Made by a program: the position numbers and the translations under genes. Source: Bdellovibrionales bacterium (lineage in GTDB: Bacteria; Bdellovibrionota; Bdellovibrionia; Bdellovibrionales; UBA1609). From it: a stretch of DNA of 64,000 bases. Positions 1 through 64,000 of the stretch are shown piece after piece (within the stretch, counting starts at the first letter, position 1; the number at the start of each line of letters is the position of its first letter). Below the pieces are notes generated by a model. It saw nothing but the letters and a program-made list of their open reading frames with translations. It was not told the origin of the DNA and did no database searches. The stretch is taken from positions 118,027 through 182,026 of the forward strand of contig JAYUKW010000001.1 in the NCBI GenBank assembly GCA_043764155.1, written 5' to 3'.

Positions 1-56
1 AAAAAGTACTATATTTTAAATTCACTAGGTCAGATATTAGCTCAGGGTCAATATAA

Positions 57-737
57 CTAATTAAGATTTAAAAAATCTTTTAGTTTTAATAAAACTTCTA
101 TAGGTATTTCGTGCCCACCTTGAAAAATTTCAAGGTGATGTTTTTTAGATTTAGAAATAGATTTAAAATGATGAGCTCCCTGCACCGGTAAAACAGGATC
201 ATACTTCCCATGAGAATGAAAAATTGGTATCCCGTCTAAGCTGCCAGACATCCATAAATTTTGTCTAATAACTGTTCCAGATAAATGAATCAACCCTCTG
301 GGTTTAAATTTTTTAGAATATATAAAATCTGTCGCAACCATGGCGCCCTGACTGAACCCACCAATAATTATTTCTTTGGGCTCAAGTCTCATGGATTCAA
401 TAAAGGTAAAAATTTTGTCATTAAGCTTATCAAGATTTTCTGGTTCTCTTGAATAGTACTCTTTGAAACGTCCTTCTTGAATTAAAGTTTGGAAGTGACT
501 GATATCGACATTAAACCAAGCTTTTCCACCAAAAGCCGCCACTTCAGGTGGGGCCATGGGTCCATCTAAAAAAATCCAATTGAAATCTAAGTCCTTGATA
601 AAATTTAATTCTGAAATTGAATACAAATCCTGTGCATTAGCTCCATACCCATGAAGCATAATGACCGTCGCATGATCTGGGTTTCCAGGATTAAATAAAT
701 ATTTTAAACCAGATTTTTTATCTTGTTGTAATTTCAT
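57..737 (-). CDS. alpha/beta hydrolase, phospholipase/carboxylesterase family
   Basis: 226 aa; HGYGANAQDL, nucleophile elbow GGFSQGAMVA, C-terminal QGGHEIP; start overlaps the stop of the upstream gene by 4 nt. Confidence 0.75.
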   Translation of the reverse strand: MKLQQDKKSGLKYLFNPGNPDHATVIMLHGYGANAQDLYSISELNFIKDLDFNWIFLDGPMAPPEVAAFGGKAWFNVDISHFQTLIQEGRFKEYYSREPENLDKLNDKIFTFIESMRLEPKEIIIGGFSQGAMVATDFIYSKKFKPRGLIHLSGTVIRQNLWMSGSLDGIPIFHSHGKYDPVLPVQGAHHFKSISKSKKHHLEIFQGGHEIPIEVLLKLKDFLNLN

Positions 738-1663
738 AGGATCACCTTTGCTGCTTTTTCTAAACGATTATGAATGGCGGACCAATTTGAATCCAGTTCG
801 TCATGGGTCCATTCAAATAATAAAATATCAACGTTTTTAGATTCTTCAATTAATGTTTTATATAATACGCGTGCGAATAAAAATGGATTTTCTGGAAATA
901 TAATGGGTTTCACTATTTTATTTTTAAATTCAGGATAATCGTAGCTGATGGGTTTATTTTTAAAAAGATATAAATCAGCCGAGGGCTGGTAGTGCTCTTT
1001 CATTGAACCAGGGCCTTCTAGATTAAAGCTTTCAATGACTTTAATATTTAAATTTTTAGATTTAAAGAAATCAATTAGATTTTGTCTAGAAATTTGACCA
1101 GGGCGAAGAATAAGTAAAGTATTTGATTCAGGAACCAATTTCACAATTGTGGATTCAAGGCCAATTTCGCAACTTCCACCGTCTACGATATTTAAGTTTG
1201 GAAAGTACTGCCTGACATGATCAGCTTCAGTAGGACTGGTTTTTTTAAATGGGTTGGCGCTTGGGGCTGCAATAGGTGTATTTAGCTTCGATATAATTTG
1301 TTCTGTCAGTGAATGATCAGGCCATCTTATCGCGACCGTGTCAGTGCCGGAAGTGATAATATCCGAAACTGTGTTTGGATTTTTATCAAAAACAAGAGTT
1401 AAGGGACCTGGCCAAAACTCTTCTGCGAGCTGAATTAATATGGGGTGAGGGTTTAATGTCAGGTTTGAAATCATTTCTAGATTAGAGACATGAACAATCA
1501 GGGGATCAAAAAAGGGTCGTGCTTTGGTTTCAAAGATTTTTTTTAATGCTGATACGTCATTAATTTTTGCGGCTAACCCATAAACGGTTTCCGTAGGTAG
1601 GGCTACAACCCCACCAGAATTTAAAACTTCTACAGCTTTATCAATACTTATAAATTCTTTCAT
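734..1663 (-). CDS. L-threonylcarbamoyladenylate synthase (YrdC/Sua5 family, long form)
   Basis: 309 aa; YrdC-core motifs ALPTETVYGLAA, RPFFDPLIVHV, APSANPFKK, plus a C-terminal Sua5-type extension. Confidence 0.85.
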   Translation of the reverse strand: MKEFISIDKAVEVLNSGGVVALPTETVYGLAAKINDVSALKKIFETKARPFFDPLIVHVSNLEMISNLTLNPHPILIQLAEEFWPGPLTLVFDKNPNTVSDIITSGTDTVAIRWPDHSLTEQIISKLNTPIAAPSANPFKKTSPTEADHVRQYFPNLNIVDGGSCEIGLESTIVKLVPESNTLLILRPGQISRQNLIDFFKSKNLNIKVIESFNLEGPGSMKEHYQPSADLYLFKNKPISYDYPEFKNKIVKPIIFPENPFLFARVLYKTLIEESKNVDILLFEWTHDELDSNWSAIHNRLEKAAKVIL

Positions 1664-1698
1664 GACAGATTGAGAGTTATATAGTTAAAAATAGGCTT

Positions 1699-2175
1699 AT
1701 GAAAGTTTTATTTGTCTGTTTAGGTAATATCTGTCGATCTCCCACCGCGGAGGGTGTTTTTAAGCATTTTGTTGAGTCTGAAGGTTTATCGGGAATTATT
1801 ACTTCAGATTCTGCAGGGACTTCAGGTCATCATGATGGTGGCCAAGCTGACTCTCGTTCAATGCATCATGCTGAACTTCGAGGGTATCAGCTAGCCAGTA
1901 TTTCACGTCAAATAAAAGTTAGTGATTTTTTTGATTTTGATTTGATCTTAACTATGGATGATTCAAATTTTGATAAGGTCATCCGTTTGGCTATTGAAAT
2001 TGATGCCGACACTGAAAAAGTTAAAAAGTTCACAAGCTACTGTCAGATTCATCAAATCAATGAAGTTCCAGATCCGTATTACAAAGGTCATGATGGATTT
2101 GAAGAGGTCTTAGATATTATTGAAGATGGGTGTCAGGCTTTGCTTAATGAAATCAAATTAAACCTAAAAAAATAA
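1699..2175 (+). CDS. low-molecular-weight protein-tyrosine phosphatase
   Basis: 158 aa; N-terminal CLGNICRSP (CX5R) P-loop and DPYY general-acid motif. Confidence 0.9.
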   Translation: MKVLFVCLGNICRSPTAEGVFKHFVESEGLSGIITSDSAGTSGHHDGGQADSRSMHHAELRGYQLASISRQIKVSDFFDFDLILTMDDSNFDKVIRLAIEIDADTEKVKKFTSYCQIHQINEVPDPYYKGHDGFEEVLDIIEDGCQALLNEIKLNLKK

Positions 2176-2194
2176 AAGATTATAAGGATTAAAA

Positions 2195-3190
2195 ATGTTA
2201 AATTTAATTAAATTTCGAATCCTATTTATTCTGTTACTAAATTCCTCTTCTGCGCTTGCAACTAGTCTTGATACTAATCAATTAACAAGTGTAGAAAAAT
2301 GTAGTCATATTCTCACTTTGTATCCTGATGCCATTGAAAGTTTTGATGTTCAGAGCAACACATTAGTTTTTAAAAATGGACATCGTAGTTTTTGTGATGA
2401 TGGACAGGTTTACAATTTAATTCAAAATTTAGATTATCAAAAACAAATGTCCCAAGTCGATTTAAGCGATATTCTTTTACAAGCTTATCCAGATCATTAC
2501 ATGGCTCCAATAACAGAAAAGAATTACTCTCCAGGCCGATTTCGTCACGATCAACTTTTAATAAATACATATTTAAATATAAACGCCCTTTCTAAAACAG
2601 ATCTTCTAAAATCGGCCAAAGATGATCTTACAATTGACGATGTAAAAATCCTAGCTCGCTACTTACAAATGGAAATCGTAAAAGTTAAATTTCTTGGTTT
2701 TGATATTAACATGAATCAAAGAAATGGGGCTGCTGAAGCCCTTGCACGAGTAGGGCGGCGGTTAGAAAAAGATTTTCCCCAGGGGGCTAAATGGCTTATT
2801 TCAAATCGAAATATGTCTGGGGGATTTAACATGCGATTTATCAGCGGAACTAAAAGACTATCTTCTCATTCATGGGGGATTGCGGTCGATTTCACATTAA
2901 AAAATGCGACTCCAAATTTAAAATGGTTTGATTCCTACTGGAAGTGGATTGCCGTATGTGCACCAAACTTAAAATGTTCACCAGCAAGAACTGACGAAGG
3001 GGCCAAATATCGAAGAGATTTAAGTGAAGAACTTTTAGATGTTCAGATCTATCCCCTAAACTTCGACCACTTCCCCCCAGAAATTGTTCAAGTCTTTGCC
3101 GACGAAGGTTACATCTGGGGCGGTCACTGGCACCACTTTGATACAATGCACTTCGAGTACCGTCCCGAATTCTTCACCCATCAAAAATAG
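2195..3190 (+). CDS. secreted M15-family (LAS-type) zinc peptidase, probable peptidoglycan peptidase
   Basis: 331 aa; signal peptide; SSHSWGIAVDF and GGHWHHFDTMHFEY metal-ligand motifs; last codons and stop lie inside the palindrome arm. Confidence 0.7.
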   Translation: MLNLIKFRILFILLLNSSSALATSLDTNQLTSVEKCSHILTLYPDAIESFDVQSNTLVFKNGHRSFCDDGQVYNLIQNLDYQKQMSQVDLSDILLQAYPDHYMAPITEKNYSPGRFRHDQLLINTYLNINALSKTDLLKSAKDDLTIDDVKILARYLQMEIVKVKFLGFDINMNQRNGAAEALARVGRRLEKDFPQGAKWLISNRNMSGGFNMRFISGTKRLSSHSWGIAVDFTLKNATPNLKWFDSYWKWIAVCAPNLKCSPARTDEGAKYRRDLSEELLDVQIYPLNFDHFPPEIVQVFADEGYIWGGHWHHFDTMHFEYRPEFFTHQK

Positions 3191-3642
3191 TCCTACACTT
3201 ACTAATTCTTAAAAAAACTTATTTAAAGTCTATTTTGATTATAAATATAATTTTCATCATAGAATTTAAAATAGGCTCGTTGGCGTGAAGCCTTGCTCGA
3301 AATCTATTCTGGTTTTTATATAAATTTAAAGATCATTGGGACATTTAAAACAGGGCAGACCTTGTCATTCGCTTTGCAGATTAATTTTGTTCTCTAGACA
3401 TTGCTTAACAAACTATAATGGTTGTTTTAACTTATCCAGCAGAGCAAAGCTTCACGCCAACGAGCCTATTTTAAATGTCCTAATGATCTTTAAATTTATA
3501 TAAAAACCAGAATAGATTTCGAATGCAAGGCGAATGACAAGGTCTGTCCTATTTTAAATTCTATGATGAAAATTATATTTATAATCAAAATAGACTTTAA
3601 ATAAGTTTTTTTAAGAATTAGTAAGTGTAGGACTATTTTTGA
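3181..3642. repeat. nested quasi-palindrome E1 (modules A-B-C-D-loop-B'-C'-D'-A')
   Basis: Outer arms 3181-3275 vs 3548-3642 are exact reverse complements (95/95). Inner arms 3301-3354 vs 3465-3518 match 52/54. Cassette B ctcgttggcgtgaagc is at 3276-3291, rc copy at 3449-3464. Cassette D gcagaccttgtcattcgc is at 3355-3372, rc copy at 3530-3547 (17/18). Apical segment is 3380-3442. Confidence 0.95.
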
Positions 3643-4427
3643 CAGGTGGGGCAGAAGTAGCTGGATCGGTTGGACTGGGTGATTTTTTTAATTGTTGTTT
3701 GGCAGATATTGCATTTGGAATTTTCTTGGCCATAGACTTGCCAATGATTTTGCATATCGCCTTGTTCGCCGGCAACGTTTTTATAATCTCGAAGTGAGCT
3801 TCCACCTTTTTTAATGGCTTCATTTAACACATTCTTGGTTTCTGTAATGATATTAATCCAATCATTAAATTTTAATTTCGATGTTATTTTTGTGGGTTTG
3901 ATTTTTGTTTTAAAAAGAATTTCAGAGGCATAAATGTTACCTACGCCTAAAATATTTTTTTGATTTAAAATCCATGATTTTATTGGTGTGTTTGATTTTT
4001 TTGCTTTTGAATAAAAATCATTTGAATCAAGCTGGTCATGAATGGGATCGGGGCCAAAATTTTTAAATGTATTCTGATCAAATTTTAAAATATATCCAAA
4101 ACGTCTAGGATCATTGTAAATTAAATTTATATTACTCCATTCAATTACAACATGATCGTGTTTTATTGGTGCGTAAGTAGCTTCATATCGCCAGTGACCA
4201 GTCATACCTAAGTGTGAAATAAAATGATGAGTATTAGTTTTTAAAATTAAAAATTTACCACGACGATCAACAGATAAAATACTTTTATTTTTCAAGTCCT
4301 TTAATTCTCTTAAAGGTAGTGGGAAGCGCAAATCTTTTCTTAGGAGCTTAATTTCTTTGATTGCCTCTTTGGGCAACTGGTTTTGAATACCTAGTTTTAT
4401 AATTTCGACTTCAGGGAGTTCTGGCAT
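3633..4427 (-). CDS. mutM: formamidopyrimidine-DNA glycosylase
   Basis: 264 aa; MPELPEVE N-terminus; C-terminal zinc finger CNICQ...FCPTCQK; stop codon lies inside the E1 arm. Confidence 0.9.
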   Translation of the reverse strand: MPELPEVEIIKLGIQNQLPKEAIKEIKLLRKDLRFPLPLRELKDLKNKSILSVDRRGKFLILKTNTHHFISHLGMTGHWRYEATYAPIKHDHVVIEWSNINLIYNDPRRFGYILKFDQNTFKNFGPDPIHDQLDSNDFYSKAKKSNTPIKSWILNQKNILGVGNIYASEILFKTKIKPTKITSKLKFNDWINIITETKNVLNEAIKKGGSSLRDYKNVAGEQGDMQNHWQVYGQENSKCNICQTTIKKITQSNRSSYFCPTCQK

Positions 4428-4644
4428 TAAGCACTCATAGCTTTTCGGTATTTAAAGTCAATAGTTGATCGTGTAATATGAAGCATTCTAATGTGTGATT
4501 GATAAAGTAAGGCCTAATAGGCTGTAATATAATCGACCACTTATAATCTGAATGTTTTATAATAAATTAGTTTAGCTATTTTAGACATTAGTCTCTTTCA
4601 TTATCGTTCAACCAAAATTAGAATAAGTAAGGAGAAAACAGTCT

Positions 4645-6360
4645 ATGTTTCATTCTTTAAATAAATACTTACGTTTTATTATTATTAATATACCTATCCT
4701 GGGACTTATATTTTTATTTCAGAATGCAATAAATGTGACCTCTGATGGAGCTATAATTCAAATGGCAATCTATCAAGATCTTTATCCAAAAAGTTTTTCT
4801 TTATTCCCAGGACAATCATCCGCCGTCGTTTTAAATCCAAAGGCGTTATTAGCTATTCATGAAAGTATGGAGTTGGGGGCAAATTCAGTATGTATCGGTG
4901 TTAACTGTAGTTTGGCGTCAACTCCTGTTAGTGCCTGTGTGCAATATAATTTTGAAACTTTTGCATCTGTAAATTCACCGGCCTTGGTAGTGCGTTATGC
5001 CCATGTTCCACAAGTAGGGGTTGCACATTGTGCAGGAACATATTGTGGATCTTCTCCAGGTTTAGTTTTATTCGGTCGGGATAATATAAATCAAAGCTGG
5101 TTACGCCTAGGTTATGCAGAACTTAATGGTGAGATCAATAAAACAAGCATAAGTGAATCCAAAATTTTAGAATTAAATAAAATCTACACACAGGTGGCTT
5201 TATGTAGAGCTGGCGGAGGATCAAGTCGAGATCATTTAAAAATAAGCAGTCTTGTGCAAAGATATGTTCAAAAAAGCACTAATTCGGCCCCTGATAAAAA
5301 TCAATGTGTGGCTCAGGTTCCTTCCAGCGTAGATAGCCTACGTTGGAAAATTCTTTCTGATTTTACACCTAAGTATAAAAATCTTATTTTAAATATTGCC
5401 ACTTATCCATTTAATAGCATGGCCTATCAGTGTTTATACAAATTAAATGCAGCTCAAAAACTAAATTTGGGTTGTGAAATAAATGAAGCTGAAAGAATTG
5501 GAAAATCCTTAATAGAACAAAGTGATTTAGACGGTGATGGAAAAATGGGTTGGGGGATTAGGTCTAATCTTGAAAATGAAAAGTGTGGTCTCGGTGGTTA
5601 TGATGCTTTAAATGATGGGACCTGTAATCCACCAAATACAGCCTATATGTTTCAAACAGGTTTAGTTTTGGATTGCTTAGGAAAGCTTTACGAAGTCACA
5701 GGAAATCCGGATTATTTAAAAGCTGTAAAAAAGGGTATAGCTGATTCTATGAATTTTGGATCTAGTCAATTGGGTGCTTGTGAAGACTGCTTTGAGTACA
5801 GTTATTCGTATTCGCCAAATGAAGTGGGTCGCTTTGTTCGCAATACTAGTTTAGAAATGGCTGTGCCACTGGCTTTTTTATATAAACATACAGGTGCACT
5901 AAAATATCGTGACCGACTTTTTCAAGTGTTAAAATCAGAACAGTTTAATTACACCAATGGAAACAAAGGCTACTTAAGTATTTATGATCCTAAATACAGC
6001 AGCTCCGAAAAATGGCGAAATGAAGACCATATGCCCTCACACATTAGATATTTAAGTCGCGTTTCAAGTGAGTTAAAAATAAATAACTTAAATCTGCTAA
6101 GTGATAATTTGCAAAAAGATTGGCGTTTTTGTTCAGGCAATCCTTGGTGTGCTAAGCAAAGAACCCAACAAGACCCAACAAATCCATATCAAAGTGGTGA
6201 TATTGATGTGTTTACAAACACATACACCACTTTAAGTTGTTCAGCTTATGGAATGTCTGCACAGCTTAGAAATGACTGTATTCATGAAATGAATGATTTT
6301 TATTTGCAAAAGAAAACGCCGACATCAGATATGCTAACTTTTATTCTTGAAAGCTTGTAA
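4645..6360 (+). CDS. hypothetical secreted protein (possible alpha/alpha-toroid fold)
   Basis: 571 aa; N-terminal hydrophobic signal/anchor; GGAG RBS; Cys-rich; helical-repeat-like segment QTGLVLDCLGKLYEVTGNPDYLKAVKKG; no family recognised with certainty. Confidence 0.5.
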   Translation: MFHSLNKYLRFIIINIPILGLIFLFQNAINVTSDGAIIQMAIYQDLYPKSFSLFPGQSSAVVLNPKALLAIHESMELGANSVCIGVNCSLASTPVSACVQYNFETFASVNSPALVVRYAHVPQVGVAHCAGTYCGSSPGLVLFGRDNINQSWLRLGYAELNGEINKTSISESKILELNKIYTQVALCRAGGGSSRDHLKISSLVQRYVQKSTNSAPDKNQCVAQVPSSVDSLRWKILSDFTPKYKNLILNIATYPFNSMAYQCLYKLNAAQKLNLGCEINEAERIGKSLIEQSDLDGDGKMGWGIRSNLENEKCGLGGYDALNDGTCNPPNTAYMFQTGLVLDCLGKLYEVTGNPDYLKAVKKGIADSMNFGSSQLGACEDCFEYSYSYSPNEVGRFVRNTSLEMAVPLAFLYKHTGALKYRDRLFQVLKSEQFNYTNGNKGYLSIYDPKYSSSEKWRNEDHMPSHIRYLSRVSSELKINNLNLLSDNLQKDWRFCSGNPWCAKQRTQQDPTNPYQSGDIDVFTNTYTTLSCSAYGMSAQLRNDCIHEMNDFYLQKKTPTSDMLTFILESL

Positions 6361-6419
6361 CTTTAAAATTAATTTCTATATAAATTTTTTGGTGAAAGAT
6401 GACTAATTTTTTTAAATTT

Positions 6420-6713
6420 TTAGTTGTAGGATTTTTTAATTATTTTAGTTAAATCTGTAAGCTTGACGGTTTTTTCTAAAGGATGTCGTAAGGTTTTATC
6501 TGCTTCGACAATATATTTGTTAGTTCTGCCAATTTTCTCTCTTTTTATATAGCCAGCATCTTCAAGATCTTGAATTATGGTTAATACAGCCCTTTCTGTA
6601 AGGCCGACTTTCGATGCGATTTCTCTAACTACGACATCGTTTTCAAGCGCTAAAATAAAATAGACATGTCCGTGATTGCTAAAAAAAGTCCAATTATCTC
6701 TGACCATATCCAT
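6420..6713 (-). CDS. winged helix-turn-helix transcriptional regulator (MarR/ArsR-like)
   Basis: 97 aa; HTH segment REIASKVGLTERAVLTIIQDLEDAGYIKRE; divergent from dabB. Confidence 0.6.
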   Translation of the reverse strand: MDMVRDNWTFFSNHGHVYFILALENDVVVREIASKVGLTERAVLTIIQDLEDAGYIKREKIGRTNKYIVEADKTLRHPLEKTVKLTDLTKIIKKSYN

Positions 6714-6736
6714 ACATTAATCTATTATGATGCATT

Positions 6737-6763
6737 ATAATACATGAAATATAATACATGAAA
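6737..6763. promoter_or_regulatory. two 13-bp direct repeats ATAATACATGAAA in the regulator/dabB divergent promoter region
   Basis: Identical copies at 6737-6749 and 6751-6763, between the wHTH start (6713) and the dabB start (6817); candidate operator. Confidence 0.35.
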
Positions 6764-6816
6764 ATATTTGCATATATAAAATGATTTTGTTATGTTTTTT
6801 TAAAAAGGAGAGCTTT

Positions 6817-8307
6817 ATGTCATCGAATTTATTAAATTTTGCATTAATTTGTCTTGTTTTAAGTCCACTAAGTCTACCATATTTAGTTTCTCAAAATTCT
6901 AAATCTACATTAAGTTTTGGAATTTACTTCGGCCCTATTTTAGCCCTTATTCTTTCAATTCAATCCTATGCTATAAATACACCGCTTATTTTAAATTCAA
7001 GAGCAGTTTTTTTACCTAATGAAAATTTAGGTTTTTACTTGGATATTTTGTCAGGATTTGTATTAAGCTTTGTTTTATTAATTGGCGCTGTGACTACAAA
7101 ATTTTCGTTCAGATACTTAGAAATAGATAAAAATAGAAATCTTTTTTTAAAATCAATATCATATGTCCTTTTTTCAGTTACGGTTATGCTTTTATCAGAT
7201 AACTTTATTCAATTTTTTGTATTTTGGGTTTTAACATCTTACTTTCTTCATAAGCTTTTGACTCATGTTAAAAATGATTCAGAGGCAGAAAGTGCGGCTC
7301 GTCAAAAGTTTTGGACTAGCAGATTAGGCGATCTATTTTTATTAATTTCAATATCTTGTTTTTATGTAATTTTTCGAAGTTTTAATTTTTCAGAATTAGT
7401 AAGAACTGATTTAATTCACAACTGGAATAATAAATGGTTACTAGATGTCGGATGCATATTTTTGGTTTTAGGTTCCATTACTAAGTCTGCACAATGGCCA
7501 TTCCAATCTTGGTTACCACTTACGATGAACACGCCCACGCCTGTTTCAGCTATTATGCATGCAGGGGTTATAAATTCTGGTGGTTATTTATTAATCAGAC
7601 TAAGTCCCCTCATGAATCAATCACATTTAAGTTTAGTATTTTTGACTCTAATAGGTGCTTTAACAGCAATTATTGGCGTCATGGTGATGTGGACCCAAAC
7701 TGATGTTAAAAAAAGTTTGGCCTATTCTACTATTTCACAGATGGGTTTTATGATGCTTCAAATTGGAGTTGGAGCCTATTCTTTAGCTTTGATTCATATG
7801 ATGGGCCATGCATTTTATAAAGCCTATTCATTTTTAACTATAGGACAGGTTGTAGATTATGGACGACTGAATCGTATTTTTGCATCTGAAAAATTGAAGT
7901 ATAATTTCAATTTTGCGTTTTCTATCCTCTTTGCTATACTGATGACAGGTGTTCTGTATTTAATTATTGATCCAAACTTTTCAAATAAGAACCAAGGCTT
8001 AGTGCTTTTAGGTATCTTAAGTCTTTCACTGTCACAAGTTCTACAAAATTCAAAAAATATATTAACGGGTTTAATAACTTGTGCTGCCATTTGTGTTCTT
8101 TACGGATTGATTTATAAAATTTCGATATTTACTTTTTTAGATGTTTTAAATCTCCCCAAGGGAATGGACTCAAGTATGTCCTTACTTATTGATTTTGTAT
8201 TAATCTTTGCTTTTTTAACTTTGTTGTTAATGCAAAGTCACTTTGTGTATCTAAATCAGCATCGTTTTTTTAGAAAAATCTATGTCAAATTATTAAATGG
8301 ATTTTAA
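6817..8307 (+). CDS. dabB: DabB, proton-conducting membrane subunit (NuoL/MrpA-like) of DAB inorganic-carbon pump
   Basis: Polytopic membrane protein; AQWPFQSWLPLTMNTPTPVSAIMHAGVINSGGYLL matches the NuoL/Mrp antiporter core; directly upstream of dabA. Start moved to the ATG at 6817 with a GGAG RBS (track ORF starts at 6781). Confidence 0.8.
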   Translation: MSSNLLNFALICLVLSPLSLPYLVSQNSKSTLSFGIYFGPILALILSIQSYAINTPLILNSRAVFLPNENLGFYLDILSGFVLSFVLLIGAVTTKFSFRYLEIDKNRNLFLKSISYVLFSVTVMLLSDNFIQFFVFWVLTSYFLHKLLTHVKNDSEAESAARQKFWTSRLGDLFLLISISCFYVIFRSFNFSELVRTDLIHNWNNKWLLDVGCIFLVLGSITKSAQWPFQSWLPLTMNTPTPVSAIMHAGVINSGGYLLIRLSPLMNQSHLSLVFLTLIGALTAIIGVMVMWTQTDVKKSLAYSTISQMGFMMLQIGVGAYSLALIHMMGHAFYKAYSFLTIGQVVDYGRLNRIFASEKLKYNFNFAFSILFAILMTGVLYLIIDPNFSNKNQGLVLLGILSLSLSQVLQNSKNILTGLITCAAICVLYGLIYKISIFTFLDVLNLPKGMDSSMSLLIDFVLIFAFLTLLLMQSHFVYLNQHRFFRKIYVKLLNGF

Positions 8308-8331
8308 TTTAAATCATCTAAAGGAGAAATT

Positions 8332-10827
8332 ATGATTCAAATACAATTTGATTCTAAAACTAAGAATTTTGATTCGAACATCCAGAATTTATTAAAAAAA
8401 TCGAATATTGTAGATGTAAAGCACTGTGTTCAATCTGTTAAGCAAAGATTAACTCCGGTATGGGATCTAAGAGATAATGTGGCAGTAAACCCTTTTTTTG
8501 GATTTAGGGATAAAAATTTTTTAGATACTTTATGTTTTCATGAGAGCTTAACTGGTAATAGTCTTTTACCTTCATATAAATATTTTAATTCCCTTTACAG
8601 ATCAGGAAAAATTACTGATGCAGATTTAAATCTAGCATTAATTGAATATAATAATAATTTCGCTAACACTGACAAAATAAGTCTACATGATCTTAAAGTG
8701 GCACTTGAGATAGGTCTTGAATCTGATATTGTTAAAATTAATTCAGGATCTGATGTTTATGATTTGCAAAATAAAACACAATGGACCCCTAAAGTTAAAA
8801 AACATATTTCTAAGTGGTTAAGTGCATACTTTGACGAAGGTCAATCTTTGTGGTCAATGCCAACTAAAAATCTTCGCCTTTTCACCGCTTGGAAAGAATT
8901 AGTGATTTACGACAAATCATTTAAAAAATTAGGATCTAAATTCAATAGTACTTTTTTTGGTTTGTCGGATCAGCCGTCAGAAGTAATTGAAAATTTATCT
9001 GAAAAGTTAATACAAAAATTTGATTTAAGTTCAGAACAACTTGAAATATATTTTTTTAAACTAATAAGTCAAATTCAAGGTTGGGCTTCTTTTGTTCAAA
9101 AGTTTGAATTCGAAGCGGCTCGAAAAAATCAAAATGATGATTTAATTAGAATCGGTGGATTTGAAGATATTTTAGCGATATGTCTCTGTTATGATTACAG
9201 TTTTCTTAATTTAGTAAATTTTGGACCTAAATTCATTTTAATAAATACTTCTTTTGATGAAATCATGACGAACGACAATGTAAAAAAAAATATTCTTCTT
9301 AAGGCTAGTGAAGATAATTATCGCAGCCAGCTATTATCAAAAATTAATGTTAATACTTTAACTGAAAAAAATAATTTTCCTGAAGCTCAAATGGCGTTCT
9401 GTATAGATGTTCGTAGCGAATTGATTCGACGTCATATTGAAAATTTATGTCCTCAGATTCAGACGATAGGTTTCGCGGGATTTTTCGGTATTTCGATGTC
9501 GCATAGGACTTTGGGCGCTTCTCATGCAGAACAACAGTGCCCGGTTTTACTAAATCCAGTTTGCGAGATTCAAGAAATATCTAAATCTAAACATTTAGGA
9601 ATAAAAATTAAAAATAAAATCAAAAATATTAATTTTTTAAAATTTTTAAAATCTGGTGTTAATTCAAGTTTCACTTTTGTAGAGACTTTTGGCTGGACAT
9701 ACATTTTTAAAATGATTAAGTCTAACCATTTCAAATGTAAGATAAATTTAAGTTTTGAACCACTTATTATTAAATCATCGAAAGATAATCAAAGAAGACC
9801 TGATCTAACATCCTTATCTTTAGATCAAAAAACTAAATTAGCTTTCGGAGCTTTAAAAAATATGGGACTCACATCAAATTTTGCTCCCTTTGTTTTTTTT
9901 ATGGGACATAAAAGTAAAACAGAAAACAACCCTCAATCTTCGGCTTTAGACTGTGGCGCTTGCGCAGGTCATAGCGGTTTGTCTAATGCTAGAACTTTAG
10001 CGGGCCTGTTAAATGATCTAGGATTGCGTGAAGAATTAAAAATGAACTATAAAATTGATATTCCATTAAACAGTTGTTTCATATCTGGAGTTCATATCAC
10101 AACAACAGATGATTTTGAATTTGATGAATATCATATTACAGACGCATCAACTTTAAAGTCTTTTTATAGTCTAAAAAATAAACTTAAATTTGCTCAAATT
10201 AAAACACTTAAAGAAAGATCAAAAAATTTTAATTATTGTGAAAATTTAAGCGACAAAGATTTAATTGAACAGATCCAAAATAAATCTAATGACTGGTCAG
10301 AGGTTCAGCCCGAATGGGCCTTAGCAAATAATGCGGCTTTTATTGCTGCACGACGAGAGCTAACTCGAGGTCTAGATTTGAACGGGCGTACTTTCCTTCA
10401 TAATTATGATGCCAAAAAAGATTTGGATCTAAGTATTTTAGAATTAATTATGACAGCCCCTATGATTGTCGCTAACTGGATTAATATGCAATATTACGTT
10501 TCCGCAGTAAATCCTAAGGATTATGGCAGTGATGATAAAACCTTACACAACATTGTAGGACAAATCGGATTAATCAGAGGAAATGGCAGCGACCTTTTGA
10601 TGGGTTTAAGTTTACAGTCCTTATTTAGAAATGGTCAGCTGATGCATCAACCTTTAAGGCTACAAGTTATATTAGAAGCGGCTACAAAAGATATGGATCA
10701 AATTATTTTAAAACATAAAATGGTCAAAGATTTAGTCGAGAATGAATGGTTAAATTTAATTTCAATATGTCCCGACTTTGGATCAAAAAAAATATACTGT
10801 AAGGGCGAATGGGTGCAATTAAATTAA
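8332..10827 (+). CDS. dabA: DabA (DUF2309), beta-carbonic-anhydrase-like subunit of DAB inorganic-carbon pump
   Basis: 831 aa; FCIDVRSE (CxDxR) and ALDCGACAGHSG Zn-site-like motifs typical of DUF2309; AGGAG RBS; paired with dabB. Confidence 0.85.
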   Translation: MIQIQFDSKTKNFDSNIQNLLKKSNIVDVKHCVQSVKQRLTPVWDLRDNVAVNPFFGFRDKNFLDTLCFHESLTGNSLLPSYKYFNSLYRSGKITDADLNLALIEYNNNFANTDKISLHDLKVALEIGLESDIVKINSGSDVYDLQNKTQWTPKVKKHISKWLSAYFDEGQSLWSMPTKNLRLFTAWKELVIYDKSFKKLGSKFNSTFFGLSDQPSEVIENLSEKLIQKFDLSSEQLEIYFFKLISQIQGWASFVQKFEFEAARKNQNDDLIRIGGFEDILAICLCYDYSFLNLVNFGPKFILINTSFDEIMTNDNVKKNILLKASEDNYRSQLLSKINVNTLTEKNNFPEAQMAFCIDVRSELIRRHIENLCPQIQTIGFAGFFGISMSHRTLGASHAEQQCPVLLNPVCEIQEISKSKHLGIKIKNKIKNINFLKFLKSGVNSSFTFVETFGWTYIFKMIKSNHFKCKINLSFEPLIIKSSKDNQRRPDLTSLSLDQKTKLAFGALKNMGLTSNFAPFVFFMGHKSKTENNPQSSALDCGACAGHSGLSNARTLAGLLNDLGLREELKMNYKIDIPLNSCFISGVHITTTDDFEFDEYHITDASTLKSFYSLKNKLKFAQIKTLKERSKNFNYCENLSDKDLIEQIQNKSNDWSEVQPEWALANNAAFIAARRELTRGLDLNGRTFLHNYDAKKDLDLSILELIMTAPMIVANWINMQYYVSAVNPKDYGSDDKTLHNIVGQIGLIRGNGSDLLMGLSLQSLFRNGQLMHQPLRLQVILEAATKDMDQIILKHKMVKDLVENEWLNLISICPDFGSKKIYCKGEWVQLN

Positions 10828-10830
10828 AAA

Positions 10831-11052
10831 TTACTCTTCAAATAAATGGTACTGTTGGTCTAAGGCATCGAAGTACAGGGTGACGTCTTTACCATCTTTA
10901 CCTAAGGCTTTAATGATATTTCTGCCGCGGGTGTTGTCCCAGGGATCAAAATAATCTTGTGTGATGGCATGGGTGAACGAAGACGTAGATTCCAATTCAT
11001 CAAACAGATCTATTTGTTCATAATCTTGATTTTTTAAAGCTAAATTTTTCAT
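10831..11052 (-). CDS. small acidic hypothetical protein co-transcribed with lexA
   Basis: 73 aa; GGAGG RBS 6 nt upstream; starts 12 nt after the lexA stop. Confidence 0.5.
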   Translation of the reverse strand: MKNLALKNQDYEQIDLFDELESTSSFTHAITQDYFDPWDNTRGRNIIKALGKDGKDVTLYFDALDQQYHLFEE

Positions 11053-11064
11053 ATTTTCCTCCAG

Positions 11065-11730
11065 TTATCTTTTTTTTATTTGTGCTTTAGCATAATTTCT
11101 CATCAGACCAATCACTAAACCTTGCAAAGTGATTTCATGGGGTTCGTACCACATGGATTTCATTTTGGAGTTGGCAGGTCTAAGTTCCACCTGACCATTT
11201 TTATAAAATATTCTTTTAACAGTGGCTGATTCATCTTCTGTCGAAACCACGGCAAGACTGCCTTCAGAGGCAAAGGAATTTTTTTCGATAATCACTAAAT
11301 CACCACTGTGAATGCCTTCGTCAATCATAGATTCCCCTTGAACACGAAGGACAAAACTTTCCTTGGGTTTTTGAACTAATGAAAGAGGAACATCGACCCA
11401 CTGGTCAAAGTTTTTTTCTTCTAAAGGGAGGCCGGCCGCCACCTTCCCAAGCAGAGGGAGGGTGACAGCGACGGACGGTTTTTCCATCAGATCGGCAAGG
11501 TAATCTGTGGAAGATTTTAAAAGCTTAAGGGAGCGTTTTTCATTCGAGTTTCCTTTTTGAATATAATTTTTGGACTCGAGCTGTTGAATGTAACGTTGAA
11601 CTGAATTGATGCTGGCAAAACCAAAATGGTTTTTAATTTCAGTAAAAGTCGGAGAGATTCCATGGGTTTTTACATAGGTTTCAATAAATTCCAGTGTCGC
11701 TTTTTCTTTGGATGTTAAGGACTTTGCCAT
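11065..11730 (-). CDS. lexA: LexA repressor (S24 peptidase)
   Basis: 221 aa; N-terminal wHTH; cleavage region VAAGLP; catalytic Ser in GESMIDEGIHSGD and Lys in ATVKRIF. Confidence 0.9.
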   Translation of the reverse strand: MAKSLTSKEKATLEFIETYVKTHGISPTFTEIKNHFGFASINSVQRYIQQLESKNYIQKGNSNEKRSLKLLKSSTDYLADLMEKPSVAVTLPLLGKVAAGLPLEEKNFDQWVDVPLSLVQKPKESFVLRVQGESMIDEGIHSGDLVIIEKNSFASEGSLAVVSTEDESATVKRIFYKNGQVELRPANSKMKSMWYEPHEITLQGLVIGLMRNYAKAQIKKR

Positions 11731-11745
11731 CGTGTAATCTCCCTG

Positions 11746-11784
11746 TGTAAGTTTTATTATAATAGTTGTAAGTTTAGTGTAAGT
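11746..11784 (-). promoter_or_regulatory. three phased direct repeats (ACTTACA on the lexA strand) upstream of lexA
   Basis: TGTAAGT on the + strand at 11746-11752, 11767-11773 and 11778-11784 (spacing 21 and 11 bp), flanking a TATAAT on the lexA strand; candidate SOS operator. Confidence 0.3.
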
Positions 11785-11872
11785 AAAGAAAATATTTAAA
11801 ATTATTTATTTTTTAGACCAAAGGATAATTTTTTATTTTTAAGTCGACATTGTTTTATTCCGAGACATATTA

Positions 11873-12703
11873 ATGCGCATTATTTTTGGGCTTATCTCCC
11901 TGCTTTTTTTTATATCTTCTGCTCAAGAAGTTGGTGACAGTTCAACGGCGGATATTGAGCCCTCGACCCGAATTGAAATGGGTACGATTTTGGGCCTCCC
12001 GATGAAGGAACCAGAAGCGCCGATTGAAACTGGACTAAGGAGTGGAATCCCTTTAAGGGGCGATACTCGAAGACAGTCTTTAGAAAATCGTAGCTTCAAT
12101 ATCGTTGAAATCGACACTTGTAATAAACAGACTACAATTAACTTTGAATTCGGTGGGGGCGAACGTTGTCGCACTGAAAGAGAAATTAATCCTTTAGCCG
12201 TCGATTTTATCAATGCCAATTTATTCGATTGCGCCTTTGAGGGTTTAAAGGCCGTTGGCAATACTAAGAAAATTCGAAGAATTGTAATCGGAAGCCAAGG
12301 GGCTTATGCACGAAGGGCTATTTGTGAAGGTTGCGTGTGGAGCACCCACTCCTTAGGTACAAGTATAGACATGAACCATTTGCAAATCGAGTTCACTGAC
12401 GGATCAAAAGGTATTTTTCCAACAGCCGCTACTGATTTATCAGGCAACATTTATCCTGGATTTTCGAGATGTCGAAGTGAGTGCGGAGAGCGAAGATTTA
12501 ATAAAAGGGGTTCGGCTCGATTCTTTGTTGATTTTCGAAAATGTATGAATGATCGCATTTACATTTTAAAAACTGAACTTCAAAGGACTCAAGGCGATTG
12601 CACTGGCGGTCTTTTAGACTGTGATACAAATGCGGATCACAATAATCACATTCATCTTTCTGTTCCGTTTTGCCCTCAACCTAAAAACACGGGTGAGATA
12701 TGA
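11873..12703 (+). CDS. secreted LAS-superfamily zinc peptidase-like protein
   Basis: 276 aa; signal peptide; WSTHSLGTSIDM and DHNNHIHLSV (H..D / HxH ligand pattern). Confidence 0.55.
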   Translation: MRIIFGLISLLFFISSAQEVGDSSTADIEPSTRIEMGTILGLPMKEPEAPIETGLRSGIPLRGDTRRQSLENRSFNIVEIDTCNKQTTINFEFGGGERCRTEREINPLAVDFINANLFDCAFEGLKAVGNTKKIRRIVIGSQGAYARRAICEGCVWSTHSLGTSIDMNHLQIEFTDGSKGIFPTAATDLSGNIYPGFSRCRSECGERRFNKRGSARFFVDFRKCMNDRIYILKTELQRTQGDCTGGLLDCDTNADHNNHIHLSVPFCPQPKNTGEI

Positions 12704-12810
12704 TATTTCGGCTTCTGTTGGATTTAGATTCGGGCAGTAATTGTGGGTGTAAAACAAAAGCTGAATTTTTATCTATTGATTTAAAAGATATCTGTTCGGT
12801 AAAGTAAACC

Positions 12811-13509
12811 ATGAACGTTTTATTATCCGACTTAAAAAATCTCAAAGGGTCTTGGAAAGAAAAACTAAATTCTGAAGTCAGCAGGCCTTACATGCTGAAA
12901 TTATTTAATTTTTTAGAAACTGAAAGTCAAAATGGTAAAATCATTTATCCTGAAAAAAAAAACTACTTTAAGGCTCTAGAGCTATGTCCTTTTGAAAAAA
13001 CAAAAGTCATTATTTTAGGTCAAGATCCTTATCACGGTGAAGGCCAAGCTCACGGCTTAAGTTTTTCGGTCTCTAGCGATACAAAATTACCTCCATCTTT
13101 AAAAAATATTTTTAAAGAATTACAATCAGATCTGGGTTCTGGTTGGAAGGCCCCACGGACCGGGGATCTTTCAACATGGGCTAAATCAGGGGTCTTATTA
13201 CTAAACACAACTATGACAGTTGAAAAATCAAAGCCAGGCTCTCACCAAAAAAAGGGCTGGGAGATTTTTACAGATTTTTTATTAACTGAATTATCTCAAG
13301 ATTCTAGACCCAAAGTGTTTATTCTTTGGGGGGCGCCGGCATTAAAAAAAGTAGGACTTATTGACCCTAATACTCATTTCATCATTCAGTCGTCACATCC
13401 GTCGCCGCTTTCAAGTTACCGAGGATTTTTTGGGAGCCGTCCCTTCTCTAAAGCCAATGAATTTTTAACAAGAACTGATCAAAGTGCCATTGATTGGTCT
13501 TTGGTTTGA
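12811..13509 (+). CDS. ung: uracil-DNA glycosylase
   Basis: 232 aa; GQDPYHGEGQAHGLSFS and HPSPLS family-1 UDG motifs. Confidence 0.9.
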   Translation: MNVLLSDLKNLKGSWKEKLNSEVSRPYMLKLFNFLETESQNGKIIYPEKKNYFKALELCPFEKTKVIILGQDPYHGEGQAHGLSFSVSSDTKLPPSLKNIFKELQSDLGSGWKAPRTGDLSTWAKSGVLLLNTTMTVEKSKPGSHQKKGWEIFTDFLLTELSQDSRPKVFILWGAPALKKVGLIDPNTHFIIQSSHPSPLSSYRGFFGSRPFSKANEFLTRTDQSAIDWSLV

Positions 13510-13627
13510 TTGAAATTTAAGTTAAATTAGCTCTAACTTAGATTTAAGTTAAAATACGCTTTGTGTGAGTAGTCCAGAAAAAAGCGCTATTCGTGAATTG
13601 ATTCTTAGCATATAATTTAATTAAATT

Positions 13628-14659
13628 ATGATAAAAAAATTCTTTGGTCCGTTTAAAGAAAAAATCCTTATCGTTGATCAACTCACTCCAAAAAACTTTG
13701 AACCAAAACACAGCCTGTTGTTTATTGATGAGAATTTAAAAGAATTTCCAGAAATCAAAAAGTTGGAATCTAAATTTCAAATTTTATTTTTAAAAGCGGG
13801 CGAAGATTTAAAATCTATCGACGGATTAAAATCAGTTTTAATAAAGATCGAACCCCTGCTTGAAAACATCCAACCCCCATATTGTTTTGTGGCTATCGGC
13901 GGGGGAAGTATGGGTGATTTTTGTGGATTTTTAGCTAGTATCTATCATCGTGGTGTCGATTTTATACAGTGCCCAAGTACTTGGCTTGCAGCCATTGATT
14001 CGTCACATGGGGGTAAAACTGCACTAAATGTTTTAAGTTTTAAAAATCAAATTGGAACTTTTTATCCAGCAAAACAAATAATAGTTTCTAAATCCTTGCT
14101 TCAACATCAAAGCCCAACAAAAGCCATGGGCGAGATCACTAAAACTATTTTGCTTTCTAGCCAAAATTCGAAACTTAGAAATTTTATAAATAAAAATTGG
14201 CCGGCTGATTTTGATACAGTTTGGTCTTCGATCACAGACTTTATTAATGTTAAAAATTCTTATGTTAAAAAAGACCCTAAAGAAAAAAAGAAAGAAAGGT
14301 TTAAATTAAATTTAGGTCATACGGTGGGACACGCCTTAGAAAAAATTTATGGTTTACCCCATTCAGAAGCTGTTCTAAGAGGTGTTATTTTTGCTGTCAC
14401 GTGGAGTGTTAAAAAGAAATACTCACATATAAAGCTGCTTCAAGTTTTAATTCATTATCTAGAGATCAATCAATTTTTCCTTGGCGACCTACCCAAAAAG
14501 TCTGAAGTTGAATTCGAAAAGGCTTTACTAAAAGATAAAAAACGAAGTGGTGAAGATATTAATTTTGTTTTTTTAAAAAACTTCAGAGCTGTAATTAAAA
14601 AAGTCACTGTTCCAGAAATTATTAAGGAACTTAAAAATCAAGGCTTAATTGCCAAATGA
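13628..14659 (+). CDS. aroB: 3-dehydroquinate synthase
   Basis: 343 aa; GGGSMGDFCGF, DSSHGGKTALN, LNLGHTVGHALE. Confidence 0.8.
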   Translation: MIKKFFGPFKEKILIVDQLTPKNFEPKHSLLFIDENLKEFPEIKKLESKFQILFLKAGEDLKSIDGLKSVLIKIEPLLENIQPPYCFVAIGGGSMGDFCGFLASIYHRGVDFIQCPSTWLAAIDSSHGGKTALNVLSFKNQIGTFYPAKQIIVSKSLLQHQSPTKAMGEITKTILLSSQNSKLRNFINKNWPADFDTVWSSITDFINVKNSYVKKDPKEKKKERFKLNLGHTVGHALEKIYGLPHSEAVLRGVIFAVTWSVKKKYSHIKLLQVLIHYLEINQFFLGDLPKKSEVEFEKALLKDKKRSGEDINFVFLKNFRAVIKKVTVPEIIKELKNQGLIAK

Positions 14660-15927
14660 AATTTAAATATTCAGGCCCAATTGAAAGTTCAAAGTCGATA
14701 GTCAACCGTGCTCTGATTTTAAGTGCGACGTTTCCAAATTTAAAAATAAGTTATGAAAGTAAAGCTAAAGATATTTTAGAGTTAAAAAAATCTTTAGATG
14801 AATTCAATAAGTCTCAACATACGAATTTAAATACTGAATCTTTAAAAGACAGCTTTGGCCCTTCGGTTTTTGATTTGGGAAGTGGCGGCACAACATTTAG
14901 ATTCTTTGCAATTTATGTTTCAAAATTTAAAGGTCAGTGGGTCCTAGAAATTAGTCCTCAATTGGCGAAAAGACCACATGATGGAATAGTTGAAATTTTA
15001 AGCCAATTGGGGGTTAAGTCCAATAGCTATTTTAATAAAAAAAAACCTTATTTTATAATTGATTCTGAGGGTTGGGCAGGACATCAGGTCGATGTCGACT
15101 TCATTAAATCGTCTCAGTTTTTTTCTGGACTAGCTTTGGCCGCAGCAGATAGTAAAAACGATTTTAAAATAAACTGTTTAAACAGAGATCAAAGTTCTGG
15201 ATATGAGGCCATCACTCTAAAGTTATTAAAGGATATTGGCTGTCAGGTGAAGGACCAAAATAATGTGGTTGTAATTAAATCAACCCAAAAATTAGAAAAA
15301 CCTGTGGAATTGAACATTGGTGCGGATTGGTCTTCCGTCATCTATTTACTTAGTTTTTGTTTTTCAGGATCTGAAATTGAAATTACAAATTTAGATTTGA
15401 ATTCAGCTGAGCCTGATCGTAAAGGTTTGGAATTTTTAAAAGAATTGGGTCTGAATTTTGAACTTAAACAAGGTATTCACTTTTATAATGTTAAAACTAA
15501 GCCTAGTGAATTTAAAAAGTACTTAAAAATTATGAACCTAAAATATAATCCGGATTTATTTCCAGTGATGGCGATTTTACTTAGCCAGATAGCACTAGTA
15601 CACAATATTGAAGTGGCCATAGAATATCCGGAACAGCTTATATATAAAGAATCTGACAGATTAAAACATATGATTATAGTTCTGGGTCGTATCGGATTTC
15701 AAATTGATTCAGATTTAAATACCAAAAGACTAATTTTAAAAATAAAATCCAGTCCGAAATGTGATCAATTAAAAAAAGATGAAAAATTTGATTTTGACTC
15801 AGATTCAGATCACAGGCTTGTTATGAGCTATGAGCTTCTAAAGTCCTTTGGTTATAATATTAGTTACGACAAACCAGAATCAGTTAAAAAAAGTTTTTCA
15901 AATTTTTTTGAGATCGTAAATGGATAA
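14656..15927 (+). CDS. aroA: 3-phosphoshikimate 1-carboxyvinyltransferase (EPSP synthase)
   Basis: 423 aa; KSIVNRALIL, GSGGTTFRF, KESDRL, DHRLVMSY; ATGA overlap with aroB. Confidence 0.8.
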   Translation: MKFKYSGPIESSKSIVNRALILSATFPNLKISYESKAKDILELKKSLDEFNKSQHTNLNTESLKDSFGPSVFDLGSGGTTFRFFAIYVSKFKGQWVLEISPQLAKRPHDGIVEILSQLGVKSNSYFNKKKPYFIIDSEGWAGHQVDVDFIKSSQFFSGLALAAADSKNDFKINCLNRDQSSGYEAITLKLLKDIGCQVKDQNNVVVIKSTQKLEKPVELNIGADWSSVIYLLSFCFSGSEIEITNLDLNSAEPDRKGLEFLKELGLNFELKQGIHFYNVKTKPSEFKKYLKIMNLKYNPDLFPVMAILLSQIALVHNIEVAIEYPEQLIYKESDRLKHMIIVLGRIGFQIDSDLNTKRLILKIKSSPKCDQLKKDEKFDFDSDSDHRLVMSYELLKSFGYNISYDKPESVKKSFSNFFEIVNG

Positions 15928-17920
15928 AATATTCTTAATAGGTCACAGAGGTGTTGGCAAAACAACCTTACTTCAAGATTTAAAACTAAAATCAAAAAAA
16001 TATATTTGCTATGATTTAGACCAAGAGATTGAATCTAGGGGGCAAATTAAAATTCAAGATTTATTTGAAGACGGTCAAGAAAAAAAATTTCGTAATTTGG
16101 AAATTAAAATTTTGAATGAAATAATAAAAGAATTTACATTAAAAAAAATTAAATCTGAACATAAGACATCTTTGAGTCATAATAAAAAATTAAAATCAGA
16201 CAAGATTTCAAATAGGGCGTCATTGCAATTGGTTGTATCTGTTGGAGCCGGTTTTCAATTAGAAAAATTTAAATTTCCGAAGCAAGCTATGGTTTTATGG
16301 CTCAGACGAGTGACGGATTCTAAAGGTAGAATTTTTTTAAATCGCCCAGTATTAACTAAACATAGTGATCCTCTAAAAGAATGGTCTGAACTATTTCCTG
16401 CTCGTGAAAAAAAATACATGTCGTATTCTAATGCTCAAGTCTTTATTCCAGAATATTTTGACCCTAAATTTAATGCTCTTTATGAGTATTTAAATTTTAA
16501 ATCCCCTAAGCATGGATTTGTAACTTATTTGCCGAAAGAAAATGATTTGATTTTAAATTTAAATCCGAGTTCCATGGAATTAAGGTCAGATTTAATTGAA
16601 GAAAATCAAATTTTTAAAATTTTAAAATCTAATCCGAAGGTTCTGCACATAGTATCAATTCGAAATTTAAAATCTAATATTTTAAAAAAGCTATCATGTA
16701 TAAAAGCTAAGTTTTTAGTCGACTGGGATATTGCTTTAGGTTTACCGACAAAAGAGCAGCTTAAATATATTGATATTTATTCTAGTCACAGCGAACGTGC
16801 TGTTGAAGAGATTTTAAATTTTAATTTTGAATTATTAAATTTATATTCATCAGAAATTAAAAAGCTTAACTACGATCCCCATTTTAAGATCTGTCCTTTG
16901 GTTTCGTCCCATGAAGACGCTTTAAATCTAGATTTAAAATTGAGTCAGATTTTTGATCAGTTAAGTTACTCATTTCTGCCTAGATCTGTTGGTGCAAGTC
17001 AGTCCGCTAATAGCTCCGCTTCCACCGTAATTAAAGATTCGGCTAATAATAGTCTATCTTATGATTTGTCTTACTTAAGACAATTAAAATCTTATCAACA
17101 AAAAATTGGATTCTATAGATTTGGTGAAGGATCTTCTTGGGATCAACCTTTGTGGTGGCAGTGGCCTAAAGACAAGCCTAAAGGTTTTTATGGAATCTAT
17201 GGGCAAAATATAAGTCATAGTTACACCCCTAGTTTTCATTTTAATTTTTTTAAATATAAAAATTTTTGGCCTTTATCCATAGATTCATTAGATCAGCTTT
17301 TGAGTCACAAAGATCAGTTTATAAAAAATGACCTTAAGGCTTTGGCTGTCACAGCACCTTACAAATCTGAAGTCTATTCTGCGTCTAATTTTAACAAAAT
17401 AAATGATGTATCAAAGGTAATAAAGCACAATTTTGATCAAGATAAAAATTTAGATTTCAAAACTGCGAATACTTTAATTCTAAGTCCAAAATTAGTTAAT
17501 AAGGTAGACTCTTTTAATACAGATTATTTTGCATTAAAGAATTTTTTGAAGATTCATTTTGATACTAATCAAAAGACTTTTGTTTGGGGCGGTGGTGCTC
17601 TTTTAGAGCAACTAAAAAAAATTAATCCAAACGCTTTTTTTTATTCTGCTCGAACAGGAAAGCCTAGAACTTTGTCTGGTGTTGATTCTTCGCTAACTAA
17701 AAAAGTTCAGCTGATTTGGGCCAGTGGTGAAAAGGGTCTTAATCCAGATGTTCTTAATCAAAAATATACAATTACTAAAATTATAGATTTAGATTACAGA
17801 GATAATTCCAAAGCAAAGCTTTACAGTTTCATAAATAAAATTGAATATGTGAGTGGATTAGAGTTTTTTGTACAACAAGCCCAAGCTCAGCAATCCATAT
17901 GGGATAATTATGAGTTTTAG
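15920..17920 (+). CDS. trifunctional shikimate kinase / type I 3-dehydroquinate dehydratase-like / shikimate dehydrogenase fusion
   Basis: 666 aa. N-terminal GHRGVGKTT Walker A with SK-like DLDQEIE..FR. Middle ELRSDL, VDWDIAL, SSHSE, HFKICPLV resemble type I DHQase. C-terminal YGIYGQNISHSYTPSFH and AVTAPYKSEV match AroE. 8-nt overlap with aroA. Confidence 0.7.
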   Translation: MDKIFLIGHRGVGKTTLLQDLKLKSKKYICYDLDQEIESRGQIKIQDLFEDGQEKKFRNLEIKILNEIIKEFTLKKIKSEHKTSLSHNKKLKSDKISNRASLQLVVSVGAGFQLEKFKFPKQAMVLWLRRVTDSKGRIFLNRPVLTKHSDPLKEWSELFPAREKKYMSYSNAQVFIPEYFDPKFNALYEYLNFKSPKHGFVTYLPKENDLILNLNPSSMELRSDLIEENQIFKILKSNPKVLHIVSIRNLKSNILKKLSCIKAKFLVDWDIALGLPTKEQLKYIDIYSSHSERAVEEILNFNFELLNLYSSEIKKLNYDPHFKICPLVSSHEDALNLDLKLSQIFDQLSYSFLPRSVGASQSANSSASTVIKDSANNSLSYDLSYLRQLKSYQQKIGFYRFGEGSSWDQPLWWQWPKDKPKGFYGIYGQNISHSYTPSFHFNFFKYKNFWPLSIDSLDQLLSHKDQFIKNDLKALAVTAPYKSEVYSASNFNKINDVSKVIKHNFDQDKNLDFKTANTLILSPKLVNKVDSFNTDYFALKNFLKIHFDTNQKTFVWGGGALLEQLKKINPNAFFYSARTGKPRTLSGVDSSLTKKVQLIWASGEKGLNPDVLNQKYTITKIIDLDYRDNSKAKLYSFINKIEYVSGLEFFVQQAQAQQSIWDNYEF

Positions 17921-18932
17921 AAATACGTTTGGTCATATGTTTCAATTGCACACTTTTGGTGAAAGTCATGGTCCATCTATGGGACTTGTGATTGATGGTT
18001 GTCCGTCAGGTCTAAAAATTGATGAAGCTAAAATTGTGAAGTATTTAAATCGAAGACGTCCTGGTCAAAATGCTTTCGTGACGGCAAGAAATGAAAGCGA
18101 TGATTTTAAAATTTTAAGTGGCATTTATGAATCTAAAACATTAGGAACACCAATTGCTGTTGAAATTTTAAATCAAGATCAGAAATCGGCTGATTATGCT
18201 GAAGTTAAACCCAGAAAGGGACATGCGGATCAAGCATGGAAAGATAAATTTGAACACGTGGATTTGCGGGGTGGCGGAAGAGCCTCAGGGCGTGAAACTG
18301 TCAGCCGTGTTTTTGCCGGAGCCATTGCTAGACAGGCTTTAGAAGTTTTAAATCCCGAACTTAAAATTTATGTGTGGATAGAAAGTGTAGGACCAATTAA
18401 AAGTAAAGCTCAGTTTAAAGACTTTAGACTTCAATTTGATAATTACTTAGGACTTAAAACGGATTTAGGCTTTGCAGATGACTCCCAATTAGATGTTTTA
18501 AAAACCATGCTTGAAGACGCCAAATCTAATGGTGAAAGCTATGGTGGGGTTATCAAGGTTAAAATTAAAGGCCCCAATGCTGGATTAGGTCAACCTGTGT
18601 TTTCAAAATTAAAATCTGACTTGGCTTCAGCTTTATTTTCGATTGGGGCTGTTCAAGGAATTAATTTAGGCGATTCAAATGTCAGTTTAAAGGGCAGTGA
18701 ATTTCATAAATTAGATCAGCCCTACGGCGGTATTCAGGGTGGGATTTCTACAGGACAAGATATTGAGCTAGAGGTTTTATTTAAACCCACGTCAAGTATT
18801 CAAGATGTAGCAAAAACTGGAAGACATGATCCTTGCATTATGCCTCGGGCCTTGGTTGTTGTAGAATCGATGATCGCTATGGTGCTCCTTGATCATACAC
18901 TGCTTAAGCGTTTAGATCGTTTAAATATATGA
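17910..18932 (+). CDS. aroC: chorismate synthase
   Basis: HTFGESHGP, RGGGRASGRET. Start set at the ATG at 17910 (MSFRNTFG...), overlapping the upstream stop; the track ORF start at 17868 is an upstream extension. Confidence 0.85.
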   Translation: MSFRNTFGHMFQLHTFGESHGPSMGLVIDGCPSGLKIDEAKIVKYLNRRRPGQNAFVTARNESDDFKILSGIYESKTLGTPIAVEILNQDQKSADYAEVKPRKGHADQAWKDKFEHVDLRGGGRASGRETVSRVFAGAIARQALEVLNPELKIYVWIESVGPIKSKAQFKDFRLQFDNYLGLKTDLGFADDSQLDVLKTMLEDAKSNGESYGGVIKVKIKGPNAGLGQPVFSKLKSDLASALFSIGAVQGINLGDSNVSLKGSEFHKLDQPYGGIQGGISTGQDIELEVLFKPTSSIQDVAKTGRHDPCIMPRALVVVESMIAMVLLDHTLLKRLDRLNI

Positions 18933-20308
18933 GAAACTTTTATTATATCTTATTTTTATTTCTCACGAACTGCACATTTTTAGGTTTGATCCCTGAGCTA
19001 AACCAGGTCACAAATGATCCTAAAATTGAAGCTCAGATTTTAGAAGAAACAAATCTTCATCCTTTTGCTATTTGGCAGGGTTTAACGACTAGCTCTACGA
19101 CAAACATAAAAATTTTAGCAAAAAAAATGGACAAGATTTATTTTAAAGTTTTTGAAAATGAAAAAGAAATTAAAACTATAAATCAAGAGCGTGTTGACGC
19201 TGGAACTACAGACTATGCTGTTTACAAATTAGAGATTTCAAAACTGTCTATTAATACAAATTATACGTTTCAAGTTTTTAAAGATTTACAAATTATTGAT
19301 CAGCGAAATTTTCAAACTGTGGATTTAAAATCCAAAACTGCTAAAATCGGTGTTTTGTCCTGCACTCATGATATCTACAGGGATATTCAATTTAAAATGT
19401 GGAATGATTATTTAAAGCAAGACCCTACATACACCTTCATGATTGGGGATAATGTTTACGCGGATACTCTTCTGCCGTCTAAGGATAAAATTTTTAATTT
19501 TAAACATGCCACCGAGCCCATGTTATGGAAAAGGTATGTTGAGACCTTTAATATTCTTTCTTATTACAGAATAGCAAGATTGGTTCCCACTTTAGCCATT
19601 TGGGATGATCACGATTACGGATTTAATAATGGGGATCAATCTTATCCTTATAAAAAAGAATCTTTAAAAGTTTTTGAAACATTTTACGGTTCTAGATCTG
19701 TGCCACAAATCACTGAAAAATTAGCAGGTGCAGGGTATATATTTAATGCCTTTGACCAAAGATTTATTTTTTCAGATGGACGCACGTTTAGATCTGAACC
19801 AAAAAAGATAAAACAAATGGCTAGTAAAACGCCTGATAAGGAATCAGAATCTCATTGGGGCAAAGATCAAACTTCTAAAATATTAAGATCGATGACTATT
19901 GAAAAACCTACTTGGATTATTAAAGGAGATCAATTTTTTGGTAAGTATCACACTTTTGAATCTTTTGAAGTGAATCACCCCAATGATTTCAAAAACTTTT
20001 TAGCTGAATTAAAAAAAGTTAAATCTAAAGCTTTTTTTGTAAGTGGGGATCGACACTTAAATGAACTGATGAAAATTGATTCAAATGAGACCGGCTACGA
20101 GACCTACGAACTGACTTCAAGTGCTATGCACGCGGCTGTTTTTCCTAACGCATGGAAAAAAAACCCAAATCCAAGACAAATTTTTGGTGCCTCTGGGGTT
20201 CATAACTACTCTATTGTTGAAATTAAAAGTTCTTCGCCTTGGCAGATGAAGGTGCTTTCTTACGGACCAAAAATGAAAATCCTTTATCAGCAAGACTTAA
20301 ACTTTTAA
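18929..20308 (+). CDS. PhoD-like metallophosphatase, probable lipoprotein
   Basis: 459 aa; LTNC lipobox-like signal; WDDHDYGFNNGD and SGDRHLNEL; ATGA overlap with aroC. Confidence 0.7.
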   Translation: MRNFYYILFLFLTNCTFLGLIPELNQVTNDPKIEAQILEETNLHPFAIWQGLTTSSTTNIKILAKKMDKIYFKVFENEKEIKTINQERVDAGTTDYAVYKLEISKLSINTNYTFQVFKDLQIIDQRNFQTVDLKSKTAKIGVLSCTHDIYRDIQFKMWNDYLKQDPTYTFMIGDNVYADTLLPSKDKIFNFKHATEPMLWKRYVETFNILSYYRIARLVPTLAIWDDHDYGFNNGDQSYPYKKESLKVFETFYGSRSVPQITEKLAGAGYIFNAFDQRFIFSDGRTFRSEPKKIKQMASKTPDKESESHWGKDQTSKILRSMTIEKPTWIIKGDQFFGKYHTFESFEVNHPNDFKNFLAELKKVKSKAFFVSGDRHLNELMKIDSNETGYETYELTSSAMHAAVFPNAWKKNPNPRQIFGASGVHNYSIVEIKSSSPWQMKVLSYGPKMKILYQQDLNF

Positions 20309-20319
20309 AGGATCTATGT

Positions 20320-20709
20320 ATGGCTAGTGTATTTACAAAAATTTTAAGTCATGAGCTTCCGTCTTATAAACTTTATGAAGACGAGCACACACTTGCTATT
20401 TTAGCTTTAAATCAGATTCAATTAGGTCACACACTTATTATTTCTAAACGTGAAGAGAATCATTTTTTTGATCTAAATGATGTGGAATATACGGCATTAA
20501 TGAACACCACAAAAAAGTTAGCTAAGGCGATTAAAAAAGCTACGGGTTGTAATCGTGTGTGCACCTTTTTTCAAGGCTTTGAAGTCCAGCATGTTCATCA
20601 TCACCTAGTTCCAACCCAATCATCTAAAGACTTTAATTTAGCAGTTCAAACACCCAGGTCTGTAGAAGATATGAAGTCTATTCAAGCCAAGATCATTGAT
20701 GCATTATAG
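20320..20709 (+). CDS. HIT-family nucleotide hydrolase
   Basis: HVHHHLVP histidine triad. Start set at the ATG at 20320 (MASVFTKIL...); the track ORF start at 20239 overlaps the previous gene. Confidence 0.85.
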   Translation: MASVFTKILSHELPSYKLYEDEHTLAILALNQIQLGHTLIISKREENHFFDLNDVEYTALMNTTKKLAKAIKKATGCNRVCTFFQGFEVQHVHHHLVPTQSSKDFNLAVQTPRSVEDMKSIQAKIIDAL

Positions 20710-20733
20710 ACTTTATTGCTATGAGGTTGATAA

Positions 20734-21231
20734 ATGAATTTGAATGAATTTACTAAGATAACTTATAAAATAGTTGGGATTTTTTTAAGCCTCATTTTGA
20801 TAAATTCATCAGCCTTAGCCGAAATTGTATTTAAGCCGTCCTTGGGTATTGGGGCGGGGGAGTACTTAAATGATAAGTTCACCGAAATCAGACTTGGTGG
20901 ATCACTCCATTTGGTTGAAGCCCCCCTTGCTTTTGAACTGCATGGATTTCAAAGAGTTATTCACGAGAAAGAAGATTTTTATGGCTTAGATTTAGAAATG
21001 AAACTTAAAAGACAATTTAAAATTTCCGATCAGTACATGATAGGAACTTACATTGGTCCGGGATATAGATTTGCGACAAATGATTTAGATGCTCCACTTC
21101 TAGATTTTTCACTTGTGGTGTCCAAATCAAATGCATTTAGTTTACACCTTGGATACAAAATTATTTTATTGGATTGGGGCAGCCAAGATTATAAAAATGA
21201 TAGTCTGGCCTATTTTGGATTACAGCTATAA
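20734..21231 (+). CDS. hypothetical exported protein (possible small outer-membrane beta-barrel)
   Basis: 165 aa; signal peptide ending ALA; alternating hydrophobic pattern. Confidence 0.4.
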   Translation: MNLNEFTKITYKIVGIFLSLILINSSALAEIVFKPSLGIGAGEYLNDKFTEIRLGGSLHLVEAPLAFELHGFQRVIHEKEDFYGLDLEMKLKRQFKISDQYMIGTYIGPGYRFATNDLDAPLLDFSLVVSKSNAFSLHLGYKIILLDWGSQDYKNDSLAYFGLQL

Positions 21232-21276
21232 AACGTAAATTATTATAATTATAAAATCTAAAAGGACAAAAGTTAT

Positions 21277-21828
21277 ATGTTACATATTATTGTAGGTACG
21301 GACCGAGTGGGCTCAAATTCAGCGAAAGTGGCTAAAATCGCTCAAAAAAGATTTCAACAGCTTGGCGTAGAAACAGAATTAATTGAACTTGAGAAATTGC
21401 CCCTGTCGGAATTGAACGGCACGATGTACGGAGCTAAAGATAAAATGCCACTTGGTATTTCAAAAGTAATCAATTCATTAAACGAAAGTGATGGCCTTTA
21501 TATCGTTTGTCCCGAATACAATGGTTCAATGCCTGGGGCTTTAAAATATTTTATTGATTTTTGGGAGTACCCAACGACGTTTGAAAATAAACCAGTGGCT
21601 TTTGTTGGATTAGGCGGAAAATTCGGTGGGCTAAGACCTGTAGAGCACTTACAGCAAGTTTTTGGATACAGAAATGCGTATTTATTTCCAGAAAGAATTT
21701 TTATTACTAACGTATGGAATGGATTGGGTCCAGATGGACTTTTGGATGAAACATTAGATAAGCTTTGGATTAAGCAGATTCAAAGATTTTCTAAATTTGT
21801 TGGTGTTAGAAGATTAGTAGATCTTTAG
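21277..21828 (+). CDS. NAD(P)H-dependent FMN reductase family protein
   Basis: 183 aa; flavodoxin-like; IVCPEYNGSMPGALK motif. Confidence 0.7.
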   Translation: MLHIIVGTDRVGSNSAKVAKIAQKRFQQLGVETELIELEKLPLSELNGTMYGAKDKMPLGISKVINSLNESDGLYIVCPEYNGSMPGALKYFIDFWEYPTTFENKPVAFVGLGGKFGGLRPVEHLQQVFGYRNAYLFPERIFITNVWNGLGPDGLLDETLDKLWIKQIQRFSKFVGVRRLVDL

Positions 21829-21923
21829 TGATTACCGATAAAACATTAGAATAATAGTTTTATTTAAAATTGTTTATTGAAATTAAAAATAAAATATATG
21901 TATTAAGAAATAAGAAGGCACAA

Positions 21924-22727
21924 ATGAAAATTGAAAGTTTTTTTGAACAGATATGGAATCAGTACACAAATCTAAATCCAGAGGCTTTAAAAATTCACCA
22001 GCTTTTAAAAAAACAAGGTGATGAAATTTTTAATGATCATATTGCTTACAGAACTTTGAAACATCCCAAGTTAGGTATTGAATCTTTGGCTAAGTTTTTT
22101 AAAGATTTTGGATATGTTGAAAAATCAGATTATCATTTTGAAGTTAAAAAACTTTATGCAATTCATTTAGAAAATATAAAAAGCCCAGAATTACCAAAAA
22201 TTTTTATTAGCGAACTTTTAACGGATAAGTTTTCGCCTGAATTACAAAAAACTATGAATCAATTAGTAGATCAAATTCCAGCAAAAACACTTTCGGACCC
22301 ATCTTTGTGTATGGCCGGGCGTTTGTGGACGGCGAATCATAAAACATATCAATCCCTTTATAAAGAAAGCGAATATGCGGCTTGGTTTTATGCCTATGGT
22401 TTTTGTGCGAATCATTTCACGGTAAATATTAATAATTTGAAAGCCTTTAAAGAAGTTCAAGATTTAAATGAATTTTTAATGAAACATGGGTTTCAAATGA
22501 ATGAAAGTGGGGGATTGGTAAAGGGAACACCAGACGATCACTTAGAACAAAGCTCAACTATGGCTTACGAAAAAGAATTAAAATTTGATGATGGTGTTTT
22601 CAAAGTTCCTTCTTGTTACTACGAATTTGCAAAAAGATACCCAATGAAAGACGGAAAAATGTACCAGGGATTTGTAGCCAAATCTGCTGATAAAATTTTT
22701 GAAAGTACGAATCAAAGAGGTCATTAA
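21924..22727 (+). CDS. DUF1338 / 2-oxoadipate dioxygenase-decarboxylase (HglS-like) family protein
   Basis: NDHIAYRT and CYYEFAKR motifs; start set at the internal ATG at 21924 (the track ORF begins at a TTG at 21870). Confidence 0.65.
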   Translation: MKIESFFEQIWNQYTNLNPEALKIHQLLKKQGDEIFNDHIAYRTLKHPKLGIESLAKFFKDFGYVEKSDYHFEVKKLYAIHLENIKSPELPKIFISELLTDKFSPELQKTMNQLVDQIPAKTLSDPSLCMAGRLWTANHKTYQSLYKESEYAAWFYAYGFCANHFTVNINNLKAFKEVQDLNEFLMKHGFQMNESGGLVKGTPDDHLEQSSTMAYEKELKFDDGVFKVPSCYYEFAKRYPMKDGKMYQGFVAKSADKIFESTNQRGH

Positions 22728-22728
22728 T

Positions 22729-23415
22729 ATGAAATTATACATATCTTTTATGTTATTACTGTTTTCAGTTAGTTCATATGCAGGACTAGCAGAGTTTGGA
22801 ACTATTAATTCTACTTCACCAGGTGTTGTTGTCTTTACTTTGCATGATGGAAATCCAATTAAGAAATATTGTGTGATTGAACTAACTGTATCCGAAAAAA
22901 AAATAAAATGGATCAGTCATCCCTTAGAAGAAGCTTATGTTAAGCGTGACCCACGTTTTTTGTATAACTTTAACGATAAACAACTTTTAATTGGTTCGAT
23001 TGGAAAAGATAAGAAAGATAATATTACAGCTCAAGTGCACTTCTACACAAAGGGTTTGCAAACTCTTGATCTTTTGGCTGAAGCAGAATGCACTGACCGT
23101 GCCGAGATCACAGTTGAAAACAAAGCGATTGATTTTTCGTGTGGCAATAAAGTTAAAACAGTGAAGTTAGAGCAAGATTTAAAATCAAAAGTAACAAGTG
23201 GTTTTCCAACAGAATCCATCGAGTTTAAAGGTAAAGTCTCAGAAGTCAAAAATGATGATTGGCGGTTCGAAATTGCTGAAACAGACAATTATTTTAAAGA
23301 TAGATTTCTAGTTTTTCAAGGCAATCAACTTTTAAAAGAGTACAAATCCAAAGACTTTATGCGTTGCTTTGAGTATGAAACCTTGAAGGGCTCACAAGAT
23401 AAGTTTTCAGAATAA
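22729..23415 (+). CDS. hypothetical secreted protein
   Basis: Signal peptide MKLYISFMLLLFSVSSYAG from the ATG at 22729, with an AGAGG RBS. Confidence 0.5.
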   Translation: MKLYISFMLLLFSVSSYAGLAEFGTINSTSPGVVVFTLHDGNPIKKYCVIELTVSEKKIKWISHPLEEAYVKRDPRFLYNFNDKQLLIGSIGKDKKDNITAQVHFYTKGLQTLDLLAEAECTDRAEITVENKAIDFSCGNKVKTVKLEQDLKSKVTSGFPTESIEFKGKVSEVKNDDWRFEIAETDNYFKDRFLVFQGNQLLKEYKSKDFMRCFEYETLKGSQDKFSE

Positions 23416-23554
23416 TATTTTTTAGATAAATAAATCTAGTTTCTAAATTTATTGAATTACTAGATTAAATTAATATAGTAATTAAGCTGACCATTATACG
23501 TAAGGTCATGTAGGAATTATTTGTATTTTAATATTAGTGTCCTACTCTAATTGT

Positions 23555-23866
23555 ATGAACCTAAAAAAAATATTTTCTGTGCTAGTAGTCTTATATTTTG
23601 GAATTTCTTTTGTCAGTGCAGAGGTTTCTAAACCTCGAACTTTGATTCCTGTTCCAGCTAAATTTAAAAACTGTAAAGTGGACTCAGACTGTCAGCTTGT
23701 CGGAACTCTGTGTGGCTGTTGCGATTATGATGTTATCAACTCTTCAAAGGTTGAAGCTTACACGAAGATGGAAAAGCAATGCAAAGTGGTGCCACCACCA
23801 TGTGATTGCCCTAAGTCTGATAAAACCTTTAAGTGTGTAGCTCAGATGTGTAAAGTCACTAACTAG
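23555..23866 (+). CDS. small cysteine-rich secreted protein
   Basis: About 103 aa from the ATG at 23555; signal peptide; 12 Cys in the mature part, including CGCC and CDC. Confidence 0.5.
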   Translation: MNLKKIFSVLVVLYFGISFVSAEVSKPRTLIPVPAKFKNCKVDSDCQLVGTLCGCCDYDVINSSKVEAYTKMEKQCKVVPPPCDCPKSDKTFKCVAQMCKVTN

Positions 23867-24330
23867 AAAAGAGATCTAGGTATAATTCTTGGAACTTGTT
23901 TTAAATATTTTTTATAGGGTTCGCCAAATTGCTGAGTTAAAAATTTTTCCTCTAAACTTACTTTAATAAGTAAAATTATAATTAGAAGGACAGAGCTCAT
24001 GAAGGCATACAAAGACAAGAAAAATAGCGACCAACCAAAACTTAAAAAAACTCCGGATAAATAAATTGGATTTCTGACCCAAGAAAAAGGCCATTTGGTC
24101 ACAAGTTCTGATGTAGATCTTTGTTTCGCTCGAACTTCAAAATTTGTACTCATTGTAAATATCGAAGCCAAAAATAAAAAAGCACCTAAAAAAATTGAAA
24201 TTAATCCTATAATAAAATGTACACTTAAAGGTTCTAAGTCTAAATTAGAATATTCAAATTCATAAAATGGAGCATAAAAAATTAAACCGATAGTTAAGAG
24301 CTGCGCGGTTAAAACTAAGTTTGCTTTCAC
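23863..24330 (-). CDS. isoprenylcysteine carboxyl / phospholipid methyltransferase-family membrane protein
   Basis: 155 aa; 4 TM segments; VRNPIYLSGVFLSFGW motif; GTG start with a GAGGA RBS. Confidence 0.6.
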   Translation of the reverse strand: MKANLVLTAQLLTIGLIFYAPFYEFEYSNLDLEPLSVHFIIGLISIFLGAFLFLASIFTMSTNFEVRAKQRSTSELVTKWPFSWVRNPIYLSGVFLSFGWSLFFLSLYAFMSSVLLIIILLIKVSLEEKFLTQQFGEPYKKYLKQVPRIIPRSLF

Positions 24331-24333
24331 AGA

Positions 24334-25029
24334 TTAATCCTCAATTGAATATTCGAACGGATAATCCATTCGAGGGATAAGGGCTTGTTTCACTTCTGAG
24401 AACCAATGTCTTTTTTGTGGGTCCCAGCGAAATCCAATTCGACGGGCTTTATCTCGGTCATCAAATCCAACGTGAGCAAAGACCTTAACAAGAGGGGACT
24501 GTTGAATCATCACAATCTCTTCAATGTCATACTTAGATAAAAGCTTTAAAGTGGTCAAAACATCAAAAAGGGCGCGGTGGGCAAATGGATTTAAAAAACC
24601 GTGCTCAGCGGCAAGGTAGGACAGCTTTCTGGTTTTAATTTCTTGGGCGTAAGGAATATCAGTTAAGGTGTCGATCCAAGGTTTTTTAAGCTTAGGCATT
24701 TGGTAACTTAAATAGGCTTGATTTAAAAACTCAGAATCAAAGCTAATGGCGTTGTGGCCCACTAAGTATTCAGCTTGGTTAGCGAGTTCAGTTAATGTTT
24801 TAAGAGCGTCACTTAAAGGGATCCCGTACGTCTTCAAATCTTCAGATGATATTCCAGTGATACTTTGAACTTCGTTCGAAAGATCTATGTTATCGAAATA
24901 GATAAGTTCGTTAAAAATCTTTTTGGGTGCTTGTCCTTCGGTGTCCCAAAGCACAGCCCCAATTTCAATGATTTGGTCTTTTTCAAAACTTAATCCAGAG
25001 GTTTCTAAATCGACTCCTAAAACTAACAT
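24334..25029 (-). CDS. DEDDh 3'-5' exonuclease (DnaQ-like) with C-terminal DUF5710-like domain
   Basis: LGVDLETSGL, VGHNAISFDSEFL, HRALFDV; C-terminal RRIGFRWDPQKRHWF. Start moved to the ATG at 25029 (AAAGGA RBS), because 25030-25146 of the track ORF covers the rnpB terminator and rnpB 3' end. Confidence 0.75.
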   Translation of the reverse strand: MLVLGVDLETSGLSFEKDQIIEIGAVLWDTEGQAPKKIFNELIYFDNIDLSNEVQSITGISSEDLKTYGIPLSDALKTLTELANQAEYLVGHNAISFDSEFLNQAYLSYQMPKLKKPWIDTLTDIPYAQEIKTRKLSYLAAEHGFLNPFAHRALFDVLTTLKLLSKYDIEEIVMIQQSPLVKVFAHVGFDDRDKARRIGFRWDPQKRHWFSEVKQALIPRMDYPFEYSIED

Positions 25030-25061
25030 GTGATGTCCTTTTGTTGGAACTTTTCTTTTTA

Positions 25062-25088
25062 TAAAATGGCGGGGGTCTTTCGACCCCC
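25062..25088 (-). terminator. intrinsic terminator of rnpB
   Basis: On the - strand: GGGGGTC-GAAA-GACCCCC (7-bp GC stem, GNRA loop), followed by GCCATTTTAT. Confidence 0.7.
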
Positions 25089-25100
25089 ATTGACGAACCT

Positions 25101-25467
25101 GTAAGTTTCTCTTTAAGCCGGATTCTGTAACTTTAAAAATCGTCACAATTTTTAAAATCTAACCATCATTCCTCTAGGATTAAAGTTACCTTTAACCTCA
25201 AGCAATCTACCCGAAAACTGGTGCGAGCCGCACTCATAGCGTTTCCCTATTTGACCTTGCTTCGCGCAGAGTTTTGCTGTTTTCACTCCAACAGCTCCCC
25301 GAAGATCTCCCGTTCCCGATCTAAGGATCATAGCCTTGGACATTCTCTCTGTTCCACTGTTCCTCATCTTACGATGGAGGGGCGTTACCCCATGCGCTGC
25401 TCTACGAAGTCCGGACTTTCCTCCAAAATGGTTTAACCCATTTCAGCGATGGTCTTTCAAAACTTAC
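25101..25467 (-). ncRNA. rnpB: RNase P RNA (bacterial type A-like)
   Basis: The - strand contains GGAGGAAAGUCCGGAC (CR-I/P4 5'), GGUAACGCC, CAGUGGAACAGAGAG, GCAAGGUCAAAUAGGG, GGGUAGAUUGCUUGAG, CCUAGAGGAAUGA and ACAGAAUCCGGCUUA (P4 3'). P1 pairs GUAAGUUU with AAACUUAC; P2 pairs GACCAUC with GAUGGUU. Confidence 0.93.
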
Positions 25468-25490
25468 ATTATAATGGATATTGAATTTTA

Positions 25491-25518
25491 GACCGAATGA
25501 CAAGGACTGATTTCCTAT
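25491..25518. repeat. solitary degenerate copy of cassette D (rc orientation)
   Basis: gaccgaatgacaaggactgatttcctat shares the 12-mer cgaatgacaagg plus ctg..tcctat with the D' regions of E1 (3530-3553) and E2 (39979-40000). Confidence 0.5.
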
Positions 25519-25558
25519 ATCTGAATAAGATAGGTTTAAACTGTTTCGGTTGCAGTTT

Positions 25559-27526
25559 TTAAGCAGCTATTTTATCAAAAAGCTGGTGTTCAGTACGATC
25601 TATAATCATATTTATGTCTTCTTTAGAACCTTTAAAATTTTGTTGAACAAGGGTTTCTAATTTAGCAATTGATAATTTTCGTTCTAATAATAGTTCATTT
25701 TGAATGGCGTTAAACAATTTAGCTTGCTCGCCAAGAACTTTTTTAGCTTTGACCAAGGCTTCATTGAGCCACTTTTCTTTCAATAAATCGTCTTCAAATT
25801 TTAATGAGCTTAAGTTATGAGGCAGGTCATTATGTTTTAAGGATTGACCTATATGAGACCCCATTCCGACTTCAGAAATCATGTGAGAAACAAGATCTGT
25901 AGCCATTTTTAAATCTTCATATGCACCACTACTAAGTCCCGATTTTGTAAAAAGCATTTCTTCAATGGCATAGCCAGATAAAATCATTGCTAAATTAGAT
26001 TCGGCGATTTCTTTAGTTATAACTTTGATTTCTTTAAATCTAACTTGTGGATTTACATTTTGAGCATATCCTTCTTCGAAAATTATGCGTTCTGGAAGCT
26101 GACCAAATAAGGTGACACCGACAACGATATGGGCGGCCTCGTGATTCGAAATATATTTTAGTTGTACGTTTGAAAATGTTACTTTTTTGTTTTCGGAAGA
26201 TTTATCAAAAACGAGTTGATCTTGATAAATTATTTTATCATCAGAAATTAAACTAAAACTATTTTTAAAATCATCAAAATCAACCACCGCAAGCTTAGCG
26301 TTTATTTTATAAAGCTCTAAGATCCACGTTGGGACTCTGACGTCAATTACTTCACCAATTGTGGAAATTATAGGTCGTACACCTTGGGATGGAATTAAAC
26401 CATTCTTTAAAATAATTTTTTTAACGTTATTAGTAAATTGAATTTTAAGTAAAAAATTATCCTCAATGTTTTTTGAAATTTCGGTTAACTTTTTTTCAAC
26501 AATTCGTTCATAATCATGCTCTTTTAAATTTTTAAAAATAACAAATGAAGTGCCCATCCGTGCTACTTGCTCGGCTCTAAATCTTTTGAACAAACCTTCT
26601 TTAATATTTGAAGTCGTAATTTTTGAAACTTTGTCAGCAAGTTCATCTGGAGTTAAACTAACAGGCGAGACAGTTTTAATATTGCTAAAGGATTCATCAA
26701 TATTGCCTGACAGAATAATTAAGCACTTGGTAAAATCTAAACACAAAGTTTCTTTTTCATTTTTCTCTAATTTTGATAAAATCCATAAAATAACATCAAC
26801 GGGATTAGTCTCAAGAGCTGTTAAAAGTAATTTTTGTGATGCATTTGAAATATTTAGATATGGAATTAAAAAACTAATTTCAAACTCAGATGGACTGTAA
26901 GTATAACCCTGTTGTTGCATATTTAAATTTTTTAAAATATTTTTTATTTGGCCTATATTACTTTTAAACATGGAACTTGAGACTTCTACCTTACCAGTGT
27001 CTAACAGAGCCCAAAAATTTCTTAAACCAATCCTGTCAATTTCTTGTCCTCCGTCGCTTATAGTTCTGGCTATTTGAATCTCATCAAAAAGTAGGACTCC
27101 GCACTGGCCAGATAAATTAATAAAACTTTGAATTAATGCCCCTTCGTCTCGCTCTGCATAACTGTCCACGTATTTGCCCATGTCATTGCCAGTATAGAGA
27201 CTTCTTTTATCTAGTTTTGAAATTAGGCTTTGAACTAAGCTGGTTTTTCCAACCCCAGTCATTCCCCAAAGTGAAACAATGACAGGTCGTCTTAACGATT
27301 CTGGAATTAGAAACCAAGGTCGTATATACATTATAAGTTGATCAATTTGATTATCAATTCCAATAAATTCAGTTTTAATTTGTCGACATGCATTTTGAAG
27401 TAAGGCTTCTTTTTCTTTAATAATTTTTAAATCGTAATTTATTTGTTTATTTTTATCTTCAATTTTTTCCAATGATTGAACAAATAGATTAAAATTAGAT
27501 TTTTCATTAACTTTAAGATCTTCCAT
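25559..27526 (-). CDS. soluble Clp/Hsp100-D2-type AAA+ ATPase fused to FtsH-type M41 peptidase-like domain
   Basis: 655 aa; no TM. WGMTGVGKTS (Walker A), VLLFDEIQ (Walker B), LIILSGNIDES, FRAEQVARMG and QGVRPIIS resemble ClpB/ClpA D2. C-terminal NHEAAHIVVG (HEXXH) and GAYEDLKMATDLVSHMISEVGMG resemble FtsH M41. Confidence 0.65.
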   Translation of the reverse strand: MEDLKVNEKSNFNLFVQSLEKIEDKNKQINYDLKIIKEKEALLQNACRQIKTEFIGIDNQIDQLIMYIRPWFLIPESLRRPVIVSLWGMTGVGKTSLVQSLISKLDKRSLYTGNDMGKYVDSYAERDEGALIQSFINLSGQCGVLLFDEIQIARTISDGGQEIDRIGLRNFWALLDTGKVEVSSSMFKSNIGQIKNILKNLNMQQQGYTYSPSEFEISFLIPYLNISNASQKLLLTALETNPVDVILWILSKLEKNEKETLCLDFTKCLIILSGNIDESFSNIKTVSPVSLTPDELADKVSKITTSNIKEGLFKRFRAEQVARMGTSFVIFKNLKEHDYERIVEKKLTEISKNIEDNFLLKIQFTNNVKKIILKNGLIPSQGVRPIISTIGEVIDVRVPTWILELYKINAKLAVVDFDDFKNSFSLISDDKIIYQDQLVFDKSSENKKVTFSNVQLKYISNHEAAHIVVGVTLFGQLPERIIFEEGYAQNVNPQVRFKEIKVITKEIAESNLAMILSGYAIEEMLFTKSGLSSGAYEDLKMATDLVSHMISEVGMGSHIGQSLKHNDLPHNLSSLKFEDDLLKEKWLNEALVKAKKVLGEQAKLFNAIQNELLLERKLSIAKLETLVQQNFKGSKEDINMIIDRTEHQLFDKIAA

Positions 27527-27769
27527 GTTCTGTTTTTCGGAAAAAAGGGGTTTTTAGTACATGTGTATTGAGCTAAATTTTATAAACTGGACCTAAATCT
27601 TAATTGCCTTAGAGATCTATTATAACAAAATGTGTCCTGGTTTAGATGCACAGCTCCGTGGATCATCCCTGGACCTCAATAAATTATCTGGGTAGCCTTT
27701 TCTTACAGTTTGGATTTGGAACTTTGAGTCTTTAAAGTCCAATTCATAAATTTAATTTAGGCGGGGTTT

Positions 27770-28771
27770 ATGTTTAAAATAATAATTATATTTTTAACTT
27801 TTTGGTTGTCTATTGGATCAATTTCCGCCGAACTAAATATCAAATCAGAAGAAAAATCTTGGGCTGAACTGTCTCCTTCAAAAGAATTCTTATATCAAAA
27901 TGCTAAAACAATTTTAATTAGTCTGTCAGACTATTTAGAAATTGATATCAATTCTATTCATTCAAATGATCCTCTATTTAATGAAACATTAAAAAATAAA
28001 AATTGCTTAGTTAGATCTAAATCTTTAATTTTAGATTCTAGATGTTTAAGACTTATTAATACTGAATTTCCAGATGCATTTGAACAAATGGTTTATGATC
28101 TTGTTAGCTTTTATGATCAAGACACACCTTCTTTTGATGTTAAACTTTCTGCATCTGAATATTCAAAACTAGATAAAAATGAAGTTTTTGAAAGATTAAA
28201 AAGTAAGATTGATAGCTCAGTTAATGAAATCAACCCAATTTCAATTCTTTCATCTCAAGTCTATAATGTACTTTGGACTGTGCCGGGCTATGATGCGAAT
28301 TGTTTTGGTACGGCGTACACAGCTGTGACCCCAAATGTTCCTTTAAAGTACCGCGATTTATTATGGAGCAATTATAATCCCGCGGGATATGACCGCTATA
28401 AAATCAATGATGAATTAGTTTTTGGTGATATCATTGAGTTTGAAATTCCTGGTGATGGTCACGCTATTGTTTATGTTGGTACAGATCAAGAGGGTGAACA
28501 ATTAGTTTTAACTAAAAATGGATTTATGCCTTCTGTACTTCAAGTGATGAAGTACAAAGATGTGTATAGAATTTATGAAGTCTACAGCATTACAAAAGTA
28601 AATGTCTGGCGCTATAATTCAAAAAAAGTGGGTGGGTCTTCAACGATTTTATCAAATTCGAATGTGCCAAACATATTTAATCCCAGAAGTGGTTACGTCA
28701 AATTGTCAGTCGATGAATTGATGGCTAAAGATTTTGCTTTCAGATTTAAAAAGTGGATGACTTCAAACTAA
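27770..28771 (+). CDS. secreted protein with possible papain-like (NlpC/P60-type) Cys-His domain
   Basis: 333 aa; signal peptide; DANCFGTAY and, about 45 aa later, GDGHAIVYVG. Confidence 0.4.
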   Translation: MFKIIIIFLTFWLSIGSISAELNIKSEEKSWAELSPSKEFLYQNAKTILISLSDYLEIDINSIHSNDPLFNETLKNKNCLVRSKSLILDSRCLRLINTEFPDAFEQMVYDLVSFYDQDTPSFDVKLSASEYSKLDKNEVFERLKSKIDSSVNEINPISILSSQVYNVLWTVPGYDANCFGTAYTAVTPNVPLKYRDLLWSNYNPAGYDRYKINDELVFGDIIEFEIPGDGHAIVYVGTDQEGEQLVLTKNGFMPSVLQVMKYKDVYRIYEVYSITKVNVWRYNSKKVGGSSTILSNSNVPNIFNPRSGYVKLSVDELMAKDFAFRFKKWMTSN

Positions 28772-31014
28772 AACCAACCCTTATCTTCCACCACAAGTTC
28801 AATGTCATCTTCAGGTAAAGGAATATAAAGCTCTTTGGCGTCTTCAGTCAGTTTGTAACTTGAGAAGGATTCTGACGACACGCCTTCGGGCCAATCAAAG
28901 TCAGATGCCACCTGACCTAGGTTTTCTACCCCGCGCATATAATCCGCCCACACAGGTAAGGGTTGGCCAGCGCCAGATAATTTGCTTCCAGTGCCTTCGT
29001 CATAGCCGACCCAAGCTATAGCGACGTGGTCTTTTGAAAATCCAGCAAACCAAGAATCTTTGTGAAAACTAGTGGTCCCCGTTTTTCCTGCATAGACCCC
29101 TTGAAGATTCCAATGGCTAGCTGATTTTGCAGTTCCATACTTTAAAGTATTTTTTAACATTCCAATGACTTCAGCTGTTTGAATTTTATGTTCAAAGTCT
29201 TTTGAGGGTTCTGGAATAAATTCGTACACCACATCCCCATCAAATTTTTCAATTTTTTTAATAAAGTGAATTTTCTGATAGTCCCCAAATTGTGAAAGAG
29301 AACTATAAATTTGCAAAGCTTCTAAAGGGTAAAATTCAAAAGTTCCCAAAATCAAAGCTGGATAAGGTTTAAGTCTATCTTTAACTCCAAACTCTTCAAC
29401 AACATCAATGACATGATTTAAATCCGTGTGCTCTAGACCGATCCTAGCTGTAGGAATATTTAAAGATAACATCAAGGCTTGAAACAAATAAACCTGTCCG
29501 CCAAAGGCAGATTTGTCATAGTTAGATGGGGACCAGGTTTTTAATCCATCTTTAAAATCAAACGTATCATTACTGATTAAGCTTTTTGGATTTAATTCTT
29601 TGTCATCTATTAAAGCAGATAAATATACAAAGGGTTTCATTAATGAACCGATTGGTCTAAAATTTAATAGAGCCCTGTTGTAGGGACTTTTTCTAAAGTC
29701 GGATCCGCCAACTAAAGCCAAGACTTCCCCGGTTCTAGGATTAGCTGAAACAATTAAATTTTCTAATTTCCCTGGATTTTCTAATTTAGCTTTGAATTCT
29801 TTAATCTTTTTTTGTGCTACGCTTTCTGCAATTTTTTGATGATCAGGCGAAAGTGTGGTGTAAACTTTTAGCCCTTCGGAAGGGTCAATACCTTCGGCGG
29901 CTATAAATGAATTCACTGCATTTACAAAATACGGCGCTAAAAAAGAATCACTGCTTTTAGATCGAACGTCTAAAGTCTCTTGGGTGGCTAATTTAAAATC
30001 CTTTTTAGTGATCCAATCTAATGCCAGCATTCGATCTAATACGGCTTTAATTCGTAATTCATTTTTTTCTTGCTTGTGTGGGCCGTAAATTCCAGGACCT
30101 TTCACCGACCCAGCAAGAGACGCGCACTCTTTCAAAGACAATTGATTTATATTTTTATTAAAATAAAATTCAGCTGCCGCCGGAAAGCCTCGTACTTCAA
30201 AAGGACCATCTTGGCCCATATAAATAATATTTAAGTAATTTTCTAGAATTTTATTTTTGTCGGCCGTGATCTCAATTAAAATAGCCATCAAAGCTTCGCG
30301 CGCTTTTCGGATTAAAGTTTTTTGACTGTCTAAAAATTTATTTTTTATTAACTGTTGGGTGATGGTGCTTCCGCCTTCAGATAATCGACCGGCTTTGATA
30401 TTTCTAAAAAAGGCGCGACCTATGGCTTTAGGGCTAATTCCTTTGTGTTCTAAAAATCGATCATCTTCAATAGCTAAAATAGATTCCAAACAATAGTCAG
30501 GCATTTGCGAAATAGAAGTGAAGGTTTGTCTGACCGCTTTTTCGTCAATGAACTGGGCAAAAAGTTTACCGCCAAGTGAAAAGCTTTCGATAGATTCCAT
30601 TTTGCTGTCTTCAAATATTAAAATCTCTAAAATTTGATCAGGGCTTAAAACCAGAAGGCCACTTTGAGTTTCGCCTTGAAAAACAAGGCAGCTTGATCCT
30701 GATTTAGGAAGCTCGGTGTCAATACGTTCCTCACAAAGATTAACCGGTAAAAGTGTAAATTCCTTTTTTATGATGGGTTGATCTAACCCACGTTCTGTCC
30801 AGCCGCTCGCCTTGAATCTATTGACTAAAACAGTGGCAGAAATTTTTTGTAGACGCCGAAGTTCTTGGCTTCCAGTGTAAATTTGTACTGGTTGACTAAA
30901 CCAACCCTCATCTAAGCTGGCTTTAATGTCAGAATTGACTTTTAAGGCCCAGATAAAAATCAAGCCGAAAAGAAAACAGCCAAGGGATAATGCAAGGACT
31001 AAATACTTCTTCAT
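28768..31014 (-). CDS. class A penicillin-binding protein (PBP1A-type transglycosylase/transpeptidase)
   Basis: 748 aa; EDDRFLEHKGI and GGSTITQQL (GT51); GSLMKPF (SxxK), SLN, KTGTT (transpeptidase). Confidence 0.9.
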   Translation of the reverse strand: MKKYLVLALSLGCFLFGLIFIWALKVNSDIKASLDEGWFSQPVQIYTGSQELRRLQKISATVLVNRFKASGWTERGLDQPIIKKEFTLLPVNLCEERIDTELPKSGSSCLVFQGETQSGLLVLSPDQILEILIFEDSKMESIESFSLGGKLFAQFIDEKAVRQTFTSISQMPDYCLESILAIEDDRFLEHKGISPKAIGRAFFRNIKAGRLSEGGSTITQQLIKNKFLDSQKTLIRKAREALMAILIEITADKNKILENYLNIIYMGQDGPFEVRGFPAAAEFYFNKNINQLSLKECASLAGSVKGPGIYGPHKQEKNELRIKAVLDRMLALDWITKKDFKLATQETLDVRSKSSDSFLAPYFVNAVNSFIAAEGIDPSEGLKVYTTLSPDHQKIAESVAQKKIKEFKAKLENPGKLENLIVSANPRTGEVLALVGGSDFRKSPYNRALLNFRPIGSLMKPFVYLSALIDDKELNPKSLISNDTFDFKDGLKTWSPSNYDKSAFGGQVYLFQALMLSLNIPTARIGLEHTDLNHVIDVVEEFGVKDRLKPYPALILGTFEFYPLEALQIYSSLSQFGDYQKIHFIKKIEKFDGDVVYEFIPEPSKDFEHKIQTAEVIGMLKNTLKYGTAKSASHWNLQGVYAGKTGTTSFHKDSWFAGFSKDHVAIAWVGYDEGTGSKLSGAGQPLPVWADYMRGVENLGQVASDFDWPEGVSSESFSSYKLTEDAKELYIPLPEDDIELVVEDKGWF

Positions 31015-31114
31015 AATTCTTCCTAATGTGTTCTTTTAATATTTTAAATTTTCTTAAAAACCAACTATTTCAAGGTCTTGACAGAATTGGCTTGGACTCG
31101 TTTAGTGTTTATCT

Positions 31115-31390
31115 ATGAAACTATCTCAAAATCAAATTCAAAGATTAGTACAGCACCTTTTTACTGAAATAAAAAGTTCACCAGCGGTAGAGTTTAAGGT
31201 CGACGATGCCGTGATTAAATCTAAAATTTTAGCGGTGATTCAAAATAATATTGAAGAAGAAAGTAAAATTGATCAGCTTGTTGATGGCATGATGGATCAG
31301 CTTGAACGACAAAATGCGGACTTTCAAAGATACAAAATGTTTCCACTCTTAAAAAAGAAGCTGGCAGAACAAAGAGGATTTATTTTATGA
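31115..31390 (+). CDS. DUF507-family small protein
   Basis: 91 aa; paralogous to the next ORF; 4-nt overlap. Confidence 0.55.
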   Translation: MKLSQNQIQRLVQHLFTEIKSSPAVEFKVDDAVIKSKILAVIQNNIEEESKIDQLVDGMMDQLERQNADFQRYKMFPLLKKKLAEQRGFIL

Positions 31391-31659
31391 TTTCTGAAAA
31401 TAGAGCTTCTCATTTAAGTCATTTAATTTTTGAAAAATTATGGAATGATGATGTTGTTGAATACTCTGATGAAGGTGCGGCCCTAAAAGATTATAAACGT
31501 GGTTTAGATAAGTTTTTAAAAGAACACACGGATGTCGATAAAAAAGCAAAAAGCATGATTTCGTCGCAAAGCCGAAGTATTCTTGAAGGAACGGCTGAGT
31601 GGGAGACTCTTTATAAAAAATATTACGAAACTGAACTTAAAAGAAAGGGTATAGATTAA
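31387..31659 (+). CDS. DUF507-family small protein
   Basis: 90 aa; EGTAEWETLYKKYYETELKRKG, as I recall for DUF507. Confidence 0.6.
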   Translation: MISENRASHLSHLIFEKLWNDDVVEYSDEGAALKDYKRGLDKFLKEHTDVDKKAKSMISSQSRSILEGTAEWETLYKKYYETELKRKGID

Positions 31660-33122
31660 TGATCAAATTTGTATTCGCCGTATTTTTATCCTTAAGTGCT
31701 TTAAATAGTTTTTTGAATGTGGCCCAAGCTGATATTTCTTGGCAAGGTCGCTACAGAGCCTCTTACAATTATATTACTGATCCTAGTTTAAGTGGTGATG
31801 GTTCAGATAAAAATTATTTTTTACATCACTTGGTTTTAACACCTAAAATTATTTTGGCAGATGGGTTTGAACTCATTTCAACTTTAGATATTTTAAACAA
31901 TGGTGATTATGCAGTTGTTGGATCACAGGCAGGACAAAGTCTTGGTTCTGGTGGATCTAAGCCTGCAAATACTTTTTATGGTTCTGATGGATCCCCAGCT
32001 TTAGCAGATAATCAAATTGGTAATGTGCGTGATGCCAATATACGTGAATTTTATTTAGTTTATAAACATGCAGGCGGAAGATTTAAGTTAGGTCGTGCGC
32101 CGCTGCATTTTGGACTTGGAATTAATTTAAATAACGGCCAAGGTGCTTTCGACCATTATTTCGATAACAGAGACATGGTGTCTTACGAAGTTCTATTCGG
32201 TGGAATGAAGTTTCAGCCTTATATTGCAAGAATCACGGACGGGTTTAATAGCTCAGGCAATGCGGCTAATGAGCTTGGTTTGATAGCAGATTGGGATAAA
32301 AAAGATTCAGGACTTAAGCTTGGACTTTTGGGGCTTATTCGTCACGTGCCAGGCAGTTTAAATAATAATCAAGTCTCAACATCTGGAGCCGCTGATTTTC
32401 AACGATATGGTGTTTATGTTGAAAGAGTAAATACAAAAGATTCGGATTTTAGATACGCTCTCGAGCTTGGTTTAAATTCTGGAAAATTGGGATTAAATTC
32501 AACCGGTAAAGAAATCAAGTACAGTGGTTTAGGACTTGCTTTTGAAATGGATTATTTCACACCAGTTCGGGGTTTAAAAATGGGACTCAAGTCAGGTTAT
32601 GCCGCTGGAGCAGATGCATCTAAAGATGATAATTTTTCCGCGTTTGCATTTGATCGAAATTATGATGTAGGTATGCTTTTATTTAATCACCCAATGGGAA
32701 ATAAAAACTTAGACTTGTTTTCGTCGACTGCTTTTGGAAGGCAAGGAGCTAACTTTGGTTCGGGGTATCAACCCAATCAGTCTATTGATTCCGAAACTGT
32801 TGCAAATTCAATTTATGTAGCCCCATATATTTCATACGATGTTGATGCAAAATGGAATATCACTTCGTCTTTACTTTGGGCGCAGTTAGAAAATACAAAT
32901 GTAAATTCACCATTTTTCTCTACAACATCCAATTTAATAGTAGATCGAGATTTGGGTTTTGAAGTTGATTTCGCACTGACTTATAAACCATTCAAACTTT
33001 TAACTTGGGAGACACGTCTTGGTGGATTCTTCCCTGGAAAAGCGTTTGAAGGTGGATCGCAAAACTTTGATACTAAAAATGTGATTGGTGGAGTGTCTCG
33101 TATATCTTTAAGCTTTGAGTAA
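31659..33122 (+). CDS. putative outer-membrane beta-barrel protein
   Basis: 487 aa; signal peptide ending AQA; Gly/aromatic-rich alternating strands; coupled to the DUF507 pair. Confidence 0.55.
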   Translation: MIKFVFAVFLSLSALNSFLNVAQADISWQGRYRASYNYITDPSLSGDGSDKNYFLHHLVLTPKIILADGFELISTLDILNNGDYAVVGSQAGQSLGSGGSKPANTFYGSDGSPALADNQIGNVRDANIREFYLVYKHAGGRFKLGRAPLHFGLGINLNNGQGAFDHYFDNRDMVSYEVLFGGMKFQPYIARITDGFNSSGNAANELGLIADWDKKDSGLKLGLLGLIRHVPGSLNNNQVSTSGAADFQRYGVYVERVNTKDSDFRYALELGLNSGKLGLNSTGKEIKYSGLGLAFEMDYFTPVRGLKMGLKSGYAAGADASKDDNFSAFAFDRNYDVGMLLFNHPMGNKNLDLFSSTAFGRQGANFGSGYQPNQSIDSETVANSIYVAPYISYDVDAKWNITSSLLWAQLENTNVNSPFFSTTSNLIVDRDLGFEVDFALTYKPFKLLTWETRLGGFFPGKAFEGGSQNFDTKNVIGGVSRISLSFE

Positions 33123-33137
33123 TATTTTATTTCTAAG

Positions 33138-33239
33138 CTGTCTAGTTCACTCGTTGGCTTTATGGGCGGCATCGTTCAGTCCGCTTCGCTGGGACTTCCG
33201 TTCGCACGCCCAGCCAACTCGCTGGAACTTTTCTTTATT
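33138..33239 (+). repeat. GC-rich structured module G1
   Basis: Has 5' ctgtctagttcactc and 3' tcgctggaacttttc, identical (15/15 each) to the flanks of the module in the E2 apical loop. Internal stem: gttggct..gggcg / cgccc..agccaac. Confidence 0.85.
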
Positions 33240-33368
33240 GTCTAGTTCACTCACACCCACACGTCGAACTTCGTTCGAATAACGTGGGGCTCGTTGGAAC
33301 CCGCAGAGAGACTTCGTCTCTCGTTTGCGAGCCTAGGCTCGCTCCGGCGGGGAACTTTTCTTTTTATT
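33240..33368 (+). repeat. GC-rich structured module G2 (tandem to G1)
   Basis: Starts gtctagttcactc and ends ggaacttttc. Contains hairpins cgaac-ttc-gttcg, gagagac-ttc-gtctctc and gcgagc-ctag-gctcgc. Abuts the stop codon of the convergent gene. Confidence 0.8.
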
Positions 33369-34848
33369 ACTGTCGAACGGGTCGTCTTGTAGTGACCTGT
33401 TGAAAGCCTGGGCCAGCATCTTGTCCACGCTGAATTCCTTCTGAAGCACGAAGTGCATTTATGTTAACATCCCCACTAACAATGTCACCATTTGGAAATG
33501 CAGTAGGTGGTAATAACATCGCATTGCTTGGATCTAAGTTTGCTGTAGGGGAAGCCAAGTCAGTAAAGATCGAAGGTTGAATTCCAATGGGGTTTTGAGT
33601 TGTTACAGTCGGAACTTGAGTCGTAGACGACGCTTGTAGTGAAGTTATTGGCTGACCTTGCGCTATTTTCACAGACTCTTGGGCCCAGTAGTTAACTGCA
33701 AAATCAATATTTGTATTTGCTGAAGCTAGAGCTGCCGGATCTGCGGCTAAAGCAGTACTGGCTTGAGCTTTTAAACTTGCGCTGATGTTTGTTAATCCTG
33801 ATTGTAGCTCAATTAGTTTTGTACTTAATTGTGTCTGTGATAACTGGTCACTTGGGTTCAATTTTAATTGATTTTGTAATGCTGTGATCTCTGCAAGCTT
33901 AGAACTAATTAAGATCGCGGCCTGTCCATGAGCTTGAGCCCCATACTGTAAACCCAACTGGTTTCCTGTGGCTGCGTCAGCTTGACCAGCAGCTGTGTAA
34001 AAGTCATTGGCTGTTCTTTGTGTTGCATTTGCAGAGCCCATGTTGTCACCTAATTCGTCGGCAAAAATGGGAGCAATGTTCGCATCAAAGTAAGCTTTTT
34101 GATCTGCTTCACTTAAGCCTTCAAGTTCTGCCATATGACAATCTTTAATTTGATTGAATTCGGCTGGAACATCTTTATTTAAAAATGCAGATGTTGATGC
34201 TGGTGCAATTTCAGAATCTAAATCAAGGTTAAATCTTTGATCATCATCAGAGTCTTCAGAATTGGAACGATCACCAAAATCATGATCTAGTAAACCTAGT
34301 GCAATTAGTTTTTCTGAAACCTCAGTAAAAGCCACAGCTTTATCTTCACGACTTCCGCGTTCATTTGCTCTTTTGTATCGGGCGATTAGATCTGTCATTT
34401 GAAGACTGTCTTCTTGGCGAACTAAACACTGATTGCTTTTAGTTTGGTAATTTCTTAATGCCTGTCTGACATCATCAGTTGATGGTAAATTTTCTGGAAT
34501 CAAACCTGTAAATGTTCCGTCGTCAGAGGACTCGGCTTCGCCATCTTCAATATTACTAACTTCATCGCCGGCATTTTCACTTAGTTCATCAGCATCTTGG
34601 ATTCGCATAGGAGGAGTCGCAGCCGGAGGACTATCTTCAAGGTCTTCGGCATTATAAGTGCGCCCATTGATAATCAGTGTATTCCCGGAACCTTCAATTG
34701 ATCCGTCGACAGCGACTTCATTGGCAAGCTCGCGGTGTATTTTATCAGAGTTAAAAGGTTTCATAAAAAAAGAAACCTGAAACACGGCTAAGCTTAAAAC
34801 GGCGGTGGCTTTAAAGATACCCTTAATATACTGACTTATGTTTTTCAT
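33367..34848 (-). CDS. hypothetical membrane-anchored/secreted low-complexity protein (acidic N-half, Ala/Gln-rich C-half)
   Basis: 493 aa; N-terminal hydrophobic anchor; no recognisable domain. Confidence 0.5.
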   Translation of the reverse strand: MKNISQYIKGIFKATAVLSLAVFQVSFFMKPFNSDKIHRELANEVAVDGSIEGSGNTLIINGRTYNAEDLEDSPPAATPPMRIQDADELSENAGDEVSNIEDGEAESSDDGTFTGLIPENLPSTDDVRQALRNYQTKSNQCLVRQEDSLQMTDLIARYKRANERGSREDKAVAFTEVSEKLIALGLLDHDFGDRSNSEDSDDDQRFNLDLDSEIAPASTSAFLNKDVPAEFNQIKDCHMAELEGLSEADQKAYFDANIAPIFADELGDNMGSANATQRTANDFYTAAGQADAATGNQLGLQYGAQAHGQAAILISSKLAEITALQNQLKLNPSDQLSQTQLSTKLIELQSGLTNISASLKAQASTALAADPAALASANTNIDFAVNYWAQESVKIAQGQPITSLQASSTTQVPTVTTQNPIGIQPSIFTDLASPTANLDPSNAMLLPPTAFPNGDIVSGDVNINALRASEGIQRGQDAGPGFQQVTTRRPVRQ

Positions 34849-34902
34849 ACTTTTCCCCCAAGTATTATTTTAATCTTTATTACAAGAATTCTGCCAACTT
34901 AA

Positions 34903-34944
34903 GGCCATGCTGGGGGTTTTGGGTGTAAACACTCTAGACATCTG
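34903..34944 (-). repeat. partial G-like fragment
   Basis: The - strand reads cagatgtctagagtgtttacacccaaaaccccc; compare the G2 start ttgtctagttcactcacaccca. Confidence 0.35.
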
Positions 34945-35090
34945 AAAAACAAATCCAACATGAATCTCAAAATGAGACAGCCTAAAATAAGTGGGTTTAT
35001 TTGGTCGTGAAATTGACTTTATCTGACTGAATATAGATGAATACTACAAAAACAAGTGCCTTTCTGATTAAAAAGAATTAATGGTTTTCC

Positions 35091-36287
35091 ATGGCCTTCA
35101 TATTTCCTAAAATCACACCACCGGATAACACCAATGAAAAAGACTGGCTGGATTGGAAGTGGCAATTAAAAAATGCAATTAAAACAAAAGAAGATTTGGA
35201 AGCTCAAATCCCACTTTTAAAAGAAGAATTAGATTTTTTTAAATCCTATAAATCTTCGGGCTTTAAATTTCAAATCACACCTTACAGTCTTGAAGTTTTG
35301 AAACAAAAAGACACAACCCGTGTTTTAAGAAAAATATTAATTGGGGATTTCTCAGAATACTCAGAACAAAAACAAGCTCAATTAGACCCTTTAAATGAAA
35401 GACAAAATAATCCTGCTCCACGTGTGATTCATAGATACTCTGATAGGGCCTTATTCTTAGTGACTGACTTTTGTAGTGTGTATTGCCGTTACTGCACCCG
35501 AAAGCATTTCACCGCCAAAGACCAAGTGTTTCCATCAGCTTCTGAATACGATCAGGCGATGGACTATTTTAGAACTCACAAAGGGATCAAAGAAGTTATT
35601 TTGTCAGGGGGCGATCCTTTAACTTTATCCGATGATCGAATTATAAAAGTCATTTCAGACTTAAGATCTATTTCTCATATTGAAATCATTCGTATAGGAA
35701 CCAGAATCCCAGTAGTGATGCCGATGCGGATCACTGAGGACTTAGTTAATAAGCTTAAAGCCTTTCATCCGGTTTATATTATGACTCACTTCAATCATCC
35801 AGATGAGCTGACAGAGGATGCAAAGTCGGCTTTAAGTTTATTGGTCGACAATGGTTTTCCTGTATTTAATCAAATGGTGTTTTTGAATGGGGTGAATAAT
35901 GAGGCTTCATTGATTCAAGCCTTAAATCGAAGGCTGACTTATTTAAGGGTTAAACCCTACTATATGTTTCAATGTGACCCTTCTGAGGGAACTGATCACT
36001 TACGAACTTCGATTCAAGATTCTTTGGGTATTCAGAAAGAACTTTGGGGACATATGTCAGGTTTGTCGATGGCTAACTTATCTGTAGATATCCCGAGTGG
36101 TGGGGGAAAGGCGTATTTCGTTCCTAATTTTGTTGAATCTCAAAACGAAAATGAAATTTTATTTAAAGGCTGGGACGGGGTGAGTGAAAAGTATATTAAT
36201 CCCAATTCAATAAATTTAAAAAAACCAGTGGTTGATGATAGTTATAAAAAAGAATGGTCTGAGATTCTAAATTCTAAATTCTTATAG
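35091..36287 (+). CDS. KamA-family radical SAM lysine 2,3-aminomutase
   Basis: 398 aa; CSVYCRYCTRK cluster motif; SGGDPL. Confidence 0.8.
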   Translation: MAFIFPKITPPDNTNEKDWLDWKWQLKNAIKTKEDLEAQIPLLKEELDFFKSYKSSGFKFQITPYSLEVLKQKDTTRVLRKILIGDFSEYSEQKQAQLDPLNERQNNPAPRVIHRYSDRALFLVTDFCSVYCRYCTRKHFTAKDQVFPSASEYDQAMDYFRTHKGIKEVILSGGDPLTLSDDRIIKVISDLRSISHIEIIRIGTRIPVVMPMRITEDLVNKLKAFHPVYIMTHFNHPDELTEDAKSALSLLVDNGFPVFNQMVFLNGVNNEASLIQALNRRLTYLRVKPYYMFQCDPSEGTDHLRTSIQDSLGIQKELWGHMSGLSMANLSVDIPSGGGKAYFVPNFVESQNENEILFKGWDGVSEKYINPNSINLKKPVVDDSYKKEWSEILNSKFL

Positions 36288-36304
36288 GTAAATTCATTTA
36301 TCTT

Positions 36305-37009
36305 TTATTCTATTAGCTTTAAATAGCCATTTTTTGAATCTTCAAAGAAAGGATTCTTTTCTAGAATACCTAGCGTTAATGGAAGAAATGGGAATCCAAG
36401 AGCTTGCATCATTAAAAAAAAATCCGGCGTATCAACAACATATAATTGAAAACCTAATAAAATAGCGCCAGCCATTGTAGATAATTGAAATCTTTTGAGA
36501 TGTTCTTTTTTTAAACGTCTGTAAGGGGGTAGAAATGAATATTTTGACGGTAGTTTTTGGATTTGATAACTATGACCTGTTTCATTTAAAAATCTTAATT
36601 CACCATGCTCATTAAAAACCATATCTTTAATTTTTAATTGTCCATTAATTTGACTGCCTATTTTTTTGACTACATCAGGATTAGAAGAGTCTGTGATAAC
36701 GAAATAGACTTTTCCAGAAAATGAAGTCGTACCTATATAAGTTTTTATATTTGAATTTTCTGAAGATTCCAATAATATCCACTTAGAAAGCGTTAAAGGA
36801 TAAATCTGAGTTTTATTTCTAAAATCGTAAATAGTACCGAATTTAATGGCTGTCTGGTGAATTGTAAACTCGCCGAATGTGATTTCATCAGGATAAAAGT
36901 CATCTGGATTAGTCTCTATGTCTAAATAATCCACACATTGACTATTTTGAGCTCTTGAAAAAGTGCTAAATGTAAACAAAAAGAAACTAGTTATTAAAAT
37001 TGTTTTCAT
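36305..37009 (-). CDS. hypothetical protein with signal peptide and C-terminal membrane segments
   Basis: 234 aa; no recognisable domain. Confidence 0.45.
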   Translation of the reverse strand: MKTILITSFFLFTFSTFSRAQNSQCVDYLDIETNPDDFYPDEITFGEFTIHQTAIKFGTIYDFRNKTQIYPLTLSKWILLESSENSNIKTYIGTTSFSGKVYFVITDSSNPDVVKKIGSQINGQLKIKDMVFNEHGELRFLNETGHSYQIQKLPSKYSFLPPYRRLKKEHLKRFQLSTMAGAILLGFQLYVVDTPDFFLMMQALGFPFLPLTLGILEKNPFFEDSKNGYLKLIE

Positions 37010-37130
37010 TAGGATTTTTATTCAAATGCTATGCCATCGATTAAACTAGATTCAAAATAATATCTAATTGTTATTTAGATATTTTAAGACAGTTTGTGAT
37101 TTTCTTATTTTTTTATAATATTAAAGTTTT

Positions 37131-38969
37131 TTACTTTAAAAGCTTATTTGGCTTAAGCACAATCTGTTGAGTCTCTTCGCTTTTTAAGATGACTTCCTGT
37201 TCATCAAATTTACGACTTTTTCTATTCACAGCGCGGACCACAACCTTTTTGTCGGCGTGATATTTGTAGCCTTTAATTGGCAAACGGTCGTAGATTGGGT
37301 TTCCGTTAATATAAACAATAGATTCCCTTGGCATAACGTCAATGTCTAAATAACCCACTCTGATTTTTTGTAAAGTGCCTTTGTAGTCTGAACTTGAATA
37401 GTTGGATTCAATTTTTGTTTGGTAATCAATATAGTCTTGCTTTTTTAAACCCAATGTAAAGTCCATGTCTGAAGGCACTTTGACTCTGGCTGGTGTTAAT
37501 TGACCTGTGCTGACTCCGTTTACAACCACTTCTGCCCCTTGGGGAAAGCTATTGATGGTGATGTACTTTTCGTTAATTCTTGAGTAAAGAGTTTCTGGAA
37601 GCTTTTCATTCATTGATGCCATTTCATCAACGTTGTTCCCAGGAAAAAGTTGAGACGCTATTAGTGCTAAACCTGCCGCGATTAAAAACATAATGACGTA
37701 TTTAGTGTAATCTCTAATATCAAAATTTTTATTATTGCGTGCTCTTTGCCTATAATTGGTTTGCGAAATACTTCTTTGATTTTGAGATTGGGTGTAGCTC
37801 GGTTTTGACTTGTCCTTGCTAATGGTAATACTTTTTATATCAAAATTTGATTTTTCACTTTTTTCAAAATCACTAAATAGATTAACTTTGCTTTGCTCAA
37901 ACCCTAAATCATCAATGTCTATATCGGTCTTTGTGACTCCAACGATTGTTTTTTCTTGCTCCGAATAGGAAGTACTATTGGCTTCAAACTTAACGCTGGA
38001 ATATTCAATTAATTTTTTTCTATTTTGTAATATTTCATCTGCATACAAAGATTTAATAAATATAGAAAAATCTTGAGAAGAAAATTCGGGATATTGAATA
38101 TTCAAAAATCTGTTTAAATCCTTTTGAAAATCCGCACAAGTTTGATAACGATCTGTTGTCGACTTAGTTAAAGATTTATTTACAATTCTTTCTAGTTCTT
38201 CAGGAACATTAGGATTTAATTTTCTAACAGATGGAATTTTTCCTTCACGGATCTTTTTTAAAGTTCCAATTTCACTTTCAGCAACAAATAGTCTTTCTTT
38301 TGCTAAAAGTTCCCAAAGAACAATACCTAATGAAAAAATATCTGTTCTTAAATCTATACTTTCGCCTGTAGCTTGTTCTGGGGACATGTACGCGAACTTA
38401 CCTTTTAAAGTTCCAGCTTTGGTCGATTCAACTTGGCTTTCCGCTTTTGCAATTCCAAAATCAACAACTTTAACTTCACCTTCAAAACTAACCATGATGT
38501 TTTGTGGACTCATGTCTCTGTGAATAATATTTAAAGGCTTACCTGTTGTTCCATCTAAACATCTATGGGCATGATCTAATCCAGCCGCCACGTCTTTAAT
38601 AATATTTACGATTTGATCAATAGAGAAGTAGGTGTCTAATTCCTTTTGCATACGAGTTAAAATTTGACGTAAATTTTTACCGTTAACATACTCCATAAGA
38701 ATATAGAATTGGCCACTTTCAACGCCAAATTCATATATAGGCACTATGTTACTGTGTGATAAGTTTACATTTATTTTAGCTTCGTCTTTGAACATGTTAA
38801 TAAATTCAGTGTTAGATGAGTACTGAGGCAAAATTCTTTTGATTGCACTGAATTTTGAAATTCCGCCTGTACCTGAGCTTCTAGCCAAAAAAATTTCGGC
38901 CATACCACCCATTGCAATCCTTTCTAAAAGGATATGTTTACCGAAAATTTCAAACTCTTTCTTAGCCAA
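37131..38969 (-). CDS. Ser/Thr protein kinase with TM segment and C-terminal PEGA domain
   Basis: 612 aa; HRDMSPQNIM, DFGIAKA, YMSPEQ; SFPQGAEVVVNG (PEGA). Confidence 0.85.
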   Translation of the reverse strand: MAKKEFEIFGKHILLERIAMGGMAEIFLARSSGTGGISKFSAIKRILPQYSSNTEFINMFKDEAKINVNLSHSNIVPIYEFGVESGQFYILMEYVNGKNLRQILTRMQKELDTYFSIDQIVNIIKDVAAGLDHAHRCLDGTTGKPLNIIHRDMSPQNIMVSFEGEVKVVDFGIAKAESQVESTKAGTLKGKFAYMSPEQATGESIDLRTDIFSLGIVLWELLAKERLFVAESEIGTLKKIREGKIPSVRKLNPNVPEELERIVNKSLTKSTTDRYQTCADFQKDLNRFLNIQYPEFSSQDFSIFIKSLYADEILQNRKKLIEYSSVKFEANSTSYSEQEKTIVGVTKTDIDIDDLGFEQSKVNLFSDFEKSEKSNFDIKSITISKDKSKPSYTQSQNQRSISQTNYRQRARNNKNFDIRDYTKYVIMFLIAAGLALIASQLFPGNNVDEMASMNEKLPETLYSRINEKYITINSFPQGAEVVVNGVSTGQLTPARVKVPSDMDFTLGLKKQDYIDYQTKIESNYSSSDYKGTLQKIRVGYLDIDVMPRESIVYINGNPIYDRLPIKGYKYHADKKVVVRAVNRKSRKFDEQEVILKSEETQQIVLKPNKLLK

Positions 38970-39060
38970 TTAAAACCCCTCGATTCTAATATTTTTCGGC
39001 GTTAAAACTTATTGTCTTAACTGGACTTTGGAAGAGCAGTTGAGATATTCTGTCTATATT

Positions 39061-39654
39061 ATGAAATGGATTGGTTTAACAGGATGTATGGGGTGTGGAA
39101 AATCCACAGTAGCCCAAATTTTAAGGCAAGATCATGATCTTGAAGTCATTTCAGCTGACGATGTGGCACTAGAAATTTTAAAAACGGACCAAGAGCTTCA
39201 GGACTACATATCTAAAAATTTAAATGTTGGCTTTGATCCCGACTTTAGTTTGTATCGATCAAAGATCTCGGCCAAAGTTTTTGGCAATCCAGAGGCCTTA
39301 AAAAAATATGAACAGATTTTTCATCCTAAGGTGAAACAATATGTAGCAGGACTTAAAGAAAAGCTTTCAAAAAATCAAGATCTTGCTTTTTATGATATTC
39401 CTCTCTTGTTTGAAAAAAACATGCAATCAGATTTTAGTGCCATTATCGGTGTCTTTGCTGATCATGATGTGCAAATGGCTCGACTTAAAGAGCGAAACCA
39501 ATGGACAGATGATCAAATTGCAGAACGCTTAAAACATCAGATTCCAAATAAAACCAAAATCGACCAATGTGATTTTATTATTTTTAACAACTCATCCTTA
39601 GATAGTTTGAAAACTCAAATCATCGACATCCTGGCTAAACTCGTCAGTCATTAA
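39061..39654 (+). CDS. coaE: dephospho-CoA kinase
   Basis: GLTGCMGCGKST P-loop right after the ATG at 39061 (the track ORF begins at a TTG at 39028); last 15 nt and stop lie inside the E2 arm. Confidence 0.85.
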   Translation: MKWIGLTGCMGCGKSTVAQILRQDHDLEVISADDVALEILKTDQELQDYISKNLNVGFDPDFSLYRSKISAKVFGNPEALKKYEQIFHPKVKQYVAGLKEKLSKNQDLAFYDIPLLFEKNMQSDFSAIIGVFADHDVQMARLKERNQWTDDQIAERLKHQIPNKTKIDQCDFIIFNNSSLDSLKTQIIDILAKLVSH

Positions 39655-40074
39655 AATCTCATTTACATAATATTTAATTTTTATATTTTAAAGAGATCTT
39701 CACAATTTAAAACAGGCTCGTTGGCATGAGGCCTTGCTCGAAATTCATTCTACATTCTATTTAAATTCAAAGATCCTTAGGACATTTAAAACAGGGCAGA
39801 CCTTGGCATTCGCTTTGCACAAGTTGGAAAAGTTCCAGCGAACTGGCGAGGGTGCGTAGCCCCTCGAAAGCCAGTGAGTGAACTAGACAGTAGCAAAGCT
39901 TCACGCCAACGAGCCTGTTTTAAATGTCCTAAGGATCTTTGAATTTAAATAGAATGTAGAATGAATTTCTAATGCAAGGCGAATGACAAGGTCTGCCCTG
40001 TTTTAAATTGTGAAGATCTCTTTAAAATATAAAAATTAAATATTATGTAAATGAGATTTTAATGGCTGACGAGT
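39639..40074. repeat. nested quasi-palindrome E2 (same architecture as E1)
   Basis: Outer arms 39639-39716 vs 39997-40074 match 77/78. Inner arms 39741-39795 vs 39914-39968 match 55/55. B is at 39717-39732, rc copy at 39898-39913. D is at 39796-39813, rc copy at 39979-39996. The apical segment 39821-39891 is a G module in - orientation. Confidence 0.95.
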
Positions 40075-40103
40075 GGTTGGCCACTCGATGTGAGGGATTA
40101 GTT

Positions 40104-40850
40104 TTACCAGGGTAAAATGGTGTGGTCGTAGTTTAAGAATTGGCCTTGGTTTTCAGGTTTTAAGTTTTCAATGACGTTAAAAATATTTTCTGCAGACTCT
40201 TTTGGTGTATGAATTTTATATTTTTTTTCAGCTGCTTTCATAAAGGGTTCTGACAGACGAGTTTGAGTGGTACCTGGATGAATTGTGACAACATACTTTT
40301 CTGTGCCTAAACGTTTAAATTCTAAGCTTAAATTTTTAATAAACATATTTAAAGCAGTTTTTGAAGCGCGGTACGAATACCAGCCCCCAAGAGAGTTGTC
40401 AGAAAGACTGGCCACCTTTGCAGATATTGCGGCAAACACGGCGTAGTGTTTATGTTTAAAGAACTCTTTTAAATACTTGGCAAAAAGCATTGTGGGAATA
40501 CTATTCACCAAAAAACTTTTTTTCATATTCTCAAGGCTAACCTCTTCGACTCGTCGTTCAGCAACTAAGCCTTCGATTTGTAAAGCGCCAATACAATTAA
40601 TAAATCGGTGAATTTCAGTTATACTTAATTCATGAAGCGTTGATTTCATATTCGAGAAGCCGTCTTCGTTTTCGATATCTAATAAAAACCATATTAAACG
40701 AGTTTGATATTTTGTTTGTAGTTCTTCCATTAGATTTGTGATTGTGCTTCGGTAAGTACCAATCACAATGTTTTCAGAATTTGCTTCTAAATAGGTTTGG
40801 CATAAACTAAGGCCTAACCCTTGACTTGCTCCGGCAATAACAATGTTCAT
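40104..40850 (-). CDS. short-chain dehydrogenase/reductase (CsgA/C-factor-like)
   Basis: 248 aa; IAGASQGLGLSL, YRASKTAL. Confidence 0.8.
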   Translation of the reverse strand: MNIVIAGASQGLGLSLCQTYLEANSENIVIGTYRSTITNLMEELQTKYQTRLIWFLLDIENEDGFSNMKSTLHELSITEIHRFINCIGALQIEGLVAERRVEEVSLENMKKSFLVNSIPTMLFAKYLKEFFKHKHYAVFAAISAKVASLSDNSLGGWYSYRASKTALNMFIKNLSLEFKRLGTEKYVVTIHPGTTQTRLSEPFMKAAEKKYKIHTPKESAENIFNVIENLKPENQGQFLNYDHTILPW

Positions 40851-41061
40851 TTTTTAGCTCCGTAGTTTGAATTTTAGCTTGTATTTAACTTAAATTAATC
40901 TCAAATTTTATTTAATTTATGACTCAAATCAATTGTTTAAATTAAATAGGTTCGAGTGAATGATGCAATTCATTACTGCCTGATATGAATATACATTTAA
41001 ATTTTATTAAAACAGAATAAGGTTCTTTTAATGTTAAGTAAAACCAACAAAGGAATAGATT

Positions 41062-42975
41062 ATGATTCATAATTTCAATATCAATAAGTTTTTTAAAATC
41101 TTAGGTTTATTTGTGGGCTTTTTGTTTATTGGATGCTCTTCGCCTGAAAAAACAAAATTTACTGAGATACCGCTTAAAGATTTTTTTAAAGTTCCTATTG
41201 CTTCTCAGTTTAGGATTAGTCCCAATGGTCAAAAAATTGCGTCTCTTCGACCATACAAAAACAGAATGAATCTTTTTGTGTCTGATTTCGATAAAAGCAA
41301 TTGGAAGCCTTTTACAACTTACAAGGACAGAGGAATTCAAATTGTGGGTTGGAAAGGAAATGAAATTGTTCTTTTCACAAGAGATTTTGGTGGGAATGAA
41401 AATTTCCATCTGTTTTCCGCTAATATCACTTCGGGAAGCGTTAAAGATTTGACTCCTAACCCTGAAGAACGTGCTTTTGTGGTCAATACTTTAGAAGATG
41501 TATCTGACACTAATGTATACGTTTCTTCTAATCGAAGACTTAAAACTGTATCCGATATTTATGAAGTGAATGTTTTTACTGGTGAAGAAAAAATGATTCT
41601 TCAAAATCCTGGTAAGCAAACTGAATGGGTGATTGATCACAAGGGTCAAATTCGAATCGCCATGGAATCAGATGGTGTAAACAAAACATATTTTTATAGA
41701 AAAAATAATGATCAAGCATTTAAAAAAATCAAAACTTATTCTTTTAAAGAAACTGTAAATCCTGTCTTTTTTGATTTCGAAAATAAAGATGTCTATGCAA
41801 TGACCAATGTAGATTCTGATAAAGTTATTGCCGTTTTGATGAATCCAGAAAATTTTAAAACTTCAAAAAAAGTGTATTTCAATGATAGTTACGATGTTGA
41901 TGATCTAACATTATCTAAGCAAAAAAAGGAATTAATTCAGGCTTCATATACAGATTGGAAATTTAGACGAACGATTTTCAGTAAGTACTACAGAGATATT
42001 TTTGAAGATATCGAAAATAAAATTCCGAATAAAGAAATTCATCTGACCTCATCAAGTAAAGACGAAACTCTTTTTACTGTTCATGTTGCCAGTGATCGAA
42101 CTCGTGGAATGTACTACACTTACGACGTAAAAACTAAAAACTTACAATTCTTGATGAATCCAAGTCCATGGATTGATGAAGAAAAAATGGCTTTTGTTAA
42201 ACCTATCAAATATAAATCTAGAGATGGATTAAATATCGAAGGCTACTTAACATTGCCTCCGGGTAAAGAAAACATGAAAGGCTTACCTCTTGTTGTAAAT
42301 CCTCATGGGGGACCCTGGTATCGTGACAGTTGGGGTTATAACCCTGAGATTCAATTTTTAGCTAACCGAGGTTACGCCATTCTTCAAATGAATTTCAGAG
42401 GATCGACAGGATACGGAAAAAAATTCTGGGAAGCTTCATTCAAACAATGGGGTCAAAAAATGCAAGATGACATCACCGATGGTGTGAACTGGGCTATTGA
42501 TCAACAGATCGCGGATAAGAACAATATTTGTATCTACGGTGGAAGTTACGGGGGCTACGCAACGCTAGCGGGTGTTACATACACACCAGATTTATATAAG
42601 TGTGGTGTCGATTATGTCGGTGTATCAAATCTGTTTACATTTCAGGCGACGATTCCTCCTTACTGGGAGCCATTTAAAAAAATGCTTTATGAAATGGTAG
42701 GACACCCAGAAAAAGATAAAGACATGCTGACGAAGTTTTCACCGGTATTTCATGCAGACAAAATCAAAGCGGCCTTGTTTGTTGCACAAGGGGCTAACGA
42801 CCCTCGAGTTAAAAAATCTGAATCAGATCAAATTGTTAAAGCTCTAAAAGATAAAGGAATAGATGTTCCTTACATGGTCAAAGACAATGAAGGTCATGGT
42901 TTTCATAATCAAGAAAATCAATTTGATTTTTATACCGTGATGGAAGCGTTTTTAAATAAACATATTAAAAAGTAG
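41062..42975 (+). CDS. S9-family serine peptidase (prolyl oligopeptidase / dipeptidyl aminopeptidase), lipoprotein-like
   Basis: 637 aa; FIGC lipobox-like signal; beta-propeller N-half; GGSYGGYAT nucleophile, GANDPRV, EGHGF. Confidence 0.85.
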   Translation: MIHNFNINKFFKILGLFVGFLFIGCSSPEKTKFTEIPLKDFFKVPIASQFRISPNGQKIASLRPYKNRMNLFVSDFDKSNWKPFTTYKDRGIQIVGWKGNEIVLFTRDFGGNENFHLFSANITSGSVKDLTPNPEERAFVVNTLEDVSDTNVYVSSNRRLKTVSDIYEVNVFTGEEKMILQNPGKQTEWVIDHKGQIRIAMESDGVNKTYFYRKNNDQAFKKIKTYSFKETVNPVFFDFENKDVYAMTNVDSDKVIAVLMNPENFKTSKKVYFNDSYDVDDLTLSKQKKELIQASYTDWKFRRTIFSKYYRDIFEDIENKIPNKEIHLTSSSKDETLFTVHVASDRTRGMYYTYDVKTKNLQFLMNPSPWIDEEKMAFVKPIKYKSRDGLNIEGYLTLPPGKENMKGLPLVVNPHGGPWYRDSWGYNPEIQFLANRGYAILQMNFRGSTGYGKKFWEASFKQWGQKMQDDITDGVNWAIDQQIADKNNICIYGGSYGGYATLAGVTYTPDLYKCGVDYVGVSNLFTFQATIPPYWEPFKKMLYEMVGHPEKDKDMLTKFSPVFHADKIKAALFVAQGANDPRVKKSESDQIVKALKDKGIDVPYMVKDNEGHGFHNQENQFDFYTVMEAFLNKHIKK

Positions 42976-42986
42976 AAATTTAAAAT

Positions 42987-45017
42987 ATGACTCAAGGTGG
43001 ATTTCTTACTGATATAGGAATTGTGTTAGGTGTGGCTGCGGTCACATCATTTTTAGCTCGAAGATTTAAGCTGCCTACAACTTTAGGTTATCTATTTGCC
43101 GGTATTATAGTTGGTCCCTATGTCCCCCTTCCGCTATTTGCTGATCTTCATCGTGTTGAAACCATGTCTGAATTTGGTGTGATTCTAGTTATGTTTGCAG
43201 TGGGCTTGGAATTTAGAATTAAAAAACTATTTCAAGTTTTACCAAATGCAGGTTTCACCGCGTTCATTGAAATGAGCACCTTGTTCTTAATCGGAACTTT
43301 AGTGGCAGATTTTTTGGGTTGGACTACGACACAAGGAATATTTTTAGGCTCTGCCTTATCGATTTCAAGCACTATGCTTGTGAGCAAAGTGTTTGCAGAT
43401 CAACCTCCGCAGACAGATGTACGAAGGCAAGTTTTTGGTATTTTGATAATTCAAGATATCGCGGCCATTTTAATTTTAGCTTTGTTAGGTACTATTGCTG
43501 CGGGTTTAAATAAAGACAGTCCAAAGCCTGTAGAGGTCATGACTCAGCTGGGAGCTATTTTAATTGCGATTAGTGTCGTTGGACTTTTTGTTATTCCAAA
43601 ATTTGTTCGAAAAGTGTCAAAACTTAAAAGTGAAGAGACTCTGGTCGTGGTCTCTATGGGGATCTGTTTTGGTTTGGCTTTGATAGTTGAAAACTTAGGT
43701 TATTCCGTGGCCCTGGGTGCATTCTTAGCTGGAATGTTAGTTTCTGAAAGTGGTTTAGGAAATAAAATTGAACATTTGATCTTTCCTATTAAGGATATGT
43801 TTGCTGCTATATTTTTTGTTTCTATTGGTATGCAAATCAATCCGGTGCTCGCTATGGACCATTTGCCTTCAATATTTTTATTGTCTTTTTTGGTCGTCTT
43901 TTTTCAATTTTTGAGCGTCAGTGTTTCTGGAGTTTTATCTGGTGTTGGTTTAACAAATTCGATTAACTCTGGTTTTGCCTTAGGACAAATAGGTGAGTTC
44001 GCTTTTATTATTGCGGCTATTGGAACAAAAGCGGGTCTGCTGCAAGATTCTTTTCAAACCATAATTATTGCCGTGGCTGTAGTAACTTCTATCTCAACAC
44101 CATTAATTTGGAAGTCTAAATTTAAATTTATTAGTTTTATTGATAAAAACTTACCTAAAAAAGCAGATGTTTTAATTAACCTTTACGAAGCTTGGTTTAA
44201 GCAACTAAAAAAAACTGCTTTTAATAATATTAACTTACCGCGAAGGATTCTATTTGCAGTATTTATTGATTTGGTACTTTTGGTTACAATCCCCCCCTTA
44301 TTACTTGCAGTAATGCCAAAAGTACAAAATCTTTTAGAAGATTTAGATCTATCATACGGGGCAATTCAACTTGTGATAGCCGCTGCTGTGATGACCTTGT
44401 TTATTCCAATTGTATTCAGTTTAATTTCTAATATAGGTAAGCTTTTGACTGCATTTGTGAACGAAGTCTTTCATTTTGATTCAGAAATTAAATCAGCGTC
44501 TTCAGCGAATGCAATTCAACTTTTTAGATTGGCTTTTCAAATCTTGGTTTTATATGTGATTTGGATTCCACTGATGATTAGTGTAAAGACGTTTATAAGT
44601 AGTGATATTATTTATTACATGGTTTTAATTACAGGCTTATTGGTTACAGTTTATCTTATCTACAAATCAGACTCTGGATTAGATTCTAAGAAAAATCGTA
44701 TTATCGTGAGTGGGGGCGAACGTATCTTAGATGTCCTTTCCAAGCACTCATTTCCCGATAGTGATGAATTGGAATCTATTGGACTTTCTGATTTAATTTC
44801 GATCAAAGTAACAAATCCAGAAGTCATTAATAAAACTCTTTCCGAAATAAATCTTAGGGCGAAAACGGGTTGTAGTATTATTTCTATTAAACGAAATAAA
44901 AACAGAATATTATTCCCCAAACCAACTGACATATTATACCTAGGTGACCACGTTCAAATTTCTGGTGATACCCATGCCGTTTCAAATGCAGTAAAAGCAT
45001 TAAGTATTGAGCACTAG
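42987..45017 (+). CDS. CPA2 cation:proton antiporter (Kef-type) with C-terminal RCK_C/TrkA-C domain
   Basis: 676 aa; about 12 TM; Na/H-exchanger-like core; C-terminal soluble domain. Confidence 0.75.
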   Translation: MTQGGFLTDIGIVLGVAAVTSFLARRFKLPTTLGYLFAGIIVGPYVPLPLFADLHRVETMSEFGVILVMFAVGLEFRIKKLFQVLPNAGFTAFIEMSTLFLIGTLVADFLGWTTTQGIFLGSALSISSTMLVSKVFADQPPQTDVRRQVFGILIIQDIAAILILALLGTIAAGLNKDSPKPVEVMTQLGAILIAISVVGLFVIPKFVRKVSKLKSEETLVVVSMGICFGLALIVENLGYSVALGAFLAGMLVSESGLGNKIEHLIFPIKDMFAAIFFVSIGMQINPVLAMDHLPSIFLLSFLVVFFQFLSVSVSGVLSGVGLTNSINSGFALGQIGEFAFIIAAIGTKAGLLQDSFQTIIIAVAVVTSISTPLIWKSKFKFISFIDKNLPKKADVLINLYEAWFKQLKKTAFNNINLPRRILFAVFIDLVLLVTIPPLLLAVMPKVQNLLEDLDLSYGAIQLVIAAAVMTLFIPIVFSLISNIGKLLTAFVNEVFHFDSEIKSASSANAIQLFRLAFQILVLYVIWIPLMISVKTFISSDIIYYMVLITGLLVTVYLIYKSDSGLDSKKNRIIVSGGERILDVLSKHSFPDSDELESIGLSDLISIKVTNPEVINKTLSEINLRAKTGCSIISIKRNKNRILFPKPTDILYLGDHVQISGDTHAVSNAVKALSIEH

Positions 45018-45062
45018 CCAATTTTTGAATTGTATATTCTTTTATAAAAAATTAATTTTGAA

Positions 45063-45953
45063 TTAAAGATTCTCAACAAAAAAATCTACCACTTTGCTTC
45101 GATTAAAAAGTCCATACCATGCGACCGTGTTCACATGATTTAAATGACTGACCTCAACTGAACTTGCTTTAAAAAAATCATTGGCTTTTTGCTGATTTAA
45201 ATAAGGAACAAGTTCGTCATTAGTAGAAACAATAGAACCTATTTTTTTACCGATCGAATAATTTGCGTGTTGGGTCGTGGGCTCAAATTTAAAAACTTGT
45301 GATAACTCTTTTAAATACTGCTCGTCATTTTTAAGATTATATTTCGTATATCGCTTAGATTTTAATTCTGTCATTGCGGGTTGATTCGAAAAAATAATGA
45401 CTTCAGGTATAGGTAAACCACCAACAATAATAAATCCTGTTTTAATATAAGGGTTTGTAGCCATTGTAACTGAGGCATGAAGAGCCCCTACACTTGTGCC
45501 TAAAACTCCGTAATTTTTTGTAGATGAATATTTTAATACTTTATTTAAGGCAACCTGTGCGGACCCATAAAAAGAATTATGAAGTTCATAATTAATAGTT
45601 TCGATTTCATAGCCAGTCCATTTTTGTAAAATAAAAACTTCATACCCTTTGATAGCAAGTTGTCTTGCGTAAAGTCGATCTACAATATTTTCACCACCCG
45701 TCGGAGGAAAAATAAAAATAGTTCCTTTAAAATTTAAAAGATTTCGTTTGGTTACTTTTCTGTAATTTACAAACCCGTCTTGATCTTTAATCTGATGAAT
45801 TATGTTTGTAGTTCCAATAAAACTTAAAAAAGATTTTGTCGTTGAAAAATCTAATATTAAGATGAGTAGTCCAATTAAAAGTAAAAATATTAAGGTTAAT
45901 TTAATTTTTGAAACGGGGTTTCCTAAAAATAAATTTATAGTTTTGGTTAACAT
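45063..45953 (-). CDS. membrane-anchored alpha/beta hydrolase
   Basis: 296 aa; N-terminal TM; GTSVGALHA nucleophile elbow. Confidence 0.6.
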   Translation of the reverse strand: MLTKTINLFLGNPVSKIKLTLIFLLLIGLLILILDFSTTKSFLSFIGTTNIIHQIKDQDGFVNYRKVTKRNLLNFKGTIFIFPPTGGENIVDRLYARQLAIKGYEVFILQKWTGYEIETINYELHNSFYGSAQVALNKVLKYSSTKNYGVLGTSVGALHASVTMATNPYIKTGFIIVGGLPIPEVIIFSNQPAMTELKSKRYTKYNLKNDEQYLKELSQVFKFEPTTQHANYSIGKKIGSIVSTNDELVPYLNQQKANDFFKASSVEVSHLNHVNTVAWYGLFNRSKVVDFFVENL

Positions 45954-46054
45954 ACTGCTTTAGAGTCTAGCTTTTACTAAGTGTCGTCAATTTGGAATTG
46001 AGCCTGATATAGAATTTAATATTTAATATTTAATTTAATATTTAATTTAAAATT

Positions 46055-46114
46055 GAATCTTAGGCTGAATCTTAGGTTAAATCTTAGGTTAAACCTTGAG
46101 TTAAACCTAAGGTT
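46055..46114. repeat. five tandem 12-bp repeats (consensus RAATCTTAGGTT)
   Basis: Units: gaatcttaggct, gaatcttaggtt, aaatcttaggtt, aaaccttgagtt, aaacctaaggtt. A degenerate copy is near 45993-46006 and an inverted degenerate copy near 46151-46166. Lies in the divergent promoter region. Confidence 0.85.
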
Positions 46115-46195
46115 TAATAAATTAATATTTGAGATGCAAAATAATCTCAAAACCTCTAAGATCTTAAATAATTAGTTATTTAAGGAGTTTTATTT

Positions 46196-46996
46196 ATGGC
46201 TATAAAAAGTACAGCTTTAATCACTGGAGCATCAAGTGGAATTGGTTATGAGTTGGCTAAAATTTTAGCCAACAAGAACTTTGACTTAGTTTTAGTGGCT
46301 CGTTCAAAAGATAAATTAGATAAACTTAAAAAAGAAATTTTATCTACAATTAAAGAAAATAAAGTCGATATTAAAATCAAAAGAATAGTGCTTGATTTGG
46401 CTTTACAAGAAAGCCCTTTAAAACTTTTTGAAATTTTAAAGCAAGAATCAATCTCAATCACCCATTTGATTAATAACGCTGGCGTGGGCGAACTTAATCG
46501 TTTCGATATGACAGATTGGTCTAAGTTGTCCCAAATGATCGATCTAAACATGAAGGCCTTAACTCATTTAAGTCATTTGTTTTTGCCTGAGCTTAAAACT
46601 AAATCTTCAGCCTGTATTTTAAATGTCTCTTCGATTGCTGCTTTTTTACCTGGTCCAAATATGGCCGTATACTATGCAACTAAAGCCTATGTGCAGTCTT
46701 TTTCGGAAGCTTTAGCTGAAGAGCTTTCAAATACAAATTTAAAAGTTATTTCTTTATGCCCTGGACCTACAAAATCGGGTTTTCAAGAAGCGGCCTCTAT
46801 TTCAACTAACAGTCCCTTATTTGCAGGGGTGCCATCGTCATTTGAGGTGGCTTTATATGCTGTGAAGCTGATGGAAAGTAATTCTAGAGTTGGTGTTCAT
46901 GGATTTAAAAATAAAGCTATGGTATTTTCATTAAGGTTTTTGCCTCGCAGATTAATCACCAAAGTGGTGACAAAAATTCAAGCATCAAGAACTTAA
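46196..46996 (+). CDS. short-chain dehydrogenase/reductase
   Basis: 266 aa; TGASSGIGYE, YYATKAYV. Confidence 0.85.
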   Translation: MAIKSTALITGASSGIGYELAKILANKNFDLVLVARSKDKLDKLKKEILSTIKENKVDIKIKRIVLDLALQESPLKLFEILKQESISITHLINNAGVGELNRFDMTDWSKLSQMIDLNMKALTHLSHLFLPELKTKSSACILNVSSIAAFLPGPNMAVYYATKAYVQSFSEALAEELSNTNLKVISLCPGPTKSGFQEAASISTNSPLFAGVPSSFEVALYAVKLMESNSRVGVHGFKNKAMVFSLRFLPRRLITKVVTKIQASRT

Positions 46997-47030
46997 ACTT
47001 AAATTATTAATTATAAAAAAGGAATATGCG

Positions 47031-47906
47031 ATGGTATCTGAAATTTTTAATCCCGAGTTGTGGACTACTGTAGAAGGTTTTAGTTTTTCAGATATCACTT
47101 ATCATCAGGCTAAAAATCAAGGAACAGTTCGAATTGCATTTAACCGCCCTGAGGTTCGAAATGCGTTTCGTCCGCAAACGGTGGATGAGCTTTACACCGC
47201 TTTAGATCACGCTAGACAAAATCCGAGAGTTGGAACTGTAATTTTAACTGGAAATGGGCCTTCCCCAAAAGACGCCGGATGGGCTTTTTGCTCCGGCGGG
47301 GATCAGCGGGTCCGCGGTGAATCTGGCTACCAGTACGATCCCTTATCTAAGGCCGGTCGTCTTCATATTTTAGAAGTGCAGCGCCTTATTCGCTTTATGC
47401 CAAAAGTTGTTGTGTGTGTTGTCCCTGGATGGGCTGTGGGGGGTGGGCATTCACTTCATGTTGTGTGTGACTTAACTTTGGCGAGCGTTGAGCATGCCGT
47501 CTTTAAGCAAACCGATGCTGACGTTGCTAGTTTTGACGGGGGATACGGCTCCGCATATTTAGCTAAAATGGTAGGACAAAAGAAAGCTCGCGAAATTTTC
47601 TTTTTAGGAAAAAGTTATAGCGCACAACAAGCGCTAGAAATGGGAATGGTGAACGCCGTTTTTAATCATAATGAATTAGAATCAGAAGCTTTAAAATGGT
47701 GTGCAGAGATCAATTCAAAAAGTCCAACTTCGATCCGAATGTTGAAGTATGCATTTAACTTAGCCGATGATGGAATGGTGGGGCAGCAACTTTTTGCAGG
47801 CGAAGCCACACGTTTGGCTTATGGAACAGAAGAGGCCAAAGAAGGACGGGATGCGTTCTTAGAAAAACGAGATCAAGATTTTTCTGAATTTCCATATCAT
47901 TTTTAA
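47031..47906 (+). CDS. menB: 1,4-dihydroxy-2-naphthoyl-CoA synthase
   Basis: 291 aa; crotonase fold; FCSGGDQRVRG; C-terminal DFSEFPYHF typical of MenB. Confidence 0.85.
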   Translation: MVSEIFNPELWTTVEGFSFSDITYHQAKNQGTVRIAFNRPEVRNAFRPQTVDELYTALDHARQNPRVGTVILTGNGPSPKDAGWAFCSGGDQRVRGESGYQYDPLSKAGRLHILEVQRLIRFMPKVVVCVVPGWAVGGGHSLHVVCDLTLASVEHAVFKQTDADVASFDGGYGSAYLAKMVGQKKAREIFFLGKSYSAQQALEMGMVNAVFNHNELESEALKWCAEINSKSPTSIRMLKYAFNLADDGMVGQQLFAGEATRLAYGTEEAKEGRDAFLEKRDQDFSEFPYHF

Positions 47907-48009
47907 AAACCCTCTGACCCTTTTTTCTGTCCAATCTGCGTCAAAAATTCATATATATTGGAATAATTTTTGACGCAGTTTGGACAGAAAAAAGGGTCAG
48001 AGGGTTTTT
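47905..48009. terminator. 45-bp-stem hairpin between convergent menB and the hotdog gene (bidirectional terminator candidate)
   Basis: 47905-47949 pairs with 47965-48009 with a single mismatch (47935/47979); 15-nt loop. The left arm starts within the menB stop codon. The right arm covers the last codons and stop of the convergent gene. Confidence 0.7.
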
Positions 48010-48479
48010 ATGCCGCGTTTTTTTAAAGATAAAGTCAGTTCAAAAGTCATGATATGGTCGTTTAAGTTAGAAACTTCGAAGGCTTTTCCACGAATAATTT
48101 TTTCTTCTCTTTCGCCAGAAAGTAAAGCTTTTGAGATCAGATCTTCAACATCTTTAGTTTGTTCGCAAATAAAATGAACATCACCTTCTGCTCGTTTTAA
48201 GAAGTCAGCTTTAAAATCTTTAAATAAAAAATTGATAGGCTTCTTTTTTAAAAAAACCAATTCCACAGCTTTAAGCGCACACGTCAACTCTGCGCCCACA
48301 GTCAAAGCCCCAAAGTACATAGCCCCTAAATGGTTTTTAGTTCTACGTTTAAGTTTAATTTCAACTACAGATCTTTTTTCACTAAGCTCTAAAACTCGTG
48401 GTCTCATAAATGCAATAATTGGAATCTTAAAAAAAGTTAACAAATAAATCATAAAACTTAATTTCGTTTCTGCTTTCAT
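47997..48479 (-). CDS. hotdog-fold thioesterase-like protein (DUF4442/YiiD_C-like)
   Basis: 160 aa from the ATG at 48479 (GGAG RBS). The track ORF extension to 48545 runs through an inverted repeat. Family assignment is by weak recollection only. Confidence 0.45.
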   Translation of the reverse strand: MKAETKLSFMIYLLTFFKIPIIAFMRPRVLELSEKRSVVEIKLKRRTKNHLGAMYFGALTVGAELTCALKAVELVFLKKKPINFLFKDFKADFLKRAEGDVHFICEQTKDVEDLISKALLSGEREEKIIRGKAFEVSNLNDHIMTFELTLSLKKRGIKTL

Positions 48480-48489
48480 ATTTACTCCA

Positions 48490-48606
48490 AAAAGTGCCAG
48501 GTTCCGTTTGCGAATTAATGTTGTTATTATCGATTTGGTATTCAATTTAAATGCATTTCAAACCATAACAAATGCGTTTAATCCACAAACGGAACCTGGC
48601 ACTTTT
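48490..48606. repeat. 21-bp perfect inverted repeat flanking a 75-bp spacer
   Basis: aaaagtgccaggttccgtttg (48490-48510) pairs with caaacggaacctggcactttt (48586-48606). The right arm abuts and overlaps the POT stop codon. Confidence 0.85.
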
Positions 48607-50038
48607 AGGTGGGTTCGGCGAGGTTGTGATCTTGTAGGAATGTTTTTTCTTTGTAGAAGTAGGCGATGATCATAAAGATGATTCCGGCCCAAAAGACCAT
48701 AGCGGTGAAAAACCAAAAGTAGTTCGCGCCGGCGAGGATATTAAAACCAAGGGCTTTGTCTTTGGCCACAAGACCATTGACGTTGGCCGTGACGATATTT
48801 CCTAAAGATATTGAAAACATAAATAAGGCCATAACAAACGACTTCATGCTGTTTGGTGCCTGAGTGTAAGAAAATTCTAAAGCTGTGATTGAAATTAATA
48901 TTTCAGCCGCAGTGATCAATACAAAAGCTAGAACCTGCCAAAGCATAGATGGTGTTGCACCGTTTTGAATCCACTGCTCTGTTATAGCGATAACAGCAAA
49001 TGAAGCTGCTGTTAGAAAAAAGCCAACACTGATTTTTCTAAGTGGAGTTACTTTTACCCTGCGTTCAAAGAAAGGATAAATAATTAAAGTAAAAAGTGGA
49101 ATATAAAGTAAAACTAAAACCGGATTTACTGCTTGAACTTGCGCAGGCAAAATAGTGAAGCTAGCAAAACCTAAATTCACAATACGATCAAGCTTGTCAG
49201 CTTGTAACACCCATGATGAGCCCGTCTGGTCGTAGAGGGCCCAGAATACAGCGATCACTAAATAGATAAGACCGAGTTTTAAAAGAGCAAAAATTCCGTC
49301 TCTGCTTTTTAGATCTTTTAAAAATGTAGCTCCGTCAGCAGGCATAGCTATGAACTCGTGGCGACCCATATAAAATATGACGGTCGCTACGAACATTAAA
49401 ATCCCAGGAATACCAAAGGCGACAGATGGACCATAAATCTCTAACATCCAAGGAATGATTAATATTGAGAAAAATGATCCAAAGTTAATAGACATATAAA
49501 AGTAACTAAACACTTTATCTATTAAATGTTTTTTACTAGCGTCGAACTGATCGCCAACATGCGCAGACACACAGGGCTTGATCCCACCAGAACCAATAGC
49601 GATAAGTCCCAATCCTACAGCAAGTAAAGTTTTGGGTTCAGCAAGAGTTAAAATAAACGGAACTTCCATTAAGGCTAAAACCAGATGTCCAACACAATAA
49701 ACCAGAGACAATCCAATAATCGTTTTATATTTCCCTAAAAATAAATCAGCCAGCAAAGCGCCAAATAGTGGAAAAAAATAAACTGCAGCAACAAAATAAT
49801 GATACCATTCAGAGGCTTCAGAACCGGTAAAAAAAGCATCCTTACCTTGGCTATCTAAAATAAACTTAGTCATAAAAATCATCAGAATAGCTTTCATTCC
49901 ATAAAAACTAAATCTCTCAGCAGCTTCATTCCCGATGATATAAAAAACCCCTTTAGGCATTTTATCTTTTGATGCACTAGTCATTTGATTTTGAGACTGG
50001 TTCGGCGTTTTATTATTGGTGCTACTAATTGAACTCAT
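48605..50038 (-). CDS. POT-family proton-dependent oligopeptide transporter
   Basis: 477 aa; GNEAAERFSFYGM (ExxERFxYYG-type) signature; about 12-14 TM. Confidence 0.85.
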   Translation of the reverse strand: MSSISSTNNKTPNQSQNQMTSASKDKMPKGVFYIIGNEAAERFSFYGMKAILMIFMTKFILDSQGKDAFFTGSEASEWYHYFVAAVYFFPLFGALLADLFLGKYKTIIGLSLVYCVGHLVLALMEVPFILTLAEPKTLLAVGLGLIAIGSGGIKPCVSAHVGDQFDASKKHLIDKVFSYFYMSINFGSFFSILIIPWMLEIYGPSVAFGIPGILMFVATVIFYMGRHEFIAMPADGATFLKDLKSRDGIFALLKLGLIYLVIAVFWALYDQTGSSWVLQADKLDRIVNLGFASFTILPAQVQAVNPVLVLLYIPLFTLIIYPFFERRVKVTPLRKISVGFFLTAASFAVIAITEQWIQNGATPSMLWQVLAFVLITAAEILISITALEFSYTQAPNSMKSFVMALFMFSISLGNIVTANVNGLVAKDKALGFNILAGANYFWFFTAMVFWAGIIFMIIAYFYKEKTFLQDHNLAEPT

Positions 50039-50129
50039 AAATCCCCTTAATTATTTATATTTAATTTTTAAGTTCACTTTGCATTTATACATTTTAATCA
50101 AACTGAAAACTAAAAAATAAATAAACTCG

Positions 50130-50978
50130 TTAAAATGCTAACTTTAAACAAAATACAGATCCGCCAGATTTTAAAAACTCAGACGTATCTACCTTTTTAA
50201 TTTTAAATTTATAATCACCTAATCTAGAAATCGTATCTACATTCTGTTGATCAATAATGACTGTTTTGCCATCGGGGCAAAACAAATTACAAGCTAAAGA
50301 CTTTCTAGCTTCTTCAATTGGAATTTCAATTTTTAATTTAAAGTGCTGATCAAGTTTTTTTAAAGAGTCCTTATCAAAAGCCTCTTTAACGTAAGCGCAC
50401 GTATCTTGGTCTAAAATCGCTAAACAAGTATCTAGATGATAAAAATAAGGACTAATAAGTTTTAAATTGATTACTGGTTTTTGAATTATCTTTTTTAACT
50501 GATTTGCGACATCTTGATGGGTCCGATAACCATGGCCTAAAAAAAGTTTATTATTTTCAAACGACCATAAAGCATCGCCCATACCTTCAAATGGACCAAT
50601 ATTAAGTTGGTACGTTTTGTAGCCTCTTTCATTAGCCCATTGTTTAAAAAATATAACTTCACCTGCCCGTTCTGCCGTTGCCATATGACTTAGAACAAAA
50701 CTTAGCTGGTTATAGTTAGAAGGATCTTTAAATGGTAAAAGCTGATTGGCAGTAAAGACCATATCCGGATGCGTTTCTGAAGCTGTAACTTGAAGAACAT
50801 TAAAGCCTAAATCCAAATAAATTTGCTGCAAAGCATCCCATTGTTGCCGAGCAATTCGTTCATTTACTATTTTCAGCTCACCATCGACGGCCCGCATAAA
50901 AGGATTGATTTCATAGCCTATTTTGAAATATGTCGGTGGCACCATTAATATATTTTGAGTCCGAGATTCTTTATTCAT
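50130..50978 (-). CDS. amidinotransferase / dimethylarginine dimethylaminohydrolase-fold enzyme (guanidino-group modifying superfamily)
   Basis: ILMVPPTYF N-terminus; C-terminal SGGSVFCLKL catalytic-Cys motif; start set at the ATG at 50978 (the track ORF extends to 51053). Confidence 0.65.
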   Translation of the reverse strand: MNKESRTQNILMVPPTYFKIGYEINPFMRAVDGELKIVNERIARQQWDALQQIYLDLGFNVLQVTASETHPDMVFTANQLLPFKDPSNYNQLSFVLSHMATAERAGEVIFFKQWANERGYKTYQLNIGPFEGMGDALWSFENNKLFLGHGYRTHQDVANQLKKIIQKPVINLKLISPYFYHLDTCLAILDQDTCAYVKEAFDKDSLKKLDQHFKLKIEIPIEEARKSLACNLFCPDGKTVIIDQQNVDTISRLGDYKFKIKKVDTSEFLKSGGSVFCLKLAF

Positions 50979-51120
50979 GGCCCACTTTGACAGCCCGTTT
51001 GTCCAAAGTCTAGCATAGACACTGAGCCTACAAATACAAACGCACCTATGCATTTTAAAAATTAATCTTAAAAGCTAAAGTTTCGTTTTAATTTAGGTAT
51101 CAACAACAAAAGGGGATCTT

Positions 51121-52452
51121 ATGCTTCGGAGCAAACTAAACCAATTTATCGGGATATTATTTTTAGGACTTATTACCACGCAGGCATCAGCAGATATTAT
51201 AAATATAAAAAGTTTATCTAAGAAATTAGATCCAGCAAAACAGCAGCTGATTTTAAATCATAATTCTAGTGTGACTCAATCGGGTCAATGGCTTAATTCA
51301 ACATCAACACCTGGCCTTACAGTTAAAAGACCTGTGGCTGAATACGAAGATGCGGGTTATCTACTTTTTTATTCTGAAACTCACTTTAATTCAGCAGATG
51401 TAAAAGCTAAATTGATTCAGAATTTACCTTCTGGTGTTACGGCTGTTATTTATACAGATTCTGATAATAGAAAAGATCAAGAAGCACTTTATAGATACTA
51501 CAGTGAAATGGCGCCTAACAAAGACCAAGTAAAGGTTATTAACATTCCTAATCCTTCTAAAATCATCACTTATAAAGATGAGTCTGGAGATGAACAAGAA
51601 GAAGAAGTTCAACCTGATGGATTTTGGTCAAGAGACACGATTCCAGTTCCTGTAATTCAAACATCAAATGTGAGCCCAATTCGTGCTCTCACAGAAAAAT
51701 TTACTGTTGTAGACGCTAAGTACTACCAAGAGTATGAGCCGGATCAGTATATTTCAGATTATTTCAACGCCAGCCTTTTATCTCATAAATATTACTACGA
51801 AGGTGGGAATTTTATGGCGAATGCAAATGGCGACTGTATTATGATCGACACAGAGGCCGCTCAGCTTATTCCTACCCAAGTCTTAACTAGAAGCTATGGA
51901 TGTAAAAATTTAATGCGTATGCCGTATCTTAAGGGTATTGGGCATGCCGATGAAAGTTTTAAATTTATTTCTGATAATCATGTCTTAACTGACGACACTA
52001 GATATAAAAGGATGCTTGAAGCTAAAGGCTTTAAAGTGTCTTTGCTGCCACGACCGAAGAGAGATTATGAAACGTATGTGAACTCATTAATAATTAACGG
52101 AACAGTTTGGGTCCCAGTTTATCAACAGGCCACAGACCAAACTGCATTAGATGTTTATAGAAACTTAGGCCTCAAAGTGATTGCCGCTGACAGCACCATT
52201 TTATCTAACGAAGGGGCGGGGTCTATTCACTGTATAACTATGACTTATCCTAAAACAACAAACTTTAATGATTTGCTAGCTAATTTCGGAGCCACAGATG
52301 TTGTTGATAGCGCCTCTATTGACTCTTATGTTGAAAAAAAAGTTTTAGTATTTAAGCAAGAATTAAAAGATCAAATTGAAATCTTAAAAGACCCAGGATT
52401 AGATAGATATTTAGATACTCTTTATGAAGAGGAAAAAGAACTGAAAAATTAG
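51121..52452 (+). CDS. secreted agmatine deiminase / Porphyromonas-type peptidyl-arginine deiminase family protein
   Basis: 443 aa; signal peptide ending ASA; FWSRDTIPVPV and GAGSIHCITM catalytic-Cys motif. Confidence 0.65.
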   Translation: MLRSKLNQFIGILFLGLITTQASADIINIKSLSKKLDPAKQQLILNHNSSVTQSGQWLNSTSTPGLTVKRPVAEYEDAGYLLFYSETHFNSADVKAKLIQNLPSGVTAVIYTDSDNRKDQEALYRYYSEMAPNKDQVKVINIPNPSKIITYKDESGDEQEEEVQPDGFWSRDTIPVPVIQTSNVSPIRALTEKFTVVDAKYYQEYEPDQYISDYFNASLLSHKYYYEGGNFMANANGDCIMIDTEAAQLIPTQVLTRSYGCKNLMRMPYLKGIGHADESFKFISDNHVLTDDTRYKRMLEAKGFKVSLLPRPKRDYETYVNSLIINGTVWVPVYQQATDQTALDVYRNLGLKVIAADSTILSNEGAGSIHCITMTYPKTTNFNDLLANFGATDVVDSASIDSYVEKKVLVFKQELKDQIEILKDPGLDRYLDTLYEEEKELKN

Positions 52453-52503
52453 TTTTTTATTTAAACTTGAATCCTTCAGGCGATAGATTATAACCTAAGC
52501 TTG

Positions 52504-53808
52504 ATGGATTTATTTGAAACTCAAGAAAATTTAAATCTAAATCAGCCTTTGTCGGAAAGACTTAGGCCTAAGTCTTTCGAAGACTTTATCAAGCAAGACA
52601 AATCCAAATCTAAATTCGAAAATTTAATTAAACAGTTTAACGAAGGTGTCGTTTATAACTTGATTTTATGGGGTCCACCGGGAAGCGGTAAAACCAGTTT
52701 TGCAAACATTATTAAATTAAACACGAAGGCTTTTTTTATTCAGTCCCACGCAGTTGATCTTTCCACTAAAGTGATTAAAGATTTTTGTGAGCAGTCAAAA
52801 AATAGATTTTTAATGCAAAATCAAAAATCTATTTTATTTATTGATGAAATCCATCGCTTAAATAAATCCCAGCAGGATATATTCCTACAATATATTGAAA
52901 AAGGGTTTATTTATTTAATAGGGGCGACGACCGAAAATCCGAGCTATGAATTAAATAAAGCCATCATGAGCCGTTGTAAGCTATTATTTTTTGAACCTCA
53001 TAGTCCAGATAATTTAAAATCACTATTTTTAAAAGCCTTAGCTAGAGATGACATTTCATCAACAGATTTAATTGAACATGGAACCCTAGAGCTTTTGATT
53101 CAAAGTTGTCAGGGGGACGCAAGACTTTTACTAAATAAAGCTGAAGACTTAATTCAAAGTTTTAAATTTAAAACGCTAAGCTTCCCATTAACTATTGAAG
53201 ACCTAAAAAAATATTTTTTTGAAACTTCAATTGCTTATGATAAATCAGGGGACGAACACTATAATGTAATCTCTGCGTTTATTAAAAGTATACGTGGCAG
53301 TGATCCAGATGCCGCCATTTATTATTTAGCCCGCATGATTTATTCAGGTGAAGATCCAGTATTTATTGCTAGAAGACTTATTATTTTGGCTTCAGAAGAT
53401 ATTGGAAATGCCGATCCCCAAGCCTTAACTTTAGCAGTCTCAACACTTAAAGCCGTTGAAGTGATAGGCTTACCCGAGGCTAGGATTAATTTAGCTCAAT
53501 GTGTAATTTATCTGGCATCTGCACCTAAATCTAATGCATCTTACTTAGCTATTAATAAGGCTATGGATTTAGTTGAGCGAACAAAAAATTTAAAGATTCC
53601 GCTGTATTTAAGATCAGCTCAAACAGAGTTGATGAAAAACTTAGGTTACGGCAAGGACTATAAGTATGCCCATGACTTTCCAAAGCATTGGGTGGGTCAG
53701 AATTATTTACCTACAGAAATATCAAGTGAAAGCTTTTATCAGCCCACCCAGCAAGGTTTTGAAAAACGTATCACTGAGTATTTGAACTGGCTTAAAAAAA
53801 CTGAATAG
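52504..53808 (+). CDS. rarA: replication-associated recombination protein A (MgsA/RarA AAA+ ATPase)
   Basis: WGPPGSGKTS, FIDEIHR, GDARLLLN; MgsA C-terminal domain. Confidence 0.85.
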   Translation: MDLFETQENLNLNQPLSERLRPKSFEDFIKQDKSKSKFENLIKQFNEGVVYNLILWGPPGSGKTSFANIIKLNTKAFFIQSHAVDLSTKVIKDFCEQSKNRFLMQNQKSILFIDEIHRLNKSQQDIFLQYIEKGFIYLIGATTENPSYELNKAIMSRCKLLFFEPHSPDNLKSLFLKALARDDISSTDLIEHGTLELLIQSCQGDARLLLNKAEDLIQSFKFKTLSFPLTIEDLKKYFFETSIAYDKSGDEHYNVISAFIKSIRGSDPDAAIYYLARMIYSGEDPVFIARRLIILASEDIGNADPQALTLAVSTLKAVEVIGLPEARINLAQCVIYLASAPKSNASYLAINKAMDLVERTKNLKIPLYLRSAQTELMKNLGYGKDYKYAHDFPKHWVGQNYLPTEISSESFYQPTQQGFEKRITEYLNWLKKTE

Positions 53809-53855
53809 AAGTGCCGATGGATGACTCGTAACGGCCCCAACTTTAAGTAAAAATC

Positions 53856-55499
53856 TTATCTACACATACGGCGATATTCACTTCTACCAACATCATTATT
53901 GGACCAACGAAGCTCGCGTTTTAATTTTCTGCAACCACATAAGTTTACATACTGTTCGTAAGATATTAAAGTTGAAGTTAAATCTTTATAATATTTAGCG
54001 CCGTCGCCTAAACTCATAGAACACATATATTCTTGATCAAAACTTCCTTGTGTTGCTAAGGGTGTTGTTGAAGCACTAGCTTCGTGGGCTGTAATCATTG
54101 GCACTTCAGTTGTAAAGCCATTCATGAAATCTAACACTGGTCCGACTGGGCGATTATCAAATGCAGTTCTAGTTAAGCAGTCTGTTCCCAAAACACTGGC
54201 CCATGGACCCTGGTATCTGATCGTGTTGTACTTCCCGTTTTTTCGACACCACTCAAAGCGTTCCACTTCTGAAAAGCTAGTTGAATGTTGAACACCAATA
54301 ATTGAAGGATCAACAGCCGCTTTATTTTCTTCACTCAAATAATTTTGATCAGCATAAATGATTCGTTTAAATCCATCATTTAATTTTGGATAGGGATGAT
54401 CTAAAACTGAAAATTCATAAAGGTCGCTATACAAATAAAACGAATTTACAACTTTAACCGGGATCGAAGTTTGTAAACTTTTAAAGACAATGACAGCTAA
54501 TTGATACAAATCTTTGTCCCTGACGCGAATGCAGCCGTGGGATACAAAGCCACGCTTAAGTGCGTCGTTATCAATTTGGTAGTGAAATCCGATCTCTTTA
54601 TATTTAGTTCCGTTATTGTCTAAAACACCTATAAAGGGACGGCCGCGGTAATAATCGGGGTGGTTTCTTTCTTCTTTAATTTGGACATGAGTGGGATCAC
54701 CTGAATCATCAGGCGGCGGGTTTCGAGTAATCACAGCATTATTTTTTAATTCTTCTGTCATTGAACCAACAAAATTATCCATACCGCCTAAAGTTCGAAT
54801 ATCAAAAGATCCAACGCCAACCGGAATAACTTTTGTGATTTGATTTATTTTGTCAGTTAAAATTAACTTTCTGTCTGAAATATCAGTGAACACTTCAAAG
54901 TGGGTGTCTGTAAGTGGTATGTCTTTAATAACTTTAATAACTTTAACACGCTCTAAATTTCCAATTGGAATTTTTGCAGCATCAGTTTGTACTACTAATT
55001 TTCTAAAATAATATTGGCCTTCGGGGCTAGTAGATCTAAGTCGGTCATGAATAAACAAAATAATTTTAGCTTCGTAAACACCTTCTGAGATAAGACGAAT
55101 AGAATTCGGTCCGTCAAATTCAACTGAATAAATAACATCATTTCGCGACCAGCCTTTTTGATCTGTCTGATAAAAAACTTCATTTTCTGAATAGCCATCC
55201 GGACCTAGAGCTCCTTCACGGGTCAGCTCTATATTAGGGTTAGTTGATAGTCTTAAGTTCACATCACAATAATTTAAGTCTGGTTTAGACGTGCTTGGAT
55301 CTATTGGTGCAATAAAATAACAAGGTCTATTTTCAATGGCCACTTGTAGTGTACCTGTAGGCAAATCATTAAAAGTACCAAACTTTATGTGATCCCTCAG
55401 ATCGATATTGTAGTATGGCCCCGCGTACTCTGCAAAAGCAGGTTGGAACAGTGTCAAAAGACTTAACAATGGCATTAATTTTAGACAAATTAGACGCAT
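53856..55499 (-). CDS. secreted L,D-transpeptidase (YkuD) domain protein
   Basis: 547 aa; signal peptide; FVSHGCIRVRDKD catalytic motif. Confidence 0.75.
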   Translation of the reverse strand: MRLICLKLMPLLSLLTLFQPAFAEYAGPYYNIDLRDHIKFGTFNDLPTGTLQVAIENRPCYFIAPIDPSTSKPDLNYCDVNLRLSTNPNIELTREGALGPDGYSENEVFYQTDQKGWSRNDVIYSVEFDGPNSIRLISEGVYEAKIILFIHDRLRSTSPEGQYYFRKLVVQTDAAKIPIGNLERVKVIKVIKDIPLTDTHFEVFTDISDRKLILTDKINQITKVIPVGVGSFDIRTLGGMDNFVGSMTEELKNNAVITRNPPPDDSGDPTHVQIKEERNHPDYYRGRPFIGVLDNNGTKYKEIGFHYQIDNDALKRGFVSHGCIRVRDKDLYQLAVIVFKSLQTSIPVKVVNSFYLYSDLYEFSVLDHPYPKLNDGFKRIIYADQNYLSEENKAAVDPSIIGVQHSTSFSEVERFEWCRKNGKYNTIRYQGPWASVLGTDCLTRTAFDNRPVGPVLDFMNGFTTEVPMITAHEASASTTPLATQGSFDQEYMCSMSLGDGAKYYKDLTSTLISYEQYVNLCGCRKLKRELRWSNNDVGRSEYRRMCR

Positions 55500-55569
55500 A
55501 TAAAGGGACCCCTTCTAAGTTATAATTAAAGAGATCACTTTTCGTGCCAGATTCATTTATAGTGAGTGA

Positions 55570-56931
55570 ATGAAATTAGATCTAAAAAAATGTAAAGAGA
55601 TACTAAAATTAGCGTGGCCGCTTATTATTGCCAACAGCTTTTGGAATCTACAACTCACCATTGACCGGATTTATTTAGGTTCTTATTCAACAGAGTCCTT
55701 AGCGGCTTCAGTTGCAGTCATGAGTATCTTTTGGACCCCAATGGCGTTACTTCAACAGACTGGAAGTTACGTCACGACTTTTATATCCCAATACTTGGGT
55801 TCAAAAAATGAAGATATGGTTGGGCCCTCTTTATGGCACTCAGTCTATGTTAGTTTTATTGGTGGAATTTTATTTATAAGTTTTATATTTATTTCAGATT
55901 CATTTTTTGACTTAATAGGTCACTCTGATTCTGTAAAAAAGCTAGAGATCGAATATTTTAATGTGATTTGTTTTTCAGCCTTACCGATGGCTTTAGTTGC
56001 CAGCTTTAGCGGGTACTTCATAGGAATCTCAAAAACACGTGCTGTGATGTATATCAATGGAGCTGGTTTGGTTGCTCATGGATGTTTAGGCTACGTACTT
56101 ATTTTTGGTAATTTTGGATTTAAATCTTATGGCATGCGCGGAGCAGGCTATGCGACAGTCATTGCAAGCTTTGTGTCAGTGTTTTTGGCTTTGGGACTTA
56201 TCTATTACTCAAATGAAAAAGTAAGATTTAAAATTTTTAACTCTTTCAAGATAAATAAAGATCTTATTTCCAGGTATTTAAAATTTGGTATTCCCAGTGG
56301 ACTGCAATGGTCGCTTGAAGGTTTAGCATTCACTGTGTTTTTGATTATGATAGGTCGATTTGTAAATGGTGAGGCCGCTTTGGCGGCCAGTAGCATCGCG
56401 ATAACTGTAATGATGATTTCAGTATTACCATCCATGGGCGTGGCTCAGGCTGTTATGGTGAAAGTCGGTCAGTATCAGGGTCAGGGAAAACCAGAGCTTT
56501 CAAGACAATACACTTGGGCCGGAGTTCAAGTAGCTGCAATTTATATGGGAACAGCGGGTTTAAGTTTTTTCTTGTTTCCAGAATTTTATATGAATTGGTT
56601 TAAAAATGAAGACAATGCCCAGCTTTGGTCGCAAGTCGCTTTAATCACCCCAACTATTTTAGCTTTCGTAGGGGTGTTTACTGTTTTTGACAGCATGTAT
56701 TTAAACCTATCTTTTGCATTAAAAGGCGCAGGCGACACTAAGTTTGTGTCTTTAGTAGCACTTATTATTCCATGGCCCTTTATGGTTCTGCCAACATTAT
56801 TCTTAGCCAATAATCCTCAGGCCGTCATTTATGCCTGGGGATGTGCCACAGTTTACATTCTTATCACAGCCCTAATTATTTTATTAAGATTTAGAGGTGG
56901 GCGTTGGATGAAGATGAATGTGATTTCTTAA
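55570..56931 (+). CDS. MATE-family efflux transporter
   Basis: 453 aa; 12 TM; N-terminal ILKLAWPLIIAN typical of MATE. Confidence 0.8.
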   Translation: MKLDLKKCKEILKLAWPLIIANSFWNLQLTIDRIYLGSYSTESLAASVAVMSIFWTPMALLQQTGSYVTTFISQYLGSKNEDMVGPSLWHSVYVSFIGGILFISFIFISDSFFDLIGHSDSVKKLEIEYFNVICFSALPMALVASFSGYFIGISKTRAVMYINGAGLVAHGCLGYVLIFGNFGFKSYGMRGAGYATVIASFVSVFLALGLIYYSNEKVRFKIFNSFKINKDLISRYLKFGIPSGLQWSLEGLAFTVFLIMIGRFVNGEAALAASSIAITVMMISVLPSMGVAQAVMVKVGQYQGQGKPELSRQYTWAGVQVAAIYMGTAGLSFFLFPEFYMNWFKNEDNAQLWSQVALITPTILAFVGVFTVFDSMYLNLSFALKGAGDTKFVSLVALIIPWPFMVLPTLFLANNPQAVIYAWGCATVYILITALIILLRFRGGRWMKMNVIS

Positions 56932-56932
56932 T

Positions 56933-58960
56933 TTAATTCGTGTTATTTAATTCTATAACTTCAAAATCAGTCACAGGATGATCAATAAGTCCTTTCGGTG
57001 TTTGAAGATAAGTATGACCACCTAAAATCCCTAGACTTTGATTCATGAATTCAACAACTTGGGGAAAGCCTTTGTTTTTAGATAAGTAAACCCCTGTGTG
57101 GGACCATTTGTTTTTATTAATATCAAAACTATACACATCGTCGACATAATCTAAATCATTATTAGCTTCATCTTTTAAGATCATCCCACCTATTAAATAT
57201 ATTTTATTGTTTATAATACCAGCGCCTGGAGCAAACGTCGCAAATGGAAGTCTTGCTTTTTCTGACCATGATAAATTTTTAGTATTTAAAACGGTGACAT
57301 TATCAATCCAGTCAAAATGACTTACTCCTTGACCAATTCCACCCATCAAATAGATTTCATTATTTACACTTACAGCTGTGAACGCACGCCTCAAGGGGGC
57401 GGGTAGTGTTGTGGGTAATATCGAGACAGTTTCGGATTTTAAATCAAAAACTTCTATAGAGCTGTGAAAGCGACCGTTTTTGTCGCTTTCAAATTGAGGA
57501 GTGCTATCCCAGCCCCCGATTAAATACACTTTGTCATTCACAACAGCCAAGGCATTCGAAGATCTTGGACTTAAAAGCTTAACGGGTAAGATCTGCCACT
57601 GATTTGTTTTAATGTCATATCGTTCGATGGTGTTTACGGATTTCCACTTAGGTTTATGTACAGCACTAAAAGTAAAACCACCGAAGACATATATAAAATT
57701 ATTATAGGCGGCGATTTGGAAGCCATGTTTGGCCTCATTCATTGGCTTAAGCGTGACCCAAGTTTTTGATTTAATAGTGTAGGCCTGCAACAAATTTAAG
57801 AAAGACTCTTTAGGATAGGTGTGTTCAGGTCCCTGGTGACCACCAGCTATGTAGATTGTGTCATTGTATGTAACAGCTCCAAATGATGATCTTTCGGGCT
57901 TAGGTAAACTTGAAAGCACAGTTTTATTTAAATCTTCAGAATTAGAAAAAGAAACAACGTATTCGCTAGAAGCGGCATCATTTAAAAATGCAGTGGGTGC
58001 GCTTGCATTTGGTATAAAGTTTTTAAAATCTAGATCACGAATTGAATAAATATCGATCAGTGGGTTTGATGATGTGATTTCATTCGAATTTCCATTAAGG
58101 TTATCCGTAAATCTTGTAAAATAAATTTCATTATTAGATTTAAAAGTCGGGGTGAATTCCATTTCTACGTCATTGGTGACTTGAATTTTTTTTAGCGTCC
58201 ATAGATCAACAACAAAGATATCCCACTGGCCCCCATCTTGACTGACGAAAGCAACAAAGTGATCGTCTGGAGACAAGGATGGGAACATAGCGTGCTCGTC
58301 TTTAAGAGTCAGCTCCAATTCAGTCTGTGTGCTTCTATTGTAAGATATTAATTGCTTAGGCGCTTTTTTATCACTTTTATTTTCAGTGCGATGATAAATA
58401 ATTGTACTGCCGTCGGAAGAAACAGCGGGGGCATAACAGTCAAAAGGACTTTCTATGATTTCATATTTCGGGTTAAAAATATGGGTGGTTTGGTTTTTAA
58501 CAGTCTGAATAGAGGCAGGACCTAATGCTCTTTCCTTTTCTAAATCGACAACATAAATATTTTGTTTTAAATTTTTTGGATTCGGACCGCTAAAAACTAA
58601 ATACTTTTCATTCCCTGAAAACTCCACATGGATAAATTGATTTGCCTTTGGCGTCCAAACTTCTGTGATATTGTTTTTTAAGTCTTGGATCACTACTTCT
58701 AATTGAGTTTGACCACCAGGTTGAATTTTTCCTCTAGAATAAGCTAAAAATTGGCCTGAGGGACTTAAATCCGGGTGGTAGGTGTCTTCAGCTGGATTAG
58801 AAATCACAGTTTGATTTGTGCCGTCATTGTCTGCAAGAACAATAAGTCTTTGGGTGCCTATTTCTTTTTGAAAAGCTATTTTTGAAGACAGTTTTGCGGA
58901 CGAGGTGCAAGCCACTAAATTAATAGTGAAAGAAAAAATAATAAAAAAACAAAATTTCAT
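56933..58960 (-). CDS. lipoprotein with N-terminal TolB-like (PD40) beta-propeller and C-terminal Kelch-repeat propeller
   Basis: 675 aa; LVAC lipobox. PD40-like repeats: YHPDLSPSGQFLAYS, PAVSSDGSTIIY, FPSLSPDDHFVAFVS. Kelch-like repeats: IYIAGG, IYVFGG, VYLIGG, IYLMGG, IYLIGG. Confidence 0.7.
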   Translation of the reverse strand: MKFCFFIIFSFTINLVACTSSAKLSSKIAFQKEIGTQRLIVLADNDGTNQTVISNPAEDTYHPDLSPSGQFLAYSRGKIQPGGQTQLEVVIQDLKNNITEVWTPKANQFIHVEFSGNEKYLVFSGPNPKNLKQNIYVVDLEKERALGPASIQTVKNQTTHIFNPKYEIIESPFDCYAPAVSSDGSTIIYHRTENKSDKKAPKQLISYNRSTQTELELTLKDEHAMFPSLSPDDHFVAFVSQDGGQWDIFVVDLWTLKKIQVTNDVEMEFTPTFKSNNEIYFTRFTDNLNGNSNEITSSNPLIDIYSIRDLDFKNFIPNASAPTAFLNDAASSEYVVSFSNSEDLNKTVLSSLPKPERSSFGAVTYNDTIYIAGGHQGPEHTYPKESFLNLLQAYTIKSKTWVTLKPMNEAKHGFQIAAYNNFIYVFGGFTFSAVHKPKWKSVNTIERYDIKTNQWQILPVKLLSPRSSNALAVVNDKVYLIGGWDSTPQFESDKNGRFHSSIEVFDLKSETVSILPTTLPAPLRRAFTAVSVNNEIYLMGGIGQGVSHFDWIDNVTVLNTKNLSWSEKARLPFATFAPGAGIINNKIYLIGGMILKDEANNDLDYVDDVYSFDINKNKWSHTGVYLSKNKGFPQVVEFMNQSLGILGGHTYLQTPKGLIDHPVTDFEVIELNNTN

Positions 58961-59112
58961 AAAAATCCTCAGTTAAGTAAAATTAAAAAATTATTATTAA
59001 ACCGGTTAAAAAACGGATTTAATTTAGTCCTGAAATATAGACATAATGTTTAAATGATTTTGTACTAAAGTGAACGTTGCAGAAGGGCAATTGATCATTC
59101 AAAGAGTTTTGT

Positions 59113-60819
59113 ATGGTCTATATAAAAAAACTACTGCACAACGTTAATTGTAGGTTTAATAAAACTATTGTCTATACTCAGATTTTGATGAGTTCTGAAT
59201 ATGATAAGCCCTTCGGTGTTGTTTTAAAAAAATCCCTTTTTGGTATGAAAGAGTACACGTGGTCTCTGGTCATTTACACTGTTGCCATAGGGATTTTAAG
59301 TCTTGCAACACCAATCACTGTGCAGTCTCTAGTTAATACCTTTGCTTTGAGCACAGACGTAAAGCCTTTAGCAAATCTAAGTTTGATGTTACTTGTTCTG
59401 CTTATTTTTTATGGCTTTATTAAATCATTTCAATATATCACTGTAGAACTAATGCAACAGAAGCTGGTTGCACAGCTTTCAGTCGTTATTTCTAAAAAAG
59501 TCATCTTTGGTCCTAGGGCGGAATTCCAAAAGCATAACATCAGAGAAAAAGTAAATCGTTTCTTCGAAATCATCACAATTCAAAAATTAGTCGCGATGTT
59601 AGTAACAGACGGGCTTTCGATTTTAATTCAAACCTTTATTGGCTTAATTCTATTATCTTTGTATCACCCCTTTTTTATTCCGTTTAATATTTTGATTGCA
59701 GTCGTGATTGTTTTTGTATTTAGAACTTATAATTCAAAAGCAAAGATATCATCCATCAAAGAATCAACCGCAAAATTTGCTGTAGCTGGCTTTTTACAAG
59801 ATATTGCGGCGACTGAGTCCAGACTTCAAAATGAGGACATCTCTTTAAAACTAGCAAAGCATTCTGATAGTTTAATTCAAAATTATATTATAGAACGAAA
59901 AGAACATTTTAAAGTGCTCTTCTCTCAGAGTGTTATTTACTTAGCTCTCTACGCCGTTTTAAATGCGGCACTTTTGGGTTTGGGTGGATATCTAATCACT
60001 TTAGGTCAGCTTTCAGTGGGTCAGTTGGTCGCTGCAGAAATTATTATTAATGGAATATCAATACAACTTGTTTATGCGATGAAACACCTGCAGTTAGTTT
60101 ATGATCTTTACTCTAGTTGTGATAAGTTGAATTGGCTTATTGAAATTAAAGAAATTGCATTGTCTTGCGAAAATCAAAATATTAAAACTCTAAAAAATAC
60201 GAATGACATCGCTTTTGAGTTTAAAAATTTAAATATTGGGCTTGAAACTAAAATTCCAGTGAACTTAATGATTTCTCCTTCGTCATATCTAGAATTCAGA
60301 TATCATGACTCTAGACTAAAAGAGCAATTGATTGGCTTACTTCTTAAAAATGAAGAGCTTCGGGGTGGGGACATAAGCGTTGGCGGAATTAGCTACAAGG
60401 ATCTTTCAAGCCTTGAAGTTAGAAATCTTGTTCATAACATCGACGAGCCTATCGTATTTGAAGGCACTGTCAGAGAAAATCTATTGGACTTTGATCAGAC
60501 ATTAGATGTGTCATTTATTTACGAAGTTTTAAGAAAGTTTGATTTGGACGAGCGAATCTTAGCTTTTCCCAATCAATTAGATCAAAAGCTACATGCAGCG
60601 ACTGGGCTTTTAAGTTATAGTCAGAAATACAGATTAAGTTTAGCTCGAATCTATATTCATGAGCCAAGTTTACTAACTTTACAGACCACAAAAGAAATTT
60701 TTTATACTCCAGTCTTTAAGAAGTATATTATGGAATTTAAACAAAAAGGCTGTTCAGTTATAAGTTTCATCAATGATGAATCAATTTCAGAACTTTATGA
60801 TTTTAGAGAGTTAAATTAA
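59113..60819 (+). CDS. ABC-exporter-like protein (type I exporter TMD) with degenerate nucleotide-binding domain
   Basis: 568 aa; six-TM ABC_membrane-like domain. The C-terminal domain aligns by eye to an ABC NBD (FEGTVRENL, LSYSQKYRLSLARIY), but has no GxxGxGK[ST], LSYSQ in place of LSGGQ, and LLTLQT in place of the Walker B hhhhDE. An alternative start is at 59188. Confidence 0.65.
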   Translation: MVYIKKLLHNVNCRFNKTIVYTQILMSSEYDKPFGVVLKKSLFGMKEYTWSLVIYTVAIGILSLATPITVQSLVNTFALSTDVKPLANLSLMLLVLLIFYGFIKSFQYITVELMQQKLVAQLSVVISKKVIFGPRAEFQKHNIREKVNRFFEIITIQKLVAMLVTDGLSILIQTFIGLILLSLYHPFFIPFNILIAVVIVFVFRTYNSKAKISSIKESTAKFAVAGFLQDIAATESRLQNEDISLKLAKHSDSLIQNYIIERKEHFKVLFSQSVIYLALYAVLNAALLGLGGYLITLGQLSVGQLVAAEIIINGISIQLVYAMKHLQLVYDLYSSCDKLNWLIEIKEIALSCENQNIKTLKNTNDIAFEFKNLNIGLETKIPVNLMISPSSYLEFRYHDSRLKEQLIGLLLKNEELRGGDISVGGISYKDLSSLEVRNLVHNIDEPIVFEGTVRENLLDFDQTLDVSFIYEVLRKFDLDERILAFPNQLDQKLHAATGLLSYSQKYRLSLARIYIHEPSLLTLQTTKEIFYTPVFKKYIMEFKQKGCSVISFINDESISELYDFRELN

Positions 60820-61917
60820 ATGTCAAAAAAGCTTGAATCTTACAAAGACTATAAGAATTTTAAATCTGTAAAAATGGTGATAATTCCTCGTCCTGTGGAA
60901 GTATTATCAAAGCTTCTATTTGTATCCATGATTTTTCTTCTAATCTGTTTAGTTATCGTTCCTTGGAGACAGACGTCTAAAGGAACAGGACGAGTTATCG
61001 CTTTTGATCCAAACGAAAGAATTCAAATGATAACGGCCCCAGTATCGGGTGTTTTAGAAGAGTGGCTTATTAACGAAGGTCAAACAGTCAAAAAGGGCGA
61101 GCCCTTAGTTAGAATTGTAGATAACGATCCAAATTATTTAGAACGTTTAAAACTTGAAAGAGATGCTTCAATTAAAAAATATGAAGCGTCTAGATCTGCA
61201 AGTGAAGCCTCAATGTCTAATTACCAACGACAATTGTCTTTAGAAAAAGAAGGTTTAAGTTCAAGAAAAGATGTTGAAGCGGCAAAAATTACCTATCAAA
61301 AATTAATAGCAGAAGAAGCTGAGGCCGCGTCAGTCTTAGCTCAAAAAGAAGTTAAATTTTCAAGATGGCAGACTCAGCTTGTGACCGCACCGGCCGATGG
61401 AACTTTACTTCGAATTATGACCAGCTCGGGTGTGGTTAATATTAGTCAAGGTCAAGATCTAGCTTACTTTGTGCCGGATAGTAACGAACCAGCGGCAGAA
61501 GTTTATGTTGATGCTAACGATTTGCCATTAGTGTCTATGGGCCGCAAAGTCAGGCTGCAGTTCGAAGGCTGGCCGTCGATTCAGTTTAGTGGATTTCCAT
61601 CTGTGGCGATTGGTAGTTTTGGGGGGATAGTTAAGGCCATTGACCCTTCGGTTTCAGATAATGGTTTATTTCGAGTTTTAGTAGTTAAAGATCCTGAATC
61701 TTCTGAGCACTGGCCAAGCCAAATTTATTTAAGACAGGGGACAAGGGTTATTGGTCTAATTCTCCTTGACACAGTGTCCTTGGGTTATGAATTATGGCGC
61801 CAAGTGAATGGGTTTCCTAAATCAATGGATACATCTAAGCAAGATAGTTTTTATTTTAATTTAAAGGGTTCAAGAGTAAAAGATGAAAAACCAGAATCAG
61901 AAACTAAAGAGCAATAA
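60820..61917 (+). CDS. HlyD-family membrane-fusion (periplasmic adaptor) protein
   Basis: 365 aa; N-terminal TM; lipoyl-like GQTVKKGEPLVRI; coiled-coil segment; starts 1 nt after the ABC gene stop. Confidence 0.8.
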   Translation: MSKKLESYKDYKNFKSVKMVIIPRPVEVLSKLLFVSMIFLLICLVIVPWRQTSKGTGRVIAFDPNERIQMITAPVSGVLEEWLINEGQTVKKGEPLVRIVDNDPNYLERLKLERDASIKKYEASRSASEASMSNYQRQLSLEKEGLSSRKDVEAAKITYQKLIAEEAEAASVLAQKEVKFSRWQTQLVTAPADGTLLRIMTSSGVVNISQGQDLAYFVPDSNEPAAEVYVDANDLPLVSMGRKVRLQFEGWPSIQFSGFPSVAIGSFGGIVKAIDPSVSDNGLFRVLVVKDPESSEHWPSQIYLRQGTRVIGLILLDTVSLGYELWRQVNGFPKSMDTSKQDSFYFNLKGSRVKDEKPESETKEQ

Positions 61918-63346
61918 ATATTTCTTTTATACTAATAATATTTTGATATTGAGTTTAATTTTTACAACTCAAGTTTTTGCTTCAAAAACTAGTTTAAATA
62001 ACGGAGCTGATACATTCAGTCTTTATCAAGTCATTGCATCAACGTTTAAACATCATCCGATGATTATGTCTCAAATGAAAGAGTTAGATCAAGCCAAACA
62101 GTATGTAAGGCAAAGTCTTGGGGCATTTGATTTGAATTTAAAATCAGATGCACAAGGCTATACAGACGGCTACTATGATGGCCAGGCTTTTAATGTTTTT
62201 TTAGAGAAACCCTTGTTTTATTTAAATTCGAAAGCCTACGCAGGGTACAGAAAGTCAGATGGGACATTTCCTGTTTATAACGATCAGCTTACAACATTAA
62301 GTGAAGGTGAAGCCTTTGCCGGCGCTATGATTTCGCTTCTCAGGGATCGTTCCATTGACGATAAAAGATTTAAAAATATTATTGCAAGGCAAAATCTCGT
62401 TCAGTCAGAACTAGAATTAAAAAATCAATATGTAGAGCTTCAAACAATGGCTGCCAATGCCTATTATAAATGGCTAAGTCATTTAGAAAAAGTCAGGGTT
62501 CAAATCGAATTGCTAAGTCTAGCTGAAAGCCGCGTACAAAATTTCTCCACTCGAATAAGAAAGGGAGATTTGGCTAAAATTTATGGACTAGAAAACGAAC
62601 AGTATATTTTGAAACGTCAAATAAATCTAAATCAAGATAAGCAAAAACTTTACCAAGCTTCTTTATATCTTTCGCTATTTTATCGGGACTCGAACGGAAG
62701 TCCAATTATTATAAAAGAATCAAATTTAACTAAAATGGGCGAATTAAAAAATAAAAAAGTTAAAGACCCAATTGAGCTTTTAAACTTAGTGAATGCTCAA
62801 GATCTGATGATTCAAAACTTACAAAGCCAAATTCAACAGACTGTAGCGGATCGTAAAATGGGTTATAATGAACTATTACCTAAGTTAGATTTAAAATATG
62901 AAATCAGTGATGACAGCGGGGCTGGAAATACAAATCTTGATCCCTTACAGCAAAGCGTATATTTAAACATGGCCCTACCTATAGAAAGAAGATTGGGTCA
63001 GGGTCGGTTGAATGCAGCCAAAGCCAAGCGTGAGGCACTAGAAATCAAAATAAAATTTAAAAAAGAAAAAAACCAAATAGAAGTGATGTCTTTACTAAAT
63101 AATTTAAAACTTTTTAAACAAAATTATGAACTCACTCAAAAACAAATTGGTCTTGCTGATAAACTTAGGGATTCAGAAATCATTAAATTCAACAAAGGGG
63201 CGAGTGATTTTATCTTAGTGAATCTTAGAGAAGAGAACTTTGCAGAAAGTAAAATTAAAAACATTAAGGCTTATTTAGATTATAATCGCAATTTTGTAGA
63301 ACTTCAGCGCTTAGCCGTCGATTTAATTATTCCAATTCCAAATTAG
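61883..63346 (+). CDS. TolC-family outer-membrane channel protein
   Basis: 487 aa; signal peptide; two-repeat coiled-coil/beta pattern typical of outer-membrane efflux proteins; overlaps the HlyD gene end. Confidence 0.7.
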   Translation: MKNQNQKLKSNKYFFYTNNILILSLIFTTQVFASKTSLNNGADTFSLYQVIASTFKHHPMIMSQMKELDQAKQYVRQSLGAFDLNLKSDAQGYTDGYYDGQAFNVFLEKPLFYLNSKAYAGYRKSDGTFPVYNDQLTTLSEGEAFAGAMISLLRDRSIDDKRFKNIIARQNLVQSELELKNQYVELQTMAANAYYKWLSHLEKVRVQIELLSLAESRVQNFSTRIRKGDLAKIYGLENEQYILKRQINLNQDKQKLYQASLYLSLFYRDSNGSPIIIKESNLTKMGELKNKKVKDPIELLNLVNAQDLMIQNLQSQIQQTVADRKMGYNELLPKLDLKYEISDDSGAGNTNLDPLQQSVYLNMALPIERRLGQGRLNAAKAKREALEIKIKFKKEKNQIEVMSLLNNLKLFKQNYELTQKQIGLADKLRDSEIIKFNKGASDFILVNLREENFAESKIKNIKAYLDYNRNFVELQRLAVDLIIPIPN

Positions 63347-63402
63347 TCAAAATAATTAAAGTTATCGCAAAGAAGTCTAAATTTAAATTAAGGGGCTTGA
63401 GT

Positions 63403-64000
63403 TGAAAGATATATTAAGTCTAAAGCATGATTTTAAATCCTCAGTCGTAGTCTTTTTAGTCGCACTTCCGCTTTGTTTGGGAATCTCTTTGGCCTCAGGA
63501 GCTCCACTTTTTTCTGGAATTCTTTCAGGTATTATTGGTGGTGTGATTGTTGGTTTTATTAGTAATTCTAAAACTAGTGTCTCGGGCCCCGCGGCAGGAT
63601 TAACTGTTATTGTATTGGGCGCGATTAATACACTTGGTGACTTTTATTTATTTACAGTAGCTGTTTTTTTAGCAGGATGTATTCAAATTTTATTGGGTGC
63701 TTTTAAAGCTGGAGAACTTGGTGGATATTTTCCCAACTCGGTGATCAAAGGAATGTTAGCTGCTATTGGGATAATTCTGATTTTAAAACAAATTCCACAC
63801 GCCTTAGGTTTTGATGTGGACTATATGGGGGACGAATCTTTTTTTCAAATAGATGGTGAAAACACATTTTCAGAAATTTTAAAGGCTTTTAAGTATTTAA
63901 ATTTAAGTGCAGTGATGATTTCTTTTTTATCACTGGCTGCTCTTTTTTTATGGGATATAATAAATAAATCTAAGAAATATTCATTTTTTAATAATGTCCC
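63403..64000 (+). CDS. SulP-family inorganic anion transporter (5' part, truncated by the window end)
   Basis: My own translation from the TTG at 63403: [71 protein letters not shown], a typical SulP N-terminus. Open to the window end; not in the supplied track. Confidence 0.7.

Follow-up and report, generated by a model that had tools for sequence, protein, structure and literature searches.

In the textbook view, bacterial ATP-dependent proteolysis is the work of ClpXP, ClpAP, and ClpCP, HslUV, Lon, FtsH, and the proteasome. To our knowledge, the characterized peptidases of family M41 all rely on an AAA ring that is of the classical clade and anchored in the membrane. In Lon (LonA and LonB), an HCLR-clade AAA+ ring and a C-terminal protease share one chain, but this protease is a Ser-Lys domain of family S16, unrelated to M41, and Lon additionally carries a long N-terminal substrate-binding domain. 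Here, we describe a protein that follows the same single-chain plan as Lon with a different protease. In the 64-kb stretch of Bdellovibrionota DNA analyzed (the window), a complete open reading frame with an ATG start (25559..27526, minus strand) encodes 655 amino acids, identical to protein P0001 on record. This protein is a soluble fusion of a complete Clp/Hsp100 D2-type AAA+ module (residues ∼33 to 438) and a complete peptidase M41 domain (residues ∼450 to 655). The first-pass annotation had called it a chimera of a Clp/Hsp100-D2 AAA+ module and an FtsH-type M41 peptidase, a description with which profile searches, Foldseek, and conserved residues agree. All of the motifs quoted there were found in the protein: GMTGVGKT (88 to 95), VLLFDE (144 to 149), IILSGN (270 to 275), FRAEQVARM (316 to 324), GVRPI (382 to 386), HEAAH (462 to 466), and LSGYAIEEMLF...GAYEDLKMAT (516 to 543). 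The claim that the protein has no transmembrane segment was also borne out: the highest Kyte-Doolittle mean over 19 residues was 1.41, and since the hydropathy scan revealed no hydrophobic segment, membrane anchoring of the window protein was ruled out. The AlphaFold2 (AF2) model of the full-length protein had a pLDDT of 89.1 and a pTM of 0.82.

We assigned the ATPase half to the Hsp100 D2 type from profile searches, alignment with ClpB and ClpA, and Foldseek comparison. The AAA+ large (alpha/beta) domain spans residues 33 to 330 (26537..27430, minus strand). Within it, Pfam AAA_2 (PF07724) matched residues 84 to 323 at 20.6 bits, below the gathering score of 27, because an insertion of ∼80 residues interrupts the match; 39 of 65 family members matched AAA_2 at an E value of ≤1e-3. 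The D2-small (lid) domain follows at residues 334 to 438 (26213..26527, minus strand) and includes the terminal beta-strands (412 to 437). Pfam ClpB_D2-small (PF10431) matched residues 334 to 396 with 30 bits against a gathering score of 21.9, and this lid was detected in 59 of the 65 members. The strands of the lid in the AF2 model (412 to 418, 423 to 428, and 431 to 437) align with the C-terminal strands of ClpB and ClpA D2. The correspondence with these D2 modules holds motif by motif along the whole module, starting at the N-terminal helix and ending with the last strands of D2-small, and this one-to-one match places the fusion point between the ATPase and protease halves at about residue 440.

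The alternative that the N-terminal half falls in the FtsH/classical AAA clade, which the first-pass annotation had named as a check on its reading, found no support. Against E. coli AAA+ proteins, the family profile of the ATPase half scored 67.6 bits on ClpB, 44.1 on ClpA, 21.0 on Lon (the next-best match after these two), 18.3 on ClpX, and 14.7 on HslU, versus 0.7 on FtsH. A profile search of the PDB returned the D2 modules of ClpC, ClpE, Hsp104, ClpB, and ClpA at E values from 1e-21 to 1e-9 (ClpC D2, 2e-21; ClpB, 4e-16), and FtsH was matched through its protease domain only. When the ATPase half alone was compared to the PDB with Foldseek, the best 50 matches were all Hsp100 proteins (ClpB NBD2, ClpC/C1, ClpA, Hsp104, and Skd3), and the target-normalized TM-score of the AF2 model against isolated ClpB NBD2 was 0.70 to 0.76. 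No classical-clade lid family was present among the 16 Pfam families matched by the 65 members. The PDB search, the lid family, the E. coli profile scores, and Foldseek thus rule out a classical or FtsH-type ATPase and support the identification of this half as a Clp/Hsp100 D2-type AAA+ module of the HCLR clade.

Conservation was assessed in an alignment of 65 homologs that are 22 to 55% identical to the window protein. Walker A, Walker B, N275, R323, R384, HExxH, E522, and D538 were all invariant or conserved in at least 90% of these sequences. In Walker A (GMTGVGKT, residues 88 to 95; 27242..27265, minus strand), G88, G91, G93, K94, and T95 are invariant; in Walker B (VLLFDE, residues 144 to 149; 27080..27097, minus strand), D148 is invariant and E149 is kept in at least 90% of homologs. 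Sensor-1 residue N275 in ILSGN (26702..26704, minus strand) is invariant and aligns with the TSN sensor-1 motif of ClpB D2. The arginine finger, R323 (26558..26560, minus strand), lies in FRAEQVARM, which aligns with ClpB D2 FRPEFINR and in which F316, E319, and R323 do not vary. The sensor-2 motif GVRPI (residues 382 to 386; 26369..26383, minus strand) aligns with GARP of ClpB and ClpA (GARPL in ClpB), and Q381, G382, and R384 are invariant.

Three regions of the ATPase half depart from the ClpB and ClpA pattern. Predicted pore loop 1, MGKYVDSYAERDEG (residues 116 to 129, with Y119-V120; 27140..27181, minus strand), lies between a strand (111 to 115) and a helix (130 to 138) and was modeled with low pLDDT. 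It aligns with the GYVG loop region of ClpB D2 but is ∼10 residues shorter. An aromatic residue occurs in this segment in 60 of the 65 members, at varying positions; a fixed Ar-φ-Gly motif is absent across the 65, and the loop sequence is not conserved. The second region is a conserved loop directly after Walker B, IQIARTISDGGQ (residues 150 to 161; 27044..27079, minus strand), a 10-residue insertion relative to ClpB and ClpA D2 in which at least 90% of the homologs share Q151, T155, and G160; from its placement, it would correspond in location to the pore-2 loop of ClpX. The third is a family-specific helical bundle (residues 182 to 260; 26747..26983, minus strand) at the tip of the pre-sensor-1 beta-hairpin, as located by the AF2 model and the alignment with ClpB and ClpA D2, in which it falls inside GRLT|DGQGRTVDF. 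Its helices (184 to 204, 214 to 218, 221 to 224, 228 to 240, and 242 to 258) are flanked by the hairpin strands (179 to 181 and 262 to 264), ahead of the sensor-1 strand (269 to 274). The insert is present in all 65 members with a length of 79 to 129 residues (median, 84), and its sequence is poorly conserved. A basic, RNA-binding character of the insert was not supported, given a net charge of ∼0 and no enrichment in lysine or arginine.

At the other end of the module, the first-pass annotation had proposed an N-terminal coiled-coil-like region. A helix does exist there (residues 33 to 53), but Hsp100 D2 modules normally begin with such a helix. The preceding residues 1 to 30 (27437..27526, minus strand) are a clade-specific extension with one short helix (11 to 22) and low to medium pLDDT; these positions are mostly gaps in the 65-member alignment, the extension being missing from most homologs.

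The C-terminal half, residues 450 to 655 (25562..26179, minus strand), is supported as a member of peptidase family M41 by Pfam, the PDB profile search, and its score on E. coli FtsH. Pfam Peptidase_M41 (PF01434) matched residues 453 to 619 (E = 1.8e-12; 47.9 bits against a gathering score of 29.9) over profile positions 5 to 184 of 191, and an M41 domain match was found in all 65 family members. The possibility that the similarity to M41 lacks significance, raised at the outset, was disposed of by E values of ∼2e-30 (1.9e-30 to 2.8e-30) for the best FtsH chains in the PDB and 4e-28 for YME1. The profile of the protease half scored 111 bits on residues 405 to 595 of E. coli FtsH and <1 bit on the other E. 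coli AAA+ proteins. In the zinc-binding and catalytic motif HEAAH (residues 462 to 466; 26129..26143, minus strand), H462, E463, and H466 are invariant in the 65 homologs, and HExxH was found in 120 of 120 hits. A downstream segment (25913..25963, minus strand), aligned residue by residue with Aquifex aeolicus FtsH, contains E522 of the AEE motif and D538 of EDLKMAT; G518, E522, and D538 are invariant. We take E522 and D538 to be the equivalents of E479 and D495 (third zinc ligand) of FtsH in E. coli numbering.

Compared to FtsH, YME1, and AFG3L2, the window protein therefore shares a homologous, complete M41 domain with the HExxH motif, the AEE glutamate, and the aspartate third ligand, and likewise carries the peptidase C-terminal to the AAA+ module in a single chain. 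It differs in that its ATPase is not of the classical clade and has a ClpB_D2-small lid. Unlike FtsH, it has an invariant sensor-2 arginine (R384) and a pre-sensor-1 hairpin, and it lacks transmembrane helices and a periplasmic domain. Models of FtsH proper matched the protease region only, with scores far below their cutoffs (TIGR01241, 44.8 versus 600 bits; PRK10733, 23.3 versus 1008). Compared to the Clp/Hsp100 proteins ClpB, ClpA, ClpC, and Hsp104, which give the best sequence and structure matches for residues 33 to 438, the window protein has no N domain, D1 ring, or M-domain, and it resembles Skd3/CLPB in having one D2-type ring only. Besides the shortened pore loop 1, the additional conserved loop after Walker B, and the ∼80-residue helical bundle, it is distinguished from these proteins by covalent fusion of the ATPase to a protease. 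The alignment showed no IGL or IGF tripeptide at the position of the ClpA loop, so docking of ClpP through an IG(F/L) loop is not expected; the fused protease makes such a loop unnecessary. A soluble M41 domain with an Hsp100-type motor indicates that protease chamber and motor are interchangeable modules.

From these sequence features and by analogy with ClpB D2, Lon, and FtsH, the window protein is probably a cytosolic, self-compartmentalized, hexameric ATP-dependent zinc metalloprotease, built on the design plan of Lon with different parts. The conserved trans-acting arginine finger implies a ring oligomer, and we infer six subunits, processive unfolding, and the insert's role. Six chains would assemble into a pair of stacked rings, with ATP held by Walker A and Walker B and its hydrolysis aided by R323 acting in trans and by sensor-2 R384. 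Hydrolysis would then drive the pore loops, Y119-V120 among them, so that unfolded polypeptide is drawn down the axial channel to reach the M41 chamber, where HEAAH, zinc, and D538 would cut it to peptides. The helical bundle, located where ClpX has its RKH loop, on the face at which substrates enter, is together with the N-terminal extension the likely element for recognition of substrates or adaptors; the two would replace the N domains, D1 ring, and membrane anchor of the parent families.

The same features bear on a different reading, in which the AAA+ module is an ATP-dependent switch or clamp and the M41 domain makes a single cut in a few targets, such as a repressor, a toxin, or a ribosomal protein. 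A noncanonical, variable pore loop 1 would suit such a regulated site-specific protease, as would a poorly conserved helical insert that resembles a specificity module and the pairing of many relatives with a WYL-type ligand-sensing regulator, which is typical of signal-controlled systems. However, the equipment of a translocase (arginine finger, sensor 2, and the loop after Walker B at the pore-2 position) is invariant, and the pore-loop segment retains its aromatic residue in nearly all members. In every characterized case known to us, an AAA ring feeds the M41 domain, which works as a chamber protease, and this also counts against the site-specific reading. We consider site-specific cleavage unlikely relative to processive degradation in an M41 chamber. 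The points that we counted against the protease reading itself are the short and variable pore loop 1, the AAA_2 score under the gathering threshold, and the lack of informative neighbors in the clade of the window protein.

The first-pass annotation did not recognize this architecture. It is not a one-off: the family comprises about 720 clusters at 50% identity (E ≤ 1e-30), and the Hsp100-D2/M41 architecture was detected in at least 580 species genomes, mostly of Bacteroidota. We count these numbers as breadth of the family and purifying selection on it. The family would add an uncharacterized, predicted degradation machine to at least 580 species. Annotation pipelines label its members generically as "AAA family ATPase" or "peptidase M41," and we found no curated family model or solved structure. 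In keeping with the original remark, no description of the fusion was found in the full-text literature searched, which included papers on the RtcB-PrfH module and on WYL regulators; Burroughs and Aravind 2016 (NAR 44:8525) and a 2019 supplement lie outside that coverage, and an earlier mention there is possible.

In the window, rnpB lies 3′ (downstream) of the open reading frame (25098..25466, minus strand), where the first-pass annotation had placed it. No Rfam family, rnpB included, was detected in seven related Bdellovibrionota loci, and the neighbors of a 56%-identical ortholog differ from those of the window gene. A functional link to rnpB was rejected on these grounds, and the adjacency is regarded as coincidental. 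A gene for an RNase_T-family exonuclease also adjoins the window gene. Conserved neighbors were absent from the Bdellovibrionota clade of the window protein and from clade B. The neighbors in the window's clade are housekeeping genes, and other family members (P0040, P0017, and clade B) are likewise found by themselves in housekeeping surroundings. Because the Bdellovibrionota copy is a stand-alone chromosomal gene, our assumption is that this protease acts in housekeeping or under stress, its physiological role being a guess.

The context is different in part of the family. Across 80 loci of relatives, neighbors included RtcB (22 of 80), a WYL regulator (17 of 80), and PrfH (12 of 80), with KptA, an RNA ligase, and an HD-kinase at 4 to 6 loci each; all of these lie on the same strand as the gene with short gaps. 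Linkage to rtcB, prfH, or the WYL regulator was limited to 34 of the 47 loci of a sister clade; in this clade, the gene is found directly downstream of rtcB-prfH on the same strand, often with KptA, RNA ligase, and HD-kinase genes in the same loci, or else beside a WYL regulator. Carriers of the operon include Dysgonomonas, Tannerella, and Ohtaekwangia. The accessories named in the accounts consulted for the RtcB2-PrfH ribosome rescue and repair module are TPR, Pol-beta nucleotidyltransferase, Zn-ribbon, and charged helical proteins; no AAA+/M41 protease is listed (PMC9304027, PMC9223846, PMC6514570), and the fate of proteins during ribosome repair is not addressed in the published RtcB2-PrfH work searched. 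Plausible targets for removal by the sister-clade copies would be the attacking ribonuclease, nascent chains after their release, or ribosomal proteins that have suffered damage. The operons with RtcB, PrfH, KptA, and RNA ligase thus offer a testable hypothesis on the fate of nascent chains, ribotoxins, and damaged ribosomal proteins in ribosome repair. Tentatively, and with the odds somewhat against it, the family may constitute an undescribed class of AAA+ protease, a cytosolic "Clp-FtsH hybrid" of an Hsp100-D2 ring and an M41 ring distinct from ClpXP/ClpAP, HslUV, Lon, and FtsH, of which the relatives in many Bacteroidota would supply the missing proteolytic arm to the RtcB-PrfH system for RNA repair and ribosome rescue and the Bdellovibrionota copy would be a stand-alone housekeeping descendant. 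If true, bacteria would have an equivalent of the eukaryotic pair formed by Vms1, a release-factor-like hydrolase, and Cdc48, an AAA+ extractor.

A role of the window copy itself in an RNA-damage response or ribosome rescue, in which its targets would be nascent chains freed by a PrfH-like factor, ribonuclease toxins, or ribosomal proteins that have been damaged and its partners would be encoded elsewhere in the genome, is likewise considered unlikely. The operons of the sister clade and the two RNA-related genes adjoining the window gene could be read this way. However, RtcB, PrfH, WYL regulator, KptA, and RNA ligase genes were found neither in the 64-kb window nor in any of eight other Bdellovibrionota loci, and rnpB is not adjacent in the seven related loci noted above. 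In a neighbor-joining tree, the window's clade and the clade linked to RNA repair are placed apart, and the solitary position of P0040, P0017, and clade B among housekeeping genes further argues against the idea; the window gene and its clade thus differ from the homologs encoded in the RtcB2-PrfH module in lacking this linkage.

It is highly improbable that the protein is a nonproteolytic chaperone or disaggregase with a degenerate M41 domain like chloroplast FtsHi (D2-only Hsp100 rings such as Skd3, itself among the structural matches, are disaggregases, but the invariance of HExxH, E522, and D538 argues that the peptidase is not degenerate) or a toxic effector of abortive-infection defense, for which weak partial similarity to the defense ATPases DolB (Dodola) and PDC-M37B stands against an M41 half that matches no defense-system model and housekeeping neighbors in the window's clade. 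A tblastn search (E ≤ 1e-10) of 72,556 plasmids and 50,697 phage records returned no match, which also ruled out carriage on mobile elements. Membership in a known anti-phage system was rejected since the PADLOC similarity is partial and at the level of the ATPase, without partner-gene context: it is confined to the N-terminal helix and Walker A (residues 15 to 109; E = 5e-9). Across the family, PADLOC matches to DolB were obtained for 53 of the 65 members and to PDC-M37B for 45.

The protease gene is a single ORF on the minus strand (25559 to 27526; ATG start; 655 amino acids [aa]). In its product, Pfam matched Peptidase_M41 (residues 453 to 619; E 1.8e-12, 47.9 bits versus a cut-off of 29.9) and ClpB_D2-small (residues 334 to 396; 30 bits versus a cut-off of 21.9). 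PF00004 (AAA) matched only the stretch from Walker A to Walker B (24.3 bits), and AAA_2 (residues 84 to 323; 20.6 bits) fell under its cut-off of 27 because ~80 additional residues break up the match. No NCBIfam family for the protein was found; FtsH_fam reached residues 445 to 567 only (44.8 bits versus a cut-off of 600). We built an alignment of 65 homologs with 22 to 55% identity to the window protein (A1), whose profile was searched against the PDB. The C-terminal part matched the protease domains of FtsH, YME1, and AFG3L2 (E 1e-30 to 1e-21), and the N-terminal part matched the D2 rings of ClpC, ClpE, Hsp104, ClpB, and ClpA (E 1e-21 to 1e-9); the FtsH ATPase domain went unmatched in this search. 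Separate profiles of the two halves were scored head-to-head on six AAA+ proteins of E. coli K-12. The ATPase half scored highest on ClpB (67.6 bits, both strong segments within D2), followed by ClpA (44.1), Lon (21.0), ClpX (18.3), HslU (14.7), and FtsH (0.7), whereas the protease half scored 111.0 bits on FtsH (residues 405 to 595) and <1 bit on the other five. Among A1 members, M41 was detected in 65/65, ClpB_D2-small in 59/65, and AAA_2 in 39/65, and no classical-clade lid family was among the 16 Pfam families matched. The first-pass annotation had named beforehand two outcomes that would count against it: assignment of the ATPase half to the FtsH/classical AAA clade, or a nonsignificant M41 similarity. 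Given these profile and Pfam results, the ATPase half lies outside that clade and the M41 similarity is significant.

Structural comparison gave a similar picture. An AlphaFold2 model of the window protein, built with A1 (pLDDT 89.1, pTM 0.82), matched FtsH chains and isolated ClpB NBD2 in Foldseek: both domains aligned with FtsH at high rmsd, and ClpB NBD2 aligned with a target-normalized TM-score of 0.70 to 0.76 and an rmsd of 4.2 to 4.8 Å. For a separate model of residues 1 to 410 alone (pLDDT 90.3), the top 50 matches were Hsp100 proteins only (ClpB NBD2, ClpC/ClpC1, ClpA, Hsp104, and Skd3). In a MAFFT alignment with the D2 domains of E. coli ClpB and ClpA, the N-terminal helix L..LK.EFIGID..ID aligned with L..ELHHRVIGQNEAVD, helix alpha-3 (FWALLDTGKV) with FNILLQVLDDGRLT, the second hairpin strand and sensor 1 (LCLDFTKCLIILSGN) with RTVDFRNTVVIMTSN, the arginine finger FRAEQVAR with FRPEFINR, and sensor 2 QGVRP with YGARP; Walker A, the beta-2 strand, Walker B, and the terminal beta-strands of D2-small each had a counterpart. 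This one-to-one match identifies the ATPase module as a complete Hsp100 D2 unit joined to M41 at about residue 440.

Each motif named in the first-pass annotation was recovered at its place in the protein, and the catalytic residues within them were invariant or ≥90% conserved in A1: Walker A (GMTGVGKT, residues 88 to 95; G88, G91, G93, K94, and T95), Walker B (VLLFDE, 144 to 149; D148 and E149), sensor 1 (IILSGN, 270 to 275; N275), the arginine finger (FRAEQVARM, 316 to 324; R323), sensor 2 (GVRPI, 382 to 386; G382 and R384), HExxH (HEAAH, 462 to 466; H462, E463, and H466), and LSGYAIEEMLF...GAYEDLKMAT (516 to 543). The last of these carries G518 and E522, the latter corresponding to the glutamate of the FtsH "GGRAAEE" region, and D538, corresponding to the third zinc ligand in "NDL..AT" of FtsH. 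Such conservation points to purifying selection on both ATPase and peptidase as active enzymes. A dead peptidase of the FtsHi kind is ruled out by the conserved catalytic residues across A1. The 19-residue hydropathy mean peaks at 1.41, indicating that the window protein has no membrane segment, as had been proposed. Taking profiles, hydropathy, and structure comparison together, the soluble chimera is upheld: the protein combines an intact Hsp100-D2 ATPase and an intact FtsH-type M41 peptidase in a single soluble chain.

Several features set the family apart. Relative to Clp proteins, its pore loop 1 (residues 116 to 129) is ~10 residues shorter and not conserved in sequence: G-K-[Y/F/H]-V occurs in the window's clade and S-N-x-D-x-T-x-W in most other members, with at least one aromatic residue kept in 60/65 A1 members. 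A 10-residue loop after Walker B, IQIARTISDGGQ, is absent from both ClpB and ClpA; its Q151, T155, and G160 are ≥90% conserved in A1, and it lies at what we take to be the place of the ClpX pore-2 loop. The pre-sensor-1 hairpin carries, between its two strands, an ~80-aa helical bundle (182 to 260), present in all 65 A1 members (79 to 129 aa, median 84), poorly conserved in sequence, and not basic in character. Since the tip of the same hairpin in ClpX bears the RKH loop, around the substrate entrance, we infer by analogy that the insert may be a substrate- or adaptor-recognition element. Residues 1 to 30 are found, within A1, only in the window's clade. By comparison with ClpB-D2, Lon, and FtsH, the protein would form a homohexamer with the ATPase ring atop the M41 ring, in which R323 would couple ATP hydrolysis between subunits, the pore loops would translocate substrate hand-over-hand, and cleavage would occur within the M41 chamber. 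Substrate selection probably falls to the helical insert together with the N-terminal extension.

The architecture is not a one-off: phmmer against 1.84 billion representatives gave 720 clusters (50% identity) at E ≤ 1e-30 and 1,570 at E ≤ 1e-3, and, with each GTDB species represented by a single genome, relatives were encoded in at least 580 genomes. The window protein is thus not peculiar to this genome, and a metagenome scaffold record holds an identical protein. A word-indexed search gave 1,167 matches, the best 120 of which were all 607 to 730 aa with identical domain content. Among the matches listed (one genome per GTDB species), the closest relatives were Bdellovibrionota MAGs (56% identity, then 32 to 35%); most others were Bacteroidota, with Acidobacteriota, Actinomycetota, Spirochaetota, Ignavibacteria, one Polyangiaceae MAG, and two Gammaproteobacteria also represented. 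No family matches were found in plasmid and phage collections. In the locus pairs L029/L030 and L054/L055, Polyangiaceae and Cytophagales MAG loci were nearly identical and a Hydrocarboniphaga (Gammaproteobacteria) MAG copy was nested among Bacteroidota copies; these patterns stem either from horizontal transfer in the recent past or from mis-binning of contigs. The family is sizeable and apparently uncharacterized: neither Pfam nor NCBIfam has a model dedicated to it, and the PDB search gave no solved structure. Database labels include "AAA family ATPase," "peptidase M41," "cell division protease FtsH," and "hypothetical protein"; one source labels several 677-aa members (P0029, P0054, P0061, P0078, and P0089) "DNA polymerase IIIc chi subunit," evidently a mis-annotation.

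To compare gene neighborhoods, ORFs were called in 80 loci and clustered by BLASTP, and recurrent clusters were named by Pfam. These encoded RtcB RNA ligase (22/80 loci), a WYL-WCX regulator (17/80), a PrfH-type release-factor homolog (RF-1 domain, ~209 aa; 12/80), an HD + AAA_33 kinase (6/80), KptA/Tpt1 2'-phosphotransferase (5/80), PF09414 RNA ligase (4/80), and DUF2779 (3/80), almost always on the strand of the protease gene and across short gaps. Four loci of Tannerella, Dysgonomonadaceae, and Dysgonomonas MAGs (L059, L071, L011, and L014) hold compact islands of RNA-repair genes that share the order RtcB-PrfH-small ORF-AAA/M41-KptA/Tpt1 on one strand (locus positions ~4000 to 14600); downstream of KptA, L059 and L071 add the HD + AAA_33 kinase and L059 also the PF09414 ligase. 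By this gene content, the RtcB and heal-and-seal pathways both flank the protease. Three others (L036, L041, and L047) read RtcB-AAA/M41-x-RNA ligase-HD-kinase. A second recurrent setting is seen in L029, L030, L044, L037, and L012, which lack RtcB: the WYL-WCX gene lies directly upstream of AAA/M41 on the same strand, followed in the first three by a DUF2779 (RNase-H-like) protein after AAA/M41.

A neighbor-joining tree divided the loci into clade A (Bdellovibrionota, including the window protein), clade B (mixed Acidobacteriota, Actinomycetota, and Bacteroidota), and clade C (mainly Bacteroidota), which holds all RtcB-, PrfH-, or WYL-linked loci (34/47 of its loci). Part of the family is therefore genuinely linked to RNA repair, and this context of RNA repair and ribosome rescue in clade C is the most valuable lead. 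PrfH frees the nascent chain from ribosomes with decoding-center damage, and RtcB2 reseals 16S rRNA (PMC9304027, PMC9223846); neither paper mentions an AAA+/M41 protease. The main text of Burroughs and Aravind (2019) gives four RFH-RtcB accessory genes (TPR, Pol-beta NTase, Zn-ribbon protein, and charged helical protein), a protease not being among them. Full-text literature searches found no description of a fusion between M41 and an Hsp100-type AAA+ module or of an AAA+/M41 protease in RtcB operons; earlier mention of either is possible. From the gene neighborhoods of clade C, we hypothesize that proteolysis is coupled there to RNA repair and ribosome rescue: a dedicated unfoldase-protease might dispose of untagged truncated chains, damaged ribosomal proteins, or the ribonuclease toxin itself.

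No conserved neighbors were found in clades A and B, and the 64-kb window yielded no RtcB, PrfH, WYL, KptA, or RNA-ligase homologs, so on this evidence the link cannot be carried over to the window gene. The neighborhood survey called for by the first-pass annotation leaves the window's clade standing alone; the gene also stands alone in two more family members with independent gene calls, and the neighbors of the window copy give no clue to substrates. Of the flanks proposed earlier, rnpB (RNase P RNA; 25098 to 25466, minus strand like the protease gene) was confirmed at 207.5 bits, and the divergent "Cys peptidase" was left unproven: this 333-aa protein (27770 to 28771, plus strand), with an N-terminal hydrophobic leader, has a weak Amidase_6 match as its sole hit (E 0.018, residues 208 to 248). 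Between the protease stop codon and rnpB (25467 to 25558), no terminator-like hairpin was found; the sole strong one (25089 to 25070) lies past rnpB, and transcription may read through from the protease gene into rnpB. The arrangement is not kept in relatives, rnpB adjacency being absent from seven related loci. An ORF for an RNase_T/DnaQ-like exonuclease with a C-terminal DUF5710 (24334 to 25146, minus strand), as listed, overlaps the rnpB 3' end by 49 nt and includes the hairpin; because its Pfam match begins at residue 45, translation probably begins at an internal Met near residue 40. Two 71-aa ORFs (25152 to 25367, minus; 25221 to 25436, plus) fall wholly inside rnpB, and both are almost certainly spurious; the public record called one of them as a gene (L001, 10184 to 10375).

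Follow-up and report, generated by a model that had tools for sequence, protein, structure and literature searches.

Stop-Codon-Anchored, GC-Rich Palindromic Repeats in Bdellovibrionales Genomes

Two adjacent GC-rich modules, termed G1 and G2, lie between a pair of convergent genes in the genome of a Bdellovibrionales bacterium. They are probably two head-to-tail copies of a lineage-specific, non-autonomous, GC-rich palindromic repeat of the REP/BIME/RPE-like kind that is located in 3′ UTRs, with a third copy at the apex of a long palindrome (E2) in the same window, the window being the whole 64-kb stretch of DNA that was analysed. The family is present in at least three related low-GC Bdellovibrionales genomes. 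No description of such repeats in Bdellovibrio-like bacteria was found in the literature, and the repeat is previously undescribed and new at the family level, being of the REP/BIME/RPE kind.

Repeat Units in the Window

The plus-strand gene at 31659-33122 encodes 487 amino acids ending in ...SLSF, probably an outer-membrane protein, and its stop codon (33120-33122) lies 14-16 nt upstream of G1. The convergent minus-strand gene at 33367-34848 encodes a 493-aa protein and ends in the TAA at 33367-33369, which reads TTA on the plus strand and is directly abutted by the T-rich tail of G2, whose last position is 33366. The 244-nt gap between the two stops is filled by the adjacent units. Two independent ENA contigs carry G1 and G2 identically, and the units are therefore not an accident of assembly.

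G1 (33137-33238, plus strand) is a long-form unit, which was recognised from the sequence, from box searches and from a covariance model match of 53-62 bits. It consists of the 5′ box GCTGTCTAGTTCACTC (33137-33152), an outer stem P2 with the arms GTTGGC/GCCAAC (33153-33158 and 33213-33218), an inner stem P3 with the arms GGGCG/CGCCC (within 33164-33211), and the 3′ box TCGCTGGAACTTTTC (33219-33233), which is followed by a T-rich tail to 33238. The P3 loop holds a nested mini-module, TCGTTCAGTCCGCTTCGCTGGGACTTCCGTTCG, at 33172-33204. An alignment and a list of copies indicate that this mini-module separates the long from the short form in many copies with differing P2 stems. G2 (33239-33366, plus strand) is a unit of the “GCACCCACACGTCGAAC” type, as judged from its sequence and coordinates, from blastn and from a covariance model match. 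It comprises a 5′ box (33239-33252), a hairpin region with the first GGAAC at its end (33253-33300), a nested Y-shaped module CCGCAGAGAGACTTCGTCTCTCGTTTGCGAGCCTAGGCTCGCTCCGGCGG between two GGAAC pentamers (33301-33350), and the 3′ box with its T tail, GGAACTTTTCTTTTTA (33351-33366). The hairpins of G2 are three and short, with TTCG or CTAG loops, and its first half has about 12 near-identical blastn matches in a related MAG. The third unit (39826-39890, minus strand; covariance model match of 77.6 bits) is of the short form, with P2 ACTGGC/GCCAGT and P3 GAGGG/CCCTC, and forms the apex of E2, the arms of which lie at 39639-39716 and 39997-40074.

All three units start with TGTCTAGTTCACTC and end with GGAACTTTTC. 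The 14-mer TGTCTAGTTCACTC has exactly three copies in the window, at 33139 (+), 33239 (+) and 39876-39889 (-), against a chance expectation of 0.19, and none of 100 shuffles gave three. For GGAACTTTTC, four copies compare with an expectation of 0.31, the additional one being a solo at 25046, and TCGCTGGAACTTTTC is exact in both G1 and the E2 apex copy. The cores of these two units read GTTGGC-TTTAT-GGGCG...CGCCC-A-GCCAAC and ACTGGC-TTTC-GAGGG...CCCTC-GCCAGT, and their differences are compensated in both the outer and the inner stem.

The GC content of positions 33138-33368 is 0.537, compared to 0.344 for the window; taken as units, G1, G2 and the E2 apex copy have 53-55% GC in a window of 34%. 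Folding of both strands beats that of shuffled sequences (z of -2.3 to -5.1), and the minus strand of G1 folds at -38.6 kcal/mol (z = -5.1). On the plus strand, the 3′ end of G1 and that of G2 each form a terminator-like GC stem with a T-run, both of which are flagged by a terminator scan, so the convergent plus-strand gene meets the pair in hairpin plus T-run orientation. The original prediction had described identical flanks, compensatory central hairpins, a G2 that keeps the boxes and adds several short hairpins, high GC content, and a position between convergent genes reaching up to the minus-strand stop codon, and all of these features are borne out.

Distribution and Copy Number

Searched by itself, the 14-mer gave only single chance matches in IMG/VR. 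A two-box pattern was therefore adopted, in which both boxes stand 38-98 nt apart with an S between two gaps, and this pattern was first tried on the window. Among 185,579 species with one genome each, it returned about 58 exact copies at 47 loci, all hosted by two Bdellovibrionales MAGs, JANODG01 (GCA_031412575.1, which has most of them) and JBGSLV01. A covariance model derived from 43 short units brought the count to 78 for the window together with the 47 fetched loci (69 in JANODG01, 6 in JBGSLV01 and 3 in the window), and the window still yields only three with the model filters off. Further copies, the lack of which would have spoken against the original prediction, thus exist. These 78 units, found in about 0.4 Mb of sampled DNA, have a GC content of 0.5-0.69 and are mostly intergenic. 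They are spread over at least 40 contigs behind housekeeping genes, including pnp, era, der, aroB, hemY and the RNase P RNA gene.

Copy number differs widely, from 3 in the 64-kb window to at least 69 in the sampled loci of JANODG01, while window genes share 70-80% nucleotide identity with those of JANODG01. No match was obtained with the two-box pattern in IMG/VR, or with either a strict or a relaxed pattern in JGI metagenomes. The family is therefore rare or absent in these collections.

Unit Structure and Covariation

The consensus unit can be written as (GC)TGTCTAGTTCACTC - hairpin - (T)CGCTGGAACTTTTC(C) and is 45-130 nt long. The boxes pair in a helix termed P1 (AGTTC/GAACT, with the variants AGCTC/GAGCT and AGCAC/GTGCT). 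More than 20 compensated alleles of P2 were found, and P3 alleles include GGGCG/CGCCC, GAGGG/CCCTC and GTCGA/TCGAC. In JANODG01, a second small hairpin termed H2 follows the unit (e.g., CCCACTGCGTGGGGC), and it covaries too. The P2 and P3 stems can have almost any sequence provided that pairing holds, while the boxes are nearly invariant.

The statistical check of covariation that had been proposed gave a clear outcome. In the covariance-model alignment, 92.6% of cells are paired, compared to 31-46% in slid controls, and there are 298 double-sided changes compared to 26-59, with P1, P2, P3 and H2 all covarying. In a MAFFT alignment, which is not fitted to structure, the corresponding values are 85% versus 30-49% paired and 107 versus 13-49 double-sided changes. 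Wobble pairs show no strong asymmetry (GT/TG 31, AC/CA 41); since G-T and A-C mismatches are equally frequent, neither strand is marked as an RNA.

Short and long forms share P2 and P3, and the long form, which includes G1, adds a mini-module of 31-33 nt in the P3 loop. Another hairpin of 40 nt sits in P3 of three copies, and the 50-nt Y-shaped module of G2 occupies the same relative position at two other loci (L108 and L123). GGAAC is repeated on both sides of this nested 50-nt module only, and GGAACTTTTC together with H2 can itself be repeated. Judging by the positions of the modules in P3, between GGAAC pentamers and at the tip of E2, nesting is always into loops or at the GGAAC core.

Orientation and Stop-Codon Anchoring

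Units between co-directional genes have a strongly preferred orientation. In 37 of 44 cases the mRNA strand reads GAAAAGTTCCAGCGA...GAGTGAACTAGACA and has no T-run, and 4 of the 7 reverse-oriented units belong to inverted pairs. The position of the arrays is equally constrained. In 38 of 45 arrays, the GGAACTTTTC end (the first GAAAAGTTCC on the mRNA strand) lies no more than 23 nt from the stop codon that ends the upstream gene. Measured between this stop and the first GAAAAGTTCC, the spacing amounts to -1 to 6 nt for 14 arrays and to 19-23 nt for 4. Another 20 arrays have a spacing of 12-15 nt, which exactly one H2 fills (TAA|GCCC... or TA|GCCC...), and most of the remaining arrays also begin TAAGCCC. 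The far end of the array, in convergent regions, lies 3-259 nt from the next gene. Unit positions agree with NCBI gene calls. Neighbouring units form 13 direct tandems, 8 head-to-head pairs and no tail-to-tail pair, and the latter imbalance follows from the anchoring rule. Since the stop-to-array distances occur in all three frames, stop read-through or recoding was rejected.

G2 obeys the same rule, as the minus strand reads TAA-TAAAAA-GAAAAGTTCC. It follows that the array in the window is that of the minus-strand gene and only adjoins the plus-strand one. More generally, the fixed polarity, with the GGAACTTTTC/H2 end behind the stop, means that the mRNA of the anchoring gene has the strand that lacks a T-run. 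Anchored stops are enriched in TAG (14/35 versus 46/217, p = 0.02), which suggests that the first G of the element sometimes completes the stop codon. The stop itself is not part of the element, because the flank is not TAA where no gene ends at the boundary. No TA or TAA target duplication was seen at the far end of arrays. Random or merely TA-directed insertion cannot explain stop-flush arrays, because 20-300 nt of spacer are available beyond them.

AT-rich perfect hairpins with T-runs occur just downstream of arrays at three loci (L156 18785-18840, L115 about 3740-3790 and L133 about 1320-1360), and they look like native intrinsic terminators. Because such terminator-like hairpins lie just beyond the arrays, the arrays appear to be wedged between stop codon and terminator. 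It had been suggested that the modules might be 3′ UTR elements, and their positions, starting at the stop of the gene that reads them and with native terminators beyond, are consistent with this.

GC skew at 8 kb is confounded with gene direction. In the six discordant cases, the unit follows the gene every time, which gives a hint only in favour of a transcription bias over a replication bias.

Variation Between Genomes and Copies Inside Genes

Units are not conserved at orthologous sites in genomes whose genes are 70-80% identical at the nucleotide level, and they are absent in more distant relatives. Beside the RNase P RNA, JANODG01 has three units (L126 2271-2470), compared to only the 17-nt GGAACTTTTCTTTTTAT in the window. 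Behind aroB, JANODG01 again has three units (L110), where the window has overlapping genes. At two further loci (L153 and L154), the counterparts of the window's convergent gene pair stand 12 nt apart with no unit between, and 71% identity extends over the C-terminal 184 residues of the neighbouring protein. At another locus (L152), a 50%-identical orthologue of the 493-aa protein has the same C-terminus, RPVRQ*, and is without units. Among the orthologous sites compared there is no clean recent pair of filled and empty sites, and the element boundaries are for this reason inferred.

A minority of units lie within genes. In JANODG01, a homologue of HemY/protoporphyrinogen oxidase (L156 10001-11206, JANODG010000088.1) contains one in-frame unit. 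This gives an insert of 18 residues, which follows the invariant FSETWI motif and is missing from the 12 closest homologues. The hemY gene that carries it stands in an intact heme operon and is annotated by NCBI as encoding a normal 401-aa protein, and its alignment to a solved protoporphyrinogen oxidase continues past the 18-residue insert. AroB, the 3-dehydroquinate synthase orthologue, has a 75-residue C-terminal extension through three units in JANODG01 (L110 204-1004 versus window 13628-14659), and this extension restores an ATGA in which its stop codon overlaps the start of the following gene. Era seems to be extended at its N-terminus through two units. The peptide frame of the genic copies is not conserved across the whole unit. 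Taken together, copies that differ between genomes and insert in frame into genes suggest, at the level of sequence, that the family behaves as mobile repeated DNA, a reading that the original prediction touched on only by proposing a test for RAYT genes.

Other Elements of the Window

E1 (3175-3648) and E2 (39639-40074) are long nested palindromes of about 435-475 nt. Their outer arms are 101 nt (98% complementary) and 78 nt (99%) long, and their inner parts are 88-89% alike, while their apices are wholly different: the E1 apex is 64 nt of AT-rich sequence, and its counterpart in E2 is the G unit. No E-type sequence was found in the 155 fetched loci, including those of related genomes rich in G units. 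The resemblance of G2 to two cassettes of the E elements (B and D), which had been noted earlier, comes down to one shared 10-mer, GGCTCGTTGG. This 10-mer has five exact copies, four of which are the E1/E2 arms themselves, and the estimated chance of one such match between G2 and an E element is roughly 0.1. Given this weak match and the lack of E-type sequence in the G-rich relatives, kinship of the G units with E1/E2 is not supported, and the G unit at the E2 apex is a case of nesting, not of common descent. The idea of a modular family of structured repeats therefore holds for the G units, with their many copies, covariation and nested modules, but not for a family shared with E1/E2.

A solo 3′ box with its tail, GGAACTTTTCTTTTTAT, lies at 25046-25062 (plus strand, 17 nt) and is identical to the end of G2. 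It is located between the gene at 24334-25030 and the RNase P RNA (25098-25466, minus strand), directly after the terminator hairpin of the latter, and is either what a deletion has left behind or a core site that existed before. The RNase P RNA is of bacterial class A (207.5 bits) and is the only Rfam family above threshold in the window. Two further strong hairpins, unrelated to the G family, lie at 47904-48010 (46-nt arms, 98% complementary, with a 15-nt loop) and at 48487-48609 (32-nt arms, 91% complementary); they may be another repeat family or terminators.

Searches for Known Families and a Mobilising Enzyme

No Rfam family matched the region of G1 and G2 at gathering thresholds or at E <= 10 as a family assignment; the best scores in 33050-33450 were 12-15 bits (E = 0.13-6.9). 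A scan for tRNA and tmRNA found none. CRISPR repeats are among the families that Rfam covers, and a CRISPR reading was rejected for want of a match. A phmmer search with one RAYT seed (E. coli RayT) against the 810 ORFs of the window and loci (about 0.47 Mb) gave no match at E <= 10, which is a weak negative. Thus the match to a known REP/BIME family or transposase that would have spoken against the original prediction was not found with this one seed in about 0.47 Mb.

At one locus (L105), a minus-strand ORF at 1682-2671 encodes a 329-aa predicted lipoprotein with no Pfam match, and is flanked on both sides by head-to-head unit pairs. It was rejected as a RAYT-type transposase, since its product is a predicted lipoprotein, and its RAYT-like layout arises because the neighbouring arrays are anchored at stop codons. 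No ORF enclosed by a 5′ box and a 3′ box, as in a parent IS, exists in the sampled DNA.

The ends of the units are equally devoid of the usual signatures of transposition. There are no terminal inverted repeats, as GCTGTCTAG... and ...GTGGGGC (or ...CTTTTCTTTTTA) are not complementary, and the only pair near the unit ends is the subterminal AGTTC/GAACT. No common direct repeat that could be a target-site duplication is found at the ends of single units or arrays. The GTAG (GT[AG]G) head is absent at either end of the hairpin, where the head is (GC)TGTCTAGTTCACTC. Neither strand of the unit boxes fits the attC boxes RYYYAAC/GTTRRRY. An attC reading was rejected on this ground and because the units are scattered over at least 40 contigs, with no cassette array beside an integrase.

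Comparison with Known Repeats

REP and BIME elements are transcribed with neighbouring genes and can affect mRNA stability (Delihas 2011, PMC3184786). The G units resemble those of Enterobacteria, Pseudomonas and Stenotrophomonas in being GC-rich imperfect palindromes that occur in tens to hundreds of mostly extragenic copies, as single units or as mosaic clusters of several motif types. They differ from REPs in length (45-130 nt compared to 21-65 nt), in having two conserved boxes around a stem of free sequence, and in lacking a GTAG head. Neighbouring G units are mostly direct tandems (13) or head-to-head pairs (8), unlike the regular alternation of BIMEs. Many E. coli REPs are reportedly located no further than about 15 nt from a stop codon and have an influence on translation, as ascribed to Liang, Rudd and Deutscher in 2015; the anchoring of G units is much tighter, at 0-1 nt from the element end. 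Unlike in the REP/RAYT system, no RAYT was found (one seed, about 0.47 Mb).

RPEs, which are palindromic repeats about 100-150 bp in length, have no known transposase and occur between genes and in frame in housekeeping genes (PMC10969869). The G family shares with them the in-frame peptides in HemY, AroB and probably Era. However, RPEs belong to another phylum, and no sequence relation between the two is known. Moreover, G copies in genes are a minority with a peptide that is not conserved in frame over the whole unit, and the G family combines a high GC content within an AT-rich genome with a strong polarity relative to stop codons. MIRUs, which measure 40-100 bp and lie in operon spacers, contain internal inverted repeats that are GC-rich and have frames that overlap the flanking stop and start codons (PMC3184786), much as L110 retains an ATGA stop/start overlap across three G units. 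In contrast to the G family, MIRUs occur at about 40 loci as variable-number tandem repeats and have no box/stem/box design, and most G units are untranslated.

Among MITEs and similar elements, QMITE2 is found mainly in 3′ UTRs, and the pneumococcal SPRITE mimics a terminator (PMC10969869). The G units are similar to SPRITE and to MITEs such as Correia, ERIC, QMITE2 and Chunjie in being short, non-coding, multi-copy and RNA-structured. No terminal inverted repeats, target-site duplication or related IS were found for the G units, unlike for MITEs, and the G units are GC-rich, while MITEs are typically AT-rich. Like attC sites, G units have conserved pairing ends and a centre that is free in sequence and length yet folded, with a variable terminal structure, and, with fixed polarity, they start at or beside the stop codon that ends the ORF before them. 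attC sites act as folded single strands, and the same may apply to G units. They nevertheless have no RYYYAAC/GTTRRRY boxes and are scattered over at least 40 contigs instead of forming an array next to an integrase.

The GC clusters of yeast mitochondria are mobile palindromic modules, short and GC-rich, within a very AT-rich genome, and they are strain-polymorphic and can be nested or genic. They differ from G units in being organellar and eukaryotic and in belonging to other sequence classes, and we know of no stop-codon anchoring among them. To our knowledge, how most small palindromic repeats move (RPEs and many REP-like families included), and why they are tolerated, is not known.

Origin and Possible Function

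The reading that we consider probable, in which G1 and G2 are copies of a non-autonomous palindromic repeat, implies that units would spread as DNA by means of a putative enzyme acting on a folded single strand, that is, on the boxes with any stem between them. Such an enzyme would prefer single-stranded loops and gene ends. The array in the window would have arisen by insertion after the stop codon that ends the minus-strand 493-aa gene and would be transcribed as its 3′ UTR, in which the stable hairpins would block 3′ exonucleases. For the convergent plus-strand gene, each unit would present a hairpin and a T-run, and would probably aid termination. Selection against the orientation that ends in hairpin and T-run, and would thus terminate, is the simplest explanation for the orientation bias in operons. 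The near-invariance of the boxes beside free stems could equally well be explained by a function at the level of the host.

A more far-reaching proposal, which we regard as rather unlikely, is that DNA modules are placed precisely after stop codons, with fixed polarity and behind dozens of unrelated genes, by an undescribed process, which would be either a targeting tied to the end of translation or the domestication of a 3′-end RNA module. In the targeting form, insertion would occur into single-stranded DNA that is exposed when transcription loses its ribosome, or by recombination at the GGAAC core. In the domesticated form, the host would need a 3′-end RNA module flush with the stop codon. 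Self-nesting of units into their own loops would then share a mechanism with stop-codon placement.

It is unlikely, though compatible with the main reading, that the units are primarily cis-acting RNA modules of the host in the 3′ UTR or intercistronic region, and that spread by duplication or recombination is secondary. The stop-flush hairpin and the single-stranded boxes would then be a recognition site for an RNase or another protein, which would determine mRNA 3′ ends, make the upstream cistron more stable or affect how translation terminates. The nearest precedent for such a role is the one reported for those E. coli REPs that lie near stop codons. Stop-codon anchoring with strict polarity, the 37:7 orientation bias, the six of six GC-skew-discordant cases in which the unit follows the gene, and arrays between stop codons and native terminators all fit such a module, as do near-invariant unpaired boxes with covarying stems, the usual mark of a functional structured nucleic acid. 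What argues against it is that units are not conserved at orthologous sites despite 70-80% nucleotide identity and are absent in more distant relatives, that copy number varies from 3 in 64 kb to at least 69 in the sampled loci of a relative, that units are also found in coding sequence and at the apex of another palindrome, and that no excess of G-U over A-C (31 versus 41) marks a functional RNA strand. A quite improbable alternative is that the units are repeat-borne intrinsic terminators, similar to SPRITE, that stop opposing transcription and in the window terminate the plus-strand gene. Here the strand 5′-TGTCTAG...GGAACTTTTC does end in a GC stem and a T-rich run, with G1 and G2 flagged by the scan; the T-run end invariably points outward from the anchoring gene and is thus met, just outside that gene, by an opposing RNA polymerase; and the 14-16 nt spacer of the plus-strand gene holds no other terminator. 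Yet the flagged stems are only 5 bp long, and the genome with many copies has a broken T-run (TTTTCC) with another hairpin behind it. While G1 and G2 show the stem and T-run on their plus strand, the opposite orientation is seen for 37 of 44 operon copies, and most units lie between co-directional genes, where a convergent transcript is not expected. Nesting and in-frame genic copies would also be left without an explanation.

Independent small-RNA genes, which the original prediction had listed as a possibility, or a new class of self-cleaving or ligand-binding RNA are very improbable. Conserved unpaired nucleotides, covarying stems, high GC content within an AT-rich genome and significant folding z-scores would be expected of such RNAs, but there is no Rfam match even at E = 10, upstream flanks are unrelated and share no promoter or other context, and units occur in operon spacers and within ORFs. 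In addition, large nested inserts break the stems at variable places, and one genome has dozens of copies where its relative has a handful. The ribozyme and small-RNA gene readings were rejected on the lack of an Rfam match and of a shared promoter, and on the copies inside ORFs.

Significance

The main interest of the family lies in its stop-codon anchoring and its self-nesting. Its rules are unusually clean, with invariant boxes, free paired stems, nesting in loops, fixed polarity and a start at the stop codon. Together with the very different copy numbers in relatives, these rules make the search for a mobilising enzyme a tractable comparative problem, and the effect of stop-adjacent hairpins on the fate of the mRNA becomes testable. 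For annotation, the family accounts for GC-rich islands, spurious ORF extensions and odd peptide inserts, such as that in HemY, in these Bdellovibrionales MAGs.

Follow-up and report, generated by a model that had tools for sequence, protein, structure and literature searches.

How can a palindrome keep short internal sequences constant while its arms diverge and still pair almost perfectly? This question is raised by E2, a 436-nt non-coding palindrome at 39639-40074 of the 64-kb stretch of DNA analysed here (the window), and by its sister copy E1. Both copies have the module order A-core-B-C-core-D-apex-B'-core'-C'-D'-core'-A' and their coordinates are listed in Table 1. The outer arms of E2 (39639-39716 and 39997-40074) are 78 nt long and 99% complementary and its inner arms (39740-39795 and 39914-39969) are 56 nt long and 100% complementary; the arms of E1 measure 101 nt (98%) and 58 nt (97%), respectively. 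A first-pass annotation of the window had described the anatomy and coordinates of E2, the near-perfect self-complementarity of the arms in both copies (97-100% by our count) and the position of both copies between convergent genes, and we could confirm each of these points. Folded as single-stranded DNA, E2 reaches -168.5 kcal/mol (z = -26.7). The motif TTTAAAAYAGG occurs eight times in the 64-kb window compared to 0.47 expected occurrences, and all eight lie inside E1 or E2. The homology between the two copies begins 2 nt ahead of the core 1 motif.

Table 1. Positions of the modules of E2 and of its sister copy E1 in the window
Feature	Position	Strand	Remark
E1, sister copy	3175-3648		
E1 A	3175-3264		
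E1 left end of outer arm	3175-3190	+	inverted copy of native fpg end
E1 core	3265-3275		
E1 B	3276-3297		
E1 C + core	3299-3354		
E1 D	3355-3378		
E1 apex	3379-3442		
E1 B'	3443-3464		
E1 core + C'	3465-3520		
E1 D'	3524-3547		
E1 core + A'	3548-3648		
E2 outer arm A (left)	39639-39705		
E2 native coaE end (..LVSH + stop)	39639-39654		first 16 nt of left outer arm
E2 core 1, TTTAAAACAGG	39706-39716	+	inner end of arm A; edge of unit common to E1
E2 B-type cassette, CTCG TTGGC ATGAG GCCTTGC T	39717-39738	+	opposite D' across axis
E2 inner arm C + core 2	39740-39795		83% identity to E1 inner arm
E2 D-type cassette, GCAGACC TTGGC ATTC GCTTTGC A	39796-39819	+	opposite B' across apex
E2 apex, G module	39820-39891	-	
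E2 B' cassette	39892-39913	-	B-type on minus strand
E2 core 3 + inner arm C'	39914-39969		56/56 pairing with C + core 2
E2 D' cassette	39973-39996	-	D-type on minus strand
E2 core 4 + outer arm A'	39997-40074		

Comparing E1 with E2 module by module, we found that the inner arms differ at 10 of 45 positions on the left and 9 of 45 on the right, and all of these differences except one are mirrored in the partner arm. This agrees with the divergence of about a quarter and the mirrored substitutions that had been reported. The outer arms of the two copies had been called unrelated, and their alignment scores bear this out (z 0.1-0.7). For the cassettes the earlier description held in part: the forward copies of B and D differ at 2 nt and 1 nt as stated, whereas the identities given for the reverse-complement copies were misassigned. 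B' of E2 is identical to B' of E1 (not to B of E1) and D' of E2 is 1 nt off either D copy of E1. The apex measures 72 nt in E2 and is GC-rich, compared to 64 AT-rich nt in E1. The G module of E2 belongs to a separate repeat family with two further copies at 33139-33363, which on the minus strand reads TGTCTAGTTCACTC, a GC-rich hairpin and TCGCTGGAACTTTTC; this supports the view of the apex as a variable or insertion slot.

At least four copies of the palindrome are present in two Bdellovibrionales genomes. Besides E1 and E2 we detected two copies in one different Bdellovibrionales MAG, at L002:7300-7713 and L012:10985-11305. The L012 copy lies at the M15-peptidase/fpg locus, as does E1, with its cassettes in the opposite orientation. 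The conserved cassettes, the mirrored arm changes, the variable apex and the convergent-gene setting all extend to these two copies. This amounts to two copies in ~70 kb of the window genome and two in 40.7 kb of the other MAG, with zero copies in ~55 kb of DNA from other relatives. Profile searches of 226 kb of DNA gave no further cassette, single-layer or solo copy. A narrow search of the GTDB representative genomes with the pattern TTTAAAAYAGGCTCGTTGGC returned one real locus (L002) and three chance matches, with the exact 20-mer present once in that MAG and in none of the other representatives; the B-cassette pattern gave only two chance matches in metagenome contigs, both in coding DNA, and no copies were found in viral contigs (pattern scans) or plasmids (blastn). 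The small ORFs within the elements (41-55 aa) are not conserved between copies.

The sites are polymorphic between genomes. The coaE-SDR spacer is empty in L008, L009 and L010 and the M15-fpg spacer is empty in L014 (32 nt) and L015, i.e. both loci of the window are empty in relatives. An empty uvrA flank was found in L016 by a homologue search with the UvrA C-terminus, which returned mostly short fragments. The empty sites span only 32-197 nt and hold no comparable long palindrome. The four known copies probably represent one or two independent lineages, and the common locus of E1 and L012 could reflect ancient vertical inheritance instead of mobility. The related lineages L014 and L015 are empty at that locus, which speaks against vertical inheritance. 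We also compared the copies of the window with further assemblies. E1 is identical in a second, independent assembly (L011) over 14.4 kb. In the assembly L007, E2 differs solely at cassette 1, which is of type D instead of B and thus places D opposite D', within 20.6 kb that are otherwise identical; this swap may reflect real heterogeneity or a wrong path taken in assembly.

The cassettes are conserved across the copies. The first-pass annotation had treated them as bubbles, but they are not unrelated loops: B and D are two diverged forms of the same 22-24-nt cassette, with the consensus RGG, 4 or 7 nt, TTGKC, 4-5 nt, GCYTTGC. For this reason B pairs partly with D', through a 7-bp helix (GCYTTGC:GCAARGC) that covaries between the layers and through a TTG(G)C helix. 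The signature of the 7-bp helix, C:G in the outer and T:A in the inner layer, is common to E1, E2 and L012, and the helices within the cassettes are invariant across copies. There are 16 cassettes over the four copies, eight of each type, and across the axis of symmetry each B-type cassette always has a D-type cassette as its counterpart, the two layers being opposite in polarity (the L007 variant excepted). CTCG is invariant among the B-type cassettes. An AGG-N3-5-CCT mini-hairpin is possible in 7/8 D-type cassettes, whereas the B-type can form only a weak 4-bp stem. Together with the adjoining core, B and D form imperfect inverted repeats of 34-36 nt, which bound the E1/E2 homology at both ends; in L012 and in the outer L002 layer the core motif is not conserved.

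Two cassette types are thus strictly conserved between genomes whose proteins are ~66-68% identical, within arms that turn over fully. This points to a sequence-specific trans-acting factor, and the cassettes are probably protein recognition sites. Identifying the factor might uncover a DNA-processing activity not yet described, in a phylum that has been little studied. Several known sites were considered. The D cassette of E2 contains TTGGCATTCGCTTTGCA, which fits the sigma-54 promoter pattern TGGCAC-N5-TTGCW, but we rejected this as the function of the family because the other 15 cassettes have GG changed to GT or a spacing that is one base too long. A Himar1/mariner end, to which there is a possible resemblance (ACAGG..TTGGC), was considered as well and dropped; the flanking dinucleotide is not TA.

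In order to evaluate the arms we scored compensatory changes over all four copies; the first-pass annotation had proposed this for E1 and E2. Of 87 arm pairs, 35 changed on both sides (45 cells) compared to only 4 one-sided changes, and 97.6% of the cells are paired. Such values did not arise in any of 500 shuffles, and the slid controls yielded 4-7 pairs. Many of the double-sided changes are transversion swaps, e.g. AU↔UA or AU↔CG.

The ends of the outer arms are inverted copies of the 3' ends of host genes, namely coaE, fpg and uvrA. In E2 the last 16 nt of A' (40059-40074, where 40060-40074 reads TTAATGGCTGACGAG) repeat the coaE end, whose C-terminus ..SH* is kept in orthologues, and the sole mismatch of the outer arm falls within these 16 nt. 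The uvrA end ..SYMNL* is present in the L002 arm and the fpg end is also copied in L012. At the E1 locus the native fpg end TCQK* lies at 3633-3648 and its copy gives the M15 peptidase an extra tail, THQK*, that was found in 0/8 orthologues. All eight keep ..HFEYRPEFF and seven stop there or one residue later, while P0039 has a longer unrelated tail. The THQK tail illustrates how a palindrome between genes can extend into its neighbours and rewrite how they end, a route of gene-end evolution in bacteria that has received little notice. The outer-arm mismatches of E1 and E2, and likewise the arm mismatches of L002, fall within the host-derived ends, and L012 has a degenerate outer extension that is 74% complementary. 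We also considered whether outer arm A derives from inner arm C by divergence, and local z values reached up to 5.5 when the core was included. This kinship is unproven, as global tests without the core gave z ~2.

Conserved loops between covarying stems had been read in the first-pass annotation as a structure-constrained element, with continuous internal homogenisation of each palindrome as the alternative. We consider selection on the fold to be the weaker reading and find that homogenisation fits the evidence better, because a pairing of 97-100% over stems as long as 56-101 bp goes far beyond what selection on single pairs could maintain, because double-sided changes outnumber one-sided (G-U type) changes 45:4, because the arms hold inverted coding ends of the host, because both strands fold equally well (-270.6 and -261.6 kcal/mol) and because promoter, terminator and Rfam signals are absent. 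In Rfam no family reached the gathering score and the only matches were sub-threshold ones to generic long-hairpin miRNA precursor models. Promoter-like and terminator-like sites in E1 and E2 are no commoner than in shuffles; no intrinsic terminator was found in E2, and the single site in E1, inside a D cassette, is at chance level.

The same observations bear on a structured RNA, which we regard as a fairly unlikely explanation. The element would be transcribed, e.g. as part of the 3' UTR of convergent genes, into a rod-like hairpin of ~440 nt, the conserved internal loops (B/D') would bind a protein, compensatory evolution would hold the stems, and the RNA might act as a bidirectional terminator, mRNA stabiliser or protein sponge. 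Conserved internal loops and covarying stems are what such an RNA would show, and the element is probably co-transcribed, since it always lies directly downstream of a gene. In addition, R16 and Y19, the variable positions within the B cassette, seem to preserve a small GGCU/RGCY stem by wobble pairing, and one arm mismatch of E2 is a G-U wobble on the plus strand. However, besides the sub-threshold and shuffle-level signals, the equal folding of the strands, the rarity of one-sided changes and the host coding sequence inside the stems, E1 and L012 are oriented oppositely relative to their flanking genes. The stems also form perfect duplexes of 56-101 bp, which are unlike functional RNAs and are expected to be RNase III substrates. 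Judged from its sequence, the element looks like a product of DNA-level copying and not like a structured RNA gene. RNA discovery based on covariation would call it a structured RNA, although the signal most probably stems from that copying.

We give about even credence to the reading that E2 is a low-copy, non-coding, non-autonomous mobile quasi-palindrome, similar to REPINs and MITEs, whose arms are homogenised and extended by DNA-level copying. The heritable unit would run from core 1 to core 4 (~300 bp) and consist of the inner arms and four end-like cassettes of ~35 bp, each made up of an arm-end core and a B-type or D-type cassette. This unit would have moved into further intergenic positions that lie immediately downstream of genes, and not by standard cut-and-paste insertion, as there is no direct target duplication. 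Its long AT-rich arms would be copied repeatedly from each other instead of being kept by selection on the fold, either through template switching within the molecule, at the hairpin, while the DNA is replicated or repaired, which we infer to be the mechanism, or through gene conversion of one arm by the other. Any change in an arm would for this reason show up at once in its partner. The outward growth would result from the same process, with an inverted copy of one flank being written over the other flank, and extension would halt where a flanking gene would be damaged. Template switching between inverted-repeat arms has been described to homogenise and enlarge the arms, to invert spacers and to produce apparent compensatory changes in one step (PMC8604942, PMC13100816, PMC8794818).

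The cassettes would escape homogenisation because they are functional sites, putatively bound or cut by a DNA enzyme that acts in trans (transposase, HUH-type nuclease or recombinase) and whose gene lies elsewhere. We scanned 40 ORFs of at least 110 aa directly and covered most other large ORFs through precomputed Pfam notes; no transposase, HUH, Y1_Tnp or recombinase gene was detected in the 64-kb window, nor was the RAYT-like gene that had been suggested as a possible companion, and we know of no autonomous IS related to the element. Template switching across a bubble should erase the asymmetry between B and D. As L007 shows D opposite D', the survival of this asymmetry needs an extra assumption, namely selection or a requirement of mobility.

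In a more specific proposal that we think unlikely, B and D are the two different ends recognised by a hairpin- or cruciform-specific enzyme. A nick between cassette and arm followed by fold-back priming would write the inverted copy of the flank, in a reaction resembling rolling-hairpin replication that would serve transposition or maintenance with an inverted "target duplication". The bubbles would be kept because they are the sites of the enzyme, and the self-extending palindrome would remodel the 3' ends of neighbouring genes.

Other explanations at the DNA level were considered as well. A site-specific inversion module seems quite improbable to us. Its cassettes would be asymmetric sites for a recombinase, as in shufflons or Xer systems, crossovers in the core would produce the four junctions A/B, C/D, C/B and A/D, and the element would flip between isomers. 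Every copy does hold all four combinations of a left {A, C} with a right {B, D} partner, E1 and L012 are in opposite orientation, L007 has a different cassette at one junction within otherwise identical sequence, and conservation is confined to one side of the core. Shufflon sfx sites are likewise conserved on one side of the core. However, inversions between the core sites can neither create nor account for long perfect arms and copied host gene ends, and L012 and the outer layer of L002 lack a conserved core. None of the four inversion isomers corresponds to the L007 variant, which is also a path error of the kind that a de Bruijn assembler could make if its k did not exceed the 56-nt arm. 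We worked through core-to-core inversion pathways by hand and none of those tried yields the observed order from a simpler arrangement. The cassettes are also unlike the dif sequence of Bdellovibrio (PMC2731167), and the idea of a dif/Xer site was dropped; a recombinase gene was not found in the window.

Equally doubtful is a plain nested MITE, in which an element of ~135 bp (core-B...D'-core') that prefers hairpin apices inserted into its own copy and the composite then entered intergenic palindromes that already existed, which would make a special arm-copying process unnecessary. The inner unit (core-D..B'-core') indeed measures 131-140 bp in E1, E2 and L002 and has imperfect terminal inverted repeats of ~35 bp, and in L002 it has its own 30-bp hairpin. 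The palindromic TTTAAA is a possible hidden target duplication, and these intergenic spacers often carry palindromic repeats of other kinds. However, the outer arms hold the native ends of conserved proteins and the E1 arm rewrites the end of its neighbour, so the outer arms cannot all predate the insertion. The short empty sites of the relatives show no long palindrome, single-layer or solo copies were not found in the 226 kb, and the mirrored divergence of the inner arms after the split of E1 and E2 would still require homogenisation.

A chimeric fold-back from assembly or amplification is extremely improbable: the sequences come from metagenome assembly, assembly graphs are ambiguous at palindromes and L007 disagrees at one cassette, but E1 is identical in its second assembly, the same grammar recurs at two loci of the MAG from another study, which was assembled at k = 141, a length exceeding that of an inner arm plus its two cassettes, the flanking genes are intact on either side and the A/B and A/D junctions are not producible by an 11-nt repeat at normal k-mer sizes.

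We finally compared the element to known systems. Structured RNAs are characterised by strand-specific signals and by gradual compensatory change with wobble intermediates, neither of which we observed, and E2 lacks the short GC-rich stem followed by a T run of an intrinsic terminator. Sites that act as folded DNA (integron attC, CTX-phage attP, the terminal repeats of parvoviruses and AAV) are similar in that structure is kept while sequence varies, in that unpaired or bulged positions carry the specificity, and in their variable apex and the flip/flop orientations of an imperfect palindrome. Their hairpin can also prime the copying of adjacent sequence into an inverted duplicate. Their sequence motifs are absent here, no integrase or Rep gene is nearby, and the element is chromosomal and intergenic; the likeness is one of design only. 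In particular, attC sites have R and L boxes with GTTRRRY and lie in a cassette array beside an integrase gene, whereas E2 has no GTTRRRY pair and measures 436 nt compared to 57-141 nt, and the window contains neither integrase nor cassette array.

Quasi-palindrome template switching as described by Ripley and Lovett perfects imperfect repeats, enlarges arms, inverts spacers and makes multi-nucleotide "compensatory" changes in a single event, as seems to be the case here. Published cases mostly concern arms of 5-30 bp, whereas the arms studied here reach 101 bp and overwrite gene ends. To our knowledge, no repeated element that protects its internal bubbles has been described in which such switching is a standing property.

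REPINs are doublets of REP sequences that form hairpins and are mobilised by RAYT transposases (Y1 HUH type) in enterobacteria and pseudomonads. The RAYT gene has the repeats on its own flanks, and a REP is an imperfect palindrome, short and with a fixed tetranucleotide at its 5' end. In BIMEs the motif types Y and Z alternate in opposite orientation, which resembles the arrangement of B and D. REPINs carry conserved short motifs, inverted around a less conserved hairpin-forming spacer with "compensatory" changes (PMC3116915). They are single-layered, ~100 nt long and present in tens to hundreds of copies, whereas the element has two layers and its copy number looks low. REPIN motifs pair mutually at the outer ends; the cassettes are internal, of two kinds and imperfectly opposed. 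The arms of 56-101 bp also differ from REPINs in being locus-specific and including host gene ends, and a RAYT gene was not found in the window. Nevertheless, the element has conserved inverted motifs and a hairpin spacer with compensatory changes (35/87 pairs), and like REPINs and BIMEs it is non-coding, extragenic and located downstream of genes.

The bacterial MITEs (Correia/NEMIS, ERIC, RUP, Nezha and others), which derive from DDE transposons, have short direct target-site duplications, whereas the flanks of the element are inverted repeats of host DNA of 66-90 nt; neither L012 nor the outer layer of L002 has TTTAAA, the sole candidate for a hidden direct duplication. Like these MITEs, the element is small and non-autonomous, imperfect terminal inverted repeats of ~35 bp lie at the ends of the mobile unit, copies are nested, the ends of neighbouring genes are affected, and orthologous intergenic sites are occupied in some genomes and empty in others (L008, L009 and L010 at one locus, L014 and L015 at the other).

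We read E2 as most likely a low-copy, non-autonomous mobile quasi-palindrome. Both E2 and its sister copy E1 show the module order A - core - B - C - core - D - G - B' - core' - C' - D' - core' - A', where A/A' and C/C' are the outer and inner arms, core is an 11-nt arm-end motif, B and D are cassettes and G marks the E2 apex. The arms of E2 are 99% (outer, 78 nt) and 100% (inner, 56 nt) complementary, those of E1 98% (101 nt) and 97% (58 nt). Folded as single-stranded DNA, E2 reached -168.5 kcal/mol compared to -41.6 ± 4.8 in shuffles (z = -26.7). The motif TTTAAAAYAGG was found 8 times in the window (0.47 expected by chance) and is confined to the two elements. In the fold-back form B lies opposite D' and D opposite B'; the module order differs from that of a simple palindrome. 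E1 and E2 have two blocks in common (116-118 nt, 88-89% identity), one running from the first core to cassette D and the other from B' to the fourth core; the outer arms and apices are unrelated. Between the inner arms we counted 10 differences in 45 positions on the left and 9 in 45 on the right, and the partner arm mirrors all but one of them. These results confirm and, with the further copies described below, extend what the first-pass annotation had reported for E2, including its location, like that of E1, between convergent genes: the pair is M15 peptidase/fpg at E1 and coaE/short-chain dehydrogenase (SDR) at E2.

Locations of the elements and of other features (window positions unless a locus is named).
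Feature	Location	Strand
E2	39639-40074	
E1	3175-3648	
Fourth element	L012:10985-11305	
E2 G module	39820-39891	-
E2 D cassette	39801-39819	
E2 cassette 1 and its variant	39714-39740; L007:10653-10683	
M15-family peptidase gene	2195-3190	+
Lower-complementarity continuations, E2	39627-39638 with 40075-40088	
Same, L002	L002:7286-7299 with 7714-7730	
Same, L012	L012:10970-10984 with 11306-11319	
E1 hexamers TTTAAA-18-TATAAT	3222-3251; 3572-3601	+; -
E2 hexamers TTTACA-16-TATTTT	39662-39689; 40024-40051	+; -
G-type tandem copies	33139-33233; 33239-33363	+
Genes flanking the tandem copies	31659-33122; 33367-34848	+; -
AAAAGGTGCCAGGTTCC ... GGAACCTGGCACCTTTT repeat	48487-48609; L008:6195-6285; L009:5315-5455; L010:1755-1815; L015:3245-3275	
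46-nt inverted repeat	47904-48010	
RNase P RNA class A, bacterial	25098-25466	-

The scan of the GTDB representative genomes, a set from which the window genome is absent, returned a single real relative in the Bdellovibrionales MAG GCA_031412575.1 (locus L002). It lies downstream of uvrA, follows the same grammar with arms that are unrelated, and carries an additional 30-bp hairpin at its apex. Orthologous loci were recovered by protein-guided look-ups. In L012, from the same MAG, the M15-fpg spacer that houses E1 in the window holds a fourth element, in which the cassettes run the other way round with respect to the neighbouring genes (A D C B .. D' C' B' A'). The coaE-SDR spacers of L008 (145 nt; a locus of this MAG too), L009 (197 nt) and L010 (61 nt) contain no element, so the E2 site is empty in three relatives. 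The M15-fpg spacers of L014 (only 32 nt) and L015 (95 nt) also lack it, and the uvrA 3' flank is empty in L016. The loci have in common a unit of ~300 bp which is present or absent at orthologous sites and always sits just downstream of a gene. Its bounds are ~35-bp imperfect inverted repeats (core plus B-type or D-type cassette); the E1/E2 homology begins and ends there. Profile searches with B and D models across 226 kb of DNA returned the 16 known cassettes only; neither solo nor single-layer copies turned up. A further palindromic repeat of intergenic spacers, AAAAGGTGCCAGGTTCC ... GGAACCTGGCACCTTTT, is common to the window genome and several relatives and fills the coaE-SDR spacer exactly where E2 is missing.

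From the consensus of the 16 cassettes in four elements, B (RGG / CTCG / TTGGC / RTRAR / GCYTTGC) and D (RGG / 7 variable nt / TTGKC / AYTY(N) / GCYTTGC) are two versions of one cassette rather than unrelated loops. B and D' therefore partly pair: a TTG(G)C helix and the 7-bp helix GCYTTGC:GCAARGC leave two small asymmetric internal loops (4 vs 7 nt and 5 vs 4-5 nt). The Y:R pair of the 7-bp helix depends on the layer in E1, E2 and L012, being C:G in the outer and T:A in the inner one. What we call the core is no more than the end of an arm on its inner side: it reads TTTAAAAYAGG in the window elements and the inner layer of L002, whereas in L012 and in L002's outer layer it departs from this and keeps only the final (A/G/C)GG unchanged. 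We also considered a sigma-54 promoter, as the D cassette of E2, CTTGGCATTCGCTTTGCAC, fits -24/-12 TGGCAC-N5-TTGCW with the right spacing and is directed into the apex. This is probably a coincidence: the other 15 cassettes show GG->GT or a spacing that is one base too long.

The outer ends of the arms are host DNA. In E2 the left arm opens with 16 nt that are the native end of coaE (..LVSH*), of which ..SH* is conserved in orthologues, and the right arm terminates in an inverted copy of it. For E1 the right arm includes the native fpg end (..TCQK*) and the inverted copy on the left forms the last codons of the M15 peptidase. All eight M15 orthologues have the conserved ..HFEYRPEFF and seven stop there or one residue later (P0039 has a longer, unrelated tail); compared to them, only the window peptidase has the extra C-terminal THQK*. 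In L002 the native uvrA end lies in the right arm and its inverted copy, with a 2-nt deletion, in the left, and the degenerate outer extension of L012 (74% complementary) again reaches up to the fpg stop codon. The arm mismatches of E1, E2 (both in the outer arms) and L002 sit in these host-derived ends. If their degenerate outer parts are counted, the palindromes occupy nearly all the space between the flanking genes. The outer arms were thus probably written in place, one flank being copied inverted over the other, and they appear to stop where the flanking gene would suffer damage. Past the perfect arms the palindromes of E2, L002 and L012 run on for ~12-15 nt with less complementarity into the host gene end, giving a gradient from a perfect centre to a decayed periphery.

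The first-pass annotation had taken the conserved bubbles and mirrored substitutions as the mark of a structure-constrained element, with internal homogenisation as the alternative. We aligned the four core-to-core units, reverse-complementing L012 and L002 so that the cassettes correspond. RNAalifold predicted 87 pairs with 97.6% of the cells paired; double-sided changes affect 35 pairs (45 cells), one-sided changes only 4 cells. None of 500 shuffles came up to these figures, and slid controls gave 4-7 pairs. Both cassette-internal helices are invariant. Transversion swaps (AU<->UA, AU<->CG), for which there is no wobble intermediate, account for many of the double changes. Selection on each pair would be far too weak to hold stems of 56-101 bp 97-100% paired, and there is no reason why host coding sequence copied into the arms should belong to a selected RNA fold. 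The mirrored pattern is the product expected of DNA-level copying between arms: template switching at inverted repeats is reported to homogenise and enlarge the arms, to invert spacers and, in a single step, to create changes that look compensatory (PMC8604942, PMC13100816, PMC8794818). The mirrored changes are real, but given their double-sidedness and the host-derived arm ends we consider DNA-level homogenisation likelier than a constrained fold.

An RNA gene is less likely for further reasons. No Rfam family reached its threshold (sub-threshold matches were to generic long-hairpin miRNA precursor models only), promoter-like and terminator-like sites are not commoner than in shuffles, both strands fold equally well, and E1 and L012 lie in opposite orientations with respect to their neighbouring genes. 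Mirror-image, inward-facing sigma-70-like hexamer pairs occur in the outer arms of E1 as well as E2, again not commoner than in shuffled sequence. A coding function is disfavoured, as the small ORFs within the elements are not conserved among the copies. The sole Rfam match in the window at the gathering score is the RNase P RNA (207.5 bits). Among the 40 window ORFs scanned directly there was no transposase, recombinase or HUH domain, and the genes are ordinary housekeeping genes; the remaining large ORFs were mostly covered by precomputed Pfam notes.

Two other assemblies of the window genome exist. E1 is identical in L011. In L007 cassette 1 of E2 reads D+TTA instead of B, the exact complement of D', which closes the outer bubble; this is the sole difference in 20.6 kb. 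The variant could be a real conversion, or it could be a graph-path assembly error, since a 56-nt arm matches typical k-mers in length. Conversion tracts crossing a bubble should erase its asymmetry, as in this variant, so that either selection or some need for further mobility has to account for the persistence of the asymmetry.

The arms change as mirror images and the outer arms are built from host flanks. Under DNA-level homogenisation, an inserted unit, being strongly hairpin-forming, would make the nascent strand fold back. Its 3' end would be anchored by the inner stem together with the terminal 11-12 bp, the bubbles having already been copied from the proper template, and the polymerase would turn the adjacent flank into an inverted duplicate and then resume on its own template. 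Through repeated rounds of such copying, or through gene conversion from arm to arm, the arms would stay perfect and grow outward until halted by selection on the flanking gene. The mechanism is only partly established. The cassettes are conserved across genomes with proteins only 66-68% identical and B always faces D, which suggests that they are putative sites of a trans-acting protein with sequence specificity, for which B and D would be two different 'ends'.

The suggestion that the apex is a slot for foreign sequence held up: the G module of E2 is a minus-strand copy of a separate repeat (TGTCTAGTTCACTC - GC-rich hairpin - TCGCTGGAACTTTTC), and the apex therefore accepts foreign sequence. 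Members of this short repeat family consist of TGTCTAGTTCACTC, a variable GC-rich hairpin, (TC)GCTGGAACTTTTC and a T-rich tract. A tandem pair is located between two other convergent genes, neither copy has an Rfam match, and the repeat looks like a terminator-like or sRNA-like module. The window also contains a 46-nt inverted repeat (TAAAAACCCTCTGACCC..., 98% complementary, 15-nt spacer) between an enoyl-CoA hydratase gene and a DUF4442 gene, which is found in L007 too.

The element is unusual in its two layers, its asymmetric conserved bubbles and its arms that absorb gene ends. Like REPINs/BIMEs it has conserved inverted motifs around a spacer that is less conserved, forms a hairpin and shows compensatory changes (PMC3116915), and two motif types in alternating orientation, but its topology, size and apparent copy number differ. 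With MITEs it has terminal inverted repeats and insertion polymorphism in common, whereas the direct target duplication, a defining MITE feature, is absent. The attC sites, CTX attP and parvoviral terminal repeats are alike in design only (functional bubbles, flip/flop orientations) and have no motifs or genes in common with it. As each of these systems differs, we file the element as a bacterial palindromic repeat outside every named family.
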